Positions 1 through 42,748 of a stretch of 42,748 nt of DNA are shown piece after piece. The notes beneath the pieces were generated by a model. The model had not been told where the DNA came from and did no database searches. It was given only the letters and a program-made list of their open reading frames with translations. Source of the stretch: a virus. Its lineage: Duplodnaviria > Heunggongvirae > Uroviricota > Caudoviricetes. How positions within the stretch are numbered: the stretch's first letter is position 1; every line of letters starts with the position of its first letter. Both the position numbers and the translations under genes were made by a program. Location of the stretch: IMG/VR virus record IMGVR_UViG_2695420651_000024. One strand, given 5' to 3'.

Positions 1-332
1 CCGCCAACAGGCTGGCTGAAATGCAACGGTGCGGCTTTTTCTGCTGAAGAATACCCGGAACTGGCAAAGGCTTACCCGACCAATAAATTGCCTGATTTAC
101 GCGGTGAATTTATTCGTGGCTGGGATGACGGTCGCGGGATTGATACTGGTCGCGCTTTGCTTAATTGGCAGCCACACACAATTTTGGACCATGCACACTA
201 TATGGAATTATGGACAGGGGACGGACTCGCCGCAGGAAGTGCACGGGAAGGAGTAAACCCAGGAATACTGGCTACATACGGTGACGGGGGAATAGTTAAA
301 ACGGACGAACCCGGTCTTAATGTGCCTTCCTC
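1..332. repeat. Inverted repeat, left copy (reverse complement of 3185..3516); runs to the window edge so the true length is unknown
   Basis: Bases 1..36 are the exact reverse complement of 3481..3516. The 75-aa shadow ORFs 29..256(+) and 3261..3488(-) are identical. Identity ends after ggtcttaatgtgccttcc at 332/3185. Confidence 0.85.
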
Positions 333-384
333 ACTACGAGCTCTCGTAGTGTTAAACGTTATGGTGAAATTAGTGAAAATGTAG
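1..384 (+). CDS. Tail fibre protein, C-terminal tail-collar domain (5' end outside window)
   Basis: Frame open from base 1: [48 protein letters not shown]...HTILDHAHY, identical to the C-terminal part of the 3160..3933 fibre. Followed by a tfa gene. Confidence 0.6.
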   Translation, partial: PPTGWLKCNGAAFSAEEYPELAKAYPTNKLPDLRGEFIRGWDDGRGIDTGRALLNWQPHTILDHAHYMELWTGDGLAAGSAREGVNPGILATYGDGGIVKTDEPGLNVPSSLRALVVLNVMVKLVKM

Positions 385-436
385 GTACAGAAACTCGTCC
401 TCGTAACATCGCTTTTAATTATATCGTAAGGGCCGC

Positions 437-1042
437 ATGATGAATAAAGCTGTATTAAATAGCGAACTCATCACCACAAAGGCGGGAGACATTACCGTTT
501 ACAATTATGATGGTGAGACACGGGAATATATTTCCACATCAACTGAATATCTTGCTGTGGGTGTCGGTATCCCGGCATGTTCCTGTTTAGATGCTCCTGG
601 CTCATATAAAGCTGGTTATGCAATTTGCCGTTCTGCAGATTTTAACTCATGGGAATATGTGCCAGACCATCGCGGTGAAACGGTCTATAGCACTGAAACA
701 GGAGAATCAAAAGAAATCACAGCTCCGGGTGATTACCCTGAAAATACAACCACTATCGCTCCATTAACGCCATACGATAAATGGGATGGTGAGAAATGGG
801 TGACCGATACTGAGGCACAGCATAGCGCAGCAGTCGAAGCGGCAGAAGCACAGCGTCAGTCACTGATTGATGCTGCAATGGCTTCCATTAGTCTGATTCA
901 ACTGAAATTACAGGCCGGGCGGAAGCTGACGCAGGCAGAAACAACCCGGCTTAACGCTGTGCTGGATTACATTGACGCGGTGACTGCAACAGATACCAGC
1001 ACCGCGCCGGATGTCATCTGGCCTGAACTGCCGGAGGCGTAG
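437..1042 (+). CDS. tfa: Tail fibre assembly protein (Tfa)
   Basis: 201 aa; typical Tfa C-terminus ...TAPDVIWPELPEA; directly downstream of the fibre gene. Confidence 0.75.
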   Translation: MMNKAVLNSELITTKAGDITVYNYDGETREYISTSTEYLAVGVGIPACSCLDAPGSYKAGYAICRSADFNSWEYVPDHRGETVYSTETGESKEITAPGDYPENTTTIAPLTPYDKWDGEKWVTDTEAQHSAAVEAAEAQRQSLIDAAMASISLIQLKLQAGRKLTQAETTRLNAVLDYIDAVTATDTSTAPDVIWPELPEA

Positions 1043-1433
1043 GCCATTCAATATCTGGAGCACTGGAGATATCAACCAGTTCCAGTGCGTCCAGATAATC
1101 CAGCCATAAATTATATTGTTCCAGCTCGTCACCTTTCAGACGACCAATAGCGGCTTTACCAGGCCATTGCCTGCTATTCATGTGCTCGTTGGCTTCATTA
1201 ATAAGTTTTCCTTTTTTCAACTCTGCCAATGCAATAAGGTTTTCTTTTGATAAAGGTGGTTGCTCTGTCAAAACCGGATATCCCTCCTGATTGCTGACTA
1301 TTTTCATGCCATTATCCTGACCATCCAGTAGTGACAGCCATTCATCCGTGGTTATCTCAACAGCATCTGAAGGTGCTTTATTTAAATCGGTAAAAAAACC
1401 ATTTTCTTTTTGTGAATAGAAGTATCTGTCCAT
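1014..1433 (-). CDS. Alternative tail fibre assembly protein (Tfa') of the invertible cassette
   Basis: 139 aa; C-terminal SSAPDIEWPTPP motif; convergent with tfa and overlapping its 3' end, as in e14 tfaP/tfaE and Mu U/U'. Confidence 0.7.
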   Translation of the reverse strand: MDRYFYSQKENGFFTDLNKAPSDAVEITTDEWLSLLDGQDNGMKIVSNQEGYPVLTEQPPLSKENLIALAELKKGKLINEANEHMNSRQWPGKAAIGRLKGDELEQYNLWLDYLDALELVDISSAPDIEWPTPPAVQAR

Positions 1434-1436
1434 TTA

Positions 1437-1784
1437 TCAATCTCCAAAAGCAATCCAGTAAGCAAAAGGATTTACTCCTTGCTCAGTCACAGATGACATC
1501 AGGGAAAATTGCGATGGTGAAACAGGTAATGCTGCAAAACTAACCATTGTTGACACACCTGACCGTGCATTATCGTACGATGCAACAACACAATAATTGG
1601 TATTGCTGAAAGATATCGGCAGGGTGATATTTACAGGTGAGCCTAATGGCCCTGATGCTGATATTCCCATTTGAATGATGGTTCCATCAGGCAATTTTCT
1701 CCAGCGATTAGAACTCGGATTTCTTTTCCAGGCTGACATATCCGGTATCTGATTTTCTCCTGTACCCACATCCCTTTTCGCCGC
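1437..1784 (-). CDS. Promoterless alternative tail-fibre C-terminal segment (Sv'-like), expressed only after inversion
   Basis: Open frame (track ORF 1437..1838) with no plausible own start; it begins at the crossover site next to the invertase, the arrangement seen in Mu G / e14 P segments. Confidence 0.5.
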   Translation of the reverse strand, partial: AAKRDVGTGENQIPDMSAWKRNPSSNRWRKLPDGTIIQMGISASGPLGSPVNITLPISFSNTNYCVVASYDNARSGVSTMVSFAALPVSPSQFSLMSSVTEQGVNPFAYWIAFGD

Positions 1785-1810
1785 TTCTCCCAAACCAACG
1801 TTTATGAAAA
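1785..1810. other. Putative Pin/Gin/Hin-type inversion crossover site
   Basis: TTCTCCCAAACCAACGTTTATGAAAA matches the hix/gix/pix pattern TTnnnnAAAACCnnGGTTTnnnnAA at most core positions; lies between the Sv' segment and the invertase gene. Confidence 0.45.
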
Positions 1811-1865
1811 TGCAGAGATAACGGGCAACTGGCATCATCTCCGGTTTTTATTCAGGGGATCCATC

Positions 1866-2419
1866 ATGCTTATTGGCTATGTACGCGTATCAACAAATGA
1901 CCAGAACACCGATCTGCAACGTAATGCACTGAACTGCGCGGGATGTGAGCGGTTTTTTGAGGATAAAATCAGTGGCACTAAGTCCGACAGACCGGGGCTT
2001 AAAAAACTGCTCAGGACACTATCGGCAGGAGACACTCTGGTTGTCTGGAAGCTGGACAGGTTGGGGCGCAGTATGCGGCATCTTGTTACGCTGATAGAAG
2101 AGTTGCGTCAGCGTGGCGTGAATTTCCGAAGCCTGACTGACAGTATTGATACCAGCACCCCAATGGCCGTTTCTTTTTTCATGTCATGGGTGCCCTGGCT
2201 GAAATGGAGCGTGAACTGATTGTTGAACGAACAAAAGCTGGACTGGAAGCTGCTCGCGCACAGGGACGAATTGGCGGTCGCCGTCCCAAACTTTCATCAG
2301 AACAATGGGCGCAGGCCGGGCGACTAATTGCATCAGGCGTTCCTCGCCAGAATGTGGAGATCATCTATGATGTTGGCGTATCGACTTTGTATAAGAAGTT
2401 TCCGGTCGGAGATAAATGA
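1866..2419 (+). pseudogene. pin: Serine DNA invertase (Pin/Gin/Hin family) disrupted by a frameshift
   Basis: N-terminal MLIGYVRVSTNDQNTDLQRNAL...VVWKLDRLGRSM (catalytic Ser region) in one frame (1866..2219); C-terminal GALAEMERELIVERTKAG...GRIGGRRPKL...YDVGVSTLYKK in the next frame (2186..2419). The switch is at about 2163..2170, within ccaatggccgtttc. Confidence 0.8.
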
Positions 2420-2499
2420 AACCGTAGCACGTCGTATGCAAGAACGTGCCACGGCTGGCTGATAAGCTTGTAAAAATATTGAACAGGGAGTGGAGCATT

Positions 2500-3147
2500 C
2501 TATGAAGCTAATTTGTTTAATTTCATTTGTAGTGACTTTACTTCTTGGTCGATAATGTCGAATCCCTTATTGACAGCATCTCTTAGCTCTGCATCAATAT
2601 TTTTTATCCCTTGAGCATAATCTACCATTACATTTATTTTTGCATCATGTAATCTCTTATACATGGTTTTATCTTTGTTATTGTCTGCCATGCCAATAAG
2701 GATTTTTTCATAATCCTCAATGAGTTTGTTGTTTCCTTTAAATGATTGTATTAATGAGCGTGAATATGTGTATATGTTAATTATTGAGTCTCTAGCAGAA
2801 TCATTTAGTTTTGCAATGACATTCGCATTTTGCTCATAGAATGTGAAATTATCATCCCCTACAGGGAATGTGAGAATCAACATTTGTCCCGGTTTTATAT
2901 TATCAATGTGTGTTTTCATCCTTTTATTATATAAATTGATTAGGGTGAAAACTTCTCCCTTAACTCCTTTTAATACTGAAAGTTGTAATTCAAGGGATTC
3001 TCTTTCTGTCTCTACTTTAGACAGCTTAGCTTGTTGGGTAACTCCTTTTAGGGTAAACCATCCGCCAATAAGAGTACCAACTAGAGCTGTGAGGGAGGAG
3101 GATAACCATCCAGGTATGCTATTTAAAAGATTACTAAATTCACTCAT
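2500..3147 (-). CDS. Hypothetical membrane-anchored coiled-coil protein on a low-GC insert
   Basis: 215 aa; one N-terminal TM helix (LLNSIPGWLSSSLTALVGTLIGGWFTL) then K/E/N-rich helical region; DNA visibly AT-rich compared with flanks; sits where a tfa gene would normally follow the fibre gene. Confidence 0.5.
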   Translation of the reverse strand: MSEFSNLLNSIPGWLSSSLTALVGTLIGGWFTLKGVTQQAKLSKVETERESLELQLSVLKGVKGEVFTLINLYNKRMKTHIDNIKPGQMLILTFPVGDDNFTFYEQNANVIAKLNDSARDSIINIYTYSRSLIQSFKGNNKLIEDYEKILIGMADNNKDKTMYKRLHDAKINVMVDYAQGIKNIDAELRDAVNKGFDIIDQEVKSLQMKLNKLAS

Positions 3148-3159
3148 TATAAGTACTCG

Positions 3160-3933
3160 CTAATATTGAACGATATATATATCAGAGGAAGGCACATTAA
3201 GACCGGGTTCGTCCGTTTTAACTATTCCCCCGTCACCGTATGTAGCCAGTATTCCTGGGTTTACTCCTTCCCGTGCACTTCCTGCGGCGAGTCCGTCCCC
3301 TGTCCATAATTCCATATAGTGTGCATGGTCCAAAATTGTGTGTGGCTGCCAATTAAGCAAAGCGCGACCAGTATCAATCCCGCGACCGTCATCCCAGCCA
3401 CGAATAAATTCACCGCGTAAATCAGGCAATTTATTGGTCGGGTAAGCCTTTGCCAGTTCCGGGTATTCTTCAGCAGAAAAAGCCGCACCGTTGCATTTCA
3501 GCCAGCCTGTTGGCGGTGTGACTGAAGGCCACGGAACAGGCACACCAACAGGTAATGCAGAACCTTCTCCCAAACCAAGGTTTTCGAGAGCCGTTTGCAC
3601 AGTGCCATCCGATTTGATATCGCCAAACGGATTCTTGCGGCTCAGGTATTCAACAGCAAACCCCGATCCCAGCAATTCAACAAAACCGGGCAGATCACCA
3701 TTATCAAGCACATCCCGTTGCGTTTTGTCACTTACAAACTGGGCCAGAGCTGCAGCAATAAAGCTGGCCTGTCGAATGGCTTTGTTCACCTGCGCACTGG
3801 ATGCTTTCCCTGCTGTAAATCCGGATAAAAGCGCAGGCAACGCTTCCCATTCCTCCTGCGACATAACATTGGCATTTCGATCAGTTGCAAACGCTTTAAA
3901 GTCATTTTTCGCCATCAGAGTAATACTCCCCAT
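3160..3933 (-). CDS. Tail fibre protein with tail-collar C-terminal domain
   Basis: 257 aa; last gene of the baseplate operon; C-terminal ~110 aa identical to the left-edge fibre fragment (inverted repeat). Confidence 0.7.
3185..3516. repeat. Inverted repeat, right copy (reverse complement of 1..332)
   Basis: See left copy; the identical sequence encodes the C-terminal domain of the 3160..3933 fibre. Confidence 0.85.
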
Positions 3934-4595
3934 GCTCCTACATCAAAACCACTGATGAATTCGTTATCCATATCAAAACCAAAAAATTTTGAGCCTTCCG
4001 ATGGGGTTTCCACCGAAGGAGTTTCAATGCCCCCCGCCCATACCCCGGCGGCTTTTACTGTGAGATACCCCTGTTTAATTGCCGCAATTAACTCACGCGA
4101 TACATCTGAAATATCAGTATCAGGAAAGACCCAGACCGATATCGTCATGTCCTGGTTATCGACTATCTGCATTCGCAGCCCGGATCCTGCTGTTGCCGCG
4201 TCAAGAATTGCCGGAAGCGAATCATTCCGTCCGTCCCAGTTATTAATCGCAATCTTCGCTTTAAGGATGACACGATAAGTTTCATCGCTGAGGTACATGT
4301 ATCCGGAATCAGGATCGTATGGTCCCTGCCATACACCCTGATCATATCCAAGCCCGTCGGTATCCCAGCTGAAATAAACACCTGAGATAGGCTGGCTGAC
4401 AACACGGCTACGTCCGATCCACAATCCCAGAATGTCAAGTTGCACACCAACCGCAGAGTCAATATCAAATGCAGTAATCAGCCCTCTGGTGGCCGCCGCA
4501 ACATCAATAAGCGGCCGGGTCATCAGATCAACATGTGCAAGAAATTTAGGTTTGGTGGCGTGGTAGTTCGTGATTAGTTCGGTGTATTTGCTCAT
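3915..4595 (-). CDS. Baseplate/tail-fibre-proximal protein (Mu gp48-like, DUF2313-type)
   Basis: 226 aa; immediately upstream of the fibre and downstream of the baseplate J-like gene; family assignment from memory. Confidence 0.5.
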
Positions 4596-5791
4596 GACTC
4601 CACCGTTATAACGATATTTTCCGGGGTACAGGACGCAGATTCGTTGTATCTGATATCAATGTTTGATGACGACAAAGCCCCCGGAGATTTCCCAATCGTC
4701 AGTTCCTGAATATCGTAATAGCGTGCATTCCCGCCACTCACCACGCCAAGATTCGCCGGTGAGTAAATGCGACTTAAAAGGACCGAATCACCAATCATCA
4801 GACTATTGATATAGTCGGAAATAGCCTGCTGGATCTGCTGCCCTATCTGTGAGGTATAACCCGTAAAAACTTTTAATTTAATCCGGGCATAAACAGGCAC
4901 ATCACTGGAACGCGAGAATTTGATTACATGGGGATTGCCGTATTTATCCGGAACCGTAACGGATGTTGTACCGTGAGTGGCTGTCCCCTGGCCTTTATTC
5001 CCTCTGATAGCCTGAGCAATATCCATCACATCACCGCCATCCACAATTACAGCAACAGAGTGTGGCGGTAACCCGTTACCGTCCTCCGAACCAGTATCGT
5101 TTTCATAGAGTTTGTGGCGGGTTACACCGGTAACATTAGAAACAGCACCATCCAGTGCTTCAAATGGGGTTATTGATGGCAACGCAACACTTTGCGACTG
5201 GCGGATACGTAACTCCGCATCAGTTTCTGCCGGAGAGCCAACAGTAGCCGCAGCAGGATTAGTTACCGAAACCCAGCCACGGGTTGGCGTATTAATTTCA
5301 GTGATAGTTCCAGCCAGCGCCGCCACTGCACCACTGACGGAACATGTTGCGGTCGCCATCACTGTACCATCCACGCCGACCACCACTGAAGCAGGCAAAC
5401 GCCATATCACACTATTACTGTCTTTCACGCTGCCATTAATGATGGTTGTTCCGGCAGTTCCTGTAAGAAGCAAATCAACCGTAGAATTCGTCGCGCCTTT
5501 ACGTGAAATACCATTTATTTTCACGTTACTGGTCAGTGCGGCCCCATAGCCGGTTGCCGGTGAAAAACAGTTGTAGACAGTTATCGCAGTATTATTGGCA
5601 TCATGAATCGCCAGCGCCATCAGAGCCACCATCTGGCCGTCTTTACTATCCGGTTCGAGGTAGGCATCACTGCCATAAATCTGCTGAAAATAGCTAATCA
5701 GGGTGCTGAGTATCGTCTGATAATCAGGCGCACTGATCCCCTCCGCGGTTACCTTTGCAGATAAACCGAGAGAATCAAGGTTCAGAGCCAT
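4592..5791 (-). CDS. Baseplate J-like protein (Mu gp47-like)
   Basis: 399 aa; position and size in a conserved gp45-46-47-48 order. Confidence 0.6.
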   Translation of the reverse strand: MALNLDSLGLSAKVTAEGISAPDYQTILSTLISYFQQIYGSDAYLEPDSKDGQMVALMALAIHDANNTAITVYNCFSPATGYGAALTSNVKINGISRKGATNSTVDLLLTGTAGTTIINGSVKDSNSVIWRLPASVVVGVDGTVMATATCSVSGAVAALAGTITEINTPTRGWVSVTNPAAATVGSPAETDAELRIRQSQSVALPSITPFEALDGAVSNVTGVTRHKLYENDTGSEDGNGLPPHSVAVIVDGGDVMDIAQAIRGNKGQGTATHGTTSVTVPDKYGNPHVIKFSRSSDVPVYARIKLKVFTGYTSQIGQQIQQAISDYINSLMIGDSVLLSRIYSPANLGVVSGGNARYYDIQELTIGKSPGALSSSNIDIRYNESASCTPENIVITVES

Positions 5792-6144
5792 TACGCCTCC
5801 GATTTAACAGTCGTTATTCCATAGAGAGTGTCGATTTCAGCGGAAAACATGACACGTCGGGTCGTGGTATCCACCGTCGTATTGAAAGAGAGGATTGATT
5901 TAACGCCCCGCGTTTCGAGGATGCGCTTACGGATCGCCAGGTTGTAGGTTTCCGGCTTCTGCTTACCGAGCACAGACTGGATCCACGGGGTCCCTTCGGT
6001 GGTGTCGAGAAACCATTGCCCATACCACAATTCAAATCGCGTTTTTACCGCCTGCGCCACGGCCTCCGGTGAGTTAATCAGCCAGGTGTCATCACCGCTG
6101 CCAAAGGTGTAATCGCCATCGGCGTCTTCACGTCTGTATCGCAT
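5791..6144 (-). CDS. Baseplate protein, GpW/gp25-like (Mu gp46-like)
   Basis: 117 aa; start overlaps the stop of the upstream gene; conserved position. Confidence 0.5.
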   Translation of the reverse strand: MRYRREDADGDYTFGSGDDTWLINSPEAVAQAVKTRFELWYGQWFLDTTEGTPWIQSVLGKQKPETYNLAIRKRILETRGVKSILSFNTTVDTTTRRVMFSAEIDTLYGITTVKSEA

Positions 6145-6896
6145 CAGTTTACCCTATCGGTATTGCTTCCACCGCGCTGAACACCGCCATGAGTGTGCGT
6201 ATCATCGATTGGCTTGCCGTTAGCCTTCACGCTCCCCAAAAACTCAACAGCACCAGTGATTTTTGAAGCCACACCAGAAACCACAGACCCCACCATGCCC
6301 CCCATCCAGGTTAACAGGCCATGAATGGTTACTTTCTCAGAAAAATCAGCCAGAGGGGCAACCACATCAAGACCACCCGGAGCGACAATTTTAATTTTCC
6401 TGGTATCAGGATTAAGCTCAAAATAGGTGCTGCCGTCATCACTACGCAACTGTGTGGCACTGGTATTAATACCGCTAATCCTCCTTGCCTGCGACTGGGG
6501 ACCGACAATACAAAACGCATCCGATAAATCATGCATTCTGTCATCGACCGTCTCCTGTATCCCGCCACTCTGCCACCAGAAATCGATGCAGCGATCGGCA
6601 AAAATCACCAGGCATTCATCGCCGGCTTTTACCGGGAAAGTTAACGTGCAGCCGCCGCCGCGCGGAAATACCACCGGCACATCCACCAGCAGCGGGTAAT
6701 TTTTGGTTACGCGGTTGCCGTCGTTGTCGGTTTCAACCGAACGAATAGCAGGCTGCACAACCGCCGTCACCGCGTCAGGATCGAATGACTGAACGATGCC
6801 AGGCAAAGCGACGCGGATCTGGTTCTTTGTGGTTTCCCGCTCGGATTTGAATGTTTCGGCAAGGTCGCCGCTACGAGTCTGGTCTGATATGGCCAT
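6144..6896 (-). CDS. Baseplate spike/assembly protein (Mu gp45-like)
   Basis: Start taken at the internal ATG at 6896, which has AGGAG 7 nt upstream (product MAISDQTRSGD...); PGIVQSFDP...VVFP...GDECLVIF...RCIDFWW resembles the gp45/gp138 N-terminal domain. Confidence 0.6.
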   Translation of the reverse strand: MAISDQTRSGDLAETFKSERETTKNQIRVALPGIVQSFDPDAVTAVVQPAIRSVETDNDGNRVTKNYPLLVDVPVVFPRGGGCTLTFPVKAGDECLVIFADRCIDFWWQSGGIQETVDDRMHDLSDAFCIVGPQSQARRISGINTSATQLRSDDGSTYFELNPDTRKIKIVAPGGLDVVAPLADFSEKVTIHGLLTWMGGMVGSVVSGVASKITGAVEFLGSVKANGKPIDDTHTHGGVQRGGSNTDRVN

Positions 6897-6910
6897 TTGA
6901 TAAACTCCTG

Positions 6911-6938
6911 AAAACAAAAAACCCGCCAAGTGGCGGGT
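6911..6938 (-). terminator. Rho-independent terminator closing the baseplate moron operon
   Basis: Minus strand reads ACCCGCC-ACTT-GGCGGGT followed by TTTTTGTTTT, immediately upstream of the RBS of the gp45-like gene. Confidence 0.6.
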
Positions 6939-6958
6939 CTACAGGAACAACTCTAAGT

Positions 6959-7129
6959 TTATTTTTTCTGTTTAAAATTGTCCAACTCAGGTTCTTTAAC
7001 GCTTTCTGTCATGTAATCCAATCCACCAAAAGGTACTTCAAGCATTATACTGCTTTCATAATCAGCCATGGATTGCTCTGCTTGCGTTGGCTTGCTTTGC
7101 TGTGAGTTGTCATTATTTGATGTTGTCAT
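6959..7129 (-). CDS. Small acidic hypothetical protein (56 aa), translationally coupled to the membrane protein gene
   Basis: Hand translation: MTTSNNDNSQQSKPTQAEQSMADYESSIMLEVPFGGLDYMTESVKEPELDNFKQKK; ATG 3 nt after the upstream TAG; below the 60-aa track cutoff. Confidence 0.35.
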   Translation of the reverse strand: MTTSNNDNSQQSKPTQAEQSMADYESSIMLEVPFGGLDYMTESVKEPELDNFKQKK

Positions 7130-7132
7130 CAA

Positions 7133-7687
7133 CTATGCCTTATTTATCAAAAGAAAAGTAACCGATAATATGAAAAAACCGAAAGATAACGCAATTCCTT
7201 CAAAAAGATAACGAGCGTAAACTGCCTTTTCTTTATGAAGACTTTCGATCAATTCAACAGCTTTACCATACTGAAACATATGGTATCTAAGCGTTTTAAT
7301 TTTATCACCGTAAAATAAAAAATCATGCTCTTCTTTTCGCTTATGAATAGGCATTTTTGGTATATCTTTCAGTCCCCAAGTACGCCATAGGAAAAAAAAG
7401 CACATAACAATACAAACAAAGCACAGATATGCACAAAGTATAGATAATGTTAAAAACCAATTACTCTTTAGCCCACTTTTGAAATCAACAGTCCCAAATA
7501 CAGCCAGTAGAGCAGAGGTTTCTACAGCTAAAATAGCAAGAAGGTAGTTAACTTTGTCCTCAAGACGACGATATGTTGATTTTGCTTCCTCATATCTATC
7601 TTTATAATATGACGAAATAAAATCAGCGCCTATAGTCTCAATTGCCTTTTGTTCTTCTGTTGTATCTATTGACGAACGCTTGCTCAT
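7133..7687 (-). CDS. Hypothetical multi-pass inner-membrane protein on a low-GC insert
   Basis: 184 aa; about 45-aa soluble N-terminus, two adjacent TM helices, ~60-aa loop, C-terminal TM; strongly AT-rich DNA. Confidence 0.55.
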   Translation of the reverse strand: MSKRSSIDTTEEQKAIETIGADFISSYYKDRYEEAKSTYRRLEDKVNYLLAILAVETSALLAVFGTVDFKSGLKSNWFLTLSILCAYLCFVCIVMCFFFLWRTWGLKDIPKMPIHKRKEEHDFLFYGDKIKTLRYHMFQYGKAVELIESLHKEKAVYARYLFEGIALSFGFFILSVTFLLINKA

Positions 7688-7694
7688 TTCTCAA

Positions 7695-8042
7695 TCAACC
7701 AACAACTTTCTTACACGGGAAAGAGCCAATAATTTTCGGAGCATCCATGCTGTTCTGCAACAACTGGACGTTCAGGAAACGCGTTTTAGTGCCAGGTCGA
7801 TGGATATACTCGAACCCATAATTGTTGCCATCTTTGGCAGGCATCAGGTCCATTTTGATCTGCATGCCTGTACCGTCTTTACCCAACATTTTTACTTTTT
7901 GGGACGTTACTGTTTCGCCATTGATTTTAAATAATGAATCAGGGATCGCATCCATACGAAAGTTGCCGCATTGCATCGTTATGGTGTTTGCACTTACACC
8001 AACAGACACTAATGCCAGCAATGAAAATATCCATCGTTTCAT
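7695..8042 (-). CDS. Hypothetical secreted (periplasmic) protein with Sec signal peptide
   Basis: Start at internal ATG 8042 with GAGAGG RBS; MKRWIFSLLALVSVGVSA / NTITMQCG...; two Cys in the mature part; GC lower than flanking structural genes. Confidence 0.55.
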   Translation of the reverse strand: MKRWIFSLLALVSVGVSANTITMQCGNFRMDAIPDSLFKINGETVTSQKVKMLGKDGTGMQIKMDLMPAKDGNNYGFEYIHRPGTKTRFLNVQLLQNSMDAPKIIGSFPCKKVVG

Positions 8043-8044
8043 TT

Positions 8045-9109
8045 CTATAATCCTCTCTGAAAAGCAGTGCTGGATGGCATATCCTGCGCACCGCGCGCTT
8101 CGCACATCATATCCATGTACCACGCCTGGCCCCTTGTATCGCCAGTGTACATAATCCCGCGCACAATATAAACGCCATCCGTTGCGATGCTGGCAGGCTG
8201 CGATGTGGTGCCGCTTAGCGTAATATTTCCGTCCGTGTTCTGGTCGGTGATCTGCCCACCAGCCATAGCGATATCGTTGTTCGACAACGCGGTGCGATAT
8301 ACGGAAGCCTGATCCAGTTGAATGAGCCCATTAACCCGGATGTTCGGATTAATAAGCGCGCGAACGTTTACGCCGTTGCCGATGGTCTGCTGCGGCATGC
8401 CAATAAGCCCGGTAGCGCTGTTGAGCACAATCGCTTCGTGAACATATTCATTATTCGCCACCATCTGGCGCTGACCGTCTACGAATTGCCATGTTGCGCC
8501 ACATTGCCCGGCTACGTTATCCATTAGATGCCGCGTCATGCCAAAGAGCACCCGCCCCCGGGGGAATACAGTAGCAGGCATTTCAGGCGTCAGGCCTTCG
8601 GTCGCACCTTTGGCTTCGAAGTCTTTCATCAGCGCACGGTTCACATCAGCGACCGTGTAACCGGCAGCCAGCGTCTGTGAGGTTATACTGGTGGCAAAAG
8701 CCAGATCAGTATCTGCTGCCTGAATCAGGACGTAGGAATCAACCGGACTGTCTTTTCCTGTAACCGAGTAGCGAATTTCACCGCTGAAAATCAGTCCGTA
8801 GTTGCGGCCATCACTCTGGCCCACGTCCGCCGCATCAACCTCCCGCACGATCCCGACGTCGCTTGCCGACACCTCCGGCGCGATACCGTCGTAACCCGCA
8901 ATCAGACGCACTTTCGAAAACTCCCGCCCGGTGATTCGGTTCACAGTATCTGCCGAGAGGTTATAAATTTTGATAGTCCCTACCCGGGACGCGCTGCTGA
9001 TGTTGAACCAGTCGATCGTAAAGGTCACTTTAAAATCACTTAGCTCAATTCCCTGACCGTTCCCGTCCACAAGCTGCAGCTCGAAATGTCTCATCCAGTT
9101 CTGTGACAT
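8045..9109 (-). CDS. Baseplate hub-like tail protein (Mu gp44-like)
   Basis: 354 aa; position between tape-measure-proximal genes and the gp45-like gene. Confidence 0.5.
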   Translation of the reverse strand: MSQNWMRHFELQLVDGNGQGIELSDFKVTFTIDWFNISSASRVGTIKIYNLSADTVNRITGREFSKVRLIAGYDGIAPEVSASDVGIVREVDAADVGQSDGRNYGLIFSGEIRYSVTGKDSPVDSYVLIQAADTDLAFATSITSQTLAAGYTVADVNRALMKDFEAKGATEGLTPEMPATVFPRGRVLFGMTRHLMDNVAGQCGATWQFVDGQRQMVANNEYVHEAIVLNSATGLIGMPQQTIGNGVNVRALINPNIRVNGLIQLDQASVYRTALSNNDIAMAGGQITDQNTDGNITLSGTTSQPASIATDGVYIVRGIMYTGDTRGQAWYMDMMCEARGAQDMPSSTAFQRGL

Positions 9110-9111
9110 GC

Positions 9112-9414
9112 TTACTCCGTTGATACCAGTAAATGGCTGCGACCGCCCAGGTCAGTTTTTGTGGGGTAATCCTGTGTGTTGTCATCACAGACCACCACCA
9201 GCTTAAAACCAAGCCCCATACAGGCGTACTGCGCCAGCAGGTCAGCACCAGTGACGAGAGGAATACCGGAGATTACCGGCTCCCCTCTGTCGTTCTGCAG
9301 GTCCATAATCCAGTACAGATCGCGCCATATGATGCTAATCCGCCAGGTAACACCACCCAGGACGATGCTGAACTGCTGGTTGTCCGCTGTCAGCGGAATT
9401 TCCTGAATTGCCAT
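9112..9414 (-). CDS. Phage tail protein (small, baseplate-associated)
   Basis: 100 aa; tightly packed within the tail operon. Confidence 0.4.
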   Translation of the reverse strand: MAIQEIPLTADNQQFSIVLGGVTWRISIIWRDLYWIMDLQNDRGEPVISGIPLVTGADLLAQYACMGLGFKLVVVCDDNTQDYPTKTDLGGRSHLLVSTE

Positions 9415-10001
9415 TAGCCGCCCCCCAGTAATGACGCCACGTTACCCGTGATGCTTTTCAGCAGTGAAGTATCTGGAGGCTTGGTGGTTTTGTTGCCGCT
9501 GTTCTGTACCGCCGAGGTGCTGGCCCCTTCCTTCATGTTGGTTTTATCCGCGACGGAAATCTGCTGTGTCCGGGAGATAAGGACCTCCCTCAGGGTGAGG
9601 ACGGCGGACAGGACGTTTTCGGTTGTCTTGTCCGTCGTCACTTCCAGCGCCCGGATCAACATGTTGCTGTACAGTCGTTTACCGGTTACCACATCGAAGG
9701 GGATACGGCTTTCCTGCAGATCCAGTAGCTCCTGATACGTCTGCTGAGGACTCAGGCCGAGCAGGCTGGTAGCCGTCAGGTTACTGGCAAAATCCAGCAA
9801 TGCGCCACCACCGGCGAAACCAACCTCCATCACCACTTCTGACGGTTTTTTATAGGCATGATCAGCGACAGCGGCCCCGACCTCTACCGGATGCTCTGTT
9901 ATTTCAAGCATATCTGTATGCTTCTCTGAAATAACAACACAGGGAACAATCATTCCTATTTTTCTGCTCTGCTGATGAAAAAGTGTAGAGAGAATATCCA
10001 C
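9414..10001 (-). CDS. Phage tail protein immediately downstream of the tape measure
   Basis: 195 aa; position only. Confidence 0.4.
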   Translation of the reverse strand: MDILSTLFHQQSRKIGMIVPCVVISEKHTDMLEITEHPVEVGAAVADHAYKKPSEVVMEVGFAGGGALLDFASNLTATSLLGLSPQQTYQELLDLQESRIPFDVVTGKRLYSNMLIRALEVTTDKTTENVLSAVLTLREVLISRTQQISVADKTNMKEGASTSAVQNSGNKTTKPPDTSLLKSITGNVASLLGGG

Positions 10002-11989
10002 TAACCCACCCTCACCTGATTACTTCGCATGACCTGAGCATTTGCAGACTGTTGCCGACGTGCAACCTCATTACCGACAGCGTGCGGATCTCCACCACCG
10101 TAAATGTGGTAGGTATTTTGCTGGTTAACCTCTGTCACTTTGCCACTAATTCCCGCCACGGCAGCCTTATTAATCAGCTCCCGAGAATAGATATTTCTTC
10201 CATTCTCATGCTGGATAATGCTGCTCATCAATGCTGACATGGTTTGCGGATCGCTCATATTCAGGGCAGCCCGGGGATCCACTCCCAGTCGTTGCGATAC
10301 AGCCCTGATATACGCAGTTGTGTTGTTATTATCAGACGCAGGTGCCCAGGTAGAGATAATTTTCTCCACACTGTTTATTCCCCGTCCGGCGTACAGCATT
10401 AACTGACGAGCAAGAGCCCGTAATCCATCAAAAGCAGTTTCAAATCTGGCAAATCGCCCGCCCGGGCGTTCAAGAGAAGCCCCTGCCTGACCAGCAAAAT
10501 TAAGGTTTCCCGGATTGTTATTCCGTTCTCCTCGTTTCGTAGCCTGTGCATGTTGTTCCGGCTCATCATCACCAAACCAGCCGCGTACCGTCCGGCCCAC
10601 ACTGCGGGGATCGAATCCCCAGTGCTCTTTAATCCAGTCGGCAGTACTGTTAGCGCTGTCTGTAACCATCGGCATCGCTGACGGATTTTCGCTGCCCTGA
10701 TTAAGTATCTGTTTGCCGATGCTGACGGCATCAGCCCAGCGGCCATCTTTGATAGCGTTGAGCAGGTCGGCGATCATGTTCAGCATTTTGCTGAATTCGC
10801 CCATCTGGTCGATGAAGTTGCTGAAATCCCACTTCAGGGACCATGATTTGGGGTCAATATTGAGCAGTTTCGCCAGCGCTTTCACCAGGTCGTTAACGGT
10901 CGTTTTAAGGTCACGAACCATCTTCAGCGCGGCATCGACCTCCGGTTTCCACTTGCCCCAGTCAATCAGGCTGTCGCCGCCTTCCTTCCAGGTCTGATAG
11001 TCCTCCCACAGGAGGGCAATACCCGCCGCCAGCGCGGTAATGAGGCCAATCGGCGACATCCAGAACGTACTGTTCAGAATGCGCAGCGCAATCGTCAGTG
11101 CGCCAAACAGCGAGATCAACTCCCGCGTTTGCTTATCCAGCGATTGCCACCAGGTGATAAGGCCTGATGTCCCCTCAATCAGTCTGAAGAACAGCCGCCC
11201 GATAATATCCCCGAGCGCCAGAATGCCTTTTATGGCTTTCGTCAGGGTCTGCTCGATACGAGGGAAGTTGTCCAGGATATGGCGGCGCAGGGTGTCCAGC
11301 GAACCCGCAAGCCCCCCCGCAAGATTAGAGCCGATTTTGTCACGGGCCATGCCTGCCATCGCGCCAAACTCACGCAGGGAGGTCATAAATTTGTTGGAGC
11401 TTCTGGCCGCCTCGTCAGCATTGAAGCCGATAGCTTTCGCCATTGCGCTGTACTGCCCGGAGAAGCCACCCACACCCCGGCGCATCGCCATAAGGGTATT
11501 TTCGTCAATGCCCAGCATCTGCGCATACTGGTTAGCCCGGTAATACGGCATGCTGCTGAGTTTCTGTCCAACGCCCGTAAAAATAGCGGCCATGTCACGC
11601 ATGTTACCGCTGGCATCACGGGTCTGTACGCCCAGGCGATTCAGAAAGCCTTCTGCACCGGGATTGTTACGAATAAACCGGGATAGGCTTTCCAGAGAAG
11701 ATCGCGCAGCGTCCACGCTGCCGCCAACCTGCGAAACCGCATAGCCAATAGACTGAATTCCCTGGACTGTCGCGCCGGTGCGCTGTGACGCCCAGTAAAG
11801 ATTATCCAGGCCGGAGGCGATCTTAGCCGTGAAGGCCACCACGGACAACGCAGCTCCTTCAACAGCCAGCCCCATTTTGATGACATTTGCAGTTGTACCG
11901 GCGAGGACAGAACCGAACTTTTTCGCTCCTGCATCATCCACACTGAAGCCAAGCGAGACGAGGAAATCTTTAATAGTTTCAGCGTTCAT
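10001..11989 (-). CDS. Tail tape measure protein
   Basis: About 660 aa, Ala/Gly-rich helical protein with a central hydrophobic segment. Start set at ATG 11989 (MNAETIKDF...) preceded by GGAGAGAGG; the track's longer N-terminus reads through that RBS. Confidence 0.7.
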   Translation of the reverse strand: MNAETIKDFLVSLGFSVDDAGAKKFGSVLAGTTANVIKMGLAVEGAALSVVAFTAKIASGLDNLYWASQRTGATVQGIQSIGYAVSQVGGSVDAARSSLESLSRFIRNNPGAEGFLNRLGVQTRDASGNMRDMAAIFTGVGQKLSSMPYYRANQYAQMLGIDENTLMAMRRGVGGFSGQYSAMAKAIGFNADEAARSSNKFMTSLREFGAMAGMARDKIGSNLAGGLAGSLDTLRRHILDNFPRIEQTLTKAIKGILALGDIIGRLFFRLIEGTSGLITWWQSLDKQTRELISLFGALTIALRILNSTFWMSPIGLITALAAGIALLWEDYQTWKEGGDSLIDWGKWKPEVDAALKMVRDLKTTVNDLVKALAKLLNIDPKSWSLKWDFSNFIDQMGEFSKMLNMIADLLNAIKDGRWADAVSIGKQILNQGSENPSAMPMVTDSANSTADWIKEHWGFDPRSVGRTVRGWFGDDEPEQHAQATKRGERNNNPGNLNFAGQAGASLERPGGRFARFETAFDGLRALARQLMLYAGRGINSVEKIISTWAPASDNNNTTAYIRAVSQRLGVDPRAALNMSDPQTMSALMSSIIQHENGRNIYSRELINKAAVAGISGKVTEVNQQNTYHIYGGGDPHAVGNEVARRQQSANAQVMRSNQVRVG

Positions 11990-12166
11990 TATCCTCTCTC
12001 CATTTCTCAATGCGTCGCTGGTTATCCGCTTTTACCGCCAGATGGTCATTCAAGAGAGCAATGTCATACAAATCGACAGAGCCATCTTTAAGTGCTGTAT
12101 AAGGAATTAACCCGGCGTCAACCGGATTGAGAAGGTAGGACAGCCCGTCCGGCAGGCTGTTAAACG

Positions 12167-12619
12167 TCAGCCTTGTTGCAGGCTCTGCGTCGTGCTGGTA
12201 AGGGGTGTAGGCAAAAAATTTCCCAGCGAATCGGCGACCACCCGCGCCACCAGCTGCAGCATGACCAGCAAGTCAATATCATCAAACATCAGTTCGCCCT
12301 GGGTAAATACCGGCACCCATCCGTCCATATGACGCCGCGATACCACCGCAAGACAGGGATGAATAATCGCATCGGTGTCATCTTCGGTCAGGGAAGACAG
12401 TTCCTCAGCGATACGCGGGAGCATGGTTTCAAACACCGGTTTTAACTGTTCGAATTTCACGGTGTCGATTTTGCCGTCAGCAGGCAAACGGGAGCGAATA
12501 CTCCCGAAATCTGACATCATTCCTGCCAGCACCGGCAGAAGTTTGCGGGTCACTTTCAGCTGGTCAAAAACGCTGAGTTTTGCCGTGCGATATTTCACGC
12601 CTTTAATTTCGAATTCCAT
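12167..12619 (-). CDS. Tail assembly chaperone (frame-0 product)
   Basis: 150 aa, directly upstream of the tape measure; see the frameshift finding. Confidence 0.55.
   Translation of the reverse strand: MEFEIKGVKYRTAKLSVFDQLKVTRKLLPVLAGMMSDFGSIRSRLPADGKIDTVKFEQLKPVFETMLPRIAEELSSLTEDDTDAIIHPCLAVVSRRHMDGWVPVFTQGELMFDDIDLLVMLQLVARVVADSLGNFLPTPLTSTTQSLQQG
12212..12221 (-). other. Candidate -1 programmed frameshift slippery site (AAATTTTTTG) in the tail chaperone
   Basis: Minus strand reads GGG-AAA-TTT-TTT-G near the 3' end of the chaperone; the -1 frame is open for about 75 codons up to a TGA overlapping the tape-measure ATG (11979..11981). Confidence 0.45.
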
Positions 12620-12622
12620 GCA

Positions 12623-13063
12623 TTAAAACTCCCCGAGAACCTGGTCAATCTTGCCGCAGTCAAACACCCACGGCATCGTATTACCGGTTTTAGCGTTGGC
12701 GTTATCCGGTTGTTTCTGGAACGCAACACTGCGTGCCGTGATGATGTCGCCGCTGACCTTGTTGCGGATCACGATAACGTTATTCCCCCATGTGGCAGAA
12801 GACTGGCTCTGTGCGTTATACGCCAGCGACAATTTTTTATTTGTCGGTGATGTCTTCAGAAGGTTAACGGTAATCGTCCCGCTTTTATCTGCATGGAGAC
12901 TGTGCATCACTTCGCCATCAGCACCGATGGTCATGGTGTTTTTAGGACCGCCCATCGCAACCACAATCCCCTCTTCAGAACTTGCCGAACCGTACCCGAG
13001 GTCAATCGAACCTGTCGGCCCGGTCAGCGTCGCAGTGACATCCATAAAAGAATAGGTAGACAT
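12623..13063 (-). CDS. Tail tube protein
   Basis: 146 aa, between sheath and chaperone. Confidence 0.55.
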   Translation of the reverse strand: MSTYSFMDVTATLTGPTGSIDLGYGSASSEEGIVVAMGGPKNTMTIGADGEVMHSLHADKSGTITVNLLKTSPTNKKLSLAYNAQSQSSATWGNNVIVIRNKVSGDIITARSVAFQKQPDNANAKTGNTMPWVFDCGKIDQVLGEF

Positions 13064-13073
13064 TCACTTCCCC

Positions 13074-14219
13074 TTAGCGAACAACGTTAATCTGTACGTC
13101 AGCGTAATGAACCGCGCCTGCAAGTTTTATTGCAGCCTGAATCACCGGAGCCTTACGGGCTTCACGTTCTGATTGAGCCTGTTCATCCAGCGGCTGAGCG
13201 TATACGTAATAACCTTTGGGCAGTGTGTCACCTGATGACAACTGACCAAGGTCGCCCCCGTTCCATACGCCCGGAGCAATCAGTCCATTCTGAACGGCCT
13301 GATCCAGTGATTTTTCAACATTTGATAACAGTCGGGTAATACCGGCTTCAGTCTGGGGAACTTTCGTGGTGCTGGTATAAAGCAGGTTATAGAGGTTGGT
13401 CTGCACATAATTCTGTAACCAGTCCAGGCCGTGGCGTTCATCAAAGAAATCGCCGTTAGCCATCACTCCCTGCTGGAGGATAGCCGTATCATTCTGGTAG
13501 TACACGAATACATTGCAGTTTTTTGCATCAAGTGCCGATGCCTGGCTGACTGTCAGTGTTTCATACCCGATACCCGGCTCCTGCTTAAACTTGAGCGTAA
13601 TCGCGGTATTACTGCCATTGAAATTAACCGTGAATGCCCGGCCAAATGCAGATAACGCAGCGTATTTATTACCCGATGAATACTGAATAAAACTGCGTGA
13701 ATATCCGGCGGTTTTCAGTTTTGATGCCAAATCATCGCTGGATGCAGTCTGCAGGCATTTCTCATCGCTTGTCGTAATCGCCAGAATACGGCTTACAGAA
13801 GAGGATTCGATCGCCGCAGCCACTTTCAGCCAGTCTGCATCCTGAATATCTTCATCGTCTGCAATCCCCAGCCCATACCATGAAGTATAATCAAGCATGG
13901 CATTCACAGCCTGCTCCAGCGTCTCAGGCGTGGCCTGTTCGCTGTCTCCCTTCGTTTTCACCCAACGACCAACAAAAACCTCCTGAGGTTTCGGTGATTG
14001 AGAGAAAAACACCTGCGCAGCCTTATATTCTGGTGATTCCACGCCAAAATCTTTTCCAATATCTTCCGCGGCAGAATAACGGCGAATGCGCTCACTTACC
14101 GGAATGATTGTGGACGGGCCGAGAATGAGTAATGCACCAAAATTTCGCCCTGATGCTGCACGCGGCGACATGATCACATCAACATTAACAACGTTTGATA
14201 CAGGCAAGCCCTGTGCCAT
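13074..14219 (-). CDS. Contractile tail sheath protein
   Basis: 381 aa; position upstream of tube-chaperone-tape measure. Confidence 0.6.
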
Positions 14220-14222
14220 AGC

Positions 14223-14789
14223 TTAATCTCCGAAAAAGATGACTGGTGCATCCACCAGCGATTTAATACCGTACTCGCGCACAACCTTCCGGCGCAGGCG
14301 CACCGTCATATCGTAGCGGCGGACCCATTGCTGATTAATAAGTTCAGGGAAGGGAGTCAGACCTGTGTAATCGCCAAGAGACAGCCCCAGCGCATTCAGT
14401 GCTGCATTGTTCTGCGGCACAGATATACCGTCACGAAACCGGGACGCATACACCATCCCCGCCGGTCCATAAAACGAAGCCATACACTCAATCGTTTCAT
14501 GCCGCCAGAGCTGAGAGCCATCATCGGTCTGTCTGGTGAATGCCGGACTGTCATCACCTGACCATCCGATAACCCCAAACGCACACCAGTTCGTTTCAAC
14601 CGGTAGCAGTGGCGGCTGCTCTTTCTGCCAGCGCGGGCGAACCATCCCGGCAGACAGACCGGAAACGTTACGTATCCACTGGCTTAACAGCCTGTCGAGC
14701 GCTTCGTCATAATCCGGATCGCCACTGGTTGGTATTAACCATCCGCGCTCTGTACTGGTGTTATTGCTCAACCGGAGTTCCCCCATCAA
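14223..14789 (-). CDS. Head-tail joining / tail completion protein
   Basis: 188 aa; position between head and sheath genes. Confidence 0.35.
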   Translation of the reverse strand: MMGELRLSNNTSTERGWLIPTSGDPDYDEALDRLLSQWIRNVSGLSAGMVRPRWQKEQPPLLPVETNWCAFGVIGWSGDDSPAFTRQTDDGSQLWRHETIECMASFYGPAGMVYASRFRDGISVPQNNAALNALGLSLGDYTGLTPFPELINQQWVRRYDMTVRLRRKVVREYGIKSLVDAPVIFFGD

Positions 14790-15150
14790 ACGGCATCAAC
14801 TCACAATGCGCCTGAACGAATCCGGCCCCATAAGCTGTATACGGGTCGACGAAGGTCACACGGTAATCACGGCCCTGATACGTCACGATATCGGCATCAC
14901 GGCCAGTCTGTCCCTGCGTCAGTCGCTCAGTCGTCACAATCAGAATTGCACCACTGATTACCTGCCCGGCCTGCATACGACGGTTTTCCAGAGAGCGATC
15001 AACAGTAACGACTCCGGCAAACTGCTTTTTAACTTCGCTGTCGCTGCCGATTCCGTCCTCATCCACCGTTTGCACACGGCGTGTTACCCACAAATTGAAG
15101 TCGCAAAAATCGGGGTCAAAAAGCACATCTGTTACATCAAGAGTCGGCAT
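14761..15150 (-). CDS. Head-tail connector/closure protein
   Basis: 129 aa; position. Confidence 0.35.
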   Translation of the reverse strand: MPTLDVTDVLFDPDFCDFNLWVTRRVQTVDEDGIGSDSEVKKQFAGVVTVDRSLENRRMQAGQVISGAILIVTTERLTQGQTGRDADIVTYQGRDYRVTFVDPYTAYGAGFVQAHCELMPFDGGTPVEQ

Positions 15151-15691
15151 CTTTATCCCTCACTACATGGGTAATAGCTCTGCGATATTGCCCGGTGTCA
15201 ATTAATGGTTTCGCCAGATCGGTTCCGGGAGATTCGCCAGCAACACGCCGGGCAAGTTCCAGTGTTGCCCCCTTGCGCCCCCGACGAGCCCGGGCTTCAA
15301 CAGTACTGTCAGCAAGCGGCGTAAAGCCGGTAATGGTCATGTAACGCCTGACGCCATTAACGGCCAGCGTTCCGGCACGGTTGAGTGCACTTTCTGCTCC
15401 CGCAGCATTACCATCAAGTGCAGCCTGCGCCGCGGCTTTAAGCTGCGGCACCGTCTGCTCTTCTGCCGATTTAACGCCGGGGACCAGGTGAGGTCGTGGC
15501 GGGATGTTCTGCTCTGGTGAGCCGTATTCGTTGAGGTAACCGATGCCCGCATTACCAAACGGAACATCATCCCGTTCGCTGTCTTCCGAAGGGATGCCGA
15601 CCAGCACATCTTTTTTGGTTAACGACCTGAGCGCATCCAGAATGGCCTTAGCGTTATCCACCCTCGTTGTTACACCGCTTTTGAAACTCAT
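15137..15691 (-). CDS. Head-tail connector protein
   Basis: 184 aa; position. Confidence 0.35.
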
Positions 15692-16095
15692 AGCTGGCGA
15701 CCGCCTGCACCGAACATCGTGATCAACTGATAAAATTCAGCGCCATATCGGGTGTTATTCCAGAAACCTGCATCAGGATTCAGCGTCGCGCTGGTGTCAT
15801 AGCTGACGCTTACCTTATCCACGGACTTTGAGGACTGAACACCATTGGTTGAACCGCCCGGACCACCAGCCAGCATCGCTCTGCTGTCAGCCGCCCAGAG
15901 CGTCATGTAGTGAGCAACGAACAACCCGGCAAAGTACGGAAACAACTTTTTGCCGGTGACATTTTCGCTCAGCAGTTCATCGGCCAGATTCAGACGGAAC
16001 CCGATTTGGGCGTCGGGATATTTTGCCGGGTCAGCAAACTGCGGGAAGTCGCGGCGAAAATCACTTACCGCTGGCAGACTTTGATTCTTTGACAT
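15688..16095 (-). CDS. Phage structural protein (DUF4054-like)
   Basis: Start set at internal ATG 16095 ([13 protein letters not shown]...); position after capsid genes. Confidence 0.4.
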
Positions 16096-16429
16096 CTTTA
16101 GCCCCATTACCGCCAGTCCGGGCGGCAGTAATCTGCGCCTGCAGGCTGTCGTTCTGCTCCTGCAGTTTGAGCAATGCATCTTTAAGATCGGCAATCAGCT
16201 TATCTTTGTCGGCAATCTGCGCTTGCAGGCCGTCGATAATGGGTTGCAGATCATCGGTGTCGCTAATCACGCTTTCGGAAAGCTCAGAGTGCGCCTGGGT
16301 GAACCAGTGCGACGCGACCTCTTCCGGTACGTTATGCCGTCCCCGGCCAAACTCCTGTTTTGACTGATCGCCGAGCGTCAGCGTAAACGGGGTGTGAACA
16401 TGGATGGTAACCAGCTTTTCTTTCGCCAT
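16061..16429 (-). CDS. Hypothetical head protein with coiled-coil C-terminus
   Basis: Start at ATG 16429 ([11 protein letters not shown]...) with AGGAA RBS; the longer track ORF runs into the capsid gene. Confidence 0.35.
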
Positions 16430-16469
16430 TTCAGTTTCCTTCAGGCCCCTTTCGGGGCCATTCTGGTTA

Positions 16470-17411
16470 TCAGATACCGTCCACATAGGACAGAGTTTCT
16501 TTATACACTGGCTCGACTGCACCCAGCTTGCCGTAGTAAGTGACGATCTGATACAGGCCGCGATACTGCACCGGCACGCTCTGAAGCGGAACCAGCGGGT
16601 AGCGGACGTATTTTTTATCGTTGGTGTACGCAACCATGCGATCCTTATTCCCCACACCACGGCCTTTCAGCCATTTAACCGCGCGGATATTCAGCGGAAC
16701 ACCGTTCTGGTGATAGCTGATGGTGTTGGTCTGAAGGTACGTCAACAGGGACTGGTTACCCGCAGATGAAACGATGATGCTGGACAACAGAGCAAACTGT
16801 TCAGGCGGGATCAGCAAATCACGCGGGACCACAGAGTAACCAGAAGCGGCCCACGCATCAGACAGCACCTGGTTAATGCTTGCGCGGATTTCGTCCGGTG
16901 TTGAGGTTGCCCACGTTTTGGCAGCGTTGTTGACAGGCACGCCGTCCAGGGTAACAAGGCCTTTCAGGTTTAATGCGGAATCGCCAACATATACCTGTTC
17001 ATCGTTATCCATCTGCCATTTCAGTTGCATCCCGTCATACTTCTGCGTATCAATCGGGCGGCCGACCTGCTGAGCAGCCTGCAATTCTATGACCGTCCAG
17101 CCAAGTTCCATCCCCCACAGGTTCAGCGGGTTACCGGATTTGCCGGTATCCACGTTCACGCCAGCAATAGCGGTTGAGTCTTTGCCTACCCAGTTTTTGC
17201 CATTCGGATTTGCACCAGTACCCGCAGCGGCGAAGCTGGTATTCGTCCAGCTGGAAATGTCATCTGCGATAGAGACATCTTCACGCAACTGAATATCGCG
17301 GGTCCAGGTGTACCCCACCAGTGGCAGGTTCAGCGTCTGGTCGAGTCGCTCCAGCTCCCCGATGAGAAAGGCACCAGAGCTGTCAACGGTTGCCTGATCA
17401 AAAGTAATCAT
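16470..17411 (-). CDS. Major capsid protein (putative)
   Basis: 313 aa; conserved position downstream of protease/scaffold and decoration-like genes. Confidence 0.5.
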   Translation of the reverse strand: MITFDQATVDSSGAFLIGELERLDQTLNLPLVGYTWTRDIQLREDVSIADDISSWTNTSFAAAGTGANPNGKNWVGKDSTAIAGVNVDTGKSGNPLNLWGMELGWTVIELQAAQQVGRPIDTQKYDGMQLKWQMDNDEQVYVGDSALNLKGLVTLDGVPVNNAAKTWATSTPDEIRASINQVLSDAWAASGYSVVPRDLLIPPEQFALLSSIIVSSAGNQSLLTYLQTNTISYHQNGVPLNIRAVKWLKGRGVGNKDRMVAYTNDKKYVRYPLVPLQSVPVQYRGLYQIVTYYGKLGAVEPVYKETLSYVDGI

Positions 17412-17422
17412 TCGTCTGTTCC

Positions 17423-17929
17423 TTAAATCTTCCAGGAAATTTCTGCATTGCCGTTAGCATCACCGGCACCTGTGAATTCAGCGTTGGTCAGCACCACATT
17501 TTTGCCACTGACTGACGTGGACATGAATCCACCCAGCGGCACTTTGATGGATTCATCAGTGGAGACGACAACGTATACCGGGTCGCCTTTTTTGATAGTG
17601 CTGGCATCAAAATCAGAACCGAGATTAACGGTCACGTAGCCACGCTTCATGGCGTCGCCCGGGAAGTTCTTGCCTGTTCCCACCTGGCGAACCATGTCCG
17701 GCTGCGACGTGGTCGGATAAGGGCGCACGTAGATCCCCTTCACCTTGTCTGCGGTATCACCATCTGCCAGCGGCACGAAAAAACCGTCATCATCGTATTT
17801 ACCAGCCAGCCCATAGGCAGCGAAGGCGTTATCGGATTTAAGGACCACCGGTTCGACGGTTAAGTCCTGCGGGCGAGAGACAGCCCCGGCAATACCAACA
17901 GGCATCCGGTACAGAAATACATTATTCAT
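17423..17929 (-). CDS. Capsid-associated (decoration/cement-like) protein
   Basis: 168 aa; position. Confidence 0.35.
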   Translation of the reverse strand: MNNVFLYRMPVGIAGAVSRPQDLTVEPVVLKSDNAFAAYGLAGKYDDDGFFVPLADGDTADKVKGIYVRPYPTTSQPDMVRQVGTGKNFPGDAMKRGYVTVNLGSDFDASTIKKGDPVYVVVSTDESIKVPLGGFMSTSVSGKNVVLTNAEFTGAGDANGNAEISWKI

Positions 17930-17932
17930 TTT

Positions 17933-26407: not shown

Positions 26408-28563
26408 CAAACCTTGCATTTTTTCCCCCCAATTCGCCTTTGGGCACGCTTATACCCGCAATTTTGCAAAACATTACTAATTCGCATTTCTTCGCGTTTT
26501 CCGATGCGGTCAGGATTTAGCCCAATCGCATCACGCAAAACATCACTTGCGCGTAAAAATTCGCAATTTCGCGGAAGTTCATTAGTCATCAGGTCGGGCG
26601 TGTCGAGCCATTTCTCTACCGTTTCAAGCCAAGCATCCTTGATGGTGTACTGTTCATGGACACTCGCTGCCAGTTGTTCAGCCTCACGGAACTGGATACC
26701 CCCCAGACGCTGAAACACCTCACGAGCCTCAGCCCAAAGTAAAAGGAGATCTCTTTTTATCGCTTTCACGTCGACTTTCGACACTTCCACGGGGAGCCAG
26801 CGACGGTTACCAGTCTTGTCCGCAAGGAATTCGTCCTCATTAGTGGTACCAACGAACACCAGGCGACGAGGAAACTGGGTGGCGAACTCCCGGTATTTCG
26901 GGATCCAGTTTTCGTGAGTACGCGTCACAAACGCTTTGATTGACTCCAGCTCTTTGGTATTAAGCCCGCGCAGTTCACCAATCTCTGCCACCAGCCGACC
27001 ACGCATTTTTCGAGCGAGATCATCGTCTTTTTCGGCAAAAGAGATTTCAGTAAAAAACGCAGGATCAGGGCTCAGTGCCTCCACTCCGGAAGACTTACCG
27101 CAGCCCTGCGGACCAACGAGGATCGGCACCATATCCGCTTTGATGCCTGGCTCCAGTACTCGCCCCGCCAACGCGGTCCACATGTACATAGACACCGCAC
27201 GGGTATAAGGCGTGTCGGCGGTACCGAAGTGCGTATGGTAGAAACATTCGATGCGCGGCACGCCATCCCACTCCAGTCCGTTCAGCCAGGTGATCGCTGA
27301 ATCGAATGGTTGTTCATCGGCTGCAAGTAACACCACATCGCGAATAAGTTCACGGCCAACAGGTTTAAATCCCCGCTTTTCCATCGTGATGCGCAGGCGC
27401 GCATAATCCGCATCGGTGAATGCCCGCCATTGTCCGGATCCTGCCGGGGCAAACATGATTTCGTCGCGGAACTGGTCAAAGCGAATATCGATGTCCACAA
27501 AATCAGAGCGTACTACTGCTTTGGCTGCATTGCTGATGGTTGCCTCGATACGCCCCCATTTATCACGCTCGAAAGCAGGCAGCGGTAAAGGTTCCGCCAC
27601 TTCGATGCTGGTCAGATCTTCGAAATCGTCGTTGCGGATCCCGATGGCATTCAGGAAATCTCCGTCATCACGATGCGCGCAACTGGCATGCAGGCATTTA
27701 AAATGCCCCTGCTCAAAGCCTGCGGTTCCCGCAGGAAAATAAACTGTGCTTGTTGGATCGCCTCCGCTACTGTGGCCGTCTTCAAACGGACAGCGGATAT
27801 ATCGTTCACCGTTTGCGCCATCCAGCAGCGTCCAGCCATTGGCATCAAGATATTCAGCTGTATCATCCGTCGCGCCGGGCGTGAATGCTGAACGGTCGCG
27901 CATCTTCGTGTTGCCCGCTTCGGTGGTTACCGACACAGGGAGTTGTTCAGCCAGGCGCTGCCACAGCGTTTCAAGCTGCTCACCTGTAATAGCCGGAGGT
28001 TCATCCGGCAAACCACCGTCCCATTCAATACGCGCGCCGCTGCTGTGCGTACCACAGGCAACGAACTGCTGCCCGTTCGCCAGCAACTCGATAATGCCCA
28101 TATCCCCCGCCAGGCGATGGATACGCTTACGGAAATCACCATCAACGGCCAGCAGATACAGACACTTATTACTGTTTGCTCGCCAGCGTCGCGGCGGCGA
28201 CTCACCCAGAAGTTGCACAAGTGTTTTGCGAATATCTGCCTGAATGTCTTCATCTTCGCTATCGCAGTCCAGCGCCAGCCAGCCATGGCCTGTACGCACG
28301 CAGATGCCATAATCCGGTTCATTCGACCAGCGGGCAAAATCATGCTCAGTAACAACATGCCCGGTCCATTGAGCAATACCTGTGACCTGGCGGTCCCGGT
28401 TATAGCGACTCGGCGTCTTACCCAACGCTTTCAATTTACTATCAGGGGATATGGTCGCACTGGGGTTACATACAACTGGGAGAAGATGAGCAGTCCGCCC
28501 CAATACCAGGTCGAAATGAAACCACTCATCAGGCGTAGCTCCCCATGGTTTGCTATCGGACAT
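26377..28563 (-). CDS. Replication primase-helicase (primase-polymerase N-domain plus D5/P4-alpha-like NTPase)
   Basis: 728 aa; Walker A VGPQGCGKSS; N-terminal prim-pol-like region; first large gene after the Cro-like gene. Confidence 0.75.
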   Translation of the reverse strand: MSDSKPWGATPDEWFHFDLVLGRTAHLLPVVCNPSATISPDSKLKALGKTPSRYNRDRQVTGIAQWTGHVVTEHDFARWSNEPDYGICVRTGHGWLALDCDSEDEDIQADIRKTLVQLLGESPPRRWRANSNKCLYLLAVDGDFRKRIHRLAGDMGIIELLANGQQFVACGTHSSGARIEWDGGLPDEPPAITGEQLETLWQRLAEQLPVSVTTEAGNTKMRDRSAFTPGATDDTAEYLDANGWTLLDGANGERYIRCPFEDGHSSGGDPTSTVYFPAGTAGFEQGHFKCLHASCAHRDDGDFLNAIGIRNDDFEDLTSIEVAEPLPLPAFERDKWGRIEATISNAAKAVVRSDFVDIDIRFDQFRDEIMFAPAGSGQWRAFTDADYARLRITMEKRGFKPVGRELIRDVVLLAADEQPFDSAITWLNGLEWDGVPRIECFYHTHFGTADTPYTRAVSMYMWTALAGRVLEPGIKADMVPILVGPQGCGKSSGVEALSPDPAFFTEISFAEKDDDLARKMRGRLVAEIGELRGLNTKELESIKAFVTRTHENWIPKYREFATQFPRRLVFVGTTNEDEFLADKTGNRRWLPVEVSKVDVKAIKRDLLLLWAEAREVFQRLGGIQFREAEQLAASVHEQYTIKDAWLETVEKWLDTPDLMTNELPRNCEFLRASDVLRDAIGLNPDRIGKREEMRISNVLQNCGYKRAQRRIGGKKCKVWEPLEPRGTT

Positions 28564-28566
28564 GGG

Positions 28567-28767
28567 TTACACCTTTTGTCTAGCTGTCACTTCCTGAAAA
28601 AGTTTTTCTATCGCACGTACTGTAGAAAAGCGAGGGTCAGAATGAACCCCGGTAAGAAGCCGACTAATAGAAGACTGCTTCACGCCTGCAATTTCGGCAA
28701 TTTGGTTTTGGGTATACCCTGAATCAATCAAGCTTTTGACCATCTCTTGTGGTGTTAGTCCGGACAT
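28567..28767 (-). CDS. cro: Cro-like HTH regulator
   Basis: 66 aa; XRE-type HTH (YTQNQIAEIAGVKQSSISRLL); divergent from the CI-like repressor and heading the minus-strand operon. Confidence 0.6.
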   Translation of the reverse strand: MSGLTPQEMVKSLIDSGYTQNQIAEIAGVKQSSISRLLTGVHSDPRFSTVRAIEKLFQEVTARQKV

Positions 28768-28908
28768 ATTTAAGTCTCCACTTTCGTCTATAGCGCAAAT
28801 TTATACGAAAACGGATTACTCAGCAATACAGCAATTCTATGTCATCCTAGATTAAAATATCCGATAACGCATAATCACCGTCCCTGTATACAACATGGAT
28901 GAATCCAA
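28768..28908. promoter_or_regulatory. Divergent repressor/cro promoter-operator region
   Basis: 141-bp gap between divergent cro-like and cI-like genes; contains GATAACGCATAATC (28863..28876), a motif repeated at 29683..29719. Confidence 0.45.
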
Positions 28909-29583
28909 ATGATTGATACTACCGATATCCTTTCTCAAAACATCAAGTACCTGATGGACAAAGCCAAGATAAGCTCGATAACTGAGCTGGCACGTCGGTT
29001 ACAGCTGAACCAACCAACGCTACACAGGCTGGTATCAGGAGAGGTGAAAGATCCGAAATACGCAACGTTAAAGCAGATCGCCGACTACTTCCACGTGTCA
29101 CCAATAGACTTGGCAGAAAGGAGCCTTCAAGAAATGGAGAAAGAGGACGCGACAGGTATAAAAACGTATATTTCTCTTAGGTTTAATAAAGTACCTGTTT
29201 TGGGAAACACTCAGCTAGGCGTTGGAGGACTTTGGAGCGACACCCAATATTCAGTAGGTAGCAGTGATGGTTTCATATACTGGCCGACAAAGGATGAAGA
29301 TGCATACGCCCTGAAATGTGTTGGTGATTCAATGATGCCTAGAATCAAAGAGGGGGAGTTCGTAATCGTCGAACCCAACCACGACTACACTCCTGGTGAT
29401 GAAGTACTTGTGGTTACCCGGGAAGGTGAGGTCATGGTTAAAACCTTCTTGTTCGAACGCGATGGCCTGTTCCATCTAATGTCTGTAAATGAAGATCATC
29501 CACCAGTCAGAGTACCACGCGAAAACATTGAAAAAATCCATTACGTGGCGGGGATCGCCAAATCCGCGCTACGTATGTACTAA
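28909..29583 (+). CDS. cI: CI-like prophage repressor (HTH plus S24/LexA-type autopeptidase domain)
   Basis: 224 aa; N-terminal HTH (ITELARRLQLNQPTLHRLVSG); C-terminal LKCVGDSMMPRIKEGEFVIVEP (Ser) and a downstream Lys, as in LexA/CI. Confidence 0.8.
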   Translation: MIDTTDILSQNIKYLMDKAKISSITELARRLQLNQPTLHRLVSGEVKDPKYATLKQIADYFHVSPIDLAERSLQEMEKEDATGIKTYISLRFNKVPVLGNTQLGVGGLWSDTQYSVGSSDGFIYWPTKDEDAYALKCVGDSMMPRIKEGEFVIVEPNHDYTPGDEVLVVTREGEVMVKTFLFERDGLFHLMSVNEDHPPVRVPRENIEKIHYVAGIAKSALRMY

Positions 29584-29613
29584 CCTTTACAGTCTGATAA
29601 CTTACTTCTGATC

Positions 29614-29646
29614 AAACCGCTCTCCACAAGGGCGGTTTTCTTATTT
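29614..29646 (+). terminator. Putative intrinsic terminator after the repressor gene
   Basis: AAACCGC...GCGGTTT stem followed by TCTTATTT; the loop is long, so only moderate support. Confidence 0.4.
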
Positions 29647-29667
29647 GCAAAATAATTCATTTTCGTA

Positions 29668-29696
29668 TTGACACAAAATCCCATAACGCATATAAA
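29668..29696 (+). promoter_or_regulatory. Near-consensus sigma70 promoter (TTGACA, 17 nt, TATAAA), overlapped by operator-like repeats
   Basis: -35 TTGACA at 29668..29673, 17-nt spacer, -10 TATAAA at 29691..29696. ATAACGCATATAAA overlaps the -10; the near-palindrome CGCATAATTAATGCG lies at 29705..29719. Confidence 0.5.
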
Positions 29697-30001
29697 TACG
29701 ATATCGCATAATTAATGCGTTTTTTAATACTGGCTCTTTAACAAACTGAACCGCGTGACAGGTAAGCCGCAGTACTCCTGGCAAAACGAAATAGCACCCG
29801 ATGGGATCGAGGTAAGCGCCGAGTCCGTATGCGTACGGTAAGCGTAGAGGACAACACCGCGACAAACTGATAAGTCACGCAAGTTGAAACGCCCCGACGA
29901 TGGGGCGCTTAGTTCCTTTTGGGGTGGGGTGAAGATCAGTCCATTGAGTCAATCCGAAGTTCAGCATCTACCACTACACCACCACCAAAGAGAACTGCTA
30001 A

Positions 30002-30526
30002 TCATCTGGCAGGTTGTAACGGTGCAGGAGTTTTGCCACTGACTTCTATATTTCGGGGAAATTTATATTCAGCGGAGCATTTATGACACTTGAGAATTTT
30101 ATAAGCGGCATTAGAAGTATGGTATTGAAGTATAGACTTCATACCCGACTCATAGCATGTAGTACAAAGATAATGAGGCTTGAACTCAGGATCGTCAGTA
30201 GGCTTCAGTACATAGACCACCGTATTGGTAATCGGGTGGTACATTTCATAGTTCATTTTCTCACTATCCCAATCCTGTTTCTTTTCCAGAAGGGATTCGA
30301 GTTCAACAATGCGCTGTTTAGCTTCGTTCAAAAGCTCCGTTAGTGCGAATTGTCCAGTACGCGCATCAATTAGTTTATCAAGTAGATCGATAGTTTTACT
30401 TTTAACATTGTAATCCACCTGCAACGCATTAACTTCTTTTGCTAAATCAACAGCACCTTTCAAAGCACCACCAGCACTAGTGGCCGCCTCAGTTATACGC
30501 CGTACAAGTCCTTTTTCTTCAGACAT
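30002..30526 (-). CDS. Hypothetical protein with N-terminal coiled coil and C-terminal C4 zinc ribbon
   Basis: 174 aa; CTTC...(x20)...CHKC; GC lower than neighbours; sits in the immunity region beside cI, antisense to the strong plus-strand promoter. Confidence 0.5.
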   Translation of the reverse strand: MSEEKGLVRRITEAATSAGGALKGAVDLAKEVNALQVDYNVKSKTIDLLDKLIDARTGQFALTELLNEAKQRIVELESLLEKKQDWDSEKMNYEMYHPITNTVVYVLKPTDDPEFKPHYLCTTCYESGMKSILQYHTSNAAYKILKCHKCSAEYKFPRNIEVSGKTPAPLQPAR

Positions 30527-30665
30527 CTTAATTCTCTCTAAAACTATAGGGGTAAAGAGATATTAGCCGAATTCTCGCTGTAGGGGTACAGAGAGAGCCA
30601 TCTCGTCTGACGTGGTTAAAAGCAGGCATTCGCTGACATCCAAGTAATTGCTGTGTGTAGCCTTT

Positions 30666-30691
30666 GCCCGCCTCAAGTGACGGGCTTTTTT
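30666..30691 (+). terminator. Putative intrinsic terminator upstream of the early operon
   Basis: GCCCG-(10-nt loop)-CGGGC followed by TTTTTT. Confidence 0.4.
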
Positions 30692-30750
30692 ATGTCTGAA
30701 AGCGCACTCGCAACAGCGTGCTCCCCGATATGAAAAAAGGAATACAACCG

Positions 30751-30900
30751 ATGAAACCTGAATACCTCCATCGACTGACGGGGCGCGATGTTCTCCGTTA
30801 TCGCCGTAAAAACTTCGATTTGATGACCGGTCTGGCCGTTGCCACTGCGCTCGGTCTGATCATCACTTTCATTCTCCTTGTAGCGAGGACCACAGTATGA
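30751..30900 (+). CDS. Small membrane protein (49 aa), first gene of the early operon
   Basis: ATG at 30751 preceded by AAGGA; C-terminal TM (LAVATALGLIITFILLV); stop overlaps the next start (ATGA). Confidence 0.35.
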   Translation: MKPEYLHRLTGRDVLRYRRKNFDLMTGLAVATALGLIITFILLVARTTV

Positions 30901-31799
30901 GTTTAGAAACCAGTCTCGAACTTAATAATCAACTTCTGGCACAACATAATGCGCTGCTTGAACGTCTTATCCGCACAATGGCATCAGGCATTGTTATGCA
31001 TCCTGACACGATTTCACGAGTGCAGGAATGTCGGGATACAGCAACTGAAACTGAAAATATGTCAGCGGCAATGACACTGGATGATCTGGAGTTCAGCGAC
31101 GTTATCGCACTGGCTGGTTTCTACCCGGTAGCCACCCCTATCACAGAAGACATGCTGCAACGTGCTGTTGCCTACCGTGATGCTGAAGGCGATAAACGAG
31201 TAGTTCAGATTGATGCTCTCGACAGCGCATTGCAGGGCGTCAAACGAGCCAGGGCGCTGCTTAAACCTGCTCTCCTGGACCTGTCCCGTAACATCCTTAA
31301 GTTCTGGGACGACCTGCCAACCATCGGCGAGCGACGTGTTTTTGCCGAGCAGCTACTTGATGCACCTGCGGATGGGCGTGATGAAGTTAAGCCGAAAAAG
31401 GCCAGTAACAAAGATGGAGAACGCACGGGGCCGTTTTACGTCAAAAATGTATCCGGCACAGCAGCCAGTGAACTCCACACCTTACGCAAGTTGAACGAGA
31501 TGCTGAAAAAAGGCCATATCGAGATCAACCGTGTTGAGTACCTTCAGCTGCAAGAAGAATTTGCACGCAGAGACGCAGCAAATTCCAGCCAGAATCATGA
31601 CGCCAAAGATGACCATACAATTGATTTCGCGGCACTACGCAAACAAGCTGAAGGGTTGATCCTCCAGTTAGCAAAAGGGGGTTACCGGGCAGAAGCTATT
31701 GCAATTCTGGAAAAACAGGGAGCCAGGAAACTTGGTGAAGTAACGGATGAAAATCTCGCTGAAGTAATCACCCTGGCTGAAAAAGCACTGGAGGGTTAA
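30897..31799 (+). CDS. Hypothetical early protein (300 aa)
   Basis: ORF with coupled start; no recognisable motif. Confidence 0.45.
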
Positions 31800-31801
31800 T
31801 C

Positions 31802-33103
31802 ATGCCAGACGTTCATGCACAACTTTCTCCATCATCAGCGCATCGATGGATGCGCTGCCCAGGAAGTCTGGCGCTGGAGGCCACACAACCGGATAAAGAA
31901 ACAACTTTTGCAATCGAGGGCACTGCAGCGCACGCGCTTGCTGAAAAAGTTCTACGAAACAGGCAAAGCTACCCGGAACACTACGCCGGATGCAATGTTT
32001 CTATGTTTCTCAGCTCATACCCCCTTCGCGAAAATCCTAATGATACATCTGGCCCACAGGTGGATGATGAAATGGTCGAAGCCGTTGGCCGGTATGTTGA
32101 TACGGTCTGGACTCTTGCACAGAATAATGAACTATTGGTTGAACAACGTGTTGATTTCTCACATATAACGGGTGTGGAAGAATCTTTCGGAACTGCCGAC
32201 GGCATAATCATTGCTGGTAGCGAATTACAAATCCACGACCTGAAATATGGCAAAGGCGTCCGCATTGATGCAGAACAAAATGAGCAACTACAACTGTATG
32301 CTCTGGGTGCGCTCGAACAATTCAGCATGCTGTATGACTTTGAGACTGTAAGATTATTTATTCACCAGCCAAGGCTCAACCACGTTTCAGAATGGTCGTT
32401 AACCGTACAGGAACTTCAGTCTTTCGGTGAACGGGCACTGGAGGCCGCAACCAGTGCGATCCTTGTTCTCAATATTGCTGAATGCGAAGGCATTGAGACA
32501 CTACCGCTGGAAAACTTCATACCTGGAGAAAAACAGTGCCGCTTCTGTAAAGCAAAAGCTATTTGCACTGCCCAGAAAATGCAGCATTTACAAACAGCGG
32601 CCAGCGATTTTGAAGATCTGACAAAGCCTGTCAGCGAAATAATCTCCAATGCCAGCGCACGTGTACCTCTGTTAACCATTGAGCAGCTTGCGGAGATCTA
32701 TAGCCAGGCCGACTTTATTGAATCCTGGCTAAAGGCAGTACGAGACCGGGTTCACAATGAACTCAATGCCGGACATCCGGTACCGGGGTTTAAACTGGTA
32801 ACAGGAAAACAAGGTAACCGGGCCTGGAGTGATGAAGAGGCAGCTCGCGCACTTCTGAAGGACCAGTTCAGGTACAAAACTGAAGAAGTATTCGACTTTA
32901 AACTTATTAGCCCCACAAAAGCCGAAAAACTTATCAAAAAGGCCAGTCCGCGCCGTTGGTCAAAAGTCGAGGCACTGATAACACGAGCTGATGGTAAACC
33001 CACCATCGTTCCCGAGTCAGACCCACGCCCCGCACTCAATATCAACCCTGTAAATGATTTCGACGACGTATCCGACGATACGCTAACCGCAGACCTCATC
33101 TGA
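31802..33103 (+). CDS. PD-(D/E)XK-type nuclease, DUF2800-like
   Basis: 433 aa; N-terminal [15 protein letters not shown]... typical of the DUF2800 family that accompanies phage PolA modules; RBS GAGGG. Confidence 0.6.
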
Positions 33104-33118
33104 TTTAAGGAAATACCC

Positions 33119-33667
33119 ATGAAACTGAAGCTGAACAATGTTCGTCTGGCCTTCCCGTCTCTGTTTGAAGCTAAAACTGTAAACGGCGAAGGCGATCCAC
33201 GTTTCTCCGCAGTATTTTTAATGTCACCCAAACACCCACAACTGGAAGAAATCCGTAAAGCTATGAAGCAGGTAGCGAAGGAAAAATGGGGAGAGAAGTG
33301 GGAGCCCATTTATAACCAACTGGAGAAAAAACTCAATCTGTGCCTGCATGATGGTGATGAAAAAGCAGAGTATGAAGGCTTCCCCGGCAATTTCTTCCTG
33401 AATGCTGCTAACAAAGCGCGCCCAGCTGTTCTTGATCGCGATCGTTCGCCACTTATTCAGGCTGATGGACGTCCCTATGCAGGGTGCTATGTAAACGCCG
33501 TTATCGATATCTGGGCACAGGACAATAATTTCGGTAAACGCATTAATGCCTCACTAGGCGGAGTCCAGTTCCTGCGAGACGGCGATGCATTCGCTGGCGG
33601 CGGAGTGGCAAGCGCTGACGATTTCGACGATATCAGCGAAGGTGCTGATGCTGAAGCACTGATTTAA
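33119..33667 (+). CDS. DUF2815-like protein (putative ssDNA-binding)
   Basis: 182 aa; MKLKLNNVRLAFPSLFEAK... N-terminus; acidic C-terminal tail (DDFDDISEGADAEALI) as in SSBs. Confidence 0.55.
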   Translation: MKLKLNNVRLAFPSLFEAKTVNGEGDPRFSAVFLMSPKHPQLEEIRKAMKQVAKEKWGEKWEPIYNQLEKKLNLCLHDGDEKAEYEGFPGNFFLNAANKARPAVLDRDRSPLIQADGRPYAGCYVNAVIDIWAQDNNFGKRINASLGGVQFLRDGDAFAGGGVASADDFDDISEGADAEALI

Positions 33668-33719
33668 CCCTACTTCATAGACGCCCGGTTAAATACCGGG
33701 CTGCTGATTAGGCGTATAA

Positions 33720-34349
33720 TCACTCAGGAATCTTAATCTTCCTCAATTCTTTATTTAGTTCACAGATCTTCTTCTTAGACGGGAAAGTATCATACATCCA
33801 AAAACCAACAGTCTCTAAAACTATTGTCATAACCATATACACAAGATAATTTAAAAGGCCTTCATTTTGCCCTATGGAAATAATGCAGATAATAGAAAAA
33901 AGGATAAACAGCACAAAACACAGAAAGGAAAACAGACGACTAATAATAAATAAAAAACCTGAAAAATTAACATTGATGAAAAACACTCCGTTATCTTTCT
34001 CTATATAATTCTGAAGCTTAATCACCTGATTTATATACTGTCTTTTTTCTAATCTATTGCAAATGTAAATAACATCACTTCGGTTATAAGAAGATTGCAA
34101 TTTCAGCGCATCACGAATAATTTTATCATTTATTCTTTTTTCTATGGCACTCTTATCCTCCTTATCCAGATAACGTTCATACTTAACTAAATATAAAATT
34201 AACTTCTTGACATATTTAGGCTCTTTATACTTATAATTAAAAATGATCTTTCTTATCCAGACTCCCATAACAATCAAACATGAAAAAATATATCCAGCTA
34301 TTTTCTCCAGATGCTCTGTATGGTCAATCAAGTATTGGATCATATGCAT
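33720..34349 (-). CDS. Hypothetical polytopic membrane protein on a low-GC insert, opposite strand to the early operon
   Basis: 209 aa; TM near the N-terminus, K/E/Y-rich cytoplasmic region, then a long hydrophobic stretch (FSGFLFIISRLFSFLCFVLFILFSIICIISIG) and a further TM; very AT-rich DNA. Confidence 0.5.
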   Translation of the reverse strand: MHMIQYLIDHTEHLEKIAGYIFSCLIVMGVWIRKIIFNYKYKEPKYVKKLILYLVKYERYLDKEDKSAIEKRINDKIIRDALKLQSSYNRSDVIYICNRLEKRQYINQVIKLQNYIEKDNGVFFINVNFSGFLFIISRLFSFLCFVLFILFSIICIISIGQNEGLLNYLVYMVMTIVLETVGFWMYDTFPSKKKICELNKELRKIKIPE

Positions 34350-34395
34350 AATTAATCTTTTAATCAGTTAATAGAATAAAAACCAAGGTAAACAC

Positions 34396-36459
34396 ATGTC
34401 CAATATACTATGGGGCGACCTGGAAACCTATTGCGAAATCCCTATTACGAACGGTACCCATGCGTATGCCGAAGGCGTTGAAGTGATGCTGTTCGCATGG
34501 GCTATCAACGACGGGCCAGTAAACGTATGGGATATCACTGCCGGTGGTGGTATTCCACACGGCTTATACGAAGCAATCGCAGCCCCTGAAACCCTGCTTT
34601 ATTTTCATAACTCTCACTTCGACCGCACCGTCCTGCGTTATGCAATGCCGCGACTGGCACCGCCAGTCGAACGTTGGCGCGACACGATGGTGCAGGCGCT
34701 GGCGCACGGTCTCCCGGGGGCTCTGGGGGAACTCTGCGAAGTACTAGGCGTCCCGCAAGACAAAGCGAAGGACAAAGAAGGTAAAGCGCTGATCCAGCTG
34801 TTCTGTAAGCCACGCCCGAAAAACAGCAAACTGCGCCGGGCCACCAGCAAAACCCACCCGGAAGAATGGCGGCGCTTTGTTGCTTACGCCGGACTGGATA
34901 TCGAGGCAATGCGCGAAGTCTATAAACGTCTGCCGAAGTGGAATTATCAGGGGACAGAACTGGCGCTCTGGCATCGTGATCAGCAGATCAATGACCGGGG
35001 CGTCTGCATGGACGTGGAACTCGCACGCGCTGCGATCGACGCGGTAGACCAGGAACAAAAGCGCCTGGCAAAGCGTACACAGGAAATGACTGATGGCGAA
35101 GTGCAGGCAGCCACACAACGAGACGCGTTGATTAAGCACATTGTTGAATCCTACGGTGTGGAGCTACCAGACATGCAACGCAGTACTCTGGAACGTCGTA
35201 TTGCCGACCCCGATTTACCATCTGCCGTGAAAGAACTGCTGGCTATCCGCCTGCAGGCCAGTACTACCAGCACCAGTAAATACAAGGCACTGATGAAAGG
35301 CGTAAGCCACGACGGGCGCTTACGCGGTACGCTACAGTTCTGCGGGGCGTCACGTACCGGTCGTTGGGCCGGACGGCTATTCCAGCCCCAGAACCTTCCC
35401 CGCCCTTCACTAAAACAGGAACAAATAGACGAAGGCATCGAAGCACTGAAAGCCGGATGTGCAGACCTGCTGTTTGACAATATCATGGAACTAACCAGTT
35501 CAGCGTTACGTGGCTGCATTATCGCGCCAACAGGCAAAAAGCTGGTGGTAAGTGACTTGTCGAACATTGAAGGCCGTATGCTGGCATGGCTGGCGGGAGA
35601 AGAATGGAAACTGAATGCATTCAGAGAGTACGACGCCGGAACGGGTCCGGACTTATATAAACTGGCGTATGCAAAAGCTTTCGATATTGCACCAGATGAT
35701 GTTGATAAACACATGCGTCAGATCGGTAAAGTCATGGAACTCGGTCTGGGTTATGGAGGAGGTGTATCGGCTTTCATCACTTTTGCTCTGGTTTACGGTC
35801 TCGATCTCGACGGGCTGGCGAACGCCGCACTGCCAAACATTCCCCGCGATGTTATCCGCGAGGCGAAAAGCTGGTACGACGAATCGGTTAAACGTAAATC
35901 GACCTACGGGCTTTCTGAACGGGTATTTATCGCCTGCGACTCACTTAAACGTCTCTGGCGCCGGGCGCATCCCGCGACCTGTGATTTCTGGTACGAACTG
36001 GAGTGCACCGTCCGCACAGCAATCGCCACACCGCAAAAAACATTGTATTGCGGTTATCTTAAAATCCGCCGCGATGGCGCGTGGCTGCGCATACAGCTAC
36101 CATCCGGACGCGCTGTATGCTACCCGTCTCCGGTTATCGAACAAGGGAATATCACCTACATGGGTGTTAACTCTTATTCGCGTAAATGGCAACGACTCAA
36201 AACCTACGGCGGAAAGCTGGTGGAGAACGTCACCCAGGCGGCCGCCCGCGACGTTCTGGCCGGAAACATGCCGCTTATCGAAGATGCCGGTTACAGCATT
36301 GTGCTGACGGTACACGACGAGGTGATCACCGAATCACCTGACACAGAAGATTTCAACGATAAAGCGCTTTCCGCGCTTCTCTCCACTAACCCCGAATGGG
36401 CGCCAGATATCCCACTGAACGCTGGCGGTTTTGAGGCGTACCACTACCGTAAGGATTAA
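34396..36459 (+). CDS. Family-A DNA polymerase (phage PolA-like)
   Basis: 687 aa; pol motifs ([23 protein letters not shown]) and an N-terminal exonuclease-like region; RBS AAGG. Confidence 0.75.
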
Positions 36460-36464
36460 CTCCT

Positions 36465-36680
36465 ATGTCATTTAAATACCGGGACAATCCACTTTATTAC
36501 AGGGCTGCAAGGGAGGCTTTGCGACTTGAACAATCCGGCGAATATGACCGGGCAGCGAAGGTCTGGGCAAAAGCCAACCGCGAATCACATCACGAACTGA
36601 ATCAGGAATGGAGTGAACGCAGATCTGATTTTTGCCTGATGCAGAATATGCGTGAAAAGCGTAAGGCGGTCGAAGAATGA
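36465..36680 (+). CDS. Small hypothetical protein (71 aa)
   Basis: ORF only. Confidence 0.35.
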   Translation: MSFKYRDNPLYYRAAREALRLEQSGEYDRAAKVWAKANRESHHELNQEWSERRSDFCLMQNMREKRKAVEE

Positions 36681-36976
36681 TCGTTTACGTTGCCGGGCCG
36701 ATGAGCGGTTACGAGCAATTTAACCGCCCGGCCTTTCATTCCGCAGCAAAGAGGCTAACGGACAAGGGATATGTTGTGCTTAACCCCGCAACTTTACCCG
36801 ATGGTTTGACACAGGCTCAGTACATGGACATCTGCCTCGCAATGCTTCGCTGTGCCGATACGATTTATATGCTCAAAGAGTGGGAGTACTCTGCCGGCGC
36901 ACGTGCAGAAAACGCGTTGGCAGAGAAACTGGTATTGAATGTGCTTTTTGAAGAGTGGGATTCAGATGGCCTATGA
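36677..36976 (+). CDS. DUF4406-like protein (nucleoside deoxyribosyltransferase-like fold)
   Basis: 99 aa; MIVYVAGPMSGYEQFNRPAFH... N-terminus typical of this family, from memory. Confidence 0.5.
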   Translation: MIVYVAGPMSGYEQFNRPAFHSAAKRLTDKGYVVLNPATLPDGLTQAQYMDICLAMLRCADTIYMLKEWEYSAGARAENALAEKLVLNVLFEEWDSDGL

Positions 36977-37259
36977 ACGTGAAAGCCTTATCGAAAAGCA
37001 CCTCGTCGCTGAAGTGAAAAAAGCTGGCGGAGTGGCCTTTAAGTTTATATCTCCCGGTCGCCGCTCGGTACCAGATCGCATTGTTCTGCTACCCGGTGGT
37101 CGTATCGTTTTCGTTGAATGTAAAGCACCCGGCAAGCCACCACGCGCCGGCCAACTGCGTGAACACGGACGACTGCGCGCGCTGGGCTTTACCGTAGTGG
37201 TGCTGGATAGCAAAAATCTGGAGGGGATATTGTGCGGGGAGCCTATTACAACGAAATAG
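36966..37259 (+). CDS. VRR-NUC domain nuclease
   Basis: Start at internal ATG (MAYERESLIEKHLVAEVKKAGG...); ...RIVFVECKAPGKPPRAGQ matches the VRR-NUC D...E.K core. Confidence 0.65.
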   Translation: MAYERESLIEKHLVAEVKKAGGVAFKFISPGRRSVPDRIVLLPGGRIVFVECKAPGKPPRAGQLREHGRLRALGFTVVVLDSKNLEGILCGEPITTK

Positions 37260-38245
37260 ACCCTAACGCAGCACAATGGCTGCGTAACCTTATTGCTGCG
37301 GGTCATATCGCCCCGGGTGAAGTTGATGAAAGGAGTATCGAAGATGTCGCACCAGACGACTTGCGCGGATTCACACAGTGCCATTTCTTCGCCGGGATCG
37401 GCGTCTGGTCTTATGCTCTGCGTCTGGCCGGATGGCCGGATAACAAACCGGTCTGGACAGGAAGTTGCCCGTGCCAGCCTTTCAGCTCGGCTGGTAAAGG
37501 CGCTGGATTTGATGACGAGCGGCACCTATGGCCAGCGCTATTCCACCTCATCAGCGAGCGACGCCCTGAGCTGGTATTTGGCGAACAGGTTGCGGGAGTC
37601 AATGCCTGGTTCGATCTTGTACAAACTGACGTGGAAGCAGTGGACTACGCCTTTGGGCTTGTCCCGTTTCCGGCTGCGGGCGTCGGTGCCCCGCATATCC
37701 GAGATAGAGCGTATTGGGTGGCCGATGCCAGCGGCGAGCGACCACAGCGGTGGCGAAAGCGCCTCAATAGCATTGAGGAAGATGTCTGGAGATCGTCGAC
37801 CGTCCGGCAACACGCTACACAGCTCCCTGCGGGATTTTGCTCACCTGGCGGGGTGGTACACCCCAACCTGCAACACAAACCCACAGCCGGAGACAAAACG
37901 CGGTCTAGAAACCTTAGCGGGGCTATCCAGATTAGCGGGATGGCCGACAGTGACGACGGTCGACAACAACAAAGTTCGTGGCGAGGGCGCAGCGGCCAAT
38001 CATACCAAACGGGGAACGACCCTCGGCGGCCCAATACGATTAACAGCTGCTGGGATGATGCTGACTGGCTCCTCTGCCGGGATGGTCGCTGGCGGCCAGT
38101 TGAATCCGGCACATTCCCGTTGGCTCATGGGATTACCTCCAGAGTGGGACGACTGCGCGCCTACGGCAACGCGATAGTCGCACCAGCTGCCGCAACATTC
38201 ATCCGCTCGTTTATGGAATGCACAGGATACGACCTCATCTGTTGA
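37232..38245 (+). CDS. DNA (cytosine-5)-methyltransferase
   Basis: GTG start with GGAGG RBS; motif I FAGIGV, motif [15 protein letters not shown]-like [12 protein letters not shown], and C-terminal YGNAIV. A second frame (37293..38177) is also fully open; see findings. Confidence 0.7.
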
Positions 38246-38247
38246 TA

Positions 38248-39177
38248 TTATGGGTTAGGTAATGCACGATTATTAAAATTATCAATAATTTGCAACGCCG
38301 CCGTTTGTCCGCCAGCCAATAGCCCTGCTTTACTCAGAAGGTATTTAGGGAATTTGGTTGGTAAATAAACCGCACGAAGCCAGTGCCTGAATACAGCTAA
38401 AGCATTATCAGGGTATGCATAGACCATTTGGGGATTACTTGCGGATTGGTTGAATTCTTCAGGGTAATAGTGCTGGCAGCGTTGTCTTGGGCCAATCGTC
38501 GCATCGTAGTTGGAAGAAGACCAGTAGCGAGCCCAGTGCTGGCCCACACTGATATCCGGTACAGTGTACTGGTTTACTGCTAATCCAGCATGGATGAGGT
38601 CTACCATTAAACCAGCAATTTCATTGAATACAATGAAGTGTCCAGCAGGAACCGAGTTTGCCCCATGCATGATTGACACACGAGAGTGGTAATGACGCCA
38701 AGGGTCATCAGGTATGTAGCCAAGCGCTGTATAGATGTAACCACGCATACCCGCACGGGATAGCTCGCGGAAAAACTGTAGCGCAGTAGGAGTTGCAGCA
38801 CTTTGAGATACAAATGCGTAGAACTCCAGAATAGCCATACAGACTACTTCTGGGTACGCATAATGGACTGACCCATCTTTGTTGATTGGGATATAAAGAG
38901 TCGGCTCATTATATTGCTCACGCTGTAAATATGAGCTGATAAACTCCATACGCCCTCGAGCGAAAACTCCGTGGCGGAAGCTCTCTTCCCACTCTCGAGA
39001 AATATCCGCGATATTACTGCGATGCACCCCGCAAATCCTAGCCAGCCCATTTTGCGTAAGGTAGGAGATCCCGTTCTGAAGAACCCCCATTTCTATTTCG
39101 TTAAAAACCCCCTCAGTACTAACACCTAAGTCCAGTACTTGTTGGGGTGCGGGTTGCTGACCACCAAATTCACTCAT
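38248..39177 (-). CDS. Hypothetical protein with N-terminal HTH-like segment, opposite strand to the early operon
   Basis: 309 aa; NGISYLTQNGLARICGVHRSNIADISREW looks like a DNA-binding helix-turn-helix; convergent with the MTase gene and divergent from the SNF2 gene. Confidence 0.45.
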   Translation of the reverse strand: MSEFGGQQPAPQQVLDLGVSTEGVFNEIEMGVLQNGISYLTQNGLARICGVHRSNIADISREWEESFRHGVFARGRMEFISSYLQREQYNEPTLYIPINKDGSVHYAYPEVVCMAILEFYAFVSQSAATPTALQFFRELSRAGMRGYIYTALGYIPDDPWRHYHSRVSIMHGANSVPAGHFIVFNEIAGLMVDLIHAGLAVNQYTVPDISVGQHWARYWSSSNYDATIGPRQRCQHYYPEEFNQSASNPQMVYAYPDNALAVFRHWLRAVYLPTKFPKYLLSKAGLLAGGQTAALQIIDNFNNRALPNP

Positions 39178-39287
39178 TTTATTGTTTATCCTTACATTTA
39201 ACCCTGTGGGTTACCTTCGCTGTGAATAGTAAAAATTGCCAGGCCAACTGGTGCGACCTCTAACTAGCAAAAATTTGCGAGATTATA

Positions 39288-40682
39288 ATGCCTCAAAACT
39301 TTATCCCTCGCCCCTACCAAGATCTCATTATCAACCACGAAATCGACATCATGCGCTGCAACATCTGGGCAGGTATGGGAATGGGTAAAACCGTAGCGAC
39401 ACTCACCACGCTGGAAGATCTTTTCATGGCTGGAGCAGAAACACGCCCCGCGCTGGTCCTCGCGCCGCTACGCGTTGCAGCAAGCACCTGGCCTGATGAA
39501 GCTGTTAAATGGGGGCATCTGCGTAATATTGAGGTGCAGCCGATTGTTGGTAACGCCAAAGCGCGCTCTGCAGCGCTGGCGAACAGCAACGCAAGCGTGT
39601 TCACCATCAACTACGATAACCTTGTCTGGCTGGTTGAGGAATTGGGAGAACGATGGCCGTTCGGTACTGTCATTCCAGATGAAAGCACCCAGCTAAAATC
39701 CTTCCGGCTGCGAGGTGGTGGTAAGCGCGCGGCGGCGCTGGGCAAAGTGGCGCATAAGTATGTCCGGCGCTGGATAAATCTCACCGGTACGCCAGCACCG
39801 AACGGCCTGGTAGATTTGTGGGGACAAGCGTGGTTTGTGGACCAGGGGCAACGTCTCGGACGCACTTACGGCGCGTTTACCTCACGCTGGTTCAACTCGA
39901 TACAGTTTCCGGGGCAGAGCTGGACCAAACTGGAGCCGTTTGCTCACTCACAGGGTGAAATACAGCGAGCGTTAGCCGATGTGACCCTATCGCTGGATGC
40001 GGCCGACTGGTTCGATATCAAAGACCCCATCCATAACGTAATCCGCGTGGATATGCCGCCGAAGGCCCGTCAGCAGTATCGTGAAATGGAAAAGGAAATG
40101 TTCCTCGAGCTGAATGGCGAAGGCATCGAAGCACCAAACGCCGCGGCAAAGACACTGAAGTGTCTGCAAATCGCCAGTGGCGCAGTATACACAGACGACA
40201 CCGGAAGTTGGTCAGAACTGCATGACACCAAACTGCAGGCGCTGGACAGCATACTGACCGAAGCAGCTGGCGCACCTGTGCTGGTTGCTTATCACTGGAA
40301 ACACGATCTTGAACGCTTGCTTAAAGCATTCCCTCGCGGTCGTCACCTCGACCAAGATCCACAGACACTGCGCGACTGGAATTCCGGAAAGATTCCTGTT
40401 CTCTTTGCACACCCAGCCAGCGCGGGCCACGGTCTGAACATGCAGGACGGCGGAAACATACTGGTATTTTTCTCACACTGGTGGGACCTGGAGCAGTATC
40501 AGCAAATTATTGAACGTATCGGCCCCACCAGGCAGATACAGGCCGGACACAATCGTCCGGTATTTATTCACCACATTATTGCGGCCGACACTATGGACGA
40601 AATGGTGATGGAGCGGCGCAACTCAAAACGAACAGTGCAGGACATCCTGCTCGATGCCATGAAAAAGAGAGGTATAGCATGA
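39288..40682 (+). CDS. SNF2-family DNA helicase/translocase
   Basis: 464 aa; Walker A GMGMGKT, DExx box (VIPDEST), and helicase C-terminal motifs. Confidence 0.75.
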   Translation: MPQNFIPRPYQDLIINHEIDIMRCNIWAGMGMGKTVATLTTLEDLFMAGAETRPALVLAPLRVAASTWPDEAVKWGHLRNIEVQPIVGNAKARSAALANSNASVFTINYDNLVWLVEELGERWPFGTVIPDESTQLKSFRLRGGGKRAAALGKVAHKYVRRWINLTGTPAPNGLVDLWGQAWFVDQGQRLGRTYGAFTSRWFNSIQFPGQSWTKLEPFAHSQGEIQRALADVTLSLDAADWFDIKDPIHNVIRVDMPPKARQQYREMEKEMFLELNGEGIEAPNAAAKTLKCLQIASGAVYTDDTGSWSELHDTKLQALDSILTEAAGAPVLVAYHWKHDLERLLKAFPRGRHLDQDPQTLRDWNSGKIPVLFAHPASAGHGLNMQDGGNILVFFSHWWDLEQYQQIIERIGPTRQIQAGHNRPVFIHHIIAADTMDEMVMERRNSKRTVQDILLDAMKKRGIA

Positions 40683-40879
40683 GCGAGAAACCCGACGATT
40701 TACTCACCCCAGATGAAGTATGCCAAAAGTTAGGTATTACACAGAAAACGCTATGTGAGTGGAATATTAAGCATCGTCATCGGGCTATCCTGGCACCAAT
40801 TCGTTTCAGTGCAAAAGTAGTTCGTTATGAGCGCCGAAATGTCGACGCTTTTATTCAAAAGTGTCGCAGCCAGTATTAA
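40679..40879 (+). CDS. xis: Excisionase/AlpA-like HTH protein
   Basis: 66 aa; LTPDEVCQKLGITQKTLCEW; start overlaps the SNF2 stop; adjacent and convergent to the integrase. Confidence 0.55.
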   Translation: MSEKPDDLLTPDEVCQKLGITQKTLCEWNIKHRHRAILAPIRFSAKVVRYERRNVDAFIQKCRSQY

Positions 40880-42279
40880 CCTCGCCGCCGTAGCAATGCA
40901 ACCTGCGCAAGTATGCTCCGCTCGTGAGCCTCGAAAGCTTCGCGCTTTAACGCAATCTCTTCCTGTAAAATCTCATCAGAAAAGTCGTAATGTTCTGCCA
41001 TCGGGTCATCTGACTTGCTGGAGTGGTGAAGGCAAAGGAGGCTGATTTCCCTTCGGTCTGATCGGGAATAGCCTCTTTCCTTCATCAAGGCAATAACATT
41101 GCTCTTAAGGAATTTACGGCACATCGTATTAAATGCACCGTCTTTCCCTTTAACAGTCCCATCATGTTTTATTCCTTTTACAGCCCCGTCCGGGCTGTAT
41201 GTTTTCACCAGCTTATCCAGTGATCGTTTTGAAAATGGCTGCATTGGATCACGTGGCTGCAAAAATACATAATCCCTGTTGCACTCAGGAACTGAATCAC
41301 GCCAGGCTTTCTGCTCGTCGATAATCCGCCGAATCTCAGGCGTTATCGGCAGGCGGAAAGCCTTTTGTGTTTTCATAGCCCCTCGCATGCCGATAACCCC
41401 TTCCGGATAAACAATTTCACCAGCCTCCTCGTGAACGTAGTCCCAGCGCAGGTTATGGACATTAATCGGACGAACGCCAGTGATGATCATGAAGCGAACA
41501 GCATTCTTCTGGTGTACAGAGGTGCAGGCAGCAACATTGAGCCAGAGTCGGGCGATTGATTCAATATCGGTAAAAAGCCGTGTGGGGGTAGGTTTCTGTA
41601 CGCGGGAGGAAACATAATCATCTGGCAGACTGGCGGCAACATTGCGGCCGTTGCAAAGAGTAGGTGCGCAGAACTTCCAGAACCGACGGAGCTCGGCAAA
41701 CAACTCCAGGGCGTTATTGTTCGAGCGAGTGGCGATCCACTCGTCCAGCACTTCCACCAGCCGATTGTATGTTACGTCGCTGAACACCTCACGCTCGCCG
41801 AACGTTGCTTTAATCCGGTCGATACGCACCCCGTAGGTTGTGAAACTGTCCGGGCTCAGCTTCTGCCGGGCGACTTTGGCTTTGAGGTCATCCCGGTACA
41901 TTTCCAGCGCTGCATGTACTGACTCTGCCCGCAAGCCACAGTCAGCCATACCTAGCGCTTTTTCGCGCGCCAGCTGGATAGCGAGCTCCGGCCACTCGCC
42001 GAGCTTTTTACCCTTGAGGCCCATCTTTTTTGGAAACTCGGCGTAAAATGTAACCTTACCGGCTTTGCTGAAATCGATACGGAGATAGTTCTCTTTTTCG
42101 TATTTGGAACGGCGAGCCACGCCGGAAGCAGCGAGGATGATTTTGGCGGCAGCAACACAGATTTTCATGTGTGCGCTGGTATAGGGGGGTTTACAGGCGT
42201 CCCATTTTTCAGATGCGGCTAAAACATCGTCATTATTGGGGCTATCCGGATTATGTGTTACAGTGCGCGGCATTCTCAA
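40876..42279 (-). CDS. int: Tyrosine-type phage integrase
   Basis: 467-aa track ORF (real start may be an internal Met near 42168); C-terminal catalytic-region-like sequence; terminal position next to a host gene. Confidence 0.75.
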   Translation of the reverse strand: MRMPRTVTHNPDSPNNDDVLAASEKWDACKPPYTSAHMKICVAAAKIILAASGVARRSKYEKENYLRIDFSKAGKVTFYAEFPKKMGLKGKKLGEWPELAIQLAREKALGMADCGLRAESVHAALEMYRDDLKAKVARQKLSPDSFTTYGVRIDRIKATFGEREVFSDVTYNRLVEVLDEWIATRSNNNALELFAELRRFWKFCAPTLCNGRNVAASLPDDYVSSRVQKPTPTRLFTDIESIARLWLNVAACTSVHQKNAVRFMIITGVRPINVHNLRWDYVHEEAGEIVYPEGVIGMRGAMKTQKAFRLPITPEIRRIIDEQKAWRDSVPECNRDYVFLQPRDPMQPFSKRSLDKLVKTYSPDGAVKGIKHDGTVKGKDGAFNTMCRKFLKSNVIALMKERGYSRSDRREISLLCLHHSSKSDDPMAEHYDFSDEILQEEIALKREAFEAHERSILAQVALLRRRG

Positions 42280-42478
42280 TCCTTATCTGCGTAGGCGCAG
42301 AAAACAAGCTCACACATACAAGTCTTTTCTACGGGACAAAATGCAATGTGTTGCGGTTTTGTGTTGCTGGACTGAGTTTATCAAGGTTAAATACACTGGA
42401 TCAACATACAGTAAGTTAATGACAGTAAAGCATACAAACTCGATACAACTTACTGATTTTAAAATGATTTAACGGTAA

Positions 42479-42748
<270 letters not shown>

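Follow-up and report, generated by a model that had tools for sequence, protein, structure and literature searches.

Layout of the region

The locus described here raises the question of how RNA polymerase might travel from a phage early promoter, across about 1 kb that holds no evident gene on its own strand, and past an intrinsic terminator into early genes among which no N-like gene is evident. The locus lies between positions 29668 and 30691 of the window, by which we mean the whole 42,748-nt stretch of viral DNA that was analysed, and it constitutes the repressor-controlled, PL-type early-left regulatory region of a temperate E. coli phage or prophage. It is built as a mosaic of five parts, namely the promoter and operators, a leader that begins with boxA, an accessory gene, a sieB-type module and an RprA-like terminator module (Table 1). 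Our main reading, to which we give a probability of roughly 0.6, is that the boxA-linked leader serves processive antitermination and is probably protein-independent, a function that we infer from sequence.

The sequence features listed in a first-pass annotation of this DNA were all recovered at the same positions. The exact boxA, the long-range folded domain and the RprA-like character of the terminator are additional to that list. The annotation had also pointed out that no plus-strand ORF follows the promoter for about 1 kb, and indeed none between 29700 and 30718 exceeds 86 aa, the longest lying inside the antisense of the accessory gene. Its picture of a single 1-kb structured non-coding RNA has to be given up: the conserved leader occupies only ~175 nt (29733-29907), and the remainder runs antisense to an accessory gene, an insertion that compact relatives do not have.

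First come cro and primase, both on the minus strand, and then, in plus-strand orientation, cI with its terminator, the promoter and the early genes, an arrangement in which cI, terminator, promoter and early genes mirror the PRM-cI...PL arrangement of lambda. Past the RprA-like terminator the early genes encode, in order, the 49-aa protein of Table 1, a 300-aa protein, DUF2800 and DUF2815 proteins and a DNA polymerase; a first early gene of the same phrog_11981 type stands behind an RprA-like terminator in 59 of 91 loci.

Table 1. Positions and properties of the features in and around the early-left control region
Feature	Coordinates	Strand	Remarks
Intrinsic terminator of the cI (repressor) transcript	29614..29638	+	10-bp stem then T-rich tail; -13.4 kcal/mol
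PL-type early-left promoter, TTGACA-17-TATAAA	29668..29696	+	-35 at 29668-29673, 17-nt spacer, -10 at 29691-29696
Two tandem 18-nt operator-like repeats	29675..29710		Over spacer, -10 and start site; copies begin at 29675 and 29693
Weak hairpin CGCAT-AATTA-ATGCG + T6	29705..29725	+	-4.5 kcal/mol; extreme 5' end of transcript; overlaps second operator-like repeat
boxA GCTCTTTAACAA	29733..29744	+	12/12 identical to boxA of the E. coli rrnB leader
Structured leader domain with three-way junction, ~130 nt	29753..29880	+	Covariance model R1, 197 bits here
Hairpin P5, CGCCCC-GACGAT-GGGGCG	29890..29907	+	-12.9 kcal/mol; closes conserved leader; kept in types A and B
Long imperfect hairpin module GUUCCUUUUGGGGUG...CACCACCAAAGAGAAC	29908..30006	+	-26.1 kcal/mol; relatives carry the same module behind boxA-type and put-type leaders
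Accessory gene, 174 aa, coiled coil and C-terminal CxxC...CxxC, phrog_1244	30002..30526	-	phrog_1244 E 1.8e-43; against PL transcription
sieB-type upstream module, two CT(A/G)TAGGGGTA repeats	30544..30628		85 bp, abutting the start codon
RprA-3'-like module: ATTGCTGTGTGTAGCCTTTGCCC then intrinsic terminator	30647..30691	+	Stem 30666-70 with 30681-85, then T6
First early-left gene, 49-aa small membrane protein, phrog_11981	30751..30900	+	ORF and phrog match

Promoter and operator-like repeats

The promoter matches the consensus at 11 of 12 positions and is the sole site on either strand of the 42.7-kb window to reach at least 11; since 0.55 such sites are expected by chance in the window, the match alone is not significant. 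Its -10 element, moreover, is devoid of the usually invariant T at position 6, which counts against it and is the reason why an automated promoter scan passed over this site. What raises it above chance is its context, that is, the operator repeats and the promoters that occupy an equal position in related loci. In 90-odd related loci the conserved leader is preceded at an equal distance by a promoter whose sequence varies, and the -10 region seen here, GCATATAAAT(A/G)CG, is also present in two other related immunity types. A third copy of the 18-nt repeat lies in the cI/cro intergenic region (28856-28873), the 10-mer ATAACGCATA has exact copies at 28864 and 29683 and nowhere else, and a second repeat pair is formed by an inverted match of 28803-28826 with 29645-29668. 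The 18-nt repeats are operator-like in sequence and are putative binding sites of the repressor. The earlier proposal of a PL-like early promoter is upheld by these repeats, common to the promoter and the cI/cro region, and by the placement of the promoter downstream of cI, on the same strand and past the cI terminator.

A discrete sRNA ending at the first hairpin, at 29725, had been suggested as well. This is unlikely, since the hairpin forms part of the immunity-specific operators and lacks the conservation of a true RNA element, being altered or gone in relatives of a different immunity type. Being weak, immunity-specific and superimposed on an operator repeat, it was ruled out as a terminator or sRNA end.

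A conserved folded leader that begins at boxA

The boxA sequence GCTCTTTAACAA has no other exact copy in the window. In rrnB the same 12-mer stands ~30 nt after the P2 promoter, a spacing similar to that in the phage leader, and in relatives with other immunity regions the block of conserved sequence starts precisely at boxA. The domain that follows is held together by a long-range helix, P1, in which 29753-59 pairs with 29874-80 across a span of ~120 nt; from P1 the helices P1b, P2 and P2b lead on to close a three-way junction. Almost no variation is seen in the junction strand GGCAAAACGAAAUAGC, and GGCAAAAC is likewise junction sequence. The interior contains a hairpin with a bulged A (P3, 29796-29813) and another at 29816-29845 (P4). 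Hairpin P5, read on the minus strand and followed there by TTTCAACTT, could also terminate the transcript of the accessory gene, as its sequence suggests.

The case for this structure rests on covariation, since the single-sequence fold of the leader is no more stable than the folds of shuffled sequences (z = 0.76). In alignment A4, which was fitted to model R1 and from which the strongest covariation counts derive, 28 of 38 pairs change on both sides (slid controls, 3-6 pairs) and 97.2% of cells pair, as against 20-39% in the slid controls; in the ungapped alignment A3 the figure is 98.2%. The default RNAalifold consensus for the type-A sequences had a different interior and was dropped in favor of a structure derived manually and with ribosum scoring, which is kept through the replacements seen in types B, C and D. 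A further pairing, P0, between boxA and 29883-29888, was rejected, as it shows zero covariation and is broken in 13 sequences. One variant (L057) is without P4 through a deletion between GGTAAGCG direct repeats, so that either not every helix is essential or this copy is defective.

The leader is a conserved folded RNA that is apparently undescribed. It was unmatched in Rfam, both when the whole window was searched at gathering thresholds and when 29590-30760 was searched at E up to 10; since Rfam misses the put site of HK022 too, this absence is weak evidence. A full-text literature search with sequence strings of the leader returned no papers. Scans for tRNA and tmRNA in the window and in those relatives that carry the tRNA-like long-hairpin module found none there. 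The Nus-dependent, non-lambdoid mEpimmI phages and the Pas sRNAs were considered as possible kin and proved unrelated to the leader locus.

Distribution of the leader and its exchange with put and nut

The conserved block that begins at boxA is present in 104 of 5,426 complete E. coli genomes (~2%) and in the Yersinia phage YeP4, irrespective of the immunity region. A pattern scan found the leader in 90 IMG/VR contigs and in three other genera, and it is known, besides E. coli, from phages of Citrobacter, Pseudocitrobacter, Trabulsiella and Yersinia. There are 69 distinct leader sequences, which fall into four structural types, and model R1 gives a single hit per locus in every one of the 94 sources (phage or prophage loci). 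The early genes of the 91 loci examined are of two backbones with no relation to each other, DUF2800/DNA-polymerase and Gam/Bet lambdoid.

The boxA leader occupies the same slot as homologs of HK022 putL in sister phages and as nutL with N in classical lambdoid prophages. The sequence at this position in E. coli 97-3250 is 82% identical to the PL-putL sequence of HK022 and carries a compensatory swap (GAC...GTC to GTC...GAC). The put-type contexts use at least three promoter types and downstream modules that are common to boxA-leader loci, and 18 of the 35 distinct put-type contexts share with those loci both the RprA-like motif and the small early gene. In lambdoid prophages of O157 the slot holds nutL (boxA GCTCTTTAACA and boxB) and N. 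The first-pass annotation had called a cis-acting, put-like RNA conceivable, and this has become the best-supported reading in view of the boxA start, the covarying RNA and a slot that is filled in sister phages by the HK022 putL homolog. That no N-like gene is evident was also borne out: the window has no arginine-rich small N-like protein in a credible gene, and no protein family co-occurs with the leader across the 91 loci, where the upstream repressor alone is nearly always present and the identity of the first gene downstream changes from locus to locus.

The RprA-like terminator module

The terminator at 30666-30691 had been noted as lying just upstream of the first early gene. A plus-strand terminator (GCCCG...CGGGC and T6, -9.8 kcal/mol) does lie there, but with the sequence before it this terminator makes up something more, a mobile module that has its homolog in the 3' part of the host sRNA RprA. 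The match to the Rfam model of RprA (RF00034) scores 45.5 bits (E 3.5e-4), which is under the gathering score of 70, and is the sole credible Rfam match at the locus. The core, ATTGCTGTGTGTAG(T/C)CTTTGCCC, and a covarying terminator match the 3' domain of RprA, which is the part retained after RNase E processing (PMC6202311). A comparison of K-12 rprA with six phage and plasmid copies shows no variation at 22 of the 23 core positions, and at the remaining one the window alone differs (C for T); the terminator stems covary among the RprA-like copies as GCCCATC, GCCCGCC or GCCCCTC. Unlike RprA itself, the module is without the 5' two-thirds of that RNA, the 5' stem-loops of the RprA model pairing poorly here, and it has no evident promoter of its own.

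The RprA-like module is a portable 3' end that stands behind various phage and plasmid genes. Among the leader contexts it is found downstream in 43 of 72, with the terminator at a variable distance of 75 to 770 nt from the leader, and in compact relatives it lies directly between the leader and the first early gene. An RprA-like RNA made at this locus would resemble StxS in arising by termination of a phage leader transcript (PMC7547250).

The accessory gene and its sieB-type upstream module

The minus-strand zinc-ribbon gene that the transcript was said to cross is indeed an ORF of the length and cysteine pattern given in Table 1. Its allele in phage 606R2 is 45% identical, and it is missing from the compact relatives and YeP4, having been inserted after the leader. 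The accessory protein gave no family match in searches of PADLOC, Pfam and NCBIfam, and its assignment to a defence system, which finds no support in any of these, was set aside.

The 85-bp module in front of the gene matches the sequence immediately before sieB with 82.6% identity in P22 and 78.7% in lambda, and is ~84% identical to O157 prophages; it includes a candidate minus-strand -10 element, TAATAT, at 30565-30560. The cassette shares with that of sieB the upstream control module and not the SieB protein, the phrog_1244 product having no SieB, Pfam or PADLOC match. As in the sieB/esc/sas system of P22, the gene is directed against PL, a related 85-bp module lies upstream of it and the PL transcript is necessarily antisense to it, whereas the gene itself encodes a zinc-ribbon protein. 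Silencing of the accessory gene by antisense PL transcription is plausible, since the module is ~83% identical to the sequence upstream of P22 sieB, where the antisense RNA sas acts; sas is a cis-antisense RNA of 105 nt (PMC12197685).

A possible mechanism and its alternatives

The features described above might be joined into the following scenario. When a cI-type repressor comes off the operator repeats, sigma-70 RNA polymerase would start near 29703, and the nascent RNA would first present an rrn-type boxA, the presumptive binding site of NusB-NusE, and then fold into the ~130-nt three-way-junction domain and its closing hairpin. Together boxA and domain would render the polymerase resistant to termination without a phage N protein, as an equivalent of HK022 putL or of lambda nutL with N. 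The modified polymerase could then cross ~750 nt of untranslated, C-rich RNA antisense to the accessory gene, and pass the intrinsic terminator at 30666-30691 into the early genes. The plus-strand RNA has the C-rich, G-poor stretches that are typical of Rho loading sites. Two by-products might be expected: antisense transcription would turn down the accessory gene in the way that sas acts on sieB in P22, and transcripts that stop at the terminator would carry a copy of the RprA 3' domain and could be sRNAs directed at the host.

There are precedents for the components of such a scheme, as put suppresses both intrinsic and Rho-dependent terminators with no need for proteins (PMC9378689), and Nus factors at boxA can block Rho termination without N (PMC5725501). 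It counts against antitermination that boxA and Nus factors can also repress, depending on context, as at suhB and CKO_00699 (PMC5725501). A bolder form of the hypothesis is that we are dealing with a third class of phage antiterminator RNA, which would be protein-independent in the manner of put, would capture the host NusB/E-NusG-NusA proteins by way of an rrn boxA, would be exchangeable with put and nut-N among enterobacterial phages, and would yield as terminated by-product an RprA-mimic sRNA that retunes RpoS and biofilm regulation of the host at induction; in this complete form we hold the idea to be tentative and somewhat doubtful. Complexes of the rrn type are not known to overcome intrinsic terminators efficiently. 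A mechanism that relies on boxA alone would leave passage of the terminator at 30666 unexplained, short of such an activity in the folded domain or a leaky terminator.

Leakiness of the terminator is part of an alternative that we judge to be unlikely, though worth keeping in mind. Here boxA would merely shield the untranslated RNA from Rho or chaperone its folding, and the domain would do something else, for instance act as a regulatory RNA, stable or processed, or cap and stabilise the 5' end. The boxA-bound Nus factors do keep Rho from terminating in the absence of N, and their main effect at rRNA is to help the folding of long-range helices (PMC5725501), of which P1, with its ~120-nt span, would be an example; in many relatives, furthermore, the unit from leader to RprA-like terminator is ~250-300 nt, the size of a discrete RNA, and StxS is a precedent for a terminated phage leader that acts as an sRNA (PMC7547250). 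Such a role leaves unexplained the one-for-one swap with put in otherwise identical contexts, and early replication genes lie behind the terminator, so that lytic growth needs efficient readthrough. The swap with put, a partner in the slot that needs no protein, speaks also against the rather improbable idea that boxA and domain form an oversized nut site and recruit an unrecognised phage analog of N, for protein-dependent antitermination as in lambda, P22 and mEp021. It is true that boxA followed by structured RNA is the architecture of nut, that divergent N-like proteins exist in non-lambdoid coliphages (Gp17 of mEp021; PMC11893012) and that many small ORFs of these phages are without assigned function. 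Yet no credible gene of the window encodes an arginine-rich small protein, the first downstream genes differ and only the upstream repressor co-occurs across the 91 loci on their two unrelated backbones, and in the compact relatives the terminator precedes every early ORF, so that an analog of N could not be made before readthrough.

We attach little credence to the leader being a brake on PL, in which Nus factors at boxA, or a ligand or protein at the junction, would attenuate early-left transcription or translation. It is true that suhB and a Citrobacter toxin gene are under repression by BoxA/Nus complexes (PMC5725501), that the strands of the junction hardly vary, much as in RNAs that bind a ligand or a protein, and that the lambdoid versions of the leader are followed by a strong Shine-Dalgarno sequence and a mini-ORF of 1-3 codons. 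Against a brake stands the positional equivalence of the leader to put and nut, both of which are positive elements; moreover, there is no alternative terminator/antiterminator pairing beside the domain, and a terminator distance that varies between 75 and 770 nt is unlike the expression platform of a riboswitch. It is most improbable that the conserved block codes for a small protein on either strand, or that the promoter is fortuitous and nothing functional is transcribed rightward. There are short ORFs, of 28 aa on the plus strand (29755-29841) and of 46 and 74 aa on the minus strand, one of which is annotated as a hypothetical protein in phage 606R2, but conservation of the DNA is by itself enough to make the minus-strand ORFs cluster across loci, and the indels between structural types are not multiples of three. 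Whole hairpins have been replaced with their pairing kept (P3 as CGAU/AUCG, GCGA/UCGC or GGUA/UACC), which is conservation of the RNA type and not of the protein type, and a fortuitous promoter is difficult to reconcile with the presence in every immunity type of a promoter at the same distance.

Early antitermination in temperate enterobacterial phages has been described in terms of two paradigms, N with nut and the put RNA. An N gene and a put site are both missing from many prophages, lambdoid ones among them, as was noted for phage LLS (PMC12315714), and the boxA-linked leader is a concrete and widespread candidate for what such phages use instead. If the antitermination hypothesis is true, a bare rrn-type boxA and a folded RNA can make RNA polymerase resistant to termination without a phage protein, and the natural swaps between put and the leader make the hypothesis directly testable. 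The RprA-like 3' module of phages and plasmids is a separate lead, toward mobile elements that copy the function of a host sRNA.

Comparison with known antitermination systems

The leader shares with the rrn leader of E. coli (boxB-boxA-boxC) the identical 12-nt boxA ~30 nt from the start and a long structured untranslated RNA downstream. The sequences past boxA are unrelated, the hairpin upstream of the phage boxA (29705-19) is immunity-specific, belongs with the phage operators and is probably not a conserved boxB, and the phage element, unlike the rrn leader, must cope with an intrinsic terminator. With nutL and N of lambda and P22 the common ground is boxA followed by structured RNA right after PL, and in the lambdoid prophages of O157 nutL-N in the equivalent position is followed by the same sieB-type cassette. 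The leader differs in having no 15-nt boxB hairpin, what comes after boxA being a 7-bp long-range helix, in having no N-like protein, and in a boxA that is the full rrn consensus, the form in lambda being weaker.

The put site of HK022 begins at +3, lacks a boxA and is a two-stem element of ~70 nt (PMC9378689), whereas the leader is ~175 nt long, has its boxA start ~30 nt into the transcript and is shaped as a long rod capped by a three-way junction. The two have no sequence or model similarity, R1 giving only noise (7-8 bits) on HK022, and dependence on Nus factors, not required for put, is to be expected of the leader because of its boxA. Suppression of terminators by put is abolished by mutations in the zinc-binding domain of rpoC, Y75N being a put-blind change. 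Leader and put are nevertheless alike in lying directly downstream of PL in a phage without N, in probably being cis-acting RNAs that let polymerase pass terminators, and in their place on the genome, for putL homologs fill the same slot, with the same promoters, terminator and early genes.

Gene order, promoter and operator-like repeats

The window represents a temperate phage of E. coli, with the reported promoter ahead of an early operon (see the table of features). The 1.1-kb promoter region is 100% identical to prophages in ETEC H10407 and O103:H2 12009; compared with phage vB_EcoM-606R2, its conserved flanks (about half of the region) are ~95% identical and the middle is replaced. All elements listed in the first-pass annotation were found where it had placed them; its observation is confirmed, and its interpretation holds in part.

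Features of the window and of related loci (positions refer to the window unless another locus is named)
Feature	Position	Strand	Remarks
Primase	26377-28563	minus	
cro-like HTH gene	28567-28767	minus	
cI-type HTH/S24 repressor	28909-29583	plus	
Strong terminator	29614-29638		3' of the cI-type repressor gene
Reported promoter			after the cI terminator, ahead of the early operon
boxA	29733-29744		GCTCTTTAACAA; sole exact copy in the window
Three-way-junction RNA	29753-29880		part of leader
Hairpin P5	29890-29907		part of leader
Long hairpin module	29908-30006		
Accessory gene, 174 aa		minus	phrog_1244
sieB-type upstream module, 85 bp	30544-30628		
RprA-like module	30647-30691		
RprA-like module, locus L005	2505-2560		
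RprA-like module, locus L007	2500-2548		
Early operon	starts ~1 kb past promoter	plus	49-aa membrane protein, 300-aa protein, DUF2800, DUF2815, DNA polymerase

The promoter, TTGACA-17-TATAAA, has a -10 element without the usual final T and is the only site in the window with at least 11 of 12 consensus matches, although 0.55 such sites are expected by chance, so that one site is not improbable. An 18-nt sequence present once between cI and cro (28856-28873) recurs as two tandem copies (29675-29692 and 29693-29710) over the promoter spacer and -10/+1, and a second motif is common to 28803-26 and 29645-68 in inverted orientation. Repeats shared in this way are what one would expect of OR and OL operators, and because of them we regard the promoter as a probable PL analog, as had been proposed. 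The weak hairpin with T6 at 29705-29725, earlier offered as a possible sRNA end, overlaps the second 18-nt repeat and is altered or lost in relatives with other immunity regions; we therefore read it as operator DNA and reject it as an RNA terminator or sRNA end.

A 209-aa minus-strand gene (33720-34349) breaks the early operon between the DUF2815 and DNA polymerase genes, so that PL transcription must pass antisense through a gene twice, the accessory gene being the other. The last gene of the cro-primase operon (25666-26088, minus strand) is a late antiterminator of the Q type (Pfam Phage_antitermQ, E 5e-42); in this phage a Q system coexists with an early region that lacks N. At the left end, a perfect 332-nt inverted repeat (1-332 and 3185-3516) bounds a 2.85-kb segment that looks like an invertible segment of the tail-fibre type.

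The boxA leader and its fold

The boxA is identical to that of the E. coli rrnB leader, and the two stand at comparable distances from their promoters. In E. coli prophages whose repressors and promoters differ, the stretch similar to the window starts exactly at boxA and ends at ~29907-29919; the block recurs in true Gam/Bet-bearing lambdoid prophages (84% identity) and in Yersinia phage YeP4 (~71%). A pattern scan found the leader in 90 IMG/VR contigs and in genomes of Pseudocitrobacter, Citrobacter and Trabulsiella. The collection comprises 69 distinct sequences of four structural types (A to D); a single copy per locus was found in all 94 sources, and the window as a whole also has just one.

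The four types keep one architecture in which whole helices are replaced. The long-range helix P1 occurs as GCGUGAC/GUCACGC, GCAUGAC/GUCAUGC, GAGUGAC/GUCACUC or GCACUG/CAGUGC; P1b, P2 and P2b lead into a three-way junction with a nearly invariant strand, GGCAAAACGAAAUAGC; P3 always keeps a bulged A (ACC-CGAU...AUCG-A-GGU, GCC-GCGA...UCGC-A-GGC or GCC-GGUA...UACC-A-GGC); and P4 and the closing hairpin P5 complete the fold. When 49 type-A sequences are aligned without gaps, 98.2% of cells pair, and the covariance model built from this alignment scores the window at 197 bits, type B at ~120, C at ~90 and D at 26-30. In the model-derived alignment 97.2% of cells pair and both sides change in 28 of 38 pairs (slid controls: 20-39% pairing, 3-6 pairs changed on both sides), covariation counts that are inflated by the fitting of that alignment to the model; compensatory helix replacements are visible in the raw sequences as well. 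One natural leader (locus L057, 6490-6621; 155 bits) lacks all of P4 through a deletion between two GGTAAGCG direct repeats; either this copy is defective or P4 can be dispensed with.

Rfam 15 contained no match to the leader, which is weak evidence of novelty since Rfam is blind to the HK022 put RNA too, and a full-text literature search for the leader sequence strings found none. The leader seems to be a variant of the phage processive-antitermination elements that has not been described before.

Apparently interchangeable elements in one slot

The most informative result came from comparing the same slot in other phages. E. coli 97-3250 has the backbone of the window (49-aa, 300-aa and DUF2800 genes and the terminator module) and a leader 82% identical to HK022 PL-putL, with a compensatory stem swap. 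A scan with this put sequence yielded 41 IMG/VR stretches which, with HK022 itself, represent 35 distinct contexts; in 18 of these the RprA-like motif lies downstream together with the same small early gene. At least three promoter/operator types are common to put-type and boxA-leader loci, and the same optional modules (long hairpin, second hairpin element, mini-ORF) follow both. O157 lambdoid prophages carry a classical nutL (boxA GCTCTTTAACA plus boxB) and the N gene at this place. Because put homologs and nutL-N fill the same slot in related loci, the stretch between PL and the first terminator seems to accept nut-N, put or the boxA leader as exchangeable cassettes, and a cis-acting put-like RNA, one of the roles initially suggested, is the favoured reading. 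Such natural swaps make the antitermination hypothesis directly testable.

Behind the lambdoid and type-C leaders (L002, 3185-3215; L008, L009, L014, L075, L012, L036, L076) come a strong Shine-Dalgarno, GGAG(G), a mini-ORF of ATG, two codons and TAA (MKN, MKH, MKR, MHK) or a bare ATG-TAG start-stop, and then a hairpin; the same mini-ORF stands behind a put-type leader in L141.

Proposed mechanism and alternatives

Most likely, PL would fire upon derepression, boxA would recruit NusB-NusE and other Nus factors, and the folded domain would complete or stabilise a termination-resistant polymerase without a phage protein. This polymerase might then cross the untranslated antisense stretch, whose C-rich, G-poor segments would suit the loading of Rho, pass the RprA-like terminator and later traverse the second antisense gene. 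Beyond the identification of the promoter, we infer all steps from where the leader lies, from the identity of its boxA and from its exchange with put and nut. An rrn-type complex may not be able to overcome an intrinsic terminator, and this weakens the proposal.

The leader might instead be a nut site for an N analog not yet recognised. The first-pass annotation had seen no evident N-like gene; no credible gene of the window encodes an N-like arginine-rich protein, and among 91 loci the sole near-universal neighbouring protein is the upstream repressor, the first downstream gene varying widely. A further weakness of the antitermination proposal is that BoxA/Nus complexes are capable of repression elsewhere (PMC5725501), and the leader might be a negative regulator; or its boxA might merely protect or fold an RNA with another job. 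As to a coding region, length differences among the leader types are not multiples of three, and the block is therefore RNA and not a small protein gene.

The terminator module and the accessory cassette

With a relaxed threshold, Rfam matched RprA at 30582-30695 (45.5 bits, E 3.5e-4, below the gathering score of 70). Aligned with K-12 rprA, the core ATTGCTGTGTGTAG(T/C)CTTTGCCC is invariant at 22 of 23 positions, and the terminator stems of the copies differ by compensatory changes. The module provides unrelated genes with a 3' end: a plus-strand zinc-ribbon ORF in the 97-3250 prophage and a hypothetical gene in plasmid pABWA45_1. It lacks an evident promoter of its own and stands 73 to 770 nt behind the leader in 43 of 72 distinct contexts. 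On these grounds we interpret it as a portable 3' end that copies the part of RprA described as surviving RNase E processing (PMC6202311). It could be an RprA mimic on mobile elements; in StxS, a terminated phage leader is already known to act as an sRNA (PMC7547250).

In compact relatives this module lies no more than ~75 nt past the leader and is followed by the first early gene; in the window an accessory cassette, made up of the long hairpin module, the phrog_1244 gene and the 85-bp module, separates the leader from the terminator module. The put-like suggestion of the first-pass annotation was good; its "1 kb structured non-coding transcript" resolves into a ~175-nt conserved leader, the antisense of an inserted gene and the RprA-like terminator.

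The long hairpin module (GUUCCyUUUGGGGUG...CACCACCAAAGnGAAC) occurs behind both boxA-type and put-type leaders (window; L032 past 5961-6145; L005 2215-2300). Its interior in L032 has a tRNA-like T-arm and an ...ACCACCA end, and ARAGORN called no tRNA or tmRNA there.

The 174-aa phrog_1244 protein is 45% identical to the 606R2 allele and no functional family was found for it. The 85-bp module matches the DNA immediately ahead of sieB with 82.6% (P22) and 78.7% (lambda) identity. Inside it are two copies of CT(A/G)TAGGGGTA (30544-30556 and 30578-30590), 34 nt apart and conserved in P22, lambda and O157 prophages; one lies on the minus strand at the -35 position for a candidate TAATAT -10, and the repeats are candidates for an activator or repressor site or an unusual promoter.

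The sas RNA is processed from the PL transcript. In P22 it is a cis-antisense RNA that switches sieB translation (PMC12197685). By analogy, the phrog_1244 gene is likely to be an accessory or exclusion gene that lysogens express and PL transcription opposes, sieB of P22 and lambda being opposed to PL in the same way.

What the first reader, a model, noticed from the sequence alone, without database searches (positions are those of the whole stretch)
30002..30526. Zinc-ribbon/coiled-coil gene in the immunity region, convergent with cI
The 174-aa product has an N-terminal helical region and a C-terminal CTTC-x20-CHKC zinc ribbon. The gene has lower GC than its neighbours and occupies the cI-adjacent slot where lambdoid prophages carry exclusion or defence genes (rexAB, sieB and similar). 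A candidate promoter (-10 TATAGT, complement of 30544..30549) lies just upstream. I do not recognise the protein.
Basis: partly seen in the sequence, partly recalled or inferred. Interest (0 to 1): 0.55.

Follow-up and report, generated by a model that had tools for sequence, protein, structure and literature searches.

The report
Prophage Rip1-type pore-forming defence gene
The gene is real and encodes an uncharacterised relative of Rip1, a recently described prophage protein that detects ring-shaped assembly proteins of an invading phage and kills the cell by forming a membrane pore; here it sits behind the promoter region that other phages use for the exclusion gene sieB.

Summary
The ORF at 30002..30526 (- strand, 174 aa) is a real, conserved gene in an E. 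coli prophage. Pfam, NCBIfam and PADLOC (2023) do not recognise it. It does match the solved structure 9oox, "ring interacting pore 1 (Rip1)" of phage HK446 bound to the T6 small terminase: E = 8e-45 over residues 3-159, and the AlphaFold model superposes with TM 0.84 at 47 % identity. Rip1 (Patel et al., Nature 2026) is a single-protein abortive-infection defence. Its C-terminal half binds rings of phage small terminase or portal, and twelve copies assemble into a membrane pore.

The family is already known, so this is a new member of a known kind.

Three further points emerged:
- The roughly 110 nt upstream of the gene is the conserved sieB promoter/leader of lambda and P22. Mapping the annotated P22 promoter gives a -10 TAATAT at 30560..30565 and a start at 30553.
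- The gene lies antisense between a cI-operator-bearing, PL-like promoter (29668..29696) and the early operon.
- The slot varies among related prophages: it holds this allele, a 189-aa allele with 45 % identity, or no Rip1 gene.

The parts
30002..30526 (-). rip1-like gene, 174 aa. It has an N-terminal small-residue helix (about residues 2-34), a long helix (39-90) and a C-terminal beta domain with a Cys4 site (C121, C124, C147, C150).
   Evidence: ORF. PDB 9oox Rip1 at E = 8.4e-45 for the single sequence and 1.1e-69 for the profile. Foldseek hit 9oox_M at E = 2.5e-11, TM 0.84, rmsd 2.3 A. AlphaFold model. Conservation.
30527..30640 (-). Conserved sieB-type upstream cassette element: GCCTG..CAGGC stem region, GGTGG box and two ACCCCTAyAG repeats flanking the -10. 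It travels with the gene.
   Evidence: Conserved upstream of rip1 genes in E. coli, Pantoea, Yersinia and Morganella, and upstream of sieB in lambda and P22. In IMG/VR the motif precedes SieB-like ORFs in 68 loci and Rip1-like ORFs in 21. The right-hand boundary of the variable cassette is at about 30640.
30553..30590 (-). Inferred PsieB-type promoter: -35 TGTACC 30585..30590, -10 TAATAT 30560..30565, transcription start A at 30553, giving a 27-nt 5' UTR with a GAGAG Shine-Dalgarno.
   Evidence: Alignment with the sieB promoter (29690..29720) and sieB RNA start site (29727) annotated in the P22 record NC_002371. T1, A2 and T6 of the -10 are invariant in 50 aligned elements.
29887..29910 (-). 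Hairpin downstream of the gene (AAGCGCCCC-AUCGUC-GGGGCGUUU). It is the probable terminator and the left boundary of the variable cassette.
   Evidence: Fold. Homology with the 189-aa-allele phage and with a rip1-less prophage stops just 3' of this hairpin.
29668..29711 (+). Context: PL-like early promoter (TTGACA, 17 nt, TATAAA) overlapped by two operator-like 16-mers (29678, 29696). It points through the rip1 gene in antisense towards the early operon that starts near 30718.
   Evidence: The 16-mers match the site at 28859 in the cro/cI intergenic region with 2 mismatches each. About 0.02 such matches are expected by chance in the window (my own calculation, not a tool output). Its role as the early promoter is inferred.
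28909..29638 (+). Context: cI-type repressor gene (28909..29583) and its intrinsic terminator (29614..29638).
   Evidence: Pfam HTH_26/HTH_3 plus Peptidase_S24. Terminator scan.

Best explanation
The gene encodes a Rip1-family (ring interacting pore) abortive-infection protein carried as an accessory gene by an E. coli prophage.

Proposed mechanism: in the lysogen the gene is transcribed from its own sieB-type promoter, and the protein stays inactive. When another phage infects and reaches late gene expression, the long helix and the Cys4 C-terminal domain of Rip1 bind around the ring-shaped oligomer of a phage assembly protein, either small terminase or portal. The ring templates about 12 Rip1 copies, whose N-terminal helices form a pore in the inner membrane. 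The cell is permeabilised before progeny are finished.

Shown here: family membership by sequence and by fold, conservation of the Cys4 site, the prophage context, the sieB-type upstream element, and the variability of the slot. Taken from the literature on HK446 and Pseudomonas Rip1: the sensing of terminase or portal rings, the 12-on-11 assembly and the pore. Inferred for this allele: its activity, its trigger, expression in the lysogen, and silencing by antisense early transcription when the prophage itself is induced.
For: Sequence: phmmer against PDB gives 9oox 'ring interacting pore 1 (Rip1)' at E = 8.4e-45, residues 3-159 against 3-160 of 164; the family profile gives 1.1e-69.

Fold: the AlphaFold model (pLDDT 78.6) matches 9oox_M, 'HK446 Rip1 in complex with T6 small terminase', at E = 2.5e-11, TM 0.84, rmsd 2.3 A and 47 % identity. 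No other PDB entry reaches E < 0.5.

Family: tblastn finds homologues in HK446 and in 31 Pseudomonas phage records, including JBD30, DMS3 and D3112. JBD30 gp30 lies between a terS-like gene and terL, which is where the review places the original Pseudomonas Rip1. All four cysteines and W86, Y93 and Y105 are conserved out to these relatives.

Function of the family: review PMC13434031, section 5; also PMC13601566 and PMC12908700.

Context: the upstream 110 nt equals the sieB promoter/leader of P22 and lambda, and sieB is among the four systems that PMC10883804 describes as expressed from the P22 prophage in a lysogen. Every homologue inspected except the Edwardsiella one (whose 5' neighbour is co-oriented) lies antisense to the flanking lytic or early genes. 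The gene is present, allelic or absent in near-identical prophages.
Against: No experiment exists for this allele, which is only 47-48 % identical to the characterised HK446 protein and about 30 % identical to the Pseudomonas proteins, so its trigger specificity is unknown.

The window's copy of the upstream element has three substitutions at positions that are 96-100 % invariant elsewhere (CAGGC to CAGAC; GGTGGTT to GATGGCT). Expression could therefore be altered.

The -35 of the inferred promoter is poor (TGTACC), and the generic promoter scan found nothing there.

The hydrophobic moment of the N-terminal helix (0.49) is within the range of shuffled sequences (95th percentile 0.53), so amphipathicity is not demonstrated by that crude test.

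Zinc binding is inferred from the Cys4 pattern only. I could not read the primary paper, so details of the mechanism rest on a review.
Confidence: 0.85

Rival explanations
1. It is a DksA/TraR-like or other zinc-finger transcription factor (coiled coil plus C4 finger) that regulates the adjacent early promoter or the lysis-lysogeny decision.
For: The gross architecture, long helices followed by CxxC-x22-CxxC, resembles DksA/TraR proteins, which phages often carry (my own knowledge). The gene lies next to the repressor and to early promoters.
Against: There is no Pfam or NCBIfam hit to zf-dskA_traR or to any DNA-binding family even at E <= 10. The only significant sequence and fold match is Rip1. 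The gene is dispensable: related prophages with the same cI lack it.
Confidence: 0.03
2. It is a Rip1-family gene that is decaying or silent in this lineage: a relic in a defective prophage that no longer gives protection.
For: The window's portal gene carries a premature stop, W186*. The upstream element has three substitutions at otherwise near-invariant positions.
Against: The ORF is intact, keeps every invariant family residue, and the 1.5-kb query spanning it is 100 % identical in the 15 listed genomes, and at least 99 % in 20 in all. The portal stop is private to the window: the otherwise identical prophages in H10407, 12009 and others have an intact portal. The -10, the start region and the Shine-Dalgarno are kept.
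Confidence: 0.08
3. It is a Rip1-fold protein with a different job, for example control of the prophage's own packaging or lysis timing by binding its own terminase or portal ring, rather than defence against other phages.
For: The known ligands are packaging proteins. In the JBD30-type phages the gene sits inside the packaging module.
Against: The gene is absent from close relatives that are viable phages or prophages. It is antisense to lytic transcription and sits behind a promoter type that PMC10883804 describes as prophage-expressed in P22. The prophage's own TerS is a Terminase_2-family protein and gave no match at E <= 1 to any 9oox chain, which includes the T6 terminase.
Confidence: 0.04

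Closest known systems
Rip1 (ring interacting pore 1): HK446 gp37 (PDB 9oox) and Pseudomonas JBD30-type gp30 (Patel et al., Nature 2026, doi 10.1038/s41586-025-10075-1)
   Same: Full-length sequence homology, the same predicted fold, the same four cysteines, similar size (164-189 aa), a prophage-encoded single gene, and antisense placement within lytic or early operons.
   Different: It is 47-48 % identical to HK446 Rip1 and about 30 % identical to the Pseudomonas proteins, and it has a 15-residue Pro-rich C-terminal tail that HK446 lacks. It is carried by a non-lambdoid prophage (PolA, DUF2800, VapE primase, myovirus-type) that has no N gene, next to cI rather than next to N or between terS and terL. 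Its trigger and activity are untested.
SieB (lambda and P22 superinfection exclusion B, Pfam PF14163)
   Same: The same about 110-nt promoter/leader element, the same slot and antisense orientation in the early-left region, prophage expression in P22 (as described in PMC10883804), and an abortive-infection phenotype in mid to late infection.
   Different: The protein is unrelated: SieB is a polytopic membrane protein without the Cys4 domain. P22 sieB also encodes the internal Esc product; the Rip1 gene has no equivalent internal start near codon 25 (sequence).
RexAB of lambda
   Same: A cI-adjacent, lysogen-expressed abortive-infection system that acts by damaging membrane integrity (my own knowledge).
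   Different: RexAB is a two-component system co-transcribed with cI and has no sequence similarity. Here a single gene has its own promoter on the opposite strand.
BstA (prophage abortive-infection protein with built-in self-immunity)
   Same: A single-gene prophage defence that must spare its own phage. A BstA homologue is present in the same window at 38248..39177.
   Different: An unrelated HTH-containing protein with a different mechanism, and self-immunity through a DNA element (aba) (my own knowledge).
DksA/TraR C4 zinc-finger proteins
   Same: Helical hairpin or coiled coil followed by a CxxC...CxxC site.
   Different: No detectable sequence or structural similarity.

Membership tests
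Rip1 (ring interacting pore 1) | Full-length sequence homology to an experimentally characterised Rip1 | tested here: met
   9oox chain L at E = 8.4e-45, residues 3-159 against 3-160; profile E = 1.1e-69. tblastn to HK446 gp37 gives 47.5 % identity over 91 % of the query, and to JBD30 gp30 about 31 %.
Rip1 (ring interacting pore 1) | Same three-dimensional fold: long helix plus C-terminal ring-binding domain | tested here: met
   Foldseek of the AlphaFold model against PDB gives 9oox_M at E = 2.5e-11, TM (target) 0.84 and rmsd 2.3 A over 121 columns. The next unrelated hit has E = 0.5.
Rip1 (ring interacting pore 1) | N-terminal amphipathic helix that forms the pore | tested here: inconclusive
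   A helix is predicted for residues 2-34, with a conserved small-residue motif (SAGGALKGAV). The hydrophobic moment of 0.49 is not above shuffled controls (mean 0.38, 95th percentile 0.53).
Rip1 (ring interacting pore 1) | Single gene carried by a prophage | tested here: met
   The window is an E. coli prophage. No conserved partner gene accompanies the homologue across the contexts inspected.
Rip1 (ring interacting pore 1) | Binds oligomeric rings of phage small terminase or portal and assembles into a roughly 12-mer pore; not toxic alone; protects against phage | not testable with these tools
   Known for HK446 and Pseudomonas Rip1 only through the review PMC13434031 and the title of PDB 9oox. 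No experiment exists for this allele.
SieB (PF14163) | SieB protein domain | tested here: not met
   There is no Pfam hit at E <= 10, and the proteins are unrelated. Only the upstream regulatory element and the slot are shared.
sieB-type promoter/leader cassette | Conserved element with TGTACCCCTACAG, a -10, and ACCCCTACAG at the mapped RNA start | tested here: met
   Alignment with P22 and lambda and with 43 further distinct elements. The window copy keeps both repeats and the -10 but has three substitutions in the distal stem and GGTGG region.
DksA/TraR zinc-finger family | zf-dskA_traR domain | tested here: not met
   No hit in Pfam or NCBIfam, and no structural match.

The most novel reading that the evidence does not exclude
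Rip1 and SieB may be interchangeable cargo of one mobile regulatory cassette, the roughly 110-nt PsieB promoter/leader, always placed antisense inside an early or lytic operon. On this reading the cassette supplies lysogen expression and also self-immunity, because the resident phage's own early transcription, or a sas-like antisense RNA, shuts the abortive gene off on induction. The cassette would have jumped from lambdoid PL operons into an unrelated PolA-type myovirus prophage. There, two alleles with 45 % identity at the same site would recognise different terminase or portal rings.
Probability: 0.3. Interest if true: 0.55.

Novelty: new member of a known kind. Interest (0 to 1): 0.35.

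Why it matters
The result turns a "hypothetical protein" into a testable defence gene. That protein is found in about 26 of 5426 complete E. coli genomes, including ETEC H10407 and the O103:H2 strain 12009, and a second allele is found in 49 more. This allele comes from a different phage lineage than the characterised Rip1 proteins, and it pairs with a divergent allele at the same locus, which gives a natural experiment on how the sensor domain sets trigger specificity.

The shared sieB promoter/leader suggests that a common regulatory module is reused for unrelated abortive-infection genes. That bears on how prophages avoid killing themselves with their own defences. None of this overturns current understanding, because the protein family and its mechanism were published in 2026.

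Tried and rejected
Family libraries: Pfam, NCBIfam and PADLOC v2 (2023) gave no significant hit for the protein. PHROGs gave only an unnamed family of unknown function, phrog_1244.

Rfam: a scan of 28400-31000 gave a sub-threshold RprA-like hit at 30582..30695 (+) (45.5 bits against a gathering score of 70) and a trivial mir-22 hit. The left half of the RprA-like stretch is not conserved in rip1-less relatives and its right half is a backbone hairpin, so I treat it as spurious.

A first search for operators shared between the cro/cI region and the region just upstream of rip1 found nothing. The operator-like repeats lie instead in the cI-rip1 gap.

RNA structure: the cI-rip1 leader gave no signal on the + strand (z = +0.7) and a modest one on the - strand (z = -2.1). 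RNAalifold on 50 upstream elements gave one compensatory pair and a covariation term near 0, so RNA-level and DNA-level function of the element cannot be separated.

Helix: the hydrophobic-moment test of the N-terminal helix was inconclusive.

Literature: Patel et al. 2026 and the Ranade and Poteete sieB papers are not held. No paper mentions WP_001288046 or phrog_1244.

Full report
1. Observation.

The ORF 30002..30526 (- strand, ATG start, 174 aa) exists as described. It is convergent with a repressor gene at 28909..29583 (+) whose product has Cro/C1 HTH and Peptidase_S24 domains. A divergent cro-like HTH gene (28567..28767, -) heads an operon with a VapE-type primase, a Q antiterminator, lysis genes and terminase.

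The AlphaFold model, built on 52 homologues with mean pLDDT 78.6, has helices at 2-34 and 39-90, followed by a small beta domain at 93-157. The cysteine motif is C121-TT-C124, 22 residues, C147-HK-C150, so the spacer is x22 and not x20. C121 and C124 are invariant, and C147 and C150 are kept in at least 90 % of 52 homologues. The motif is also kept in Pseudomonas phage JBD30 gp30.

GC is 0.41 and GC3 is 0.34. This compares with 0.456 for cI, 0.44 for cro, 0.48-0.54 for the replication genes and 0.50 for the window.

2. Where the window comes from.

The 1.5 kb around the gene is 100 % identical to prophages in E. coli ETEC H10407, O103:H2 12009 and others, and 26 of 5426 complete genomes carry at least 80 % of it. 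It is about 96 % identical in its flanks to the induced phages vB_EcoM-606R2, 689R2 and 611R5.

The phage has a replication module of family A DNA polymerase, DUF2800 (PD-(D/E)XK), Enc34-type SSB and VRR-NUC. It has a Q antiterminator but no recognisable N.

3. What the protein is.

Pfam, NCBIfam and PADLOC-DB v2 (2023) give nothing significant. PHROGs places the protein in phrog_1244, of unknown function, at 1.8e-43.

A search of PDB sequences gives one strong hit: 9oox, "ring interacting pore 1 (Rip1)". The single sequence scores E = 8.4e-45, aligning residues 3-159 with 3-160 of 164, and the family profile scores 1.1e-69.

Foldseek of the model against the PDB returns 9oox chains M and L, [quoted passage not shown]. 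The best scores are E = 2.5e-11, TM 0.84 normalised on the target, rmsd 2.3 A and 47 % identity. Nothing else reaches E < 0.5.

tblastn against phage genomes finds 42 records:
- HK446 gp37, ev099 and vB_EcoP-720R6, at about 48 % identity.
- The 606R2-type allele, at 44 %.
- 31 Pseudomonas phage records, including JBD30, DMS3, MP38 and D3112 orf25, at about 30 %.

In JBD30 the gene lies between a terS-like "DNA binding protein" gene and terL. The review places the original Pseudomonas Rip1 in that position.

The family is large: 4174 50 %-identity representatives at E <= 1e-3, of which 2980 are at E <= 1e-10.

4. What Rip1 does (from the literature, not tested here).

The source is the review PMC13434031, section 5, which summarises Patel et al., Nature 651:1060 (2026); I could not access the primary paper. 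According to the review:
- It is not toxic on its own.
- Escaper phages carry mutations in portal (Pseudomonas phages) or small terminase (E. coli phages).
- Cryo-EM shows an 11-mer small-terminase ring surrounded by 12 Rip1 molecules.
- The N-terminal part is an amphipathic helix, and the C-terminal half contacts the ring.
- The complex forms a pore, releases dye from liposomes and makes holes in cells, so the infected cell lyses before phage maturation is complete.

PMC13601566 and PMC12908700 give consistent one-line descriptions.

5. Regulation and context (new here).

(a) The upstream element. The about 110 nt upstream of the start codon (30527..30640, - strand) is far better conserved than the protein. 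The same element precedes the rip1 homologues of 606R2, HK446, 720R6 and of Pantoea, Yersinia and Morganella prophages, whose proteins are only 37-57 % identical (alignment identities). Its consensus is GCCTG(y)CTTTTAACCACrTCAGGC..GGTGGTTCTC.TGTACCCCTACAGCGAGAA.., then a TAnnnT hexamer, then ACCCCTACAG, a Shine-Dalgarno sequence and ATG.

The same element precedes sieB in lambda and P22. The ORF immediately downstream falls into these classes:
- SieB-like in 68 loci (Pfam PF14163 hit on 3 of the 4 member sequences scanned from this cluster).
- Rip1-like in 21 loci.
- Dubious small ORFs in 14 loci.
- An unknown 83-aa protein in 3 loci.

The P22 GenBank record annotates the sieB promoter at 29690..29720 and the sieB RNA start at 29727. 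Transferred by alignment, these correspond in the window to -35 TGTACC at 30585..30590, -10 TAATAT at 30560..30565 and a start at A 30553, which leaves a 27-nt leader. T1, A2 and T6 of the -10 are invariant in 50 aligned elements.

In most relatives that stretch reads TACAGA or TACAGT. sieB is among the four systems that PMC10883804 describes as expressed from the P22 prophage in a lysogen. Expression of this gene in the lysogen is therefore a reasonable inference but has not been shown.

(b) The PL-like promoter. Between cI and the gene lies a strong cI terminator (29614..29638). After it comes a consensus-like + strand promoter: TTGACA at 29668..29673, a 17-nt spacer and TATAAA at 29691..29696. 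Two 16-mers overlap it, at 29678 and 29696. Each matches the site at 28859 in the cro/cI intergenic region with two mismatches, and about 0.02 such matches are expected by chance (my own calculation).

I read this as the repressor-controlled early-left (PL-like) promoter. Its transcript would run antisense through the gene towards the early operon that begins near 30718. This is the geometry of sieB and of HK446 rip1 inside the lambdoid PL operon, convergent with N.

It suggests, by inference only, that induction of the prophage silences its own Rip1 by convergent transcription. This would parallel the sas antisense RNA that lets P22 escape its own SieB (PMC12197685).

(c) The variable slot. 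In 606R2-type phages the flanks are 96-98 % identical, but the ORF is replaced by a 189-aa allele that is 45-46 % identical at the protein level. Divergence begins after codon 6 and ends at the downstream hairpin at 29887..29910. That allele is found in 49 complete E. coli genomes.

Related prophages L006, L007 and L008 have no Rip1-like sequence at all (tblastn). L008, which has an equivalent 224-aa repressor at this position and identical sequence through the operator region, carries an unrelated segment of about 330 bp between the same boundaries, about 29910 and 30640. The unit that comes and goes is thus promoter element plus ORF plus terminator.

6. Caveats.
- The window's copy of the upstream element has three changes at near-invariant positions (CAGGC to CAGAC; GGTGGTT to GATGGCT). 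The single stem that shows a compensatory change in other copies (GCCUG/CAGGC) is therefore weakened here.
- Overall covariation is negligible, so I cannot say whether the element acts as DNA or as RNA.
- The amphipathicity test of the N-terminal helix was inconclusive.
- The prophage's own small terminase is a Terminase_2-family protein that gave no hit at E <= 1 to any 9oox chain, which includes the T6 terminase. The trigger of this allele is unknown.

7. Comparison and verdict.

The protein meets the testable membership criteria for Rip1: sequence, fold, Cys4 site and prophage single-gene context. The functional criteria cannot be tested in silico. The protein is not SieB, but it shares sieB's regulatory cassette and slot. 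It is not a DksA/TraR-type factor.

Because the family and its mechanism were published in 2026, this is a new, uncharacterised member of a known kind.

Modest added interest comes from three things: the reuse of the sieB promoter cassette, the transfer of that cassette into a non-lambdoid prophage, and the allelic replacement at one locus. I rate interest at 0.35.

Noticed in passing
window 38248..39177 (-): The 309-aa ORF is a BstA homologue (PADLOC PDLC02356, E = 2.5e-110; no Pfam hit). BstA is a known prophage abortive-infection protein, so this prophage carries at least two defence genes.
   Followed up: partly
window 19793..21259 (-), stop codon at 20702..20704: The portal gene (Phage_portal_3 / DUF1073) is split by a nonsense codon, W186*. 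Phage 606R2 has an intact 488-aa portal, and the best-matching complete E. coli genomes listed (17 at 99.9 % identity, one mismatch) carry an annotated DUF1073 portal gene under the match, shown as an intact 488-aa CDS in H10407. The stop is private to the window's source, so this copy of the prophage may be defective.
   Followed up: yes
window 29668..29711 (+): A consensus-like promoter (TTGACA, 17 nt, TATAAA) is overlapped by two operator-like 16-mers that match a site in the cro/cI intergenic region (28859; a weaker copy lies at 28803). It is probably the repressor-controlled early-left promoter, reading antisense through the rip1-like gene.
   Followed up: partly
window 29712..29890: This untranslated stretch of about 180 nt is 98 % conserved in relatives with the same immunity type, including rip1-less ones. 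The - strand RNA folds better than shuffles (z = -2.1) and the + strand does not (z = +0.7). There is no Rfam hit, and the function is unknown (a leader, an sRNA or a cis-acting antitermination element?).
   Followed up: partly
window 30582..30695 (+): A sub-threshold Rfam RprA-like match (45.5 bits against a gathering score of 70, E = 8e-4) ends in a + strand hairpin at 30666..30685 followed by T6. The hairpin belongs to the phage backbone and is kept in rip1-less relatives; the left half is the antisense of the sieB-type element. The match is probably spurious, but a sas-like antisense RNA ending at this terminator is not excluded.
   Followed up: partly
window 33720..34349 (-): A 209-aa predicted multi-pass membrane protein has a very low GC of 0.295 and is encoded antisense inside the replication operon. 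It belongs to phrog_10579 (unknown function), has no significant NCBIfam or PADLOC hit (Pfam was not run on it), and is also present in the relatives L001, L002 and L006. It is a candidate moron or exclusion gene.
   Followed up: partly
L009 (phage 606R2) 38874..39635, compared with window 36460..36965: 606R2 carries a gene annotated as a TIR-like domain protein just after the DNA polymerase gene. The window has no counterpart, so this is a second variable, possibly defence-related, slot in this phage lineage.
   Followed up: no
L017 / L018 (Edwardsiella) 2406..4525: The Edwardsiella homologue (76 % identical) is also convergent with cI but lacks the sieB-type upstream element. It is preceded by a co-oriented gene of 502-510 aa with a faint ORC/CDC6-like hit, so a two-gene arrangement is possible.
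   Followed up: no
L008 (E. coli OkiPb01695) about 2910..3240; L007 2734..2940: Rip1-less relatives carry other short content in the same slot: an unrelated segment of about 330 bp with a small + strand ORF in L008, and an annotated 68-aa hypothetical protein in L007.
   Followed up: no

What the first reader, a model, noticed from the sequence alone, without database searches (positions are those of the whole stretch)
33720..34349. Very AT-rich opposite-strand insert encoding a polytopic membrane protein between the DUF2815 and polymerase genes
This 209-aa gene runs against the otherwise co-directional replication operon, with a hairpin (GCCCGG-TTAAATA-CCGGGC at 33684..33702) between it and the upstream gene. 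Its codon usage is unlike its neighbours and its product is a K/Y/I-rich protein with a long hydrophobic stretch. Together with the 2500..3147 and 7133..7687 genes it is the third low-GC membrane-protein insert in this prophage, a recurrent pattern suggesting horizontally acquired exclusion or abortive-infection cargo.
Basis: partly seen in the sequence, partly recalled or inferred. Interest (0 to 1): 0.55.

Follow-up and report, generated by a model that had tools for sequence, protein, structure and literature searches.

The report
Swappable prophage membrane-protein cargo gene
An AT-rich gene for a small three-pass inner-membrane protein of unknown family sits backwards in a swappable cargo slot of an E. 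coli prophage's replication operon, and is most likely an untested anti-phage (exclusion or defence) gene rather than part of replication.

Summary
Window 33720-34349 (-) is an intact 209-aa ORF with 29.5% GC against about 51% in its flanks. It lies between a DUF2815/Enc34 ssDNA-binding gene and a family-A DNA polymerase. Its product has three predicted membrane helices and a 90-residue lysine-rich cytoplasmic domain.

It is not part of the replication module. Of 159 complete E. coli genomes with these flanks, 67 carry this gene. The others carry at least five other cassettes, including a SIR2 defence candidate, and the swap runs from the DUF2815 stop region to the polymerase start codon. One alternative cassette, a 199-aa gene on the same strand, is a remote homologue (hhalign 96.9%).

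The family is small and confined to Enterobacterales. It matches PHROG 10579 (unknown function) and has no Pfam, PADLOC, PDB or fold match. Members also occur in P2-like and lambdoid prophages, an ICE-like element and genomic islands, nearly all with low GC. The same prophage carries BstA in a second antisense slot.

A published machine-learning screen (DefensePredictor, Table S10) lists this exact protein as a "predicted novel defense gene". It is not among the tested units.

An anti-phage role is plausible but unproven, and the mechanism (entry exclusion or abortive infection) is inferred.

The parts
33720..34349 (-). CDS, 209 aa (WP_000551021.1). A three-pass inner-membrane protein of an uncharacterised family (PHROG 10579).
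   Evidence: ORF and RefSeq annotation. PHROG 10579 E 2e-109. Family of about 10 representatives at 50% clustering. pN/pS 0.38 against the 606R2 allele.
34239..34349 (-). Codons 1-37: short acidic/His N-tail (predicted periplasmic) and TM1 (aa 17-37).
   Evidence: Hydropathy and charge counts. Model helix 11-37. Family conservation of Y6, H10, E12, L14 and K16 supports the long start rather than Met28.
33966..34238 (-). Codons 38-128: basic soluble domain with 20 K/R and 12 D/E, predicted cytoplasmic. Four helices plus a beta-hairpin.
   Evidence: Charge counts. AF2 secondary structure H45-56, H63-82, H90-99, H103-111, E116-125. Conserved motifs YLxKYxxYLSxEDK and NRxxLIYIxN.
33786..33965 (-). 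Codons 129-188: TM2-TM3 hairpin with a 4-residue periplasmic turn. R138 and intramembrane E179 are conserved.
   Evidence: Hydropathy up to 3.1. Model helices 132-160 and 165-188. R138, E179 and G182 are invariant among the closer homologues.
33723..33785 (-). Codons 189-209: basic C-terminal amphipathic helix. This is the most conserved motif of the family (FPxxKxIxxINxELxKxKxP).
   Evidence: N199 and L202 invariant; I195, E201 and K204 at least 90% conserved. 7 K/R, predicted cytoplasmic.
33668..34395 (.). Variable cargo slot. It runs from the DUF2815 stop codon (or the hairpin after it) to the PolA start codon, so each cassette brings its own PolA ribosome-binding site.
   Evidence: Junction comparison of window and L001-L006. 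Cassette counts.
33683..33701 (.). GC-rich hairpin with a 7-bp stem, 5-nt loop and no U-tract. It is shared with relatives carrying BRO-N or SIR2 cargo, so it belongs to the DUF2815 3' flank.
   Evidence: No terminator-like site.
34373..34402 (-). Weak sigma-70-like site (TGGACA-18-TATTCT) upstream of the gene. Its -35 lies in the first PolA codons. Not above chance.
   Evidence: 3 sites found against 4.0 expected from shuffles.
33119..33667 (+). Left anchor of the slot: DUF2815 / Enc34-type ssDNA-binding protein.
   Evidence: PF10991, E 7.6e-44.
34396..36459 (+). Right anchor of the slot: family-A DNA polymerase.
   Evidence: PF00476, E 1.1e-13. RefSeq annotation.

Best explanation
The gene is a self-contained, horizontally mobile cargo gene (a "moron"). 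It sits in a recombination hotspot of a yfhL-integrated E. coli myovirus-type prophage, between the ssDNA-binding gene and the DNA polymerase gene and antisense to the early replication operon.

Its product is a 209-aa inner-membrane protein. The predicted topology is N-out/C-in with three membrane helices. A 90-residue basic helical domain and a conserved basic C-terminal helix face the cytoplasm. A conserved glutamate lies inside the third membrane helix.

The most likely role is to protect the lysogen, and so the prophage, against other phages by acting at the cytoplasmic membrane. My preferred mechanism is superinfection exclusion, meaning interference with genome delivery across the inner membrane, as P22 SieA does.

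Shown: the gene, its composition, its membrane architecture, its variability, its family and that family's mobile contexts.
Inferred: expression in the lysogen, the anti-phage role, and the entry-block mechanism.

The stated confidence is for the anti-phage role with entry exclusion as the preferred mode. Confidence that the gene is variable mobile cargo and not a replication gene is about 0.9.
For: Cargo status:
- 67 of 159 flank-bearing complete E. coli genomes carry it, always as a single copy in this slot.
- Alternative cassettes occupy the same junctions: a 199-aa paralogue in 13 genomes, Nmad5 + 89-aa 2-TM protein in 32, Nmad5 + 229-aa protein in 27, SIR2 in 5, BRO-N in 5.
- The gene has diverged about as much as its flanks (97.9% against 96.2-98.7%), with pN/pS 0.38. 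This fits a resident, constrained gene.

Family:
- Exhaustive phmmer over 1.84 billion representatives finds only 10. A profile search finds 24 clusters, all from Enterobacterales and all named hypothetical except one, which NCBI names DUF2207 domain-containing.
- The 199-aa cassette in the same slot and on the same strand is a remote homologue: hhalign 96.9%, E 1.6e-10 over 190 columns. Other membrane proteins used as controls score below 0.3%.
- Homologues occur in a P2-like prophage between S and V, in a lambdoid prophage upstream of Q, beside RecT, in an ICE-like element with TraG_N, in genomic islands with CbtA/CbeA or YjhX, and in the same DUF2815|PolA slot of a Klebsiella aerogenes prophage.
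- Family genes have 28-34% GC (one at 40%) in hosts of 42-55% GC.

Defence context:
- The SIR2 cassette is PADLOC PDC-S25 (E 4e-158). The TIR gene in the slot after PolA is PDC-S35 (E 1.7e-109).
- BstA (E 2.5e-110) lies antisense at 38248-39177 in this window.
- DefensePredictor Table S10 lists WP_000551021.1 with mean log-odds 6.1 (cut-off 4) as a "Predicted novel defense gene". The paralogue cluster scores 5.9 (PMC13092281).

Architecture.

[quoted passage not shown] It exists as sequence types less than 30% identical that keep the same topology and a cytoplasmic C-terminal motif (PMC10883804; P22 annotation).
Against: - No phenotype and no expression data exist.
- There is no detectable homology to SieA, SieB, any PADLOC model, any Pfam family above threshold, any PDB sequence or any solved or viral fold.
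- The upstream promoter-like site is weak and no better than chance, and the Shine-Dalgarno sequence is poor.
- The DefensePredictor score rests partly on low GC and on neighbouring genes, which are the same cues used here. Only 45% of its tested predictions validated.
- Some slot occupants (Nmad5, BRO-N) are not defence genes, so the slot is not purely a defence hotspot.
- Xenorhabdus homologues sit at a fixed chromosomal site between an SLT gene and thrS. That suggests a housekeeping-compatible function.
- One E. coli lineage (O55:H7 DEC5B) has let the gene decay.
Confidence: 0.45

Rival explanations
1. Abortive-infection type defence. The cytoplasmic domain senses a phage product or a phage-induced state, and the TM2-TM3 hairpin, with its conserved intramembrane glutamate, then oligomerises and depolarises or permeabilises the inner membrane. 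The infected cell dies before phage release.
For: The cargo and defence context is the same as for the main explanation. The protein has a sizeable, conserved cytoplasmic domain and a conserved charged residue in TM3. A pure entry blocker would not obviously need either. The neighbouring cargo BstA is itself an abortive-infection protein (PMC8585504).
Against: There is no similarity to known membrane effectors: CBASS 2TM, PycTM and RexB-type models in PADLOC give no hit even at E<=10. There is no partner sensor gene. No toxicity data exist. The fold searches return only generic helical bundles.
Confidence: 0.2
2. A membrane protein with a host-physiology or lysogenic-conversion role unrelated to phage resistance, for example envelope stress tolerance. 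In this reading it is a stand-alone relative of the C-terminal membrane domain of DUF2207 proteins.
For: Five divergent family members give sub-threshold PF20990 (DUF2207_C) matches in one consistent register (about residues 56-189 against profile 61-186), with E 0.005-0.3. NCBI names one member DUF2207 domain-containing. Xenorhabdus copies sit at a conserved chromosomal site. A DUF2207 protein of Streptococcus mutans affects stress tolerance and biofilm (PMC10457818).
Against: All the Pfam matches score 11-17 bits against a 33-bit cut-off. Their hydrophobic part could be compositional. HMMER profile searches never reached a true DUF2207 protein. Sparse, mobile, AT-rich carriage in hotspots shared with SIR2, TIR and BstA genes fits conflict genes better.
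Confidence: 0.15
3. An accessory part of the prophage replication module, for example a membrane anchor for the replisome or replicating DNA, in the manner of phi29 p16.7 (recalled from my own knowledge).
For: The gene lies between the ssDNA-binding protein and the polymerase. Two family members only 18% identical occupy this same slot in E. coli, and one does so in a Klebsiella aerogenes prophage. The soluble domain is basic.
Against: The gene is antisense to the operon. It is absent from 92 of 159 related prophages, and 79 of those have no family member at all in the slot. Homologues lie in a P2 tail-gene cluster, a lambdoid nin/Q region, an ICE-like element and genomic islands with no such replication genes nearby.
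Confidence: 0.05
4. A selfish or decaying AT-rich passenger with no current function for phage or host.
For: The family is extremely narrow. The promoter and Shine-Dalgarno signals are weak. Frameshifted or truncated copies exist: P0002 (158 aa) and the DEC5B pseudogene. AT-rich DNA of this kind is typically silenced by H-NS in E. coli (my own knowledge).
Against: The gene is intact, and RefSeq annotates it as a CDS in every one of the roughly 50 listed carrier genomes except DEC5B. pN/pS is 0.38. Length, topology and motifs are conserved down to 18-27% identity across genera.
Confidence: 0.08

Closest known systems
P22 SieA superinfection-exclusion protein (Leavitt et al. 2024, PMC10883804)
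   Same: Both are small, single-gene, prophage-borne proteins. SieA is shown to be an inner-membrane protein with three predicted TM helices. The window protein has the same predicted layout. Both are encoded against the direction of the adjoining lytic operon. Both exist as sequence types below 30% identity that keep the topology and a conserved cytoplasmic C-terminal motif.
   Different: No sequence relationship is detectable (hhalign probability 0.2%). SieA is 162-164 aa and lacks the 90-residue cytoplasmic domain between TM1 and TM2. SieA's function and promoter are experimentally established, and here neither is. SieA sits in the virion-gene region, not in a replication operon.
Prophage and satellite defence hotspots, such as the P2 and P4 hotspots (my own knowledge) and the prophage defence genes discussed in PMC10121019
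   Same: A fixed position between conserved phage genes holds mutually exclusive cassettes, several of them defence or defence-candidate genes (SIR2 PDC-S25 here, TIR PDC-S35 and BstA in neighbouring slots). The cassettes are low in GC.
   Different: This hotspot lies inside the early replication operon, between the SSB-like and PolA genes, and the junctions fall exactly at the stop and start codons. It also holds non-defence cargo (Nmad5, BRO-N). I found no description of this slot in the searched literature.
DefensePredictor "predicted novel defense gene" clusters (Science 2026, PMC13092281, Table S10)
   Same: The identical protein accession WP_000551021.1 and the paralogue cluster WP_096845875.1 are listed there with log-odds 6.1 and 5.9. 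Both are above the cut-off of 4. Neither has homology or a Foldseek hit to known defence proteins.
   Different: This is only a prediction. The gene is not among the transcription units cloned and tested: it is absent from Table S6 (part 1 read). No mechanism, family analysis or hotspot description is given there.
BstA, the prophage abortive-infection protein (Owen et al. 2021, PMC8585504)
   Same: BstA is another single-gene, antisense, variable cargo gene in the same replication operon of this very prophage (38248-39177, PADLOC E 2.5e-110).
   Different: BstA has no hydrophobic segment by the hydropathy scan, matches a PADLOC HTH model, and localises to sites of phage DNA replication. The 209-aa protein is an integral membrane protein with no homology to it.
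DUF2207 C-terminal membrane domain (PF20990)
   Same: Sub-threshold matches recur in one register across five divergent family members. The layout is similar: soluble helical region followed by a TM hairpin.
   Different: Scores are 11-17 bits against a cut-off of 33. DUF2207 proteins carry an additional N-terminal DUF2207 domain (PF09972; my own knowledge, not checked here) and are not mobile cargo. Their function is unknown, so a match would add no mechanism.

Membership tests
PHROG 10579 (phage protein family, unknown function) | Significant full-length match to the family HMM. | tested here: met
   E 2e-109, residues 28-209 against profile 1-182/182. Distant homologues P0004, P0005, P0007 and P0010 also match at E 7e-65 to 3e-20. 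The profile lacks the conserved first 27 residues.
P22-type SieA superinfection exclusion proteins | Sequence homology to SieA types A-C, including the cytoplasmic FxRYPxEAxxFNK motif. | tested here: not met
   hhalign of the family alignment against P22 SieA gives probability 0.2%. The motif is absent, and the family has a different C-terminal motif.
P22-type SieA superinfection exclusion proteins | Small inner-membrane protein with about three TM helices, expressed from the prophage, that blocks DNA injection. | not testable with these tools
   Three TM helices are predicted. Localisation, expression and injection block need experiments.
SieB (PF14163) / P22 SieB | Homology to SieB. | tested here: not met
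   No Pfam hit at E<=1. hhalign against P22 SieB gives probability 0.3%.
Known or candidate defence families in PADLOC-DB v2 (including CBASS 2TM, PycTM and PD-T4/T7/lambda systems) | HMM match to any model. | tested here: not met
   No family at E<=10 for the window protein. Across 10 family members there is a single weak hit, P0010 to PDC-S47 at E 4e-4 and 17.9 bits.
Prophage moron / hotspot cargo | Presence or absence polymorphism among otherwise syntenic relatives, with alternative genes at the same junctions. | tested here: met
   67 of 159 genomes carry the gene. There are at least five alternative cassettes with junctions at the DUF2815 stop or hairpin and the PolA ATG.
Prophage moron / hotspot cargo | Base composition deviating from the surrounding phage genome. 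| tested here: met
   GC 0.295 against 0.509 in the flanks. The same holds in 9 of 10 homologue loci.
Prophage moron / hotspot cargo | Own promoter and terminator, with expression from the repressed prophage. | tested here: inconclusive
   Only a weak promoter-like site at chance frequency, and no terminator-like site. The hairpin has no U-tract. No expression data are available.
DUF2207_C (PF20990) | Score at or above the Pfam gathering threshold of 33 bits. | tested here: inconclusive
   The window protein has no hit. Five relatives give 11-17 bits in the same register. This is below threshold, and no profile-profile tool against Pfam was available.
Holins | Match to a holin family, and a position in the lysis cassette. 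| tested here: not met
   Only phrog_2508 at E 0.066. The prophage has its own holin, endolysin and a further lysis-cassette gene (Rz endopeptidase in the 606R2 record) at 23518-24847.
Replication module of DUF2800-DUF2815-PolA phages | Conserved presence and co-orientation with the module in relatives. | tested here: not met
   The gene is antisense. It is absent from 92 of 159 relatives. Homologues occur in non-replication contexts.

The most novel reading that the evidence does not exclude
The 209-aa protein and its 199-aa slot-mate define a new, fold-unassigned family of single-protein, inner-membrane anti-phage systems. The family would be diversifying inside a previously undescribed cargo hotspot between the SSB-like and DNA polymerase genes of a widespread enterobacterial prophage type. 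It would act through a cytoplasmic sensing or binding domain coupled to a TM hairpin that carries a conserved intramembrane glutamate.
Probability: 0.4. Interest if true: 0.6.

Novelty: new variant of a known kind. Interest (0 to 1): 0.42.

Why it matters
If the gene protects against phages, it adds a new protein family to the short list of membrane-level prophage defences. It has no detectable relative among known exclusion or defence proteins and no fold match. It would also come with a natural pair of highly diverged alleles in the same slot for specificity mapping.

The slot itself is useful independently of this gene. The slot between the DUF2815 and PolA genes, the position after PolA (a TIR gene in relatives) and the BstA position form a compact set of variable cargo positions in a prophage present in about 3% of complete E. 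coli genomes, including ETEC H10407, IAI1 and several STEC strains. Mining the remaining occupants (an 89-aa 2-TM protein, a 229-aa protein, a SIR2 protein) is a cheap route to further candidates.

The result also gives a concrete test case for a published machine-learning prediction that has not been followed up.

Tried and rejected
- **Family libraries.** Pfam, NCBIfam and PADLOC scans of the protein gave nothing meaningful. The best hits were crAss_PVA at E 0.07, DUF350 at E 0.16 and RbsU at 18.8 bits against a 375-bit cut-off, all noise.
- **PDB sequence profile search.** Nothing below E 2.
- **Related-locus scans.** A narrower alignment found only two loci among species-representative genomes.
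- **Rfam.** No family on the whole window, so there is no known RNA element in the insert.
- **Origin of replication in the AT-rich stretch.** Rejected. The stretch is coding, and unrelated cassettes replace it in relatives.
- **Hairpin as the insert's terminator.** Rejected as insert-specific, because other cargo types share it.
- **Relationship among the prophage's low-GC membrane genes.** Rejected for 7133-7687 (hhalign probability 0.2%).
- **TraS entry exclusion.** One member gave E 0.1, which is noise.
- **Literature.** Searches for the accession, the phage name and the Brenes & Laub 2025 paper found nothing readable.
Full report
**1. The observation**

The window is an E. coli prophage. 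An integrase gene lies at 40876-42273 and the host gene yfhL at the right end. The tail, head and lysis genes are on the minus strand, and an early replication operon is on the plus strand.

At 33720-34349 on the minus strand there is an intact 209-codon ORF. RefSeq annotates it as hypothetical protein WP_000551021.1 in a 99.9% identical prophage. Its GC content is 0.295, against 0.488 and 0.543 for the genes on either side and 0.501 for the window. GC3 is 0.33, against 0.45 and 0.57.

The upstream neighbour is a DUF2815/Enc34-type ssDNA-binding protein (PF10991, E 7.6e-44). The downstream neighbour is a family-A DNA polymerase. A DUF2800 PD-(D/E)XK nuclease precedes both.

The product is rich in I, K, L and Y. 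It has hydrophobic segments at about residues 17-37, 129-160 and 165-188.

It has a 7-bp stem at 33683-33701, and the 52-nt intergenic region folds at -18 to -19 kcal/mol with z -2.5 to -3.4. It has no U-tract on either strand, and the scan calls no terminator.

**2. What the locus is: a cargo slot**

A search of 5,426 complete E. coli genomes with the 1.8-kb region found the flanks in 159 genomes. Only 67 of them have the insert. The insert alone is found in those same 67 genomes, once each, always on the chromosome.

Relatives carry other cassettes in the same place:
- a 199-aa minus-strand gene, in 13 genomes;
- Nmad5 plus an 89-aa two-TM protein, in 32 genomes;
- Nmad5 plus a 229-aa protein, in 27 genomes;
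- a 500-aa SIR2 protein, in 5 genomes;
- a BRO-N protein, in 5 genomes.

Alignment of the junctions shows where homology stops and resumes. It stops at the DUF2815 stop codon, or just after the hairpin. It resumes at the ATG of the polymerase in all but the SIR2 relative, where the first polymerase codons also differ. Each cassette therefore supplies the polymerase's ribosome-binding site. The hairpin is shared by this cassette and the BRO-N and SIR2 cassettes, so it belongs to the DUF2815 flank and not to the insert.

Three deposited phage records (vB_EcoM-606R2, 689R2 and 611R5) carry the gene at 96.7% protein identity. Against 606R2, the gene has diverged about as much as its neighbours: 97.9% nucleotide identity, against 96.2-98.7%. 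Its pN/pS is 0.38, with 8 non-synonymous and 5 synonymous changes. This is weak but consistent evidence for a constrained coding gene that has resided in this lineage for some time.

**3. The protein and its family**

The 5.8-billion-sequence word-indexed search found only the gene's own 90% cluster and fragments of it. The cluster has 456 member sequences, and the exact sequence occurs on at least 1000 contigs. An exhaustive phmmer search of 1.84 billion representatives found ten proteins, at 22-43% identity and about 210 aa. A profile search found 24 clusters. All are from Enterobacterales (E. coli, Xenorhabdus, Enterobacter, Klebsiella aerogenes), and all are named hypothetical except one, which NCBI names DUF2207 domain-containing. 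Serratia and an Enterobacterales MAG appear. All tested members match PHROG 10579, a family of unknown function.

The alignment shows:
- a conserved N-terminus (Y6, H10, E12, L14, K16), which supports the long start codon rather than Met28, where the PHROG profile begins;
- conserved motifs in the soluble region (YLxKYxxYLSxEDK and NRxxLIYIxN);
- R138 at the start of TM2, and E179 and G182 inside TM3;
- a very conserved basic C-terminal helix, FPxxKxIxxINxELxKxKxP, with N199 and L202 invariant.

Charge counts give 20 K/R in loop 38-128 and 7 K/R in the C-tail. The N-tail has 1 and the TM2-TM3 turn has none. By the positive-inside rule this gives an N-out/C-in topology.

An AlphaFold2 model built on the family alignment (pLDDT 78, pTM 0.55) agrees. 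It gives TM1 at 11-37, four short helices and a beta-hairpin at 45-125, TM2 at 132-160, TM3 at 165-188 and a terminal helix at 192-202.

The 199-aa gene in the same slot, on the same strand, is a remote homologue. BLASTP gives only E 0.003. hhalign of the family profile gives 96.9% probability, E 1.6e-10, over 190 columns. Three other membrane proteins, used as controls, give 0.3% or less. Two alleles only 18% identical therefore alternate at one locus.

**4. Contexts elsewhere**

Homologues lie in the following places:
- between tail genes S and V of a P2-like prophage;
- upstream of the Q antiterminator in a lambdoid prophage, near an HD/dGTPase-like gene;
- antisense between RecT and a PAPS-reductase-like gene;
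- next to TraG_N genes in an ICE-like element;
- at the end of a Xenorhabdus prophage remnant;
- between an SLT gene and thrS in Xenorhabdus chromosomes;
- in Enterobacter genomic islands with CbtA/CbeA or YjhX toxin genes;
- in the identical DUF2815|PolA slot of a Klebsiella aerogenes prophage.

No neighbouring gene is shared across these contexts, so the gene works alone. In 9 of 10 loci the gene is 12-25 GC points below its surroundings. This rules out a dedicated role in this replication module.

**5. Evidence bearing on function**

There is no homology to any characterised family:
- Pfam, NCBIfam and PADLOC give nothing.
- A PDB sequence profile search gives nothing below E 2.
- P22 SieA and SieB are unrelated by hhalign.

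The indirect evidence points to phage conflict:
- The SIR2 cassette of the same slot is PADLOC candidate PDC-S25 (E 4e-158). The TIR gene that relatives carry just after the polymerase is PDC-S35.
- The window itself carries BstA, a proven prophage abortive-infection protein (PMC8585504). It lies antisense at 38248-39177 (E 2.5e-110).
- Comparison with phage 606R2 shows that the prophage is a mosaic of conserved blocks and variable slots.
- The DefensePredictor study lists this exact accession among "uncharacterized clusters" in its 3,000-genome table. The mean log-odds is 6.1 against a cut-off of 4, labelled "Predicted novel defense gene", with no HHblits or Foldseek hit to known defence proteins. 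The paralogue cluster scores 5.9 (PMC13092281).

The DefensePredictor model uses low GC and neighbouring genes as features, and 45% of its tested predictions validated. It is therefore supportive but not independent of the cues used here. The gene is not among the units the authors cloned: its accessions are absent from Table S6 (part 1 read).

**6. Mechanism**

I commit to a prophage-borne anti-phage membrane protein, with entry exclusion as the preferred mode.

The closest functional analogue is P22 SieA. It is an inner-membrane protein with three predicted TM helices, encoded antisense to the neighbouring ejection-protein genes. It exists as sequence types below 30% identity that keep the topology and a cytoplasmic C-terminal motif, and it blocks DNA delivery (PMC10883804; P22 map). 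The parallel is in architecture and population genetics, not in homology.

The large conserved cytoplasmic domain and the intramembrane glutamate keep an abortive-infection (sensor plus pore) model alive.

A third option is a non-defence membrane function. It is suggested by recurrent but sub-threshold DUF2207_C matches in one register and by the fixed chromosomal copies in Xenorhabdus.

A replisome-anchor role and a functionless passenger are unlikely, for the reasons given in sections 2-4.

Expression is the weakest link. The only promoter-like site (TGGACA-18-TATTCT, 34402-34373) is at chance level, and the Shine-Dalgarno sequence is poor. One lineage (O55:H7 DEC5B) carries a pseudogene.

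**7. Novelty and verdict**

The gene is annotated as hypothetical, belongs to a PHROG of unknown function, and has been flagged by a machine-learning screen. The idea that it is a defence candidate is therefore not new.

This analysis adds:
- the definition of the slot and its cassettes;
- the remote homology between two slot-mates;
- the family's distribution, topology and motifs;
- explicit negative tests against known exclusion and defence families.

It is best filed as a new variant of a known kind: single-gene prophage membrane cargo with probable anti-phage function. Interest is moderate, and the candidate is well posed and cheap to test.

Noticed in passing
window 38248-39177 (-): A 309-aa product matches PADLOC BstA at E 2.5e-110. 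BstA is a known prophage abortive-infection protein. It lies antisense in the same replication operon, between a DNA cytosine methyltransferase (37232-38245) and the DEAD-box helicase. The segment 37214-39281 has no counterpart in phage 606R2, so it is a second cargo slot.
   Followed up: partly
window 7133-7687 (-): A low-GC (0.34) gene for a 184-aa protein with three clear hydrophobic segments. It matches PHROG 18554 (unknown function), with weak PADLOC hits to PycTM (E 2.6e-4) and the CBASS 2TM effector (E 0.007). It is unrelated to the 209-aa family. The segment 6939-7704 is replaced in 606R2. In strain 2000-3039 it is annotated as two CDS.
   Followed up: partly
window 2500-3147 (-) and 1-3600: A 215-aa low-GC (0.33) product with no Pfam, PHROG or PADLOC match and no strongly hydrophobic segment. 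It lies in or next to the Pin-invertible tail-fibre region. The window and strain 2000-3039 differ here only by inversions.
   Followed up: partly
L001 9425-10186; L005 9367-10128; window 36460-36976: Relatives carry a TIR-domain gene (PADLOC PDC-S35, E 1.7e-109) directly after PolA. The window has no such gene there. PolA is followed directly by the ANR-family gene and a DUF4406 gene. This looks like a third variable position.
   Followed up: partly
L002 2826-3095 (-); L006 6256-6945 (-): Other antisense occupants of the same slot are an 89-aa protein with two hydrophobic helices (32 genomes) and a 229-aa soluble protein (27 genomes). Each sits behind a sense-strand Nmad5 gene. Neither has a Pfam, PHROG or PADLOC match.
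   Followed up: partly
L027 (E. coli O55:H7 DEC5B) 721-1350: The 209-aa gene is split into 62-aa and 126-aa ORFs and is not annotated, so it is a pseudogene in this lineage.
   Followed up: yes
L020 (ON470579.1) 1-2254: The deposited "complete genome" of phage vB_EcoM-606R2 begins with host genes (tRNA adenosine deaminase, a phosphatase, yfhH). It ends in the helicase gene, with no integrase. It therefore looks like an excised prophage region and not a packaged genome.
   Followed up: no
window 29920-30488, including the 30002-30526 (-) gene: A 174-aa gene next to the repressor has no family match (one sub-threshold Pfam hit, CCDC22_CC, E 0.004; no PADLOC hit). It lies in another segment without a counterpart in 606R2, which carries a different 189-aa gene there.
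   Followed up: no
window 7695-8123 (-): A 142-aa ORF (annotated as 115 aa from MKRWIF...) with an N-terminal signal-like hydrophobic segment lies inside the baseplate gene cluster. It has no family match.
   Followed up: no
L004 955-1470: One relative (O121 strain 201805972) has an HNH endonuclease gene inserted between DUF2800 and DUF2815. It also has a longer PolA annotation.
   Followed up: no

What the first reader, a model, noticed from the sequence alone, without database searches (positions are those of the whole stretch)
37232..38245. C5-methyltransferase gene with a second fully open overlapping frame containing repeated GW(P/Y)T motifs
Canonical MTase motifs ([30 protein letters not shown]) are in the annotated frame. 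The overlapping frame 37293..38177 is open for 294 codons and reads [41 protein letters not shown] and [10 protein letters not shown] in the region where the annotated frame is low-complexity (R/S/Q-rich). Either the target-recognition region is really read in the other frame (compensating indels or pseudogenisation), or this is a GC-rich coincidence.
Basis: seen in the sequence. Interest (0 to 1): 0.35.

Follow-up and report, generated by a model that had tools for sequence, protein, structure and literature searches.

The report
Methyltransferase gene hiding a second gene
This prophage DNA cytosine methyltransferase gene carries a second, fully nested gene in the +1 reading frame. That gene appears to encode the enzyme's missing DNA-recognition subunit, an arrangement conserved in thousands of phages but annotated as a single gene.

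Summary
Frame A (37232..38245, 337 aa) and frame B (+1; open from 37293, ATG 37344, stop 38177, 277 aa) are both open.

Both frames also align end to end with homologues in every relative examined. That was 85 phage or viral loci and 80 bacterial genomes chosen by frame-A patterns only. B is always +1 of A.

Selection switches frame along the gene:
- A alone over codons 1-84.
- Both frames over A codons 85-165.
- B alone in the middle, where A is unconserved, predicted disordered, yet always open.
- Both frames over A codons 265-312.
- A alone after B's stop.

B has its own Shine-Dalgarno and ATG, created by biased synonymous codon choice in A.

A carries C5-methyltransferase motifs I, IV, VI, VIII and X but no conserved target-recognition domain or motif IX. 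B carries repeated GWPTPT modules and a motif-IX-like end.

Best reading: two overlapping genes encode the alpha and beta subunits of one heterodimeric C5-methyltransferase, as shown experimentally for M.EcoHK31I.

It is not a pseudogene, not compensating indels, not GC coincidence, and probably not programmed frameshifting. Expression of B and assembly with A are inferred, not shown.

The parts
37220..37226 (+). Shine-Dalgarno (GGAGGGG) of the alpha gene, 5 nt upstream of its GTG
   Evidence: Read from the sequence. It lies inside the 3' end of the upstream VRR-NUC ORF (36939..37259).
37232..38245 (+). Alpha gene (frame A), 337 aa. This is the annotated 'DNA cytosine methyltransferase'. It has a catalytic Rossmann domain (motifs I, IV, VI, VIII), an unconserved linker, a conserved hairpin and the motif X helix.
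   Evidence: ORF. RefSeq annotates the same coordinates in E. coli prophages. Pfam PF00145 45.6 bits over aa 76-171. Profile match to M.HhaI 71-170. AF2 plus Foldseek hit HhaI, HaeIII and DNMT2.
37331..37335 (+). Shine-Dalgarno (AGGAG) of the beta gene, 8 nt upstream of its ATG. It is formed by alpha codons Arg34-Ser35 (AGG AGT).
   Evidence: In 51 loci under 85% nt identical, codon 34 is AGG/CGG in 35/51 (34% elsewhere in the gene). Codon 35 Ser is AGT/AGC in 37/46 (45% elsewhere). GGAG-type SD is present in 35/51.
37344..38177 (+). Beta gene (frame B, +1 of alpha), ATG start, 277 aa, TAG stop at 38175-38177. It is entirely nested in alpha, and the frame is open from 37293.
   Evidence: ORF. 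More than 6,000 full-length homologues (92-94% coverage, 41-52% identity). 19,926 cluster representatives at E<=1e-3. ATG conserved 47/51, with alpha codon 38 GAT in 48/51 against 38% elsewhere. In 5 of the 6 loci with an early B-frame stop, a replacement ATG lies 4 codons downstream. ATG at the same place in 70/80 genomes chosen by A only.
37232..37483 (+). Segment under selection in frame A only (alpha aa 1-84, motifs I and IV). Beta aa 1-47 overlaps here but shows no constraint of its own.
   Evidence: Third-position wobble of A: identity at A3 is 0.42-0.58 against 0.74-0.94 at A1 and A2. Synonymous-site codon identity is 0.46-0.49. Close-relative substitutions are 13 syn: 1 nonsyn in A.
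37484..37726 (+). First dual-constraint segment. Alpha aa 85-165 (motifs VI-VIII) overlaps beta aa 48-128 (helix plus beta-hairpin GS(T/I)LYKLTWK..RLRAS, then the first GWPTP module).
   Evidence: Synonymous-site codon identity in A rises to 0.70-0.74. All three codon positions are 0.64-0.93 identical. AF2 orders beta 70-115 at pLDDT 74-87.
37727..38023 (+). Middle segment under selection in frame B only. It holds beta's GW(P/Y)T(P/V) modules (37716-37742, 37851-37874, 37938-37964). Alpha here is an unconserved, low-complexity linker that is kept open.
   Evidence: Substitutions are 32 syn: 9 nonsyn in B against 2: 39 in A. Alpha aa identity is 0.12-0.23. Alpha pLDDT is about 30. Frame A is open in 51/51 loci against 2.1 expected stops, median P(open) 0.09.
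38024..38167 (+). Second dual-constraint segment. Beta's RLTA.G.MLTGS and motif-IX-like [17 protein letters not shown] (38097-38147) overlap alpha's [31 protein letters not shown].
   Evidence: Beta aa identity reaches 0.95 and alpha aa identity 0.90 in adjacent 12-codon windows. Synonymous-site codon identity is 0.77. The DNA at 38037-38175 is 83-89% identical to Burkholderia, Pseudomonas and Erwinia phages. hhalign places beta 252-270 on M.HhaI 273-291, which is motif IX, but with E 0.33.
38162..38245 (+). Alpha motif X (YGNAIV, 38162-38179) and the C-terminal helix. Selection is in frame A only once beta's stop is passed.
   Evidence: After beta's stop, A3 identity falls to 0.47 and synonymous codon identity to 0.49. 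The AF2 helix 317-331 has pLDDT about 91.

Best explanation
The locus holds two overlapping genes on one mRNA that together make one heterodimeric DNA (cytosine-5) methyltransferase.

**Alpha (37232..38245, 337 aa).** It is translated from the GTG. It provides the AdoMet-binding and catalytic large domain (motifs I, IV, VI, VIII) and the motif X helix. Where monomeric enzymes carry their target-recognition domain and motif IX, alpha has only an unconserved, probably disordered linker. That linker's sequence is dictated by the other frame.

**Beta (37344..38177, 277 aa, +1 frame).** It is initiated independently at an ATG with its own Shine-Dalgarno, both written into alpha's codons 34-38 by synonymous codon choice. 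It has four parts:
- a dispensable N-terminal tail;
- a conserved helix plus hairpin;
- three GWPTPT-type modules, whose number varies among relatives;
- a C-terminal 'TL'-like and motif-IX-like segment.

Beta supplies the small (DNA-recognition) domain in trans.

**Shown here.**
- Both ORFs exist.
- The arrangement is universally conserved among the relatives sampled.
- Selection switches frame along the gene and is dual in two segments.
- Beta has a conserved SD and ATG.
- Alpha's fold is that of a C5-methyltransferase large domain.

**Inferred.**
- Beta is translated.
- Alpha and beta associate.
- Beta determines sequence specificity.
- The enzyme methylates phage or prophage DNA to protect it from restriction.
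For: 1. **Conservation.** In 85 phage or viral loci, both A (50-58% identity, full length) and B (42-52%, full length) align, with B always +1. The third frame has 8-24 stops. The same holds in 80/80 species-representative genomes chosen by A-frame patterns only, from Gamma-, Beta- and Alphaproteobacteria and Desulfovibrionaceae.
2. **Frame-specific selection.** Codon-position identities and syn/nonsyn counts run A-only, dual, B-only, dual, A-only. Synonymous-site conservation in A jumps from 0.46-0.49 to 0.70-0.77 exactly over beta aa 48-276, and returns to 0.49 after beta's stop.
3. **Independent start.** The ATG is conserved in 47/51 loci. Alpha codon 38 is GAT in 94% against 38% elsewhere. 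Codons 34-35 are biased to (A/C)GG AG(T/C), which gives GGAG. Exceptions have a replacement ATG 4 codons on. In phage N15 there is a TTG with a strong SD just before the conserved part of beta.
4. **Alpha is read through the middle.** Frame A is open in 51/51 loci although synonymous shuffles of B predict 2.1 stops. A-driven selection reappears at alpha aa 277-288, upstream of motif X.
5. **Alpha lacks what every C5-MTase needs.** Pfam, the PDB profile search and Foldseek match only the large domain. The region between motifs VIII and X is unconserved and has pLDDT about 30. Beta fills exactly that gap. Its only hhalign match to M.HhaI falls on motif IX.
6. **Precedent.** M.EcoHK31I needs two polypeptides. 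Its beta is encoded entirely within alpha in another frame and carries motif IX (PMC2836561; PMC3404938). Split fragments of monomeric C5-MTases also complement each other (PMC3404938).
Against: - There is no direct evidence here that beta is translated or binds alpha.
- Beta has no significant match to any Pfam family, PDB sequence or PDB fold.
- The motif IX alignment is weak (E 0.33).
- A chimera A-B-A does not score better against PF00145 than A alone.
- The AF2 model of beta alone is poor (mean pLDDT 58).
- Beta's first ~47 residues show no constraint of their own, so the true start could lie further downstream in some members.
- Natural A(N-terminus)-to-B in-frame fusions exist in databases (about 45 of the 120 best hits to a chimera). 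These could mean that a fused product is also viable.
- The loci compared are phylogenetically related, so the combined P values overstate independence.
Confidence: 0.75

Rival explanations
1. **One polypeptide made by two programmed ribosomal frameshifts.** Ribosomes start in A, shift +1 into B just after motif VIII (about 37720), and shift -1 back into A just before motif X (about 38150). The result would be a canonical I-VIII / TRD / IX / X enzyme. A milder version has only one of the two shifts, which adds a fusion product to alpha and beta.
For: - The order of the frames under selection (A, B, A) reproduces the canonical motif order.
- In-frame A-to-B fusions at or near the VIII/TRD boundary occur naturally, for example P0390, P0400, P0391 and P0388.
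Against: - There is no conserved slippery heptamer or homopolymer at either junction. The only conserved XXXYYYZ site (GGGTTTG, alpha codons 92-94) is far from both junctions and is absent from the window.
- Frame A stays open through the middle in 51/51 loci, which frameshifting would not require.
- B is under selection from beta aa ~48. That is ~80 codons upstream of the would-be +1 site.
- B has its own conserved SD and ATG.
- A is under selection from alpha aa ~277, upstream of the would-be -1 site.
- The natural fusions have scattered junctions and look like single-indel derivatives.
- A large review of recoding lists no DNA methyltransferase case (PMC5009743).
Confidence: 0.08
2. **Beta is a real overprinted protein with a job unrelated to methylation** (for example a regulator or an anti-defence factor). 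Alpha would then be a self-sufficient methyltransferase, or a non-specific one, with a cryptic recognition element.
For: - Beta matches no known domain or fold.
- The motif IX similarity is statistically weak.
- Alpha retains a conserved hairpin (W.DADWL.CRDGKWRPV) that could contact DNA.
Against: - Alpha has no conserved sequence between motif VIII and that hairpin. All characterised C5-MTases need a TRD and motif IX (PMC3404938).
- Beta's conserved part occupies exactly the VIII-to-X interval.
- Its best and only alignment to M.HhaI is on motif IX.
- Co-occurrence is 100%.
- The M.EcoHK31I precedent shows that such a nested beta is required for methylation.
Confidence: 0.1
3. **This copy is a pseudogene or carries sequencing errors.** Compensating indels would have thrown the recognition region out of frame.
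For: Some E. coli copies do carry a 1-nt indel and are annotated 'frameshifted' (H39 and H41, 1015 nt).
Against: - The window's arrangement is the family norm, found in 165 of 165 diverged loci.
- At least 14 complete E. coli genomes carry the same 1014-nt gene at >=99% identity.
- Both frames show purifying selection.
- The window's alpha and beta match nearly all conserved family positions: alpha 154/164, beta about 58-61/65.
Confidence: 0.01
4. **Coincidence.** A long alternative ORF arises by chance in a GC-rich gene, and its motifs are meaningless.
For: The gene is somewhat GC-richer (58%) than the window (50%).
Against: - Shuffles give P(open) of 3.5e-4 or less.
- The other four frames are full of stops.
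- The B translation has more than 6,000 homologues.
- Substitutions in the middle are synonymous in B.
Confidence: 0.01

Closest known systems
M.EcoHK31I (E. coli HK31; alpha plus beta C5-methyltransferase, YGGCCR)
   Same: - Both are C5-cytosine methyltransferases.
- The small polypeptide (beta) is encoded entirely inside the alpha gene in a different reading frame.
[quoted passage not shown]
- In M.EcoHK31I both polypeptides are needed for activity, and the N-terminal ~42 residues of beta are dispensable (PMC2836561; PMC3404938).
- Here too beta's first ~47 residues are unconstrained.
- The M.EcoHK31I expression plasmids are named M38 and C23, which I read as subunit masses in kDa. That would make its alpha similar in size to this one. 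I estimate about 37 kDa for this 337-aa alpha.
   Different: - The literature places M.EcoHK31I's predicted TRD in alpha and only motif IX in beta. Here the alpha segment between VIII and X is unconserved and predicted disordered, and the TRD-like GWPTPT modules are in beta.
- Beta here is longer (277 aa) and starts inside alpha's N-terminal domain.
- M.EcoHK31I belongs to a restriction-modification system. This gene is an orphan in a prophage replication module.
- Sequence homology to M.EcoHK31I could not be tested, because its sequence and the 1995 paper were not available.
M.AquI (Agmenellum quadruplicatum; alpha plus beta C5-methyltransferase)
   Same: It is a naturally split C5-MTase. The large subunit holds motifs I-VIII and the small subunit holds the distal variable region and motif IX (PMC3404938).
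   Different: - In M.AquI the small subunit also carries motif X, and the break lies within the variable region.
- Here motif X stays in alpha, and beta is fully nested in another frame across 82% of alpha.
Monomeric bacterial C5-methyltransferases (M.HhaI, M.HaeIII; Pfam PF00145)
   Same: Alpha's catalytic core aligns with M.HhaI residues 71-170. Its model superposes on HhaI, HaeIII and DNMT2 large domains.
   Different: - In the monomeric enzymes TRD and motif IX are in the same chain, between VIII and X. Here that chain segment is a passenger sequence.
- Alpha's N-terminus also appears to have motif II/III-like elements before motif I. This was not followed up.
Long same-strand overlapping (overprinted) genes of viruses
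   Same: Two proteins are read from one DNA stretch. Synonymous-site variation is suppressed where both are constrained (review PMC8227390 listed).
   Different: - Here the two products appear to be subunits of one enzyme rather than unrelated proteins.
- For most of the overlap only one frame is constrained at a time.
- The overlap (834 nt) is conserved across phages of several proteobacterial classes.

Membership tests
DNA (cytosine-5) methyltransferase, PF00145 (applied to alpha) | Pfam PF00145 score above the gathering threshold | tested here: met
   45.6 bits against a cut-off of 22. Only aa 76-171 match profile positions 66-167 of 324.
DNA (cytosine-5) methyltransferase, PF00145 (applied to alpha) | Catalytic motifs I (FxGxG), IV (PCQ), VI, VIII (QxRxR-type) and X (GNxxV) | tested here: met
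   FAGIGV, PCQPFS, GEQV (in place of ENV), RDRAYW and YGNAIV are located. These positions are invariant or nearly invariant in 70 homologues. The region aligns to M.HhaI motifs IV-VIII.
DNA (cytosine-5) methyltransferase, PF00145 (applied to alpha) | Target-recognition domain and motif IX in the same polypeptide, between motifs VIII and X | tested here: not met
   Alpha aa 166-264 is unconserved (aa identity 0.12-0.23). It is predicted disordered and evolves non-synonymously. No profile or fold match extends beyond motif VIII.
DNA (cytosine-5) methyltransferase, PF00145 (applied to alpha) | Large-domain Rossmann-like fold | tested here: met
   The AF2 N-terminal 172 aa have pLDDT 80-96. Foldseek top hits are M.HaeIII, M.HhaI and DNMT2, with probability 1.00 and E about 5e-6.
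M.EcoHK31I-type nested heterodimeric C5-methyltransferase | The beta ORF lies entirely within the alpha ORF, on the same strand, in a different frame | tested here: met
   Beta 37344..38177 lies inside alpha 37232..38245 in the +1 frame. This is conserved in 165/165 loci.
M.EcoHK31I-type nested heterodimeric C5-methyltransferase | Beta carries motif IX | tested here: inconclusive
   The pattern LxPxxxxRxxMGxPxxW is present. The sole hhalign match of the beta profile to M.HhaI is beta 252-270 against HhaI 273-291 (motif IX), but E = 0.33. Pfam does not detect it.
M.EcoHK31I-type nested heterodimeric C5-methyltransferase | Alpha carries motifs I-VIII and X | tested here: met
M.EcoHK31I-type nested heterodimeric C5-methyltransferase | Alpha carries the target-recognition domain (as stated for M.EcoHK31I) | tested here: not met
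   Alpha's VIII-to-X interval is a passenger of frame B. The conserved, repeated GWPTPT modules are in beta.
M.EcoHK31I-type nested heterodimeric C5-methyltransferase | Both polypeptides are made and both are required for methylation | not testable with these tools
   Only indirect support is available: a conserved SD and ATG for beta, and purifying selection in both frames.
M.EcoHK31I-type nested heterodimeric C5-methyltransferase | Sequence homology to M.EcoHK31I alpha and beta | not tested
A UniRef name 'MTE8-ECOLI homolog' on a family member (P0479) could not be resolved.
M.AquI-type split C5-methyltransferase | The small subunit carries motifs IX and X | tested here: not met
   Motif X (YGNAIV) is in frame A, and beta stops within it.
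Programmed ribosomal frameshift gene | Conserved slippery site at the frame junction | tested here: not met
   No conserved heptamer or homopolymer is found at alpha codons ~160-170 or ~300-315 in 51 loci.
Programmed ribosomal frameshift gene | The alternative frame needs no initiation signal of its own, and the zero frame need not stay open past the shift | tested here: not met
   Beta has a conserved SD and ATG ~125 codons upstream of the junction. Frame A stays open in 51/51 loci.
Pseudogene (frameshifted MTase) | Indels or stops relative to intact relatives, with relaxed selection | tested here: not met
   The gene has the same architecture as all relatives. Purifying selection acts in both frames. 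Conserved residues are retained.

The most novel reading that the evidence does not exclude
A very large family of phage and prophage 'DNA cytosine methyltransferases' may be obligately heterodimeric. The family includes phage N15 gp58, and matches were also seen in epsilon15, Kagunavirus, Burkholderia, Pseudomonas and Xanthomonas phages. It gives about 20,000 50%-identity clusters of frame-B gene calls and more than 8,000 frame-A clusters.

In this reading the whole DNA-recognition subunit (250-450 aa) is encoded in the +1 frame inside the catalytic subunit's gene. That would make it one of the longest and most widespread same-strand nested gene pairs in prokaryotic viruses. It is systematically missed by annotation: RefSeq calls only alpha, and PHROGs files the two frames as unrelated families.

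Two further possibilities follow. The variable number of GWPTPT modules in beta would be a modular specificity determinant. M.EcoHK31I, long treated as a one-off curiosity, would be a member or analogue of this family, with its real TRD in beta.
Probability: 0.5. Interest if true: 0.75.

Novelty: new member of a known kind. Interest (0 to 1): 0.6.

Why it matters
- **Annotation.** Only alpha is annotated in RefSeq. Gene callers pick A or B arbitrarily, and PHROGs holds the two frames as separate 'DNA methyltransferase' families.
- **Specificity prediction.** Methyltransferase specificity is predicted from the TRD. For this family the TRD-like sequence sits in an unannotated frame, so methylome-to-gene assignments and REBASE-style predictions would be misled.
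- **Hybrid ORFs.** Both frames are open, so any indel creates an intact-looking hybrid ORF. This explains the many odd 'fusion' methyltransferases in databases.
- **A model for overlapping genes.** The locus is a clean natural example of a long same-strand overlap. Constraint is handed from one frame to the other, and two ~50-80-codon segments are truly dual-coded. One of them gives 83-89% DNA identity between E. coli and Burkholderia, Pseudomonas or Erwinia phages.
- **Engineering.** Naturally split C5-MTases are used as scaffolds for targeted methylation (PMC2836561). A large, diverse family of them would widen that toolbox.

Tried and rejected
**Searches on B that found nothing**
- Pfam on frame B, on 90 B homologues and on an A-B-A chimera found nothing for B. 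The chimera scored no better than A alone.
- NCBIfam and PADLOC gave nothing for B.
- The B profile against PDB sequences gave no hit at E<=1. A phmmer search with B's C-terminus hit only ParB at E about 0.8, which I treat as chance.
- The AF2 model of B alone has low confidence. Foldseek gave no hit below E 0.5, so the fold search is uninformative.

**Tests for frameshifting and composition**
- The search for slippery heptamers or homopolymers at the frame junctions found none. The conserved GGGTTTG at alpha codons 92-94 is explained by conserved residues in both frames and is absent from the window.
Comparative codon-position analysis was decisive instead.

**Search for single-frame relatives**
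- The chimera search for a canonical single-frame relative found only single-indel hybrids. None carries motifs IV, VIII, IX and X in one frame. P0398 has two shifts but lacks motif VIII.

**Literature**
- The original M.EcoHK31I paper is not held. There were no supplements with sequences. 'MTE8_ECOLI' could not be resolved.
- No paper describing this phage family's nested gene was found.
Full report
**1. The observation**

The two ORFs are as described.
- Frame A runs 37232..38245 (GTG start, 337 aa).
- Frame B runs 37293..38177 (294 codons, +1 of A).

All quoted motifs are present. Pfam recognises only aa 76-171 of A as PF00145 and finds nothing in B.

The double openness is not chance.
- The third forward frame has 22 stops.
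- Mononucleotide shuffles give a mean of 10.1 stops, and 0 of 20,000 are open.
- Synonymous-codon shuffles that preserve protein A give 5.2 stops in B's span, with P(open) = 3.5e-4.
- The window is 50% GC and the gene 58%.

**2. Both frames have homologues everywhere**

*Close copies.* The gene occurs in 36 of 5,426 complete E. coli genomes. It sits in a prophage replication module: DNA polymerase, ANR regulator, DUF4406, VRR-NUC, this gene, a convergent gene, a DEAD/DEAH helicase and an integrase. It is annotated there as a single 'DNA cytosine methyltransferase'.

*First sign in phage genomes.*
- tblastn of the 3' half of either frame finds phage methyltransferase genes. The two frames' hits overlap on the same DNA.
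- Megablast shows that window 38037-38175 is 83-89% identical in DNA to Burkholderia, Pseudomonas and Erwinia phages. The rest of the gene is too diverged for megablast to match in those phages.

*Database depth.*
- The B translation has more than 6,000 homologues covering 92-94% of it at 41-52% identity. They have no Pfam domain and start at the same Met.
- A profile of 90 of them finds 19,926 cluster representatives (50% identity clusters) at E<=1e-3, and 8,127 at E<=1e-30.
- A has more than 8,000 homologues, all called DNA cytosine methyltransferase.

*Loci examined directly.*
- In 80 viral contigs plus phages Haboob, AeroV_348 and N15 (gp58), both A and B align end to end. B is always +1 of A and both are open for 250-450 codons. 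The third frame has 8-24 stops.
- Those loci were found through B, so I repeated the test on 80 species-representative genomes found through A-frame peptide patterns only.
- In that set, 80/80 have a +1 B match, 73/80 over at least 250 aa. B is open for 241-446 codons.
- The hosts span Gamma-, Beta- and Alphaproteobacteria and Desulfovibrionaceae.

**3. Which frame is under selection, and where**

I built a codon alignment of 51 loci less than 85% identical in DNA. The pattern along the gene is as follows.

| Alpha codons | Pattern | Reading |
|---|---|---|
| 1-84 | Ordinary wobble: identity 0.42-0.58 at A3 against 0.74-0.94 at A1/A2 | A alone |
| 109-165 | All three positions conserved (0.64-0.93) | both frames |
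| ~166-264 | A unalignable (aa identity 0.12-0.23); variable position is B's third base | B alone |
| 265-312 | Both proteins highly conserved: [12 protein letters not shown] 0.90 in [13 protein letters not shown] 0.95 in B | both frames |
| after B's stop | Ordinary A wobble returns | A alone |

Comparison with close relatives (L010, L012) confirms this.
- In the N-terminal part, substitutions are 13 synonymous : 1 nonsynonymous in A.
- In the middle they are 32 : 9 in B and 2 : 39 in A.
- After B's stop they are synonymous in A again.

Synonymous-site conservation in A was measured as the fraction of identical codons among same-residue pairs.

| Region | Fraction identical |
|---|---|
| Upstream of B's ATG | 0.46 |
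| B aa 1-47 | 0.49 |
| B aa 48-71 | 0.70 |
| B aa 72-128 | 0.74 |
| B aa 229-276 | 0.77 |
| After B's stop | 0.49 |

This is the classic signature of a second coding layer. It begins about 80 codons upstream of the motif VIII / recognition-domain boundary.

**4. B has its own start**

- The ATG at 37344 is conserved in 47 of 51 loci.
- It exists because alpha codon 38 (Asp) is GAT in 48/51 loci, against 38% GAT elsewhere in these genes.
- Alpha codons 34-35 (Arg-Ser) are (A/C)GG AG(T/C) in about 70-80% of loci, against 34% and 45% expected. This writes GGAG 8 nt upstream. In the window it is AGGAG at 37331-37335.
- Six loci have a B-frame stop after the ATG. Five of them have a replacement ATG four codons downstream.
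- The sixth, phage N15, has a TTG with a strong SD just before B's conserved part.
- B's N-terminal region is open in 45/51 loci, where synonymous shuffles expect about 45%.

**5. A is read through the middle**

- A's middle is not conserved as protein, yet it is open in 51/51 loci. Shuffling B's synonymous codons predicts 2.1 stops, with a median P(open) of 0.09 per locus.
- A-driven selection resumes at alpha aa ~277, well upstream of motif X.
- AlphaFold2 models alpha as follows:
  - a confident Rossmann domain (aa 1-172, pLDDT 80-96);
  - a disordered stretch (aa 174-278, pLDDT about 30);
  - a weak hairpin;
  - a confident C-terminal helix (pLDDT about 91).
- Foldseek matches only the large domain of M.HaeIII, M.HhaI and DNMT2. 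A sequence profile aligns alpha with M.HhaI 71-170.

**6. What B is**

The family consensus reads, from N- to C-terminus:
- an unconstrained tail;
- RASLSARQAKALGL.TSGTYG;
- a helix and a hairpin (GSTLYKLTWK.W.TP.G.SR.RLRAS), modelled at pLDDT 74-87;
- two to five (L)AGWPTPT..D modules, whose number varies among relatives;
- [39 protein letters not shown].

Evidence on B's identity:
- hhalign of the B profile against M.HhaI returns one alignment. My recalled C-terminal M.HhaI sequence was checked against the PDB. The alignment puts B 252-270 on HhaI 273-291, which is motif IX. At E = 0.33 it is only suggestive.
- Pfam, PDB sequences and Foldseek give nothing for B.
- PHROGs holds B-type ORFs as phrog_1008 and phrog_31772, and A-type ORFs as phrog_363. 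All three are labelled 'DNA methyltransferase'.

The strongest argument for B's role is by elimination. Alpha's catalytic motifs are under strong purifying selection, so the enzyme is in use. Alpha has no conserved TRD or motif IX, and B's conserved part fills exactly that interval.

**7. Frameshifting and fusions**

- No slippery site is conserved at either junction.
- A chimera A(1-164)-B(125-270)-A(309-337) pulled out about 45 natural proteins that fuse alpha's N-terminus in frame to B.
- Their junctions are scattered: after motif VIII, later in the linker, or even before motif VIII.
- The DNA of three of them shows single-indel derivatives. The displaced A C-terminus is still open in two and degraded in one.
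- None of 482 retrieved proteins carries motifs IV, VIII, IX and X in one frame.
- Because both frames are open, any indel yields an intact-looking hybrid. That explains these database entries, and also the two E. coli copies annotated 'frameshifted'.

**8. Comparison with what is known**

- M.EcoHK31I is a C5-methyltransferase made of alpha and beta polypeptides. [quoted passage not shown] Alpha has motifs I-VIII, X and the predicted TRD, and beta has motif IX. Both are needed, and beta's first ~42 residues are dispensable (PMC2836561; PMC3404938).
- M.AquI is split differently, with IX and X in the small subunit.
- The window's gene matches the M.EcoHK31I architecture in every feature I could test, except the stated location of the TRD.
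- Sequence homology to M.EcoHK31I could not be tested.
- I found no paper describing the nested gene in this phage family.

**9. Verdict**

The finding is real.
- The 'indel / pseudogene / coincidence' explanations are wrong.
- Best explanation (confidence about 0.75): nested alpha and beta genes of a heterodimeric C5-methyltransferase.

In kind it is a new member of something known since 1995. Three things are not in the annotation, and I did not find them in the searchable literature:
- the scale of the family;
- the apparent placement of the whole recognition domain in the hidden frame;
- the clean hand-over of constraint between frames.

Expression of beta and assembly with alpha remain to be shown.

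Noticed in passing
window 38248..39177 (- strand): The convergent gene immediately downstream of the methyltransferase is a full-length BstA, a prophage-encoded abortive-infection defence protein. PADLOC PDLC02356 matches at E 2.5e-110 over aa 10-303. Pfam has no hit. Newer RefSeq records call it 'BstA C-terminal domain-containing protein'. In the 96%-identical E. coli variant (L002) a different small gene occupies this slot.
   Followed up: partly
window 37232..37480 (alpha aa 1-83): Alpha's N-terminus seems to have the motif order II/III before [13 protein letters not shown] and G.V...SI.DV (aa 4-40) precede FFAGIGV (aa 52-58). Only 22 residues separate motif I from PCQ, against about 60 in M.HhaI. 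The AF2 strand and helix order is consistent with a permuted Rossmann N-terminus. I did not verify this against known permuted C5-MTases.
   Followed up: partly
window 38037..38175: This 139-nt block is 83-89% identical in DNA to Burkholderia, Pseudomonas and Erwinia phages, although the rest of the gene is too diverged for megablast in those phages. It is explained by dual coding: both frames are highly conserved here.
   Followed up: yes
related loci, alpha codons 92-94 (window equivalent 37505-37511): The heptamer GGGTTTG is conserved in 38 of 51 diverged loci, in the phase of a -1 slippery site for frame B. The window has GGATTTG instead. This probably reflects conserved residues in both frames (G-F in A, G-L in B), but it was not tested as a recoding signal.
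   Followed up: partly
L003 (NZ_CP193497 EL361) and H41 (NZ_CP157162 UTAK-2): Two E. coli copies are 1015 nt long, with one extra base. EL361's is annotated as a frameshifted pseudogene. In EL361 both frames swap partners mid-gene. Databases also hold about 45 A-to-B hybrid proteins with scattered junctions. Whether any hybrid is functional is unknown.
   Followed up: partly
window 36939..37259 and 37232: The upstream VRR-NUC/PDDEXK ORF overlaps alpha's GTG start by 28 nt, and alpha's SD lies inside it. This suggests translational coupling along the replication-module operon. Pfam did not recognise this ORF at E<=0.001.
   Followed up: no
window 37232..38245 (alpha): Alpha's best PADLOC match is a Druantia-associated cytosine methylase model (DruM2|DruM, PDLC00026, E 6.9e-18, aa 8-268). 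I did not check whether DruM genes share the nested beta frame.
   Followed up: no
window 36971..37525 and 37645..38112 (- strand): Two long antisense ORFs (184 and 155 aa) overlap the gene. I treat them as by-products of the constrained composition. They were not examined for conservation.
   Followed up: no

What the first reader, a model, noticed from the sequence alone, without database searches (positions are those of the whole stretch)
38248..39177. Opposite-strand 309-aa gene with an HTH-like N-terminus wedged between the methyltransferase and SNF2 helicase genes
It interrupts a co-directional operon and is divergent from the SNF2 gene across a 110-bp gap, implying its own promoter. N-terminal HTH-like proteins inserted in lambdoid prophages include antirepressors and single-gene abortive-infection proteins; I cannot place this one in a known family with confidence.
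Basis: inference. Interest (0 to 1): 0.45.

Follow-up and report, generated by a model that had tools for sequence, protein, structure and literature searches.

The report
BstA-family abortive-infection gene in prophage
The opposite-strand 309-codon gene is a full-length member of the known BstA family of prophage-encoded anti-phage proteins, so it is ordinary in kind, though it sits in an unusual place: inside the replication genes of a non-lambda-type E. coli prophage instead of next to the repressor.

Summary
An intact 309-aa ORF lies at 38248..39177 (-), 2 bp from the methyltransferase stop codon and 110 bp from the divergent SNF2 start.

It belongs to a known family. It matches BstA profiles end to end (PADLOC E=2.5e-110, PHROG 6287 E=6e-98). 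It is 38% identical to BstA of Salmonella phage BTP1, the characterised abortive-infection protein that blocks phage DNA replication. The identical database protein carries PF26567 (BstA_C), and the AF2 model shows a KilA-N/Bro-like N-terminal domain.

The context differs from the published pattern. The gene is about 9 kb from the prophage repressor, in a hypervariable cargo slot of a PolA/SNF2 prophage integrated at yfhL. Of 160 related E. coli prophages, 15 carry this allele and 11 carry a second BstA allele.

I also found direct repeats 56/57 bp apart at the 5' end of bstA in 53 of 80 loci. This is the geometry of the self-immunity element aba mapped in BTP1. The window has a weak copy of it, AACCCaCA/AACCCgCA (39212-39205 and 39155-39148, p about 0.003-0.01).

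Verdict: a new member of a known kind. Defence activity, the promoter and aba function are all untested.

The parts
38248..39177 (-). bstA homologue, 309 aa: N-terminal KilA-N/HTH-like DNA-binding domain (about residues 16-155) and C-terminal BstA_C domain (about residues 156-305)
39189..39193 (-). Shine-Dalgarno-like AAGGA, 11 nt upstream of the ATG
   Evidence: Read directly from the sequence. TAAGGA is conserved at this position in the 60-64% identical relatives L084, L085 and L087.
39148..39212 (-). Candidate aba (anti-BstA self-immunity) element: direct repeat AACCCaCA (39212-39205, non-coding, -35 from the ATG) and AACCCgCA (39155-39148, codons 8-10), 57 bp apart and straddling the start codon
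   Evidence: It has the same geometry as the aba mapped experimentally in BTP1, whose CCCGCC repeats are 56 bp apart. Repeats with 56/57-bp spacing are the best repeat in 53 of 80 BstA loci and occur in phages CL707, RCIP0114 and D14H. The window repeat is the only match of at least 7/8 in the region. Given the expected geometry, p=0.003 against shuffles and 0.011 against genomic background. It is weak, and its function is inferred.
39200..39212 (-). Palindrome AACCCACAGGGTT containing the upstream repeat copy; its CAGGGT half is conserved in the closest relatives
   Evidence: Sequence. CAGGGT lies at -31..-26 in WIN, L084, L085 and L087. Its role is unknown: it could be an operator or part of aba.
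39178..39287 (.). 110-bp divergent intergenic region belonging to the bstA cassette; presumed site of the bstA promoter and of any SNF2 promoter
   Evidence: This region is not alignable with related prophages that carry other cargo; similarity resumes only inside the SNF2 coding sequence. No sigma-70 consensus match was found on the minus strand. The promoter is therefore inferred, not located.
39267..39278 (.). Palindrome GCAAATTTTTGC, ending 9 nt upstream of the SNF2 start codon
   Evidence: Sequence. A similar palindrome lies at the same place in the second BstA cassette, L089, and in L084 and L085. Function unknown.
37232..38245 (+). DNA cytosine-C5 methyltransferase, convergent neighbour of bstA; no predicted terminator between the two genes
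   Evidence: Pfam DNA_methylase, RefSeq annotation, terminator scan.
39288..40682 (+). SNF2-family helicase, divergent neighbour of bstA and the conserved anchor of the cargo slot
   Evidence: Pfam SNF2-rel_dom. It has the same neighbour relationship in the relatives L084-L088.
28909..29583 (+). Prophage CI-type repressor (HTH plus Peptidase_S24), about 9 kb from bstA; listed to show that bstA is not in the canonical position downstream of the repressor
   Evidence: Pfam, annotation.

Best explanation
The gene encodes a BstA-family abortive-infection protein carried as accessory cargo by a temperate E. coli phage integrated next to yfhL.

By homology to BstA of phage BTP1, the likely mechanism is as follows. 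The protein is made in the lysogen. When a heterologous phage infects, the N-terminal KilA-N/HTH-like domain takes the protein to the replicating phage DNA. Phage DNA replication is blocked and the infected cell dies without releasing progeny, which protects the lysogen population.

When the resident prophage is itself induced, a short DNA element at the 5' end of the gene (aba) neutralises the cognate BstA as its copy number rises. Here the candidate is the 57-bp-spaced direct repeat at 39148-39212.

What is shown: family membership, domain architecture, cargo status, the genomic context, and the family-wide repeat signature. What is inferred from the characterised homologues: defence activity, abortive infection, DNA binding, expression in the lysogen, and aba function.

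One extra inference is specific to this locus. bstA converges on the early replication operon with no terminator between them. Lytic read-through towards the SNF2 gene would therefore be antisense to bstA and could dampen its expression during induction.
Against: No experiment exists on this allele. At 38% identity, activity and target range cannot be assumed. The gene is not downstream of the repressor, so the published route of expression from the repressor promoter does not apply. No convincing sigma-70 promoter was found in the 110-bp gap. The candidate aba is weak: 7/8 over 8 nt, and only 8/12 over 12 nt, which is no better than the best match at other spacings in this locus. Three of the five closest distinct relatives (L004, L084, L085) show no repeat at that spacing. 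The C-terminal domain has no structural or sequence relative of known function, so the effector step is unknown for the whole family.
Confidence: 0.8

Rival explanations
1. The protein is a KilA-N/Bro-type antirepressor or transcription regulator that serves the prophage's own lysis-lysogeny switch or controls the adjacent SNF2/replication genes.
For: The N-terminal domain resembles KilA-N, Bro-N and antirepressor folds and a CII-type HTH. Members of this BstA clade sit repeatedly beside the SNF2 gene in the same phage type across genera. Conserved palindromes lie in the shared intergenic region.
Against: The match to BstA covers the full length, including the BstA_C domain, and there is no ANT or Bro-C domain. 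The gene is absent from about 84% of closely related E. coli prophages, which carry unrelated genes in the slot. It is therefore dispensable for the phage's own cycle.
Confidence: 0.07
2. The gene is a BstA homologue that is silent or no longer functional in this context: cargo without a working promoter or without working self-immunity.
For: No sigma-70-like promoter was detected. The upstream repeat copy is degenerate. The neighbouring methyltransferase is frameshifted in one strain.
Against: The ORF is intact and 99.3-99.8% identical in 15 genomes of several serotypes. All family-invariant residues are retained. The RBS and upstream CAGGGT motif are conserved in 60-64% identical relatives.
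Confidence: 0.08
3. The 56/57-bp repeat signature is not aba. It reflects a protein-level repeat (PAT...PAT) or an mRNA structure around the translation start.
For: In long-form homologues both copies are coding and 57 bp equals 19 codons. In the window's clade, GGGT upstream and ACCC downstream could pair.
Against: In at least 10 loci an in-frame stop separates the two copies. In the 56-bp clade the copies are in different reading frames. In BTP1 the repeats were shown by mutation to be required for a DNA-based element that does not depend on transcription. The consensus RNA fold is negligible at -2.5 kcal/mol.
Confidence: 0.1

Closest known systems
BstA of Salmonella prophage BTP1 (Owen et al. 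2021, Cell Host Microbe 29:1620; PMC8585504)
   Same: It is alignable over the full length at 38% identity, with the same two-domain architecture (KilA-N-like N-terminus plus BstA_C) and nearly the same length (309 vs 307 aa). Both are prophage-borne. Both have a direct repeat straddling the start codon with 56/57-bp spacing.
   Different: BTP1 bstA lies directly downstream of cI in a P22-like phage and shares the repressor promoter. Here the gene is about 9 kb from the repressor, on the opposite strand inside the replication operon of a PolA/SNF2-type prophage, with its own upstream region. The repeat sequence differs (AACCCrCA vs CCCGCC) and is imperfect.
BstA-Ec-type and BstA-Kp-type homologues, represented here by phage CL707 and Klebsiella phage RCIP0114
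   Same: They belong to the same family. CL707 has its repeat ATCCCTrCA at exactly the same coordinates as the window (-35 and +22, spacing 57), including an A/G difference between the two copies.
   Different: They are only 32-33% identical to the window protein. Both lie downstream of cI-type repressors. Their equivalence to the experimentally tested BstA-Ec and BstA-Kp is inferred only from matching identity values to BTP1 BstA (42% and 48%).
KilA-N / Bro-N antirepressor-like phage proteins
   Same: The fold of the N-terminal DNA-binding domain is similar.
   Different: The structural scores are weak, there is no Pfam KilA-N hit, and the C-terminal domain is unrelated.
Lambda RexAB and other prophage morons expressed in lysogens
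   Same: Both are prophage-encoded abortive-infection cargo placed in a variable slot, oriented so that they can be expressed independently of the lytic operons.
   Different: This is a single protein unrelated in sequence, and it carries a DNA-based self-immunity element.

Membership tests
BstA (PADLOC PDLC02356 / PHROG 6287 / Pfam PF26567) | End-to-end sequence similarity to the BstA profile | tested here: met
   PADLOC E=2.5e-110 covering profile positions 4-289 of 292. PHROG E=6e-98 covering 8-302 of 304. 38% identity to BTP1 BstA.
BstA | Two-domain architecture: N-terminal KilA-N-like/HTH DNA-binding domain plus C-terminal BstA_C domain, with the boundary near residue 155 | tested here: met
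   PF26567 on the identical protein. The AF2 model has two folded halves. The N-terminal half hits KilA-N, Bro-N and APSES-type folds, weakly. A PADLOC HTH model covers residues 26-154.
BstA | Retention of the family-invariant residues | tested here: met
   All 52 invariant columns of the 86-sequence alignment are present in the window protein.
BstA | Carried by a prophage | tested here: met
   The window holds terminase, head, tail, lysis, Q, repressor and integrase genes next to yfhL.
BstA | Located downstream of, and co-oriented with, the prophage repressor (typical of the family but not universal) | tested here: not met
   The repressor is at 28909-29583 (+) and bstA at 38248-39177 (-), between the methyltransferase and SNF2 genes. 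This is a typical context, not a defining feature: 21% of the published homologues are not even prophage-associated.
BstA | Cognate aba DNA element at the 5' end of the gene, with terminal direct repeats | tested here: inconclusive
   A 7/8 direct repeat is present at the family-typical position and 57-bp spacing (p about 0.003-0.011). It is short, and it is absent from 3 of the 5 nearest distinct relatives.
BstA | Abortive-infection phenotype with a block of phage DNA replication | not testable with these tools
   This needs phage challenge, survival assays and Southern blot or qPCR of phage DNA.
KilA-N / Bro antirepressors | Pfam KilA-N or Bro-N domain plus an ANT or Bro-C type C-terminal domain | tested here: not met
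   The Pfam scan at E<=10 returned only a weak CII HTH hit. The C-terminal half is BstA_C.

The most novel reading that the evidence does not exclude
[quoted passage not shown] If so, cognate immunity sites could be predicted from sequence. In the window's PolA/SNF2-phage clade the upstream copy has diverged into a conserved CAGGGT-containing palindrome. This clade may therefore use a modified self-immunity mode, for example an altered BstA binding site combined with antisense read-through from the replication operon.
Probability: 0.4. Interest if true: 0.55.

Novelty: new member of a known kind. Interest (0 to 1): 0.3.

Why it matters
For annotation, this settles a 'hypothetical protein' found in EHEC O103:H2, O45:H2, O55:H7 and ETEC H10407 as a BstA-type defence gene. 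It also shows that BstA is not confined to the repressor-adjacent slot of lambda/P22-like phages. One pan-genome survey reported E. coli bstA only in lambda-like prophages at a tRNA-Arg hotspot (PMC10121019).

More generally, the 56/57-bp repeat signature gives a concrete, testable handle on two open questions: how aba DNA silences BstA, and what sets cognate specificity. The variable slot between VRR-NUC and SNF2 is also a place to look for further defence cargo.

Tried and rejected
- The local Pfam and NCBIfam scans gave no family. Pfam returned only a sub-threshold CII HTH hit, and the local Pfam copy appears to lack PF26567.
- A profile search of PDB sequences found nothing.
- The RefSeq name 'PI-PLC domain-containing protein', used for the same WP accession in one record, was followed up. 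No PI-PLC similarity appeared in the Pfam scan or the fold searches, and the modelled C-domain is mainly helical, so I do not adopt that name.
- The sigma-70 promoter scan of the intergenic region found nothing on the minus strand. By eye the best candidate is TTCACA-N19-TTAAAT, which is suboptimal.
- An mRNA helix pairing GGGT (5' UTR) with ACCC (codons 9-11) was tested by a consensus fold of five relatives. The energy was only -2.5 kcal/mol, so it was rejected as weak.
- Rfam and tRNA scans of the whole window found nothing.
- A literature search for later mechanistic or structural work on BstA found none in the held library.

Full report
**Observation.** The window contains an intact ORF at 38248..39177 on the minus strand: 309 aa, ATG start, TAA stop. 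AAGGA lies 11 nt upstream of the ATG. The nearest in-frame upstream stop is at -36, with no alternative start codon in between. The cytosine methyltransferase ORF ends at 38245, so the two genes converge with 2 bp between them. The SNF2 helicase ATG is at 39288, which leaves a 110-bp divergent gap.

**Identity.** The protein matches the PADLOC BstA model over its whole length (E=2.5e-110, residues 10-303 on profile positions 4-289 of 292). It also matches PHROG 6287, 'BstA abortive infection system, replication inhibitor' (E=6e-98). The local Pfam-A copy gave only a sub-threshold CII-type HTH hit at residues 26-64, and NCBIfam gave nothing. However, the identical database protein and all 120 listed homologues carry PF26567, the BstA_C domain. 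The newest RefSeq record names WP_001288450.1 'BstA C-terminal domain-containing protein'.

- A tblastn search of phage genomes finds BTP1 bstA (st313-td) at 38% identity over residues 19-308.
- A 36-sequence alignment that includes BTP1 BstA is collinear throughout.
- The window protein keeps all 52 invariant columns of an 86-sequence alignment.
- An exhaustive HMMER scan of 1.84 billion cluster representatives finds 565 relatives at E<=1e-3 and 299 at E<=1e-10. The family is real but not large.

**Structure.** AlphaFold2 with the 86-sequence alignment gives mean pLDDT 85. The N-terminal half is a beta-beta-beta-alpha-alpha...beta-beta-alpha domain. The C-terminal half is mainly helical with one beta-hairpin.

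- Foldseek against viral models returns KilA-N, Bro-N, antirepressor and 'repressor domain' proteins at weak E-values.
- Foldseek against PDB and a profile search of PDB sequences find nothing.

The N-terminal domain is therefore KilA-N-like, as published for BstA (PMC8585504). The C-terminal effector domain has no relative of known function. One RefSeq record names the same protein 'PI-PLC domain-containing', and I found no support for that name.

**What is known about the family (PMC8585504).** BstA of prophage BTP1 is expressed in lysogens. It co-localises with infecting phage DNA, prevents phage DNA replication and causes abortive infection. Homologues from E. coli and Klebsiella, 42-48% identical to it, also defend. 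The prophage escapes its own BstA through aba, a 63-bp DNA element made of 29 bp upstream plus the first 34 bp of bstA. The terminal CCCGCC direct repeats of aba are essential. Each BstA has its own cognate aba. The authors stress that bstA usually lies downstream of the prophage repressor.

**Context here.** The window is an E. coli prophage integrated beside yfhL. It has a CI-type repressor (HTH plus S24 peptidase, 28909-29583, +) with a divergent Cro-like gene, a Q antiterminator and a lambda-family holin. Its replication module is VapE primase, DUF2800, an Enc34-type SSB, PolA, VRR-NUC and SNF2. bstA is about 9 kb from the repressor and on the opposite strand, so the canonical architecture is not met.

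- The flanking VRR-NUC...SNF2 module is found in 160 of 5426 complete E. coli genomes.
- Only 15 genomes carry this bstA, at 99.3-99.8% identity. They include O103:H2 12009, ETEC H10407, O45:H2 and O55:H7.
- Eleven genomes carry a second allele, 64% identical at the protein level, in the same slot.
- Other prophages carry different cargo there: a 106-aa ORF, a three-gene minus-strand cassette, DUF6338 plus a small ORF, or Arc/Arc/Rha genes.
- Alignment of the region upstream of SNF2 shows that similarity between prophages with different cargo resumes only inside the SNF2 coding sequence. The whole 110-bp intergenic region therefore belongs to the cassette.
- Homologues 60-64% identical, from other assemblies, occupy the same position, divergent from SNF2, in the same phage type with different integration sites.

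This BstA clade is thus a recurrent but dispensable cargo of this phage lineage. A pan-genome survey had reported E. coli bstA only in lambda-like prophages at a tRNA-Arg hotspot (PMC10121019).

**Self-immunity element: the family-wide signature.** I asked whether the aba geometry is general. I took 78 loci from species-representative genomes together with BTP1 and the window, making 80 loci.

- The longest exact direct repeat in the 220 nt upstream of the conserved M30 codon has spacing 57 in 31 loci and 56 in 12. No other spacing between 30 and 90 is the best in more than 3 loci.
- A mismatch-tolerant 12-mer scan gives 39 loci at spacing 57 and 14 at spacing 56, together 53 of 80. In 45 loci the 56/57 score beats all 57 other spacings tested.
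- The repeated sequence differs between loci but co-varies between its two copies. Examples are AACTCCAGCCAC, CACCCGGCACCC, GGTCACCACCCC and TTTTCGGCCACC.
- In at least 10 loci an in-frame stop separates the copies, and in the 56-bp clade the copies are out of frame. This is therefore a DNA-level feature and not a peptide repeat.
- Phage-borne loci show it too: BTP1 CCCGCCA (56), D14H GnCCGCCAG (56), RCIP0114 TGGTCAyCAC (57) and CL707 ATCCCTrCA (57).
- The CL707 and RCIP0114 proteins are 42% and 48% identical to BTP1 BstA. These are the values published for the tested BstA-Ec and BstA-Kp. That equivalence is inferred from the numbers only.
- The source paper describes the repeat only for BTP1.

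**Self-immunity element: the window.** The only match of at least 7/8 in the region is AACCCaCA (39212-39205, at -35) with AACCCgCA (39155-39148, at +22). The spacing is 57, the same coordinates as in CL707. Given the expected geometry, p=0.003 by shuffling and 0.011 against the window's own background.

The evidence is nevertheless weak. The match is only 8/12 in the 12-mer scan, no better than the best match at other spacings in this locus. Among the nearest relatives, only L087/L088 show an equivalent repeat (GGTTACA, 57 bp). L004, L084 and L085 do not. In this clade the upstream copy sits in, or next to, a conserved CAGGGT motif, which in the window forms the palindrome AACCCACAGGGTT. I treat 39148-39212 as a candidate aba with roughly 40% confidence.

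**Expression.** No sigma-70 consensus match lies on the minus strand of the gap, so the promoter is not located. No terminator-like site separates the methyltransferase gene from bstA. Early-operon transcription heading for SNF2 would therefore be antisense to bstA. This is an inference with no data behind it.

**Verdict.** It is a new, uncharacterised member of the known BstA family in a non-canonical genomic position. Family membership is near certain. Defence function is likely, by homology. aba assignment, promoter and mechanism remain to be tested. Interest is low to moderate. The family-wide 56/57-bp repeat signature is the most useful by-product.

Noticed in passing
L003-L083 and L093-L096 (5' ends of bstA homologues); window 39148-39212: Direct repeats spaced 56 or 57 bp apart lie at the 5' end of bstA in 53 of 80 loci. 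The repeat sequence co-varies between its two copies from locus to locus. The downstream copy overlies the conserved PAxPxQ codons. This matches the aba geometry mapped in BTP1, but the source paper does not describe it for the whole family.
   Followed up: yes
window 33720-34349 (-): A 209-aa ORF with apparently hydrophobic, membrane-like stretches lies on the opposite strand between the SSB-like gene and PolA. It has no Pfam or PADLOC hit. Related prophages carry other opposite-strand ORFs in the same slot: DUF4145 in L085, UCP028583 in L086, and a 199-aa ORF in L002. This looks like a second cargo hotspot.
   Followed up: partly
L002 3659-4420; L092 1-72: Related yfhL prophages carry a TIR-domain gene just downstream of PolA. 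It is absent from the window.
   Followed up: no
window 39267-39278: The palindrome GCAAATTTTTGC ends 9 nt upstream of the SNF2 start codon. Similar palindromes (GCAATTTTTTGC, TTGCAATTTTTTGCAA) occur at the same place in other BstA-carrying cassettes (L089/L084, L085). It may be an operator.
   Followed up: partly
window 38248-39177; L097: The same RefSeq protein, WP_001288450.1, is named 'hypothetical protein', 'PI-PLC domain-containing protein' or 'BstA C-terminal domain-containing protein' in different genome records. No PI-PLC similarity could be reproduced.
   Followed up: yes
window 30002-30526 (-): A 174-aa ORF of unknown function occupies the region just downstream of the CI-type repressor, which is where bstA sits in lambdoid phages. 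It has no defence-model hit.
   Followed up: partly
NC_021662.1 919-1353 (Psychrobacter plasmid, hit H91); P0243-P0249: Some proteins combine the BstA_C domain with a different N-terminal domain, annotated as KilA-N in one plasmid. This fits a modular sensor-effector design.
   Followed up: no
L001 19132-20146: The methyltransferase next to bstA is annotated as frameshifted in strain EL361 but is intact in the window and in other strains.
   Followed up: no
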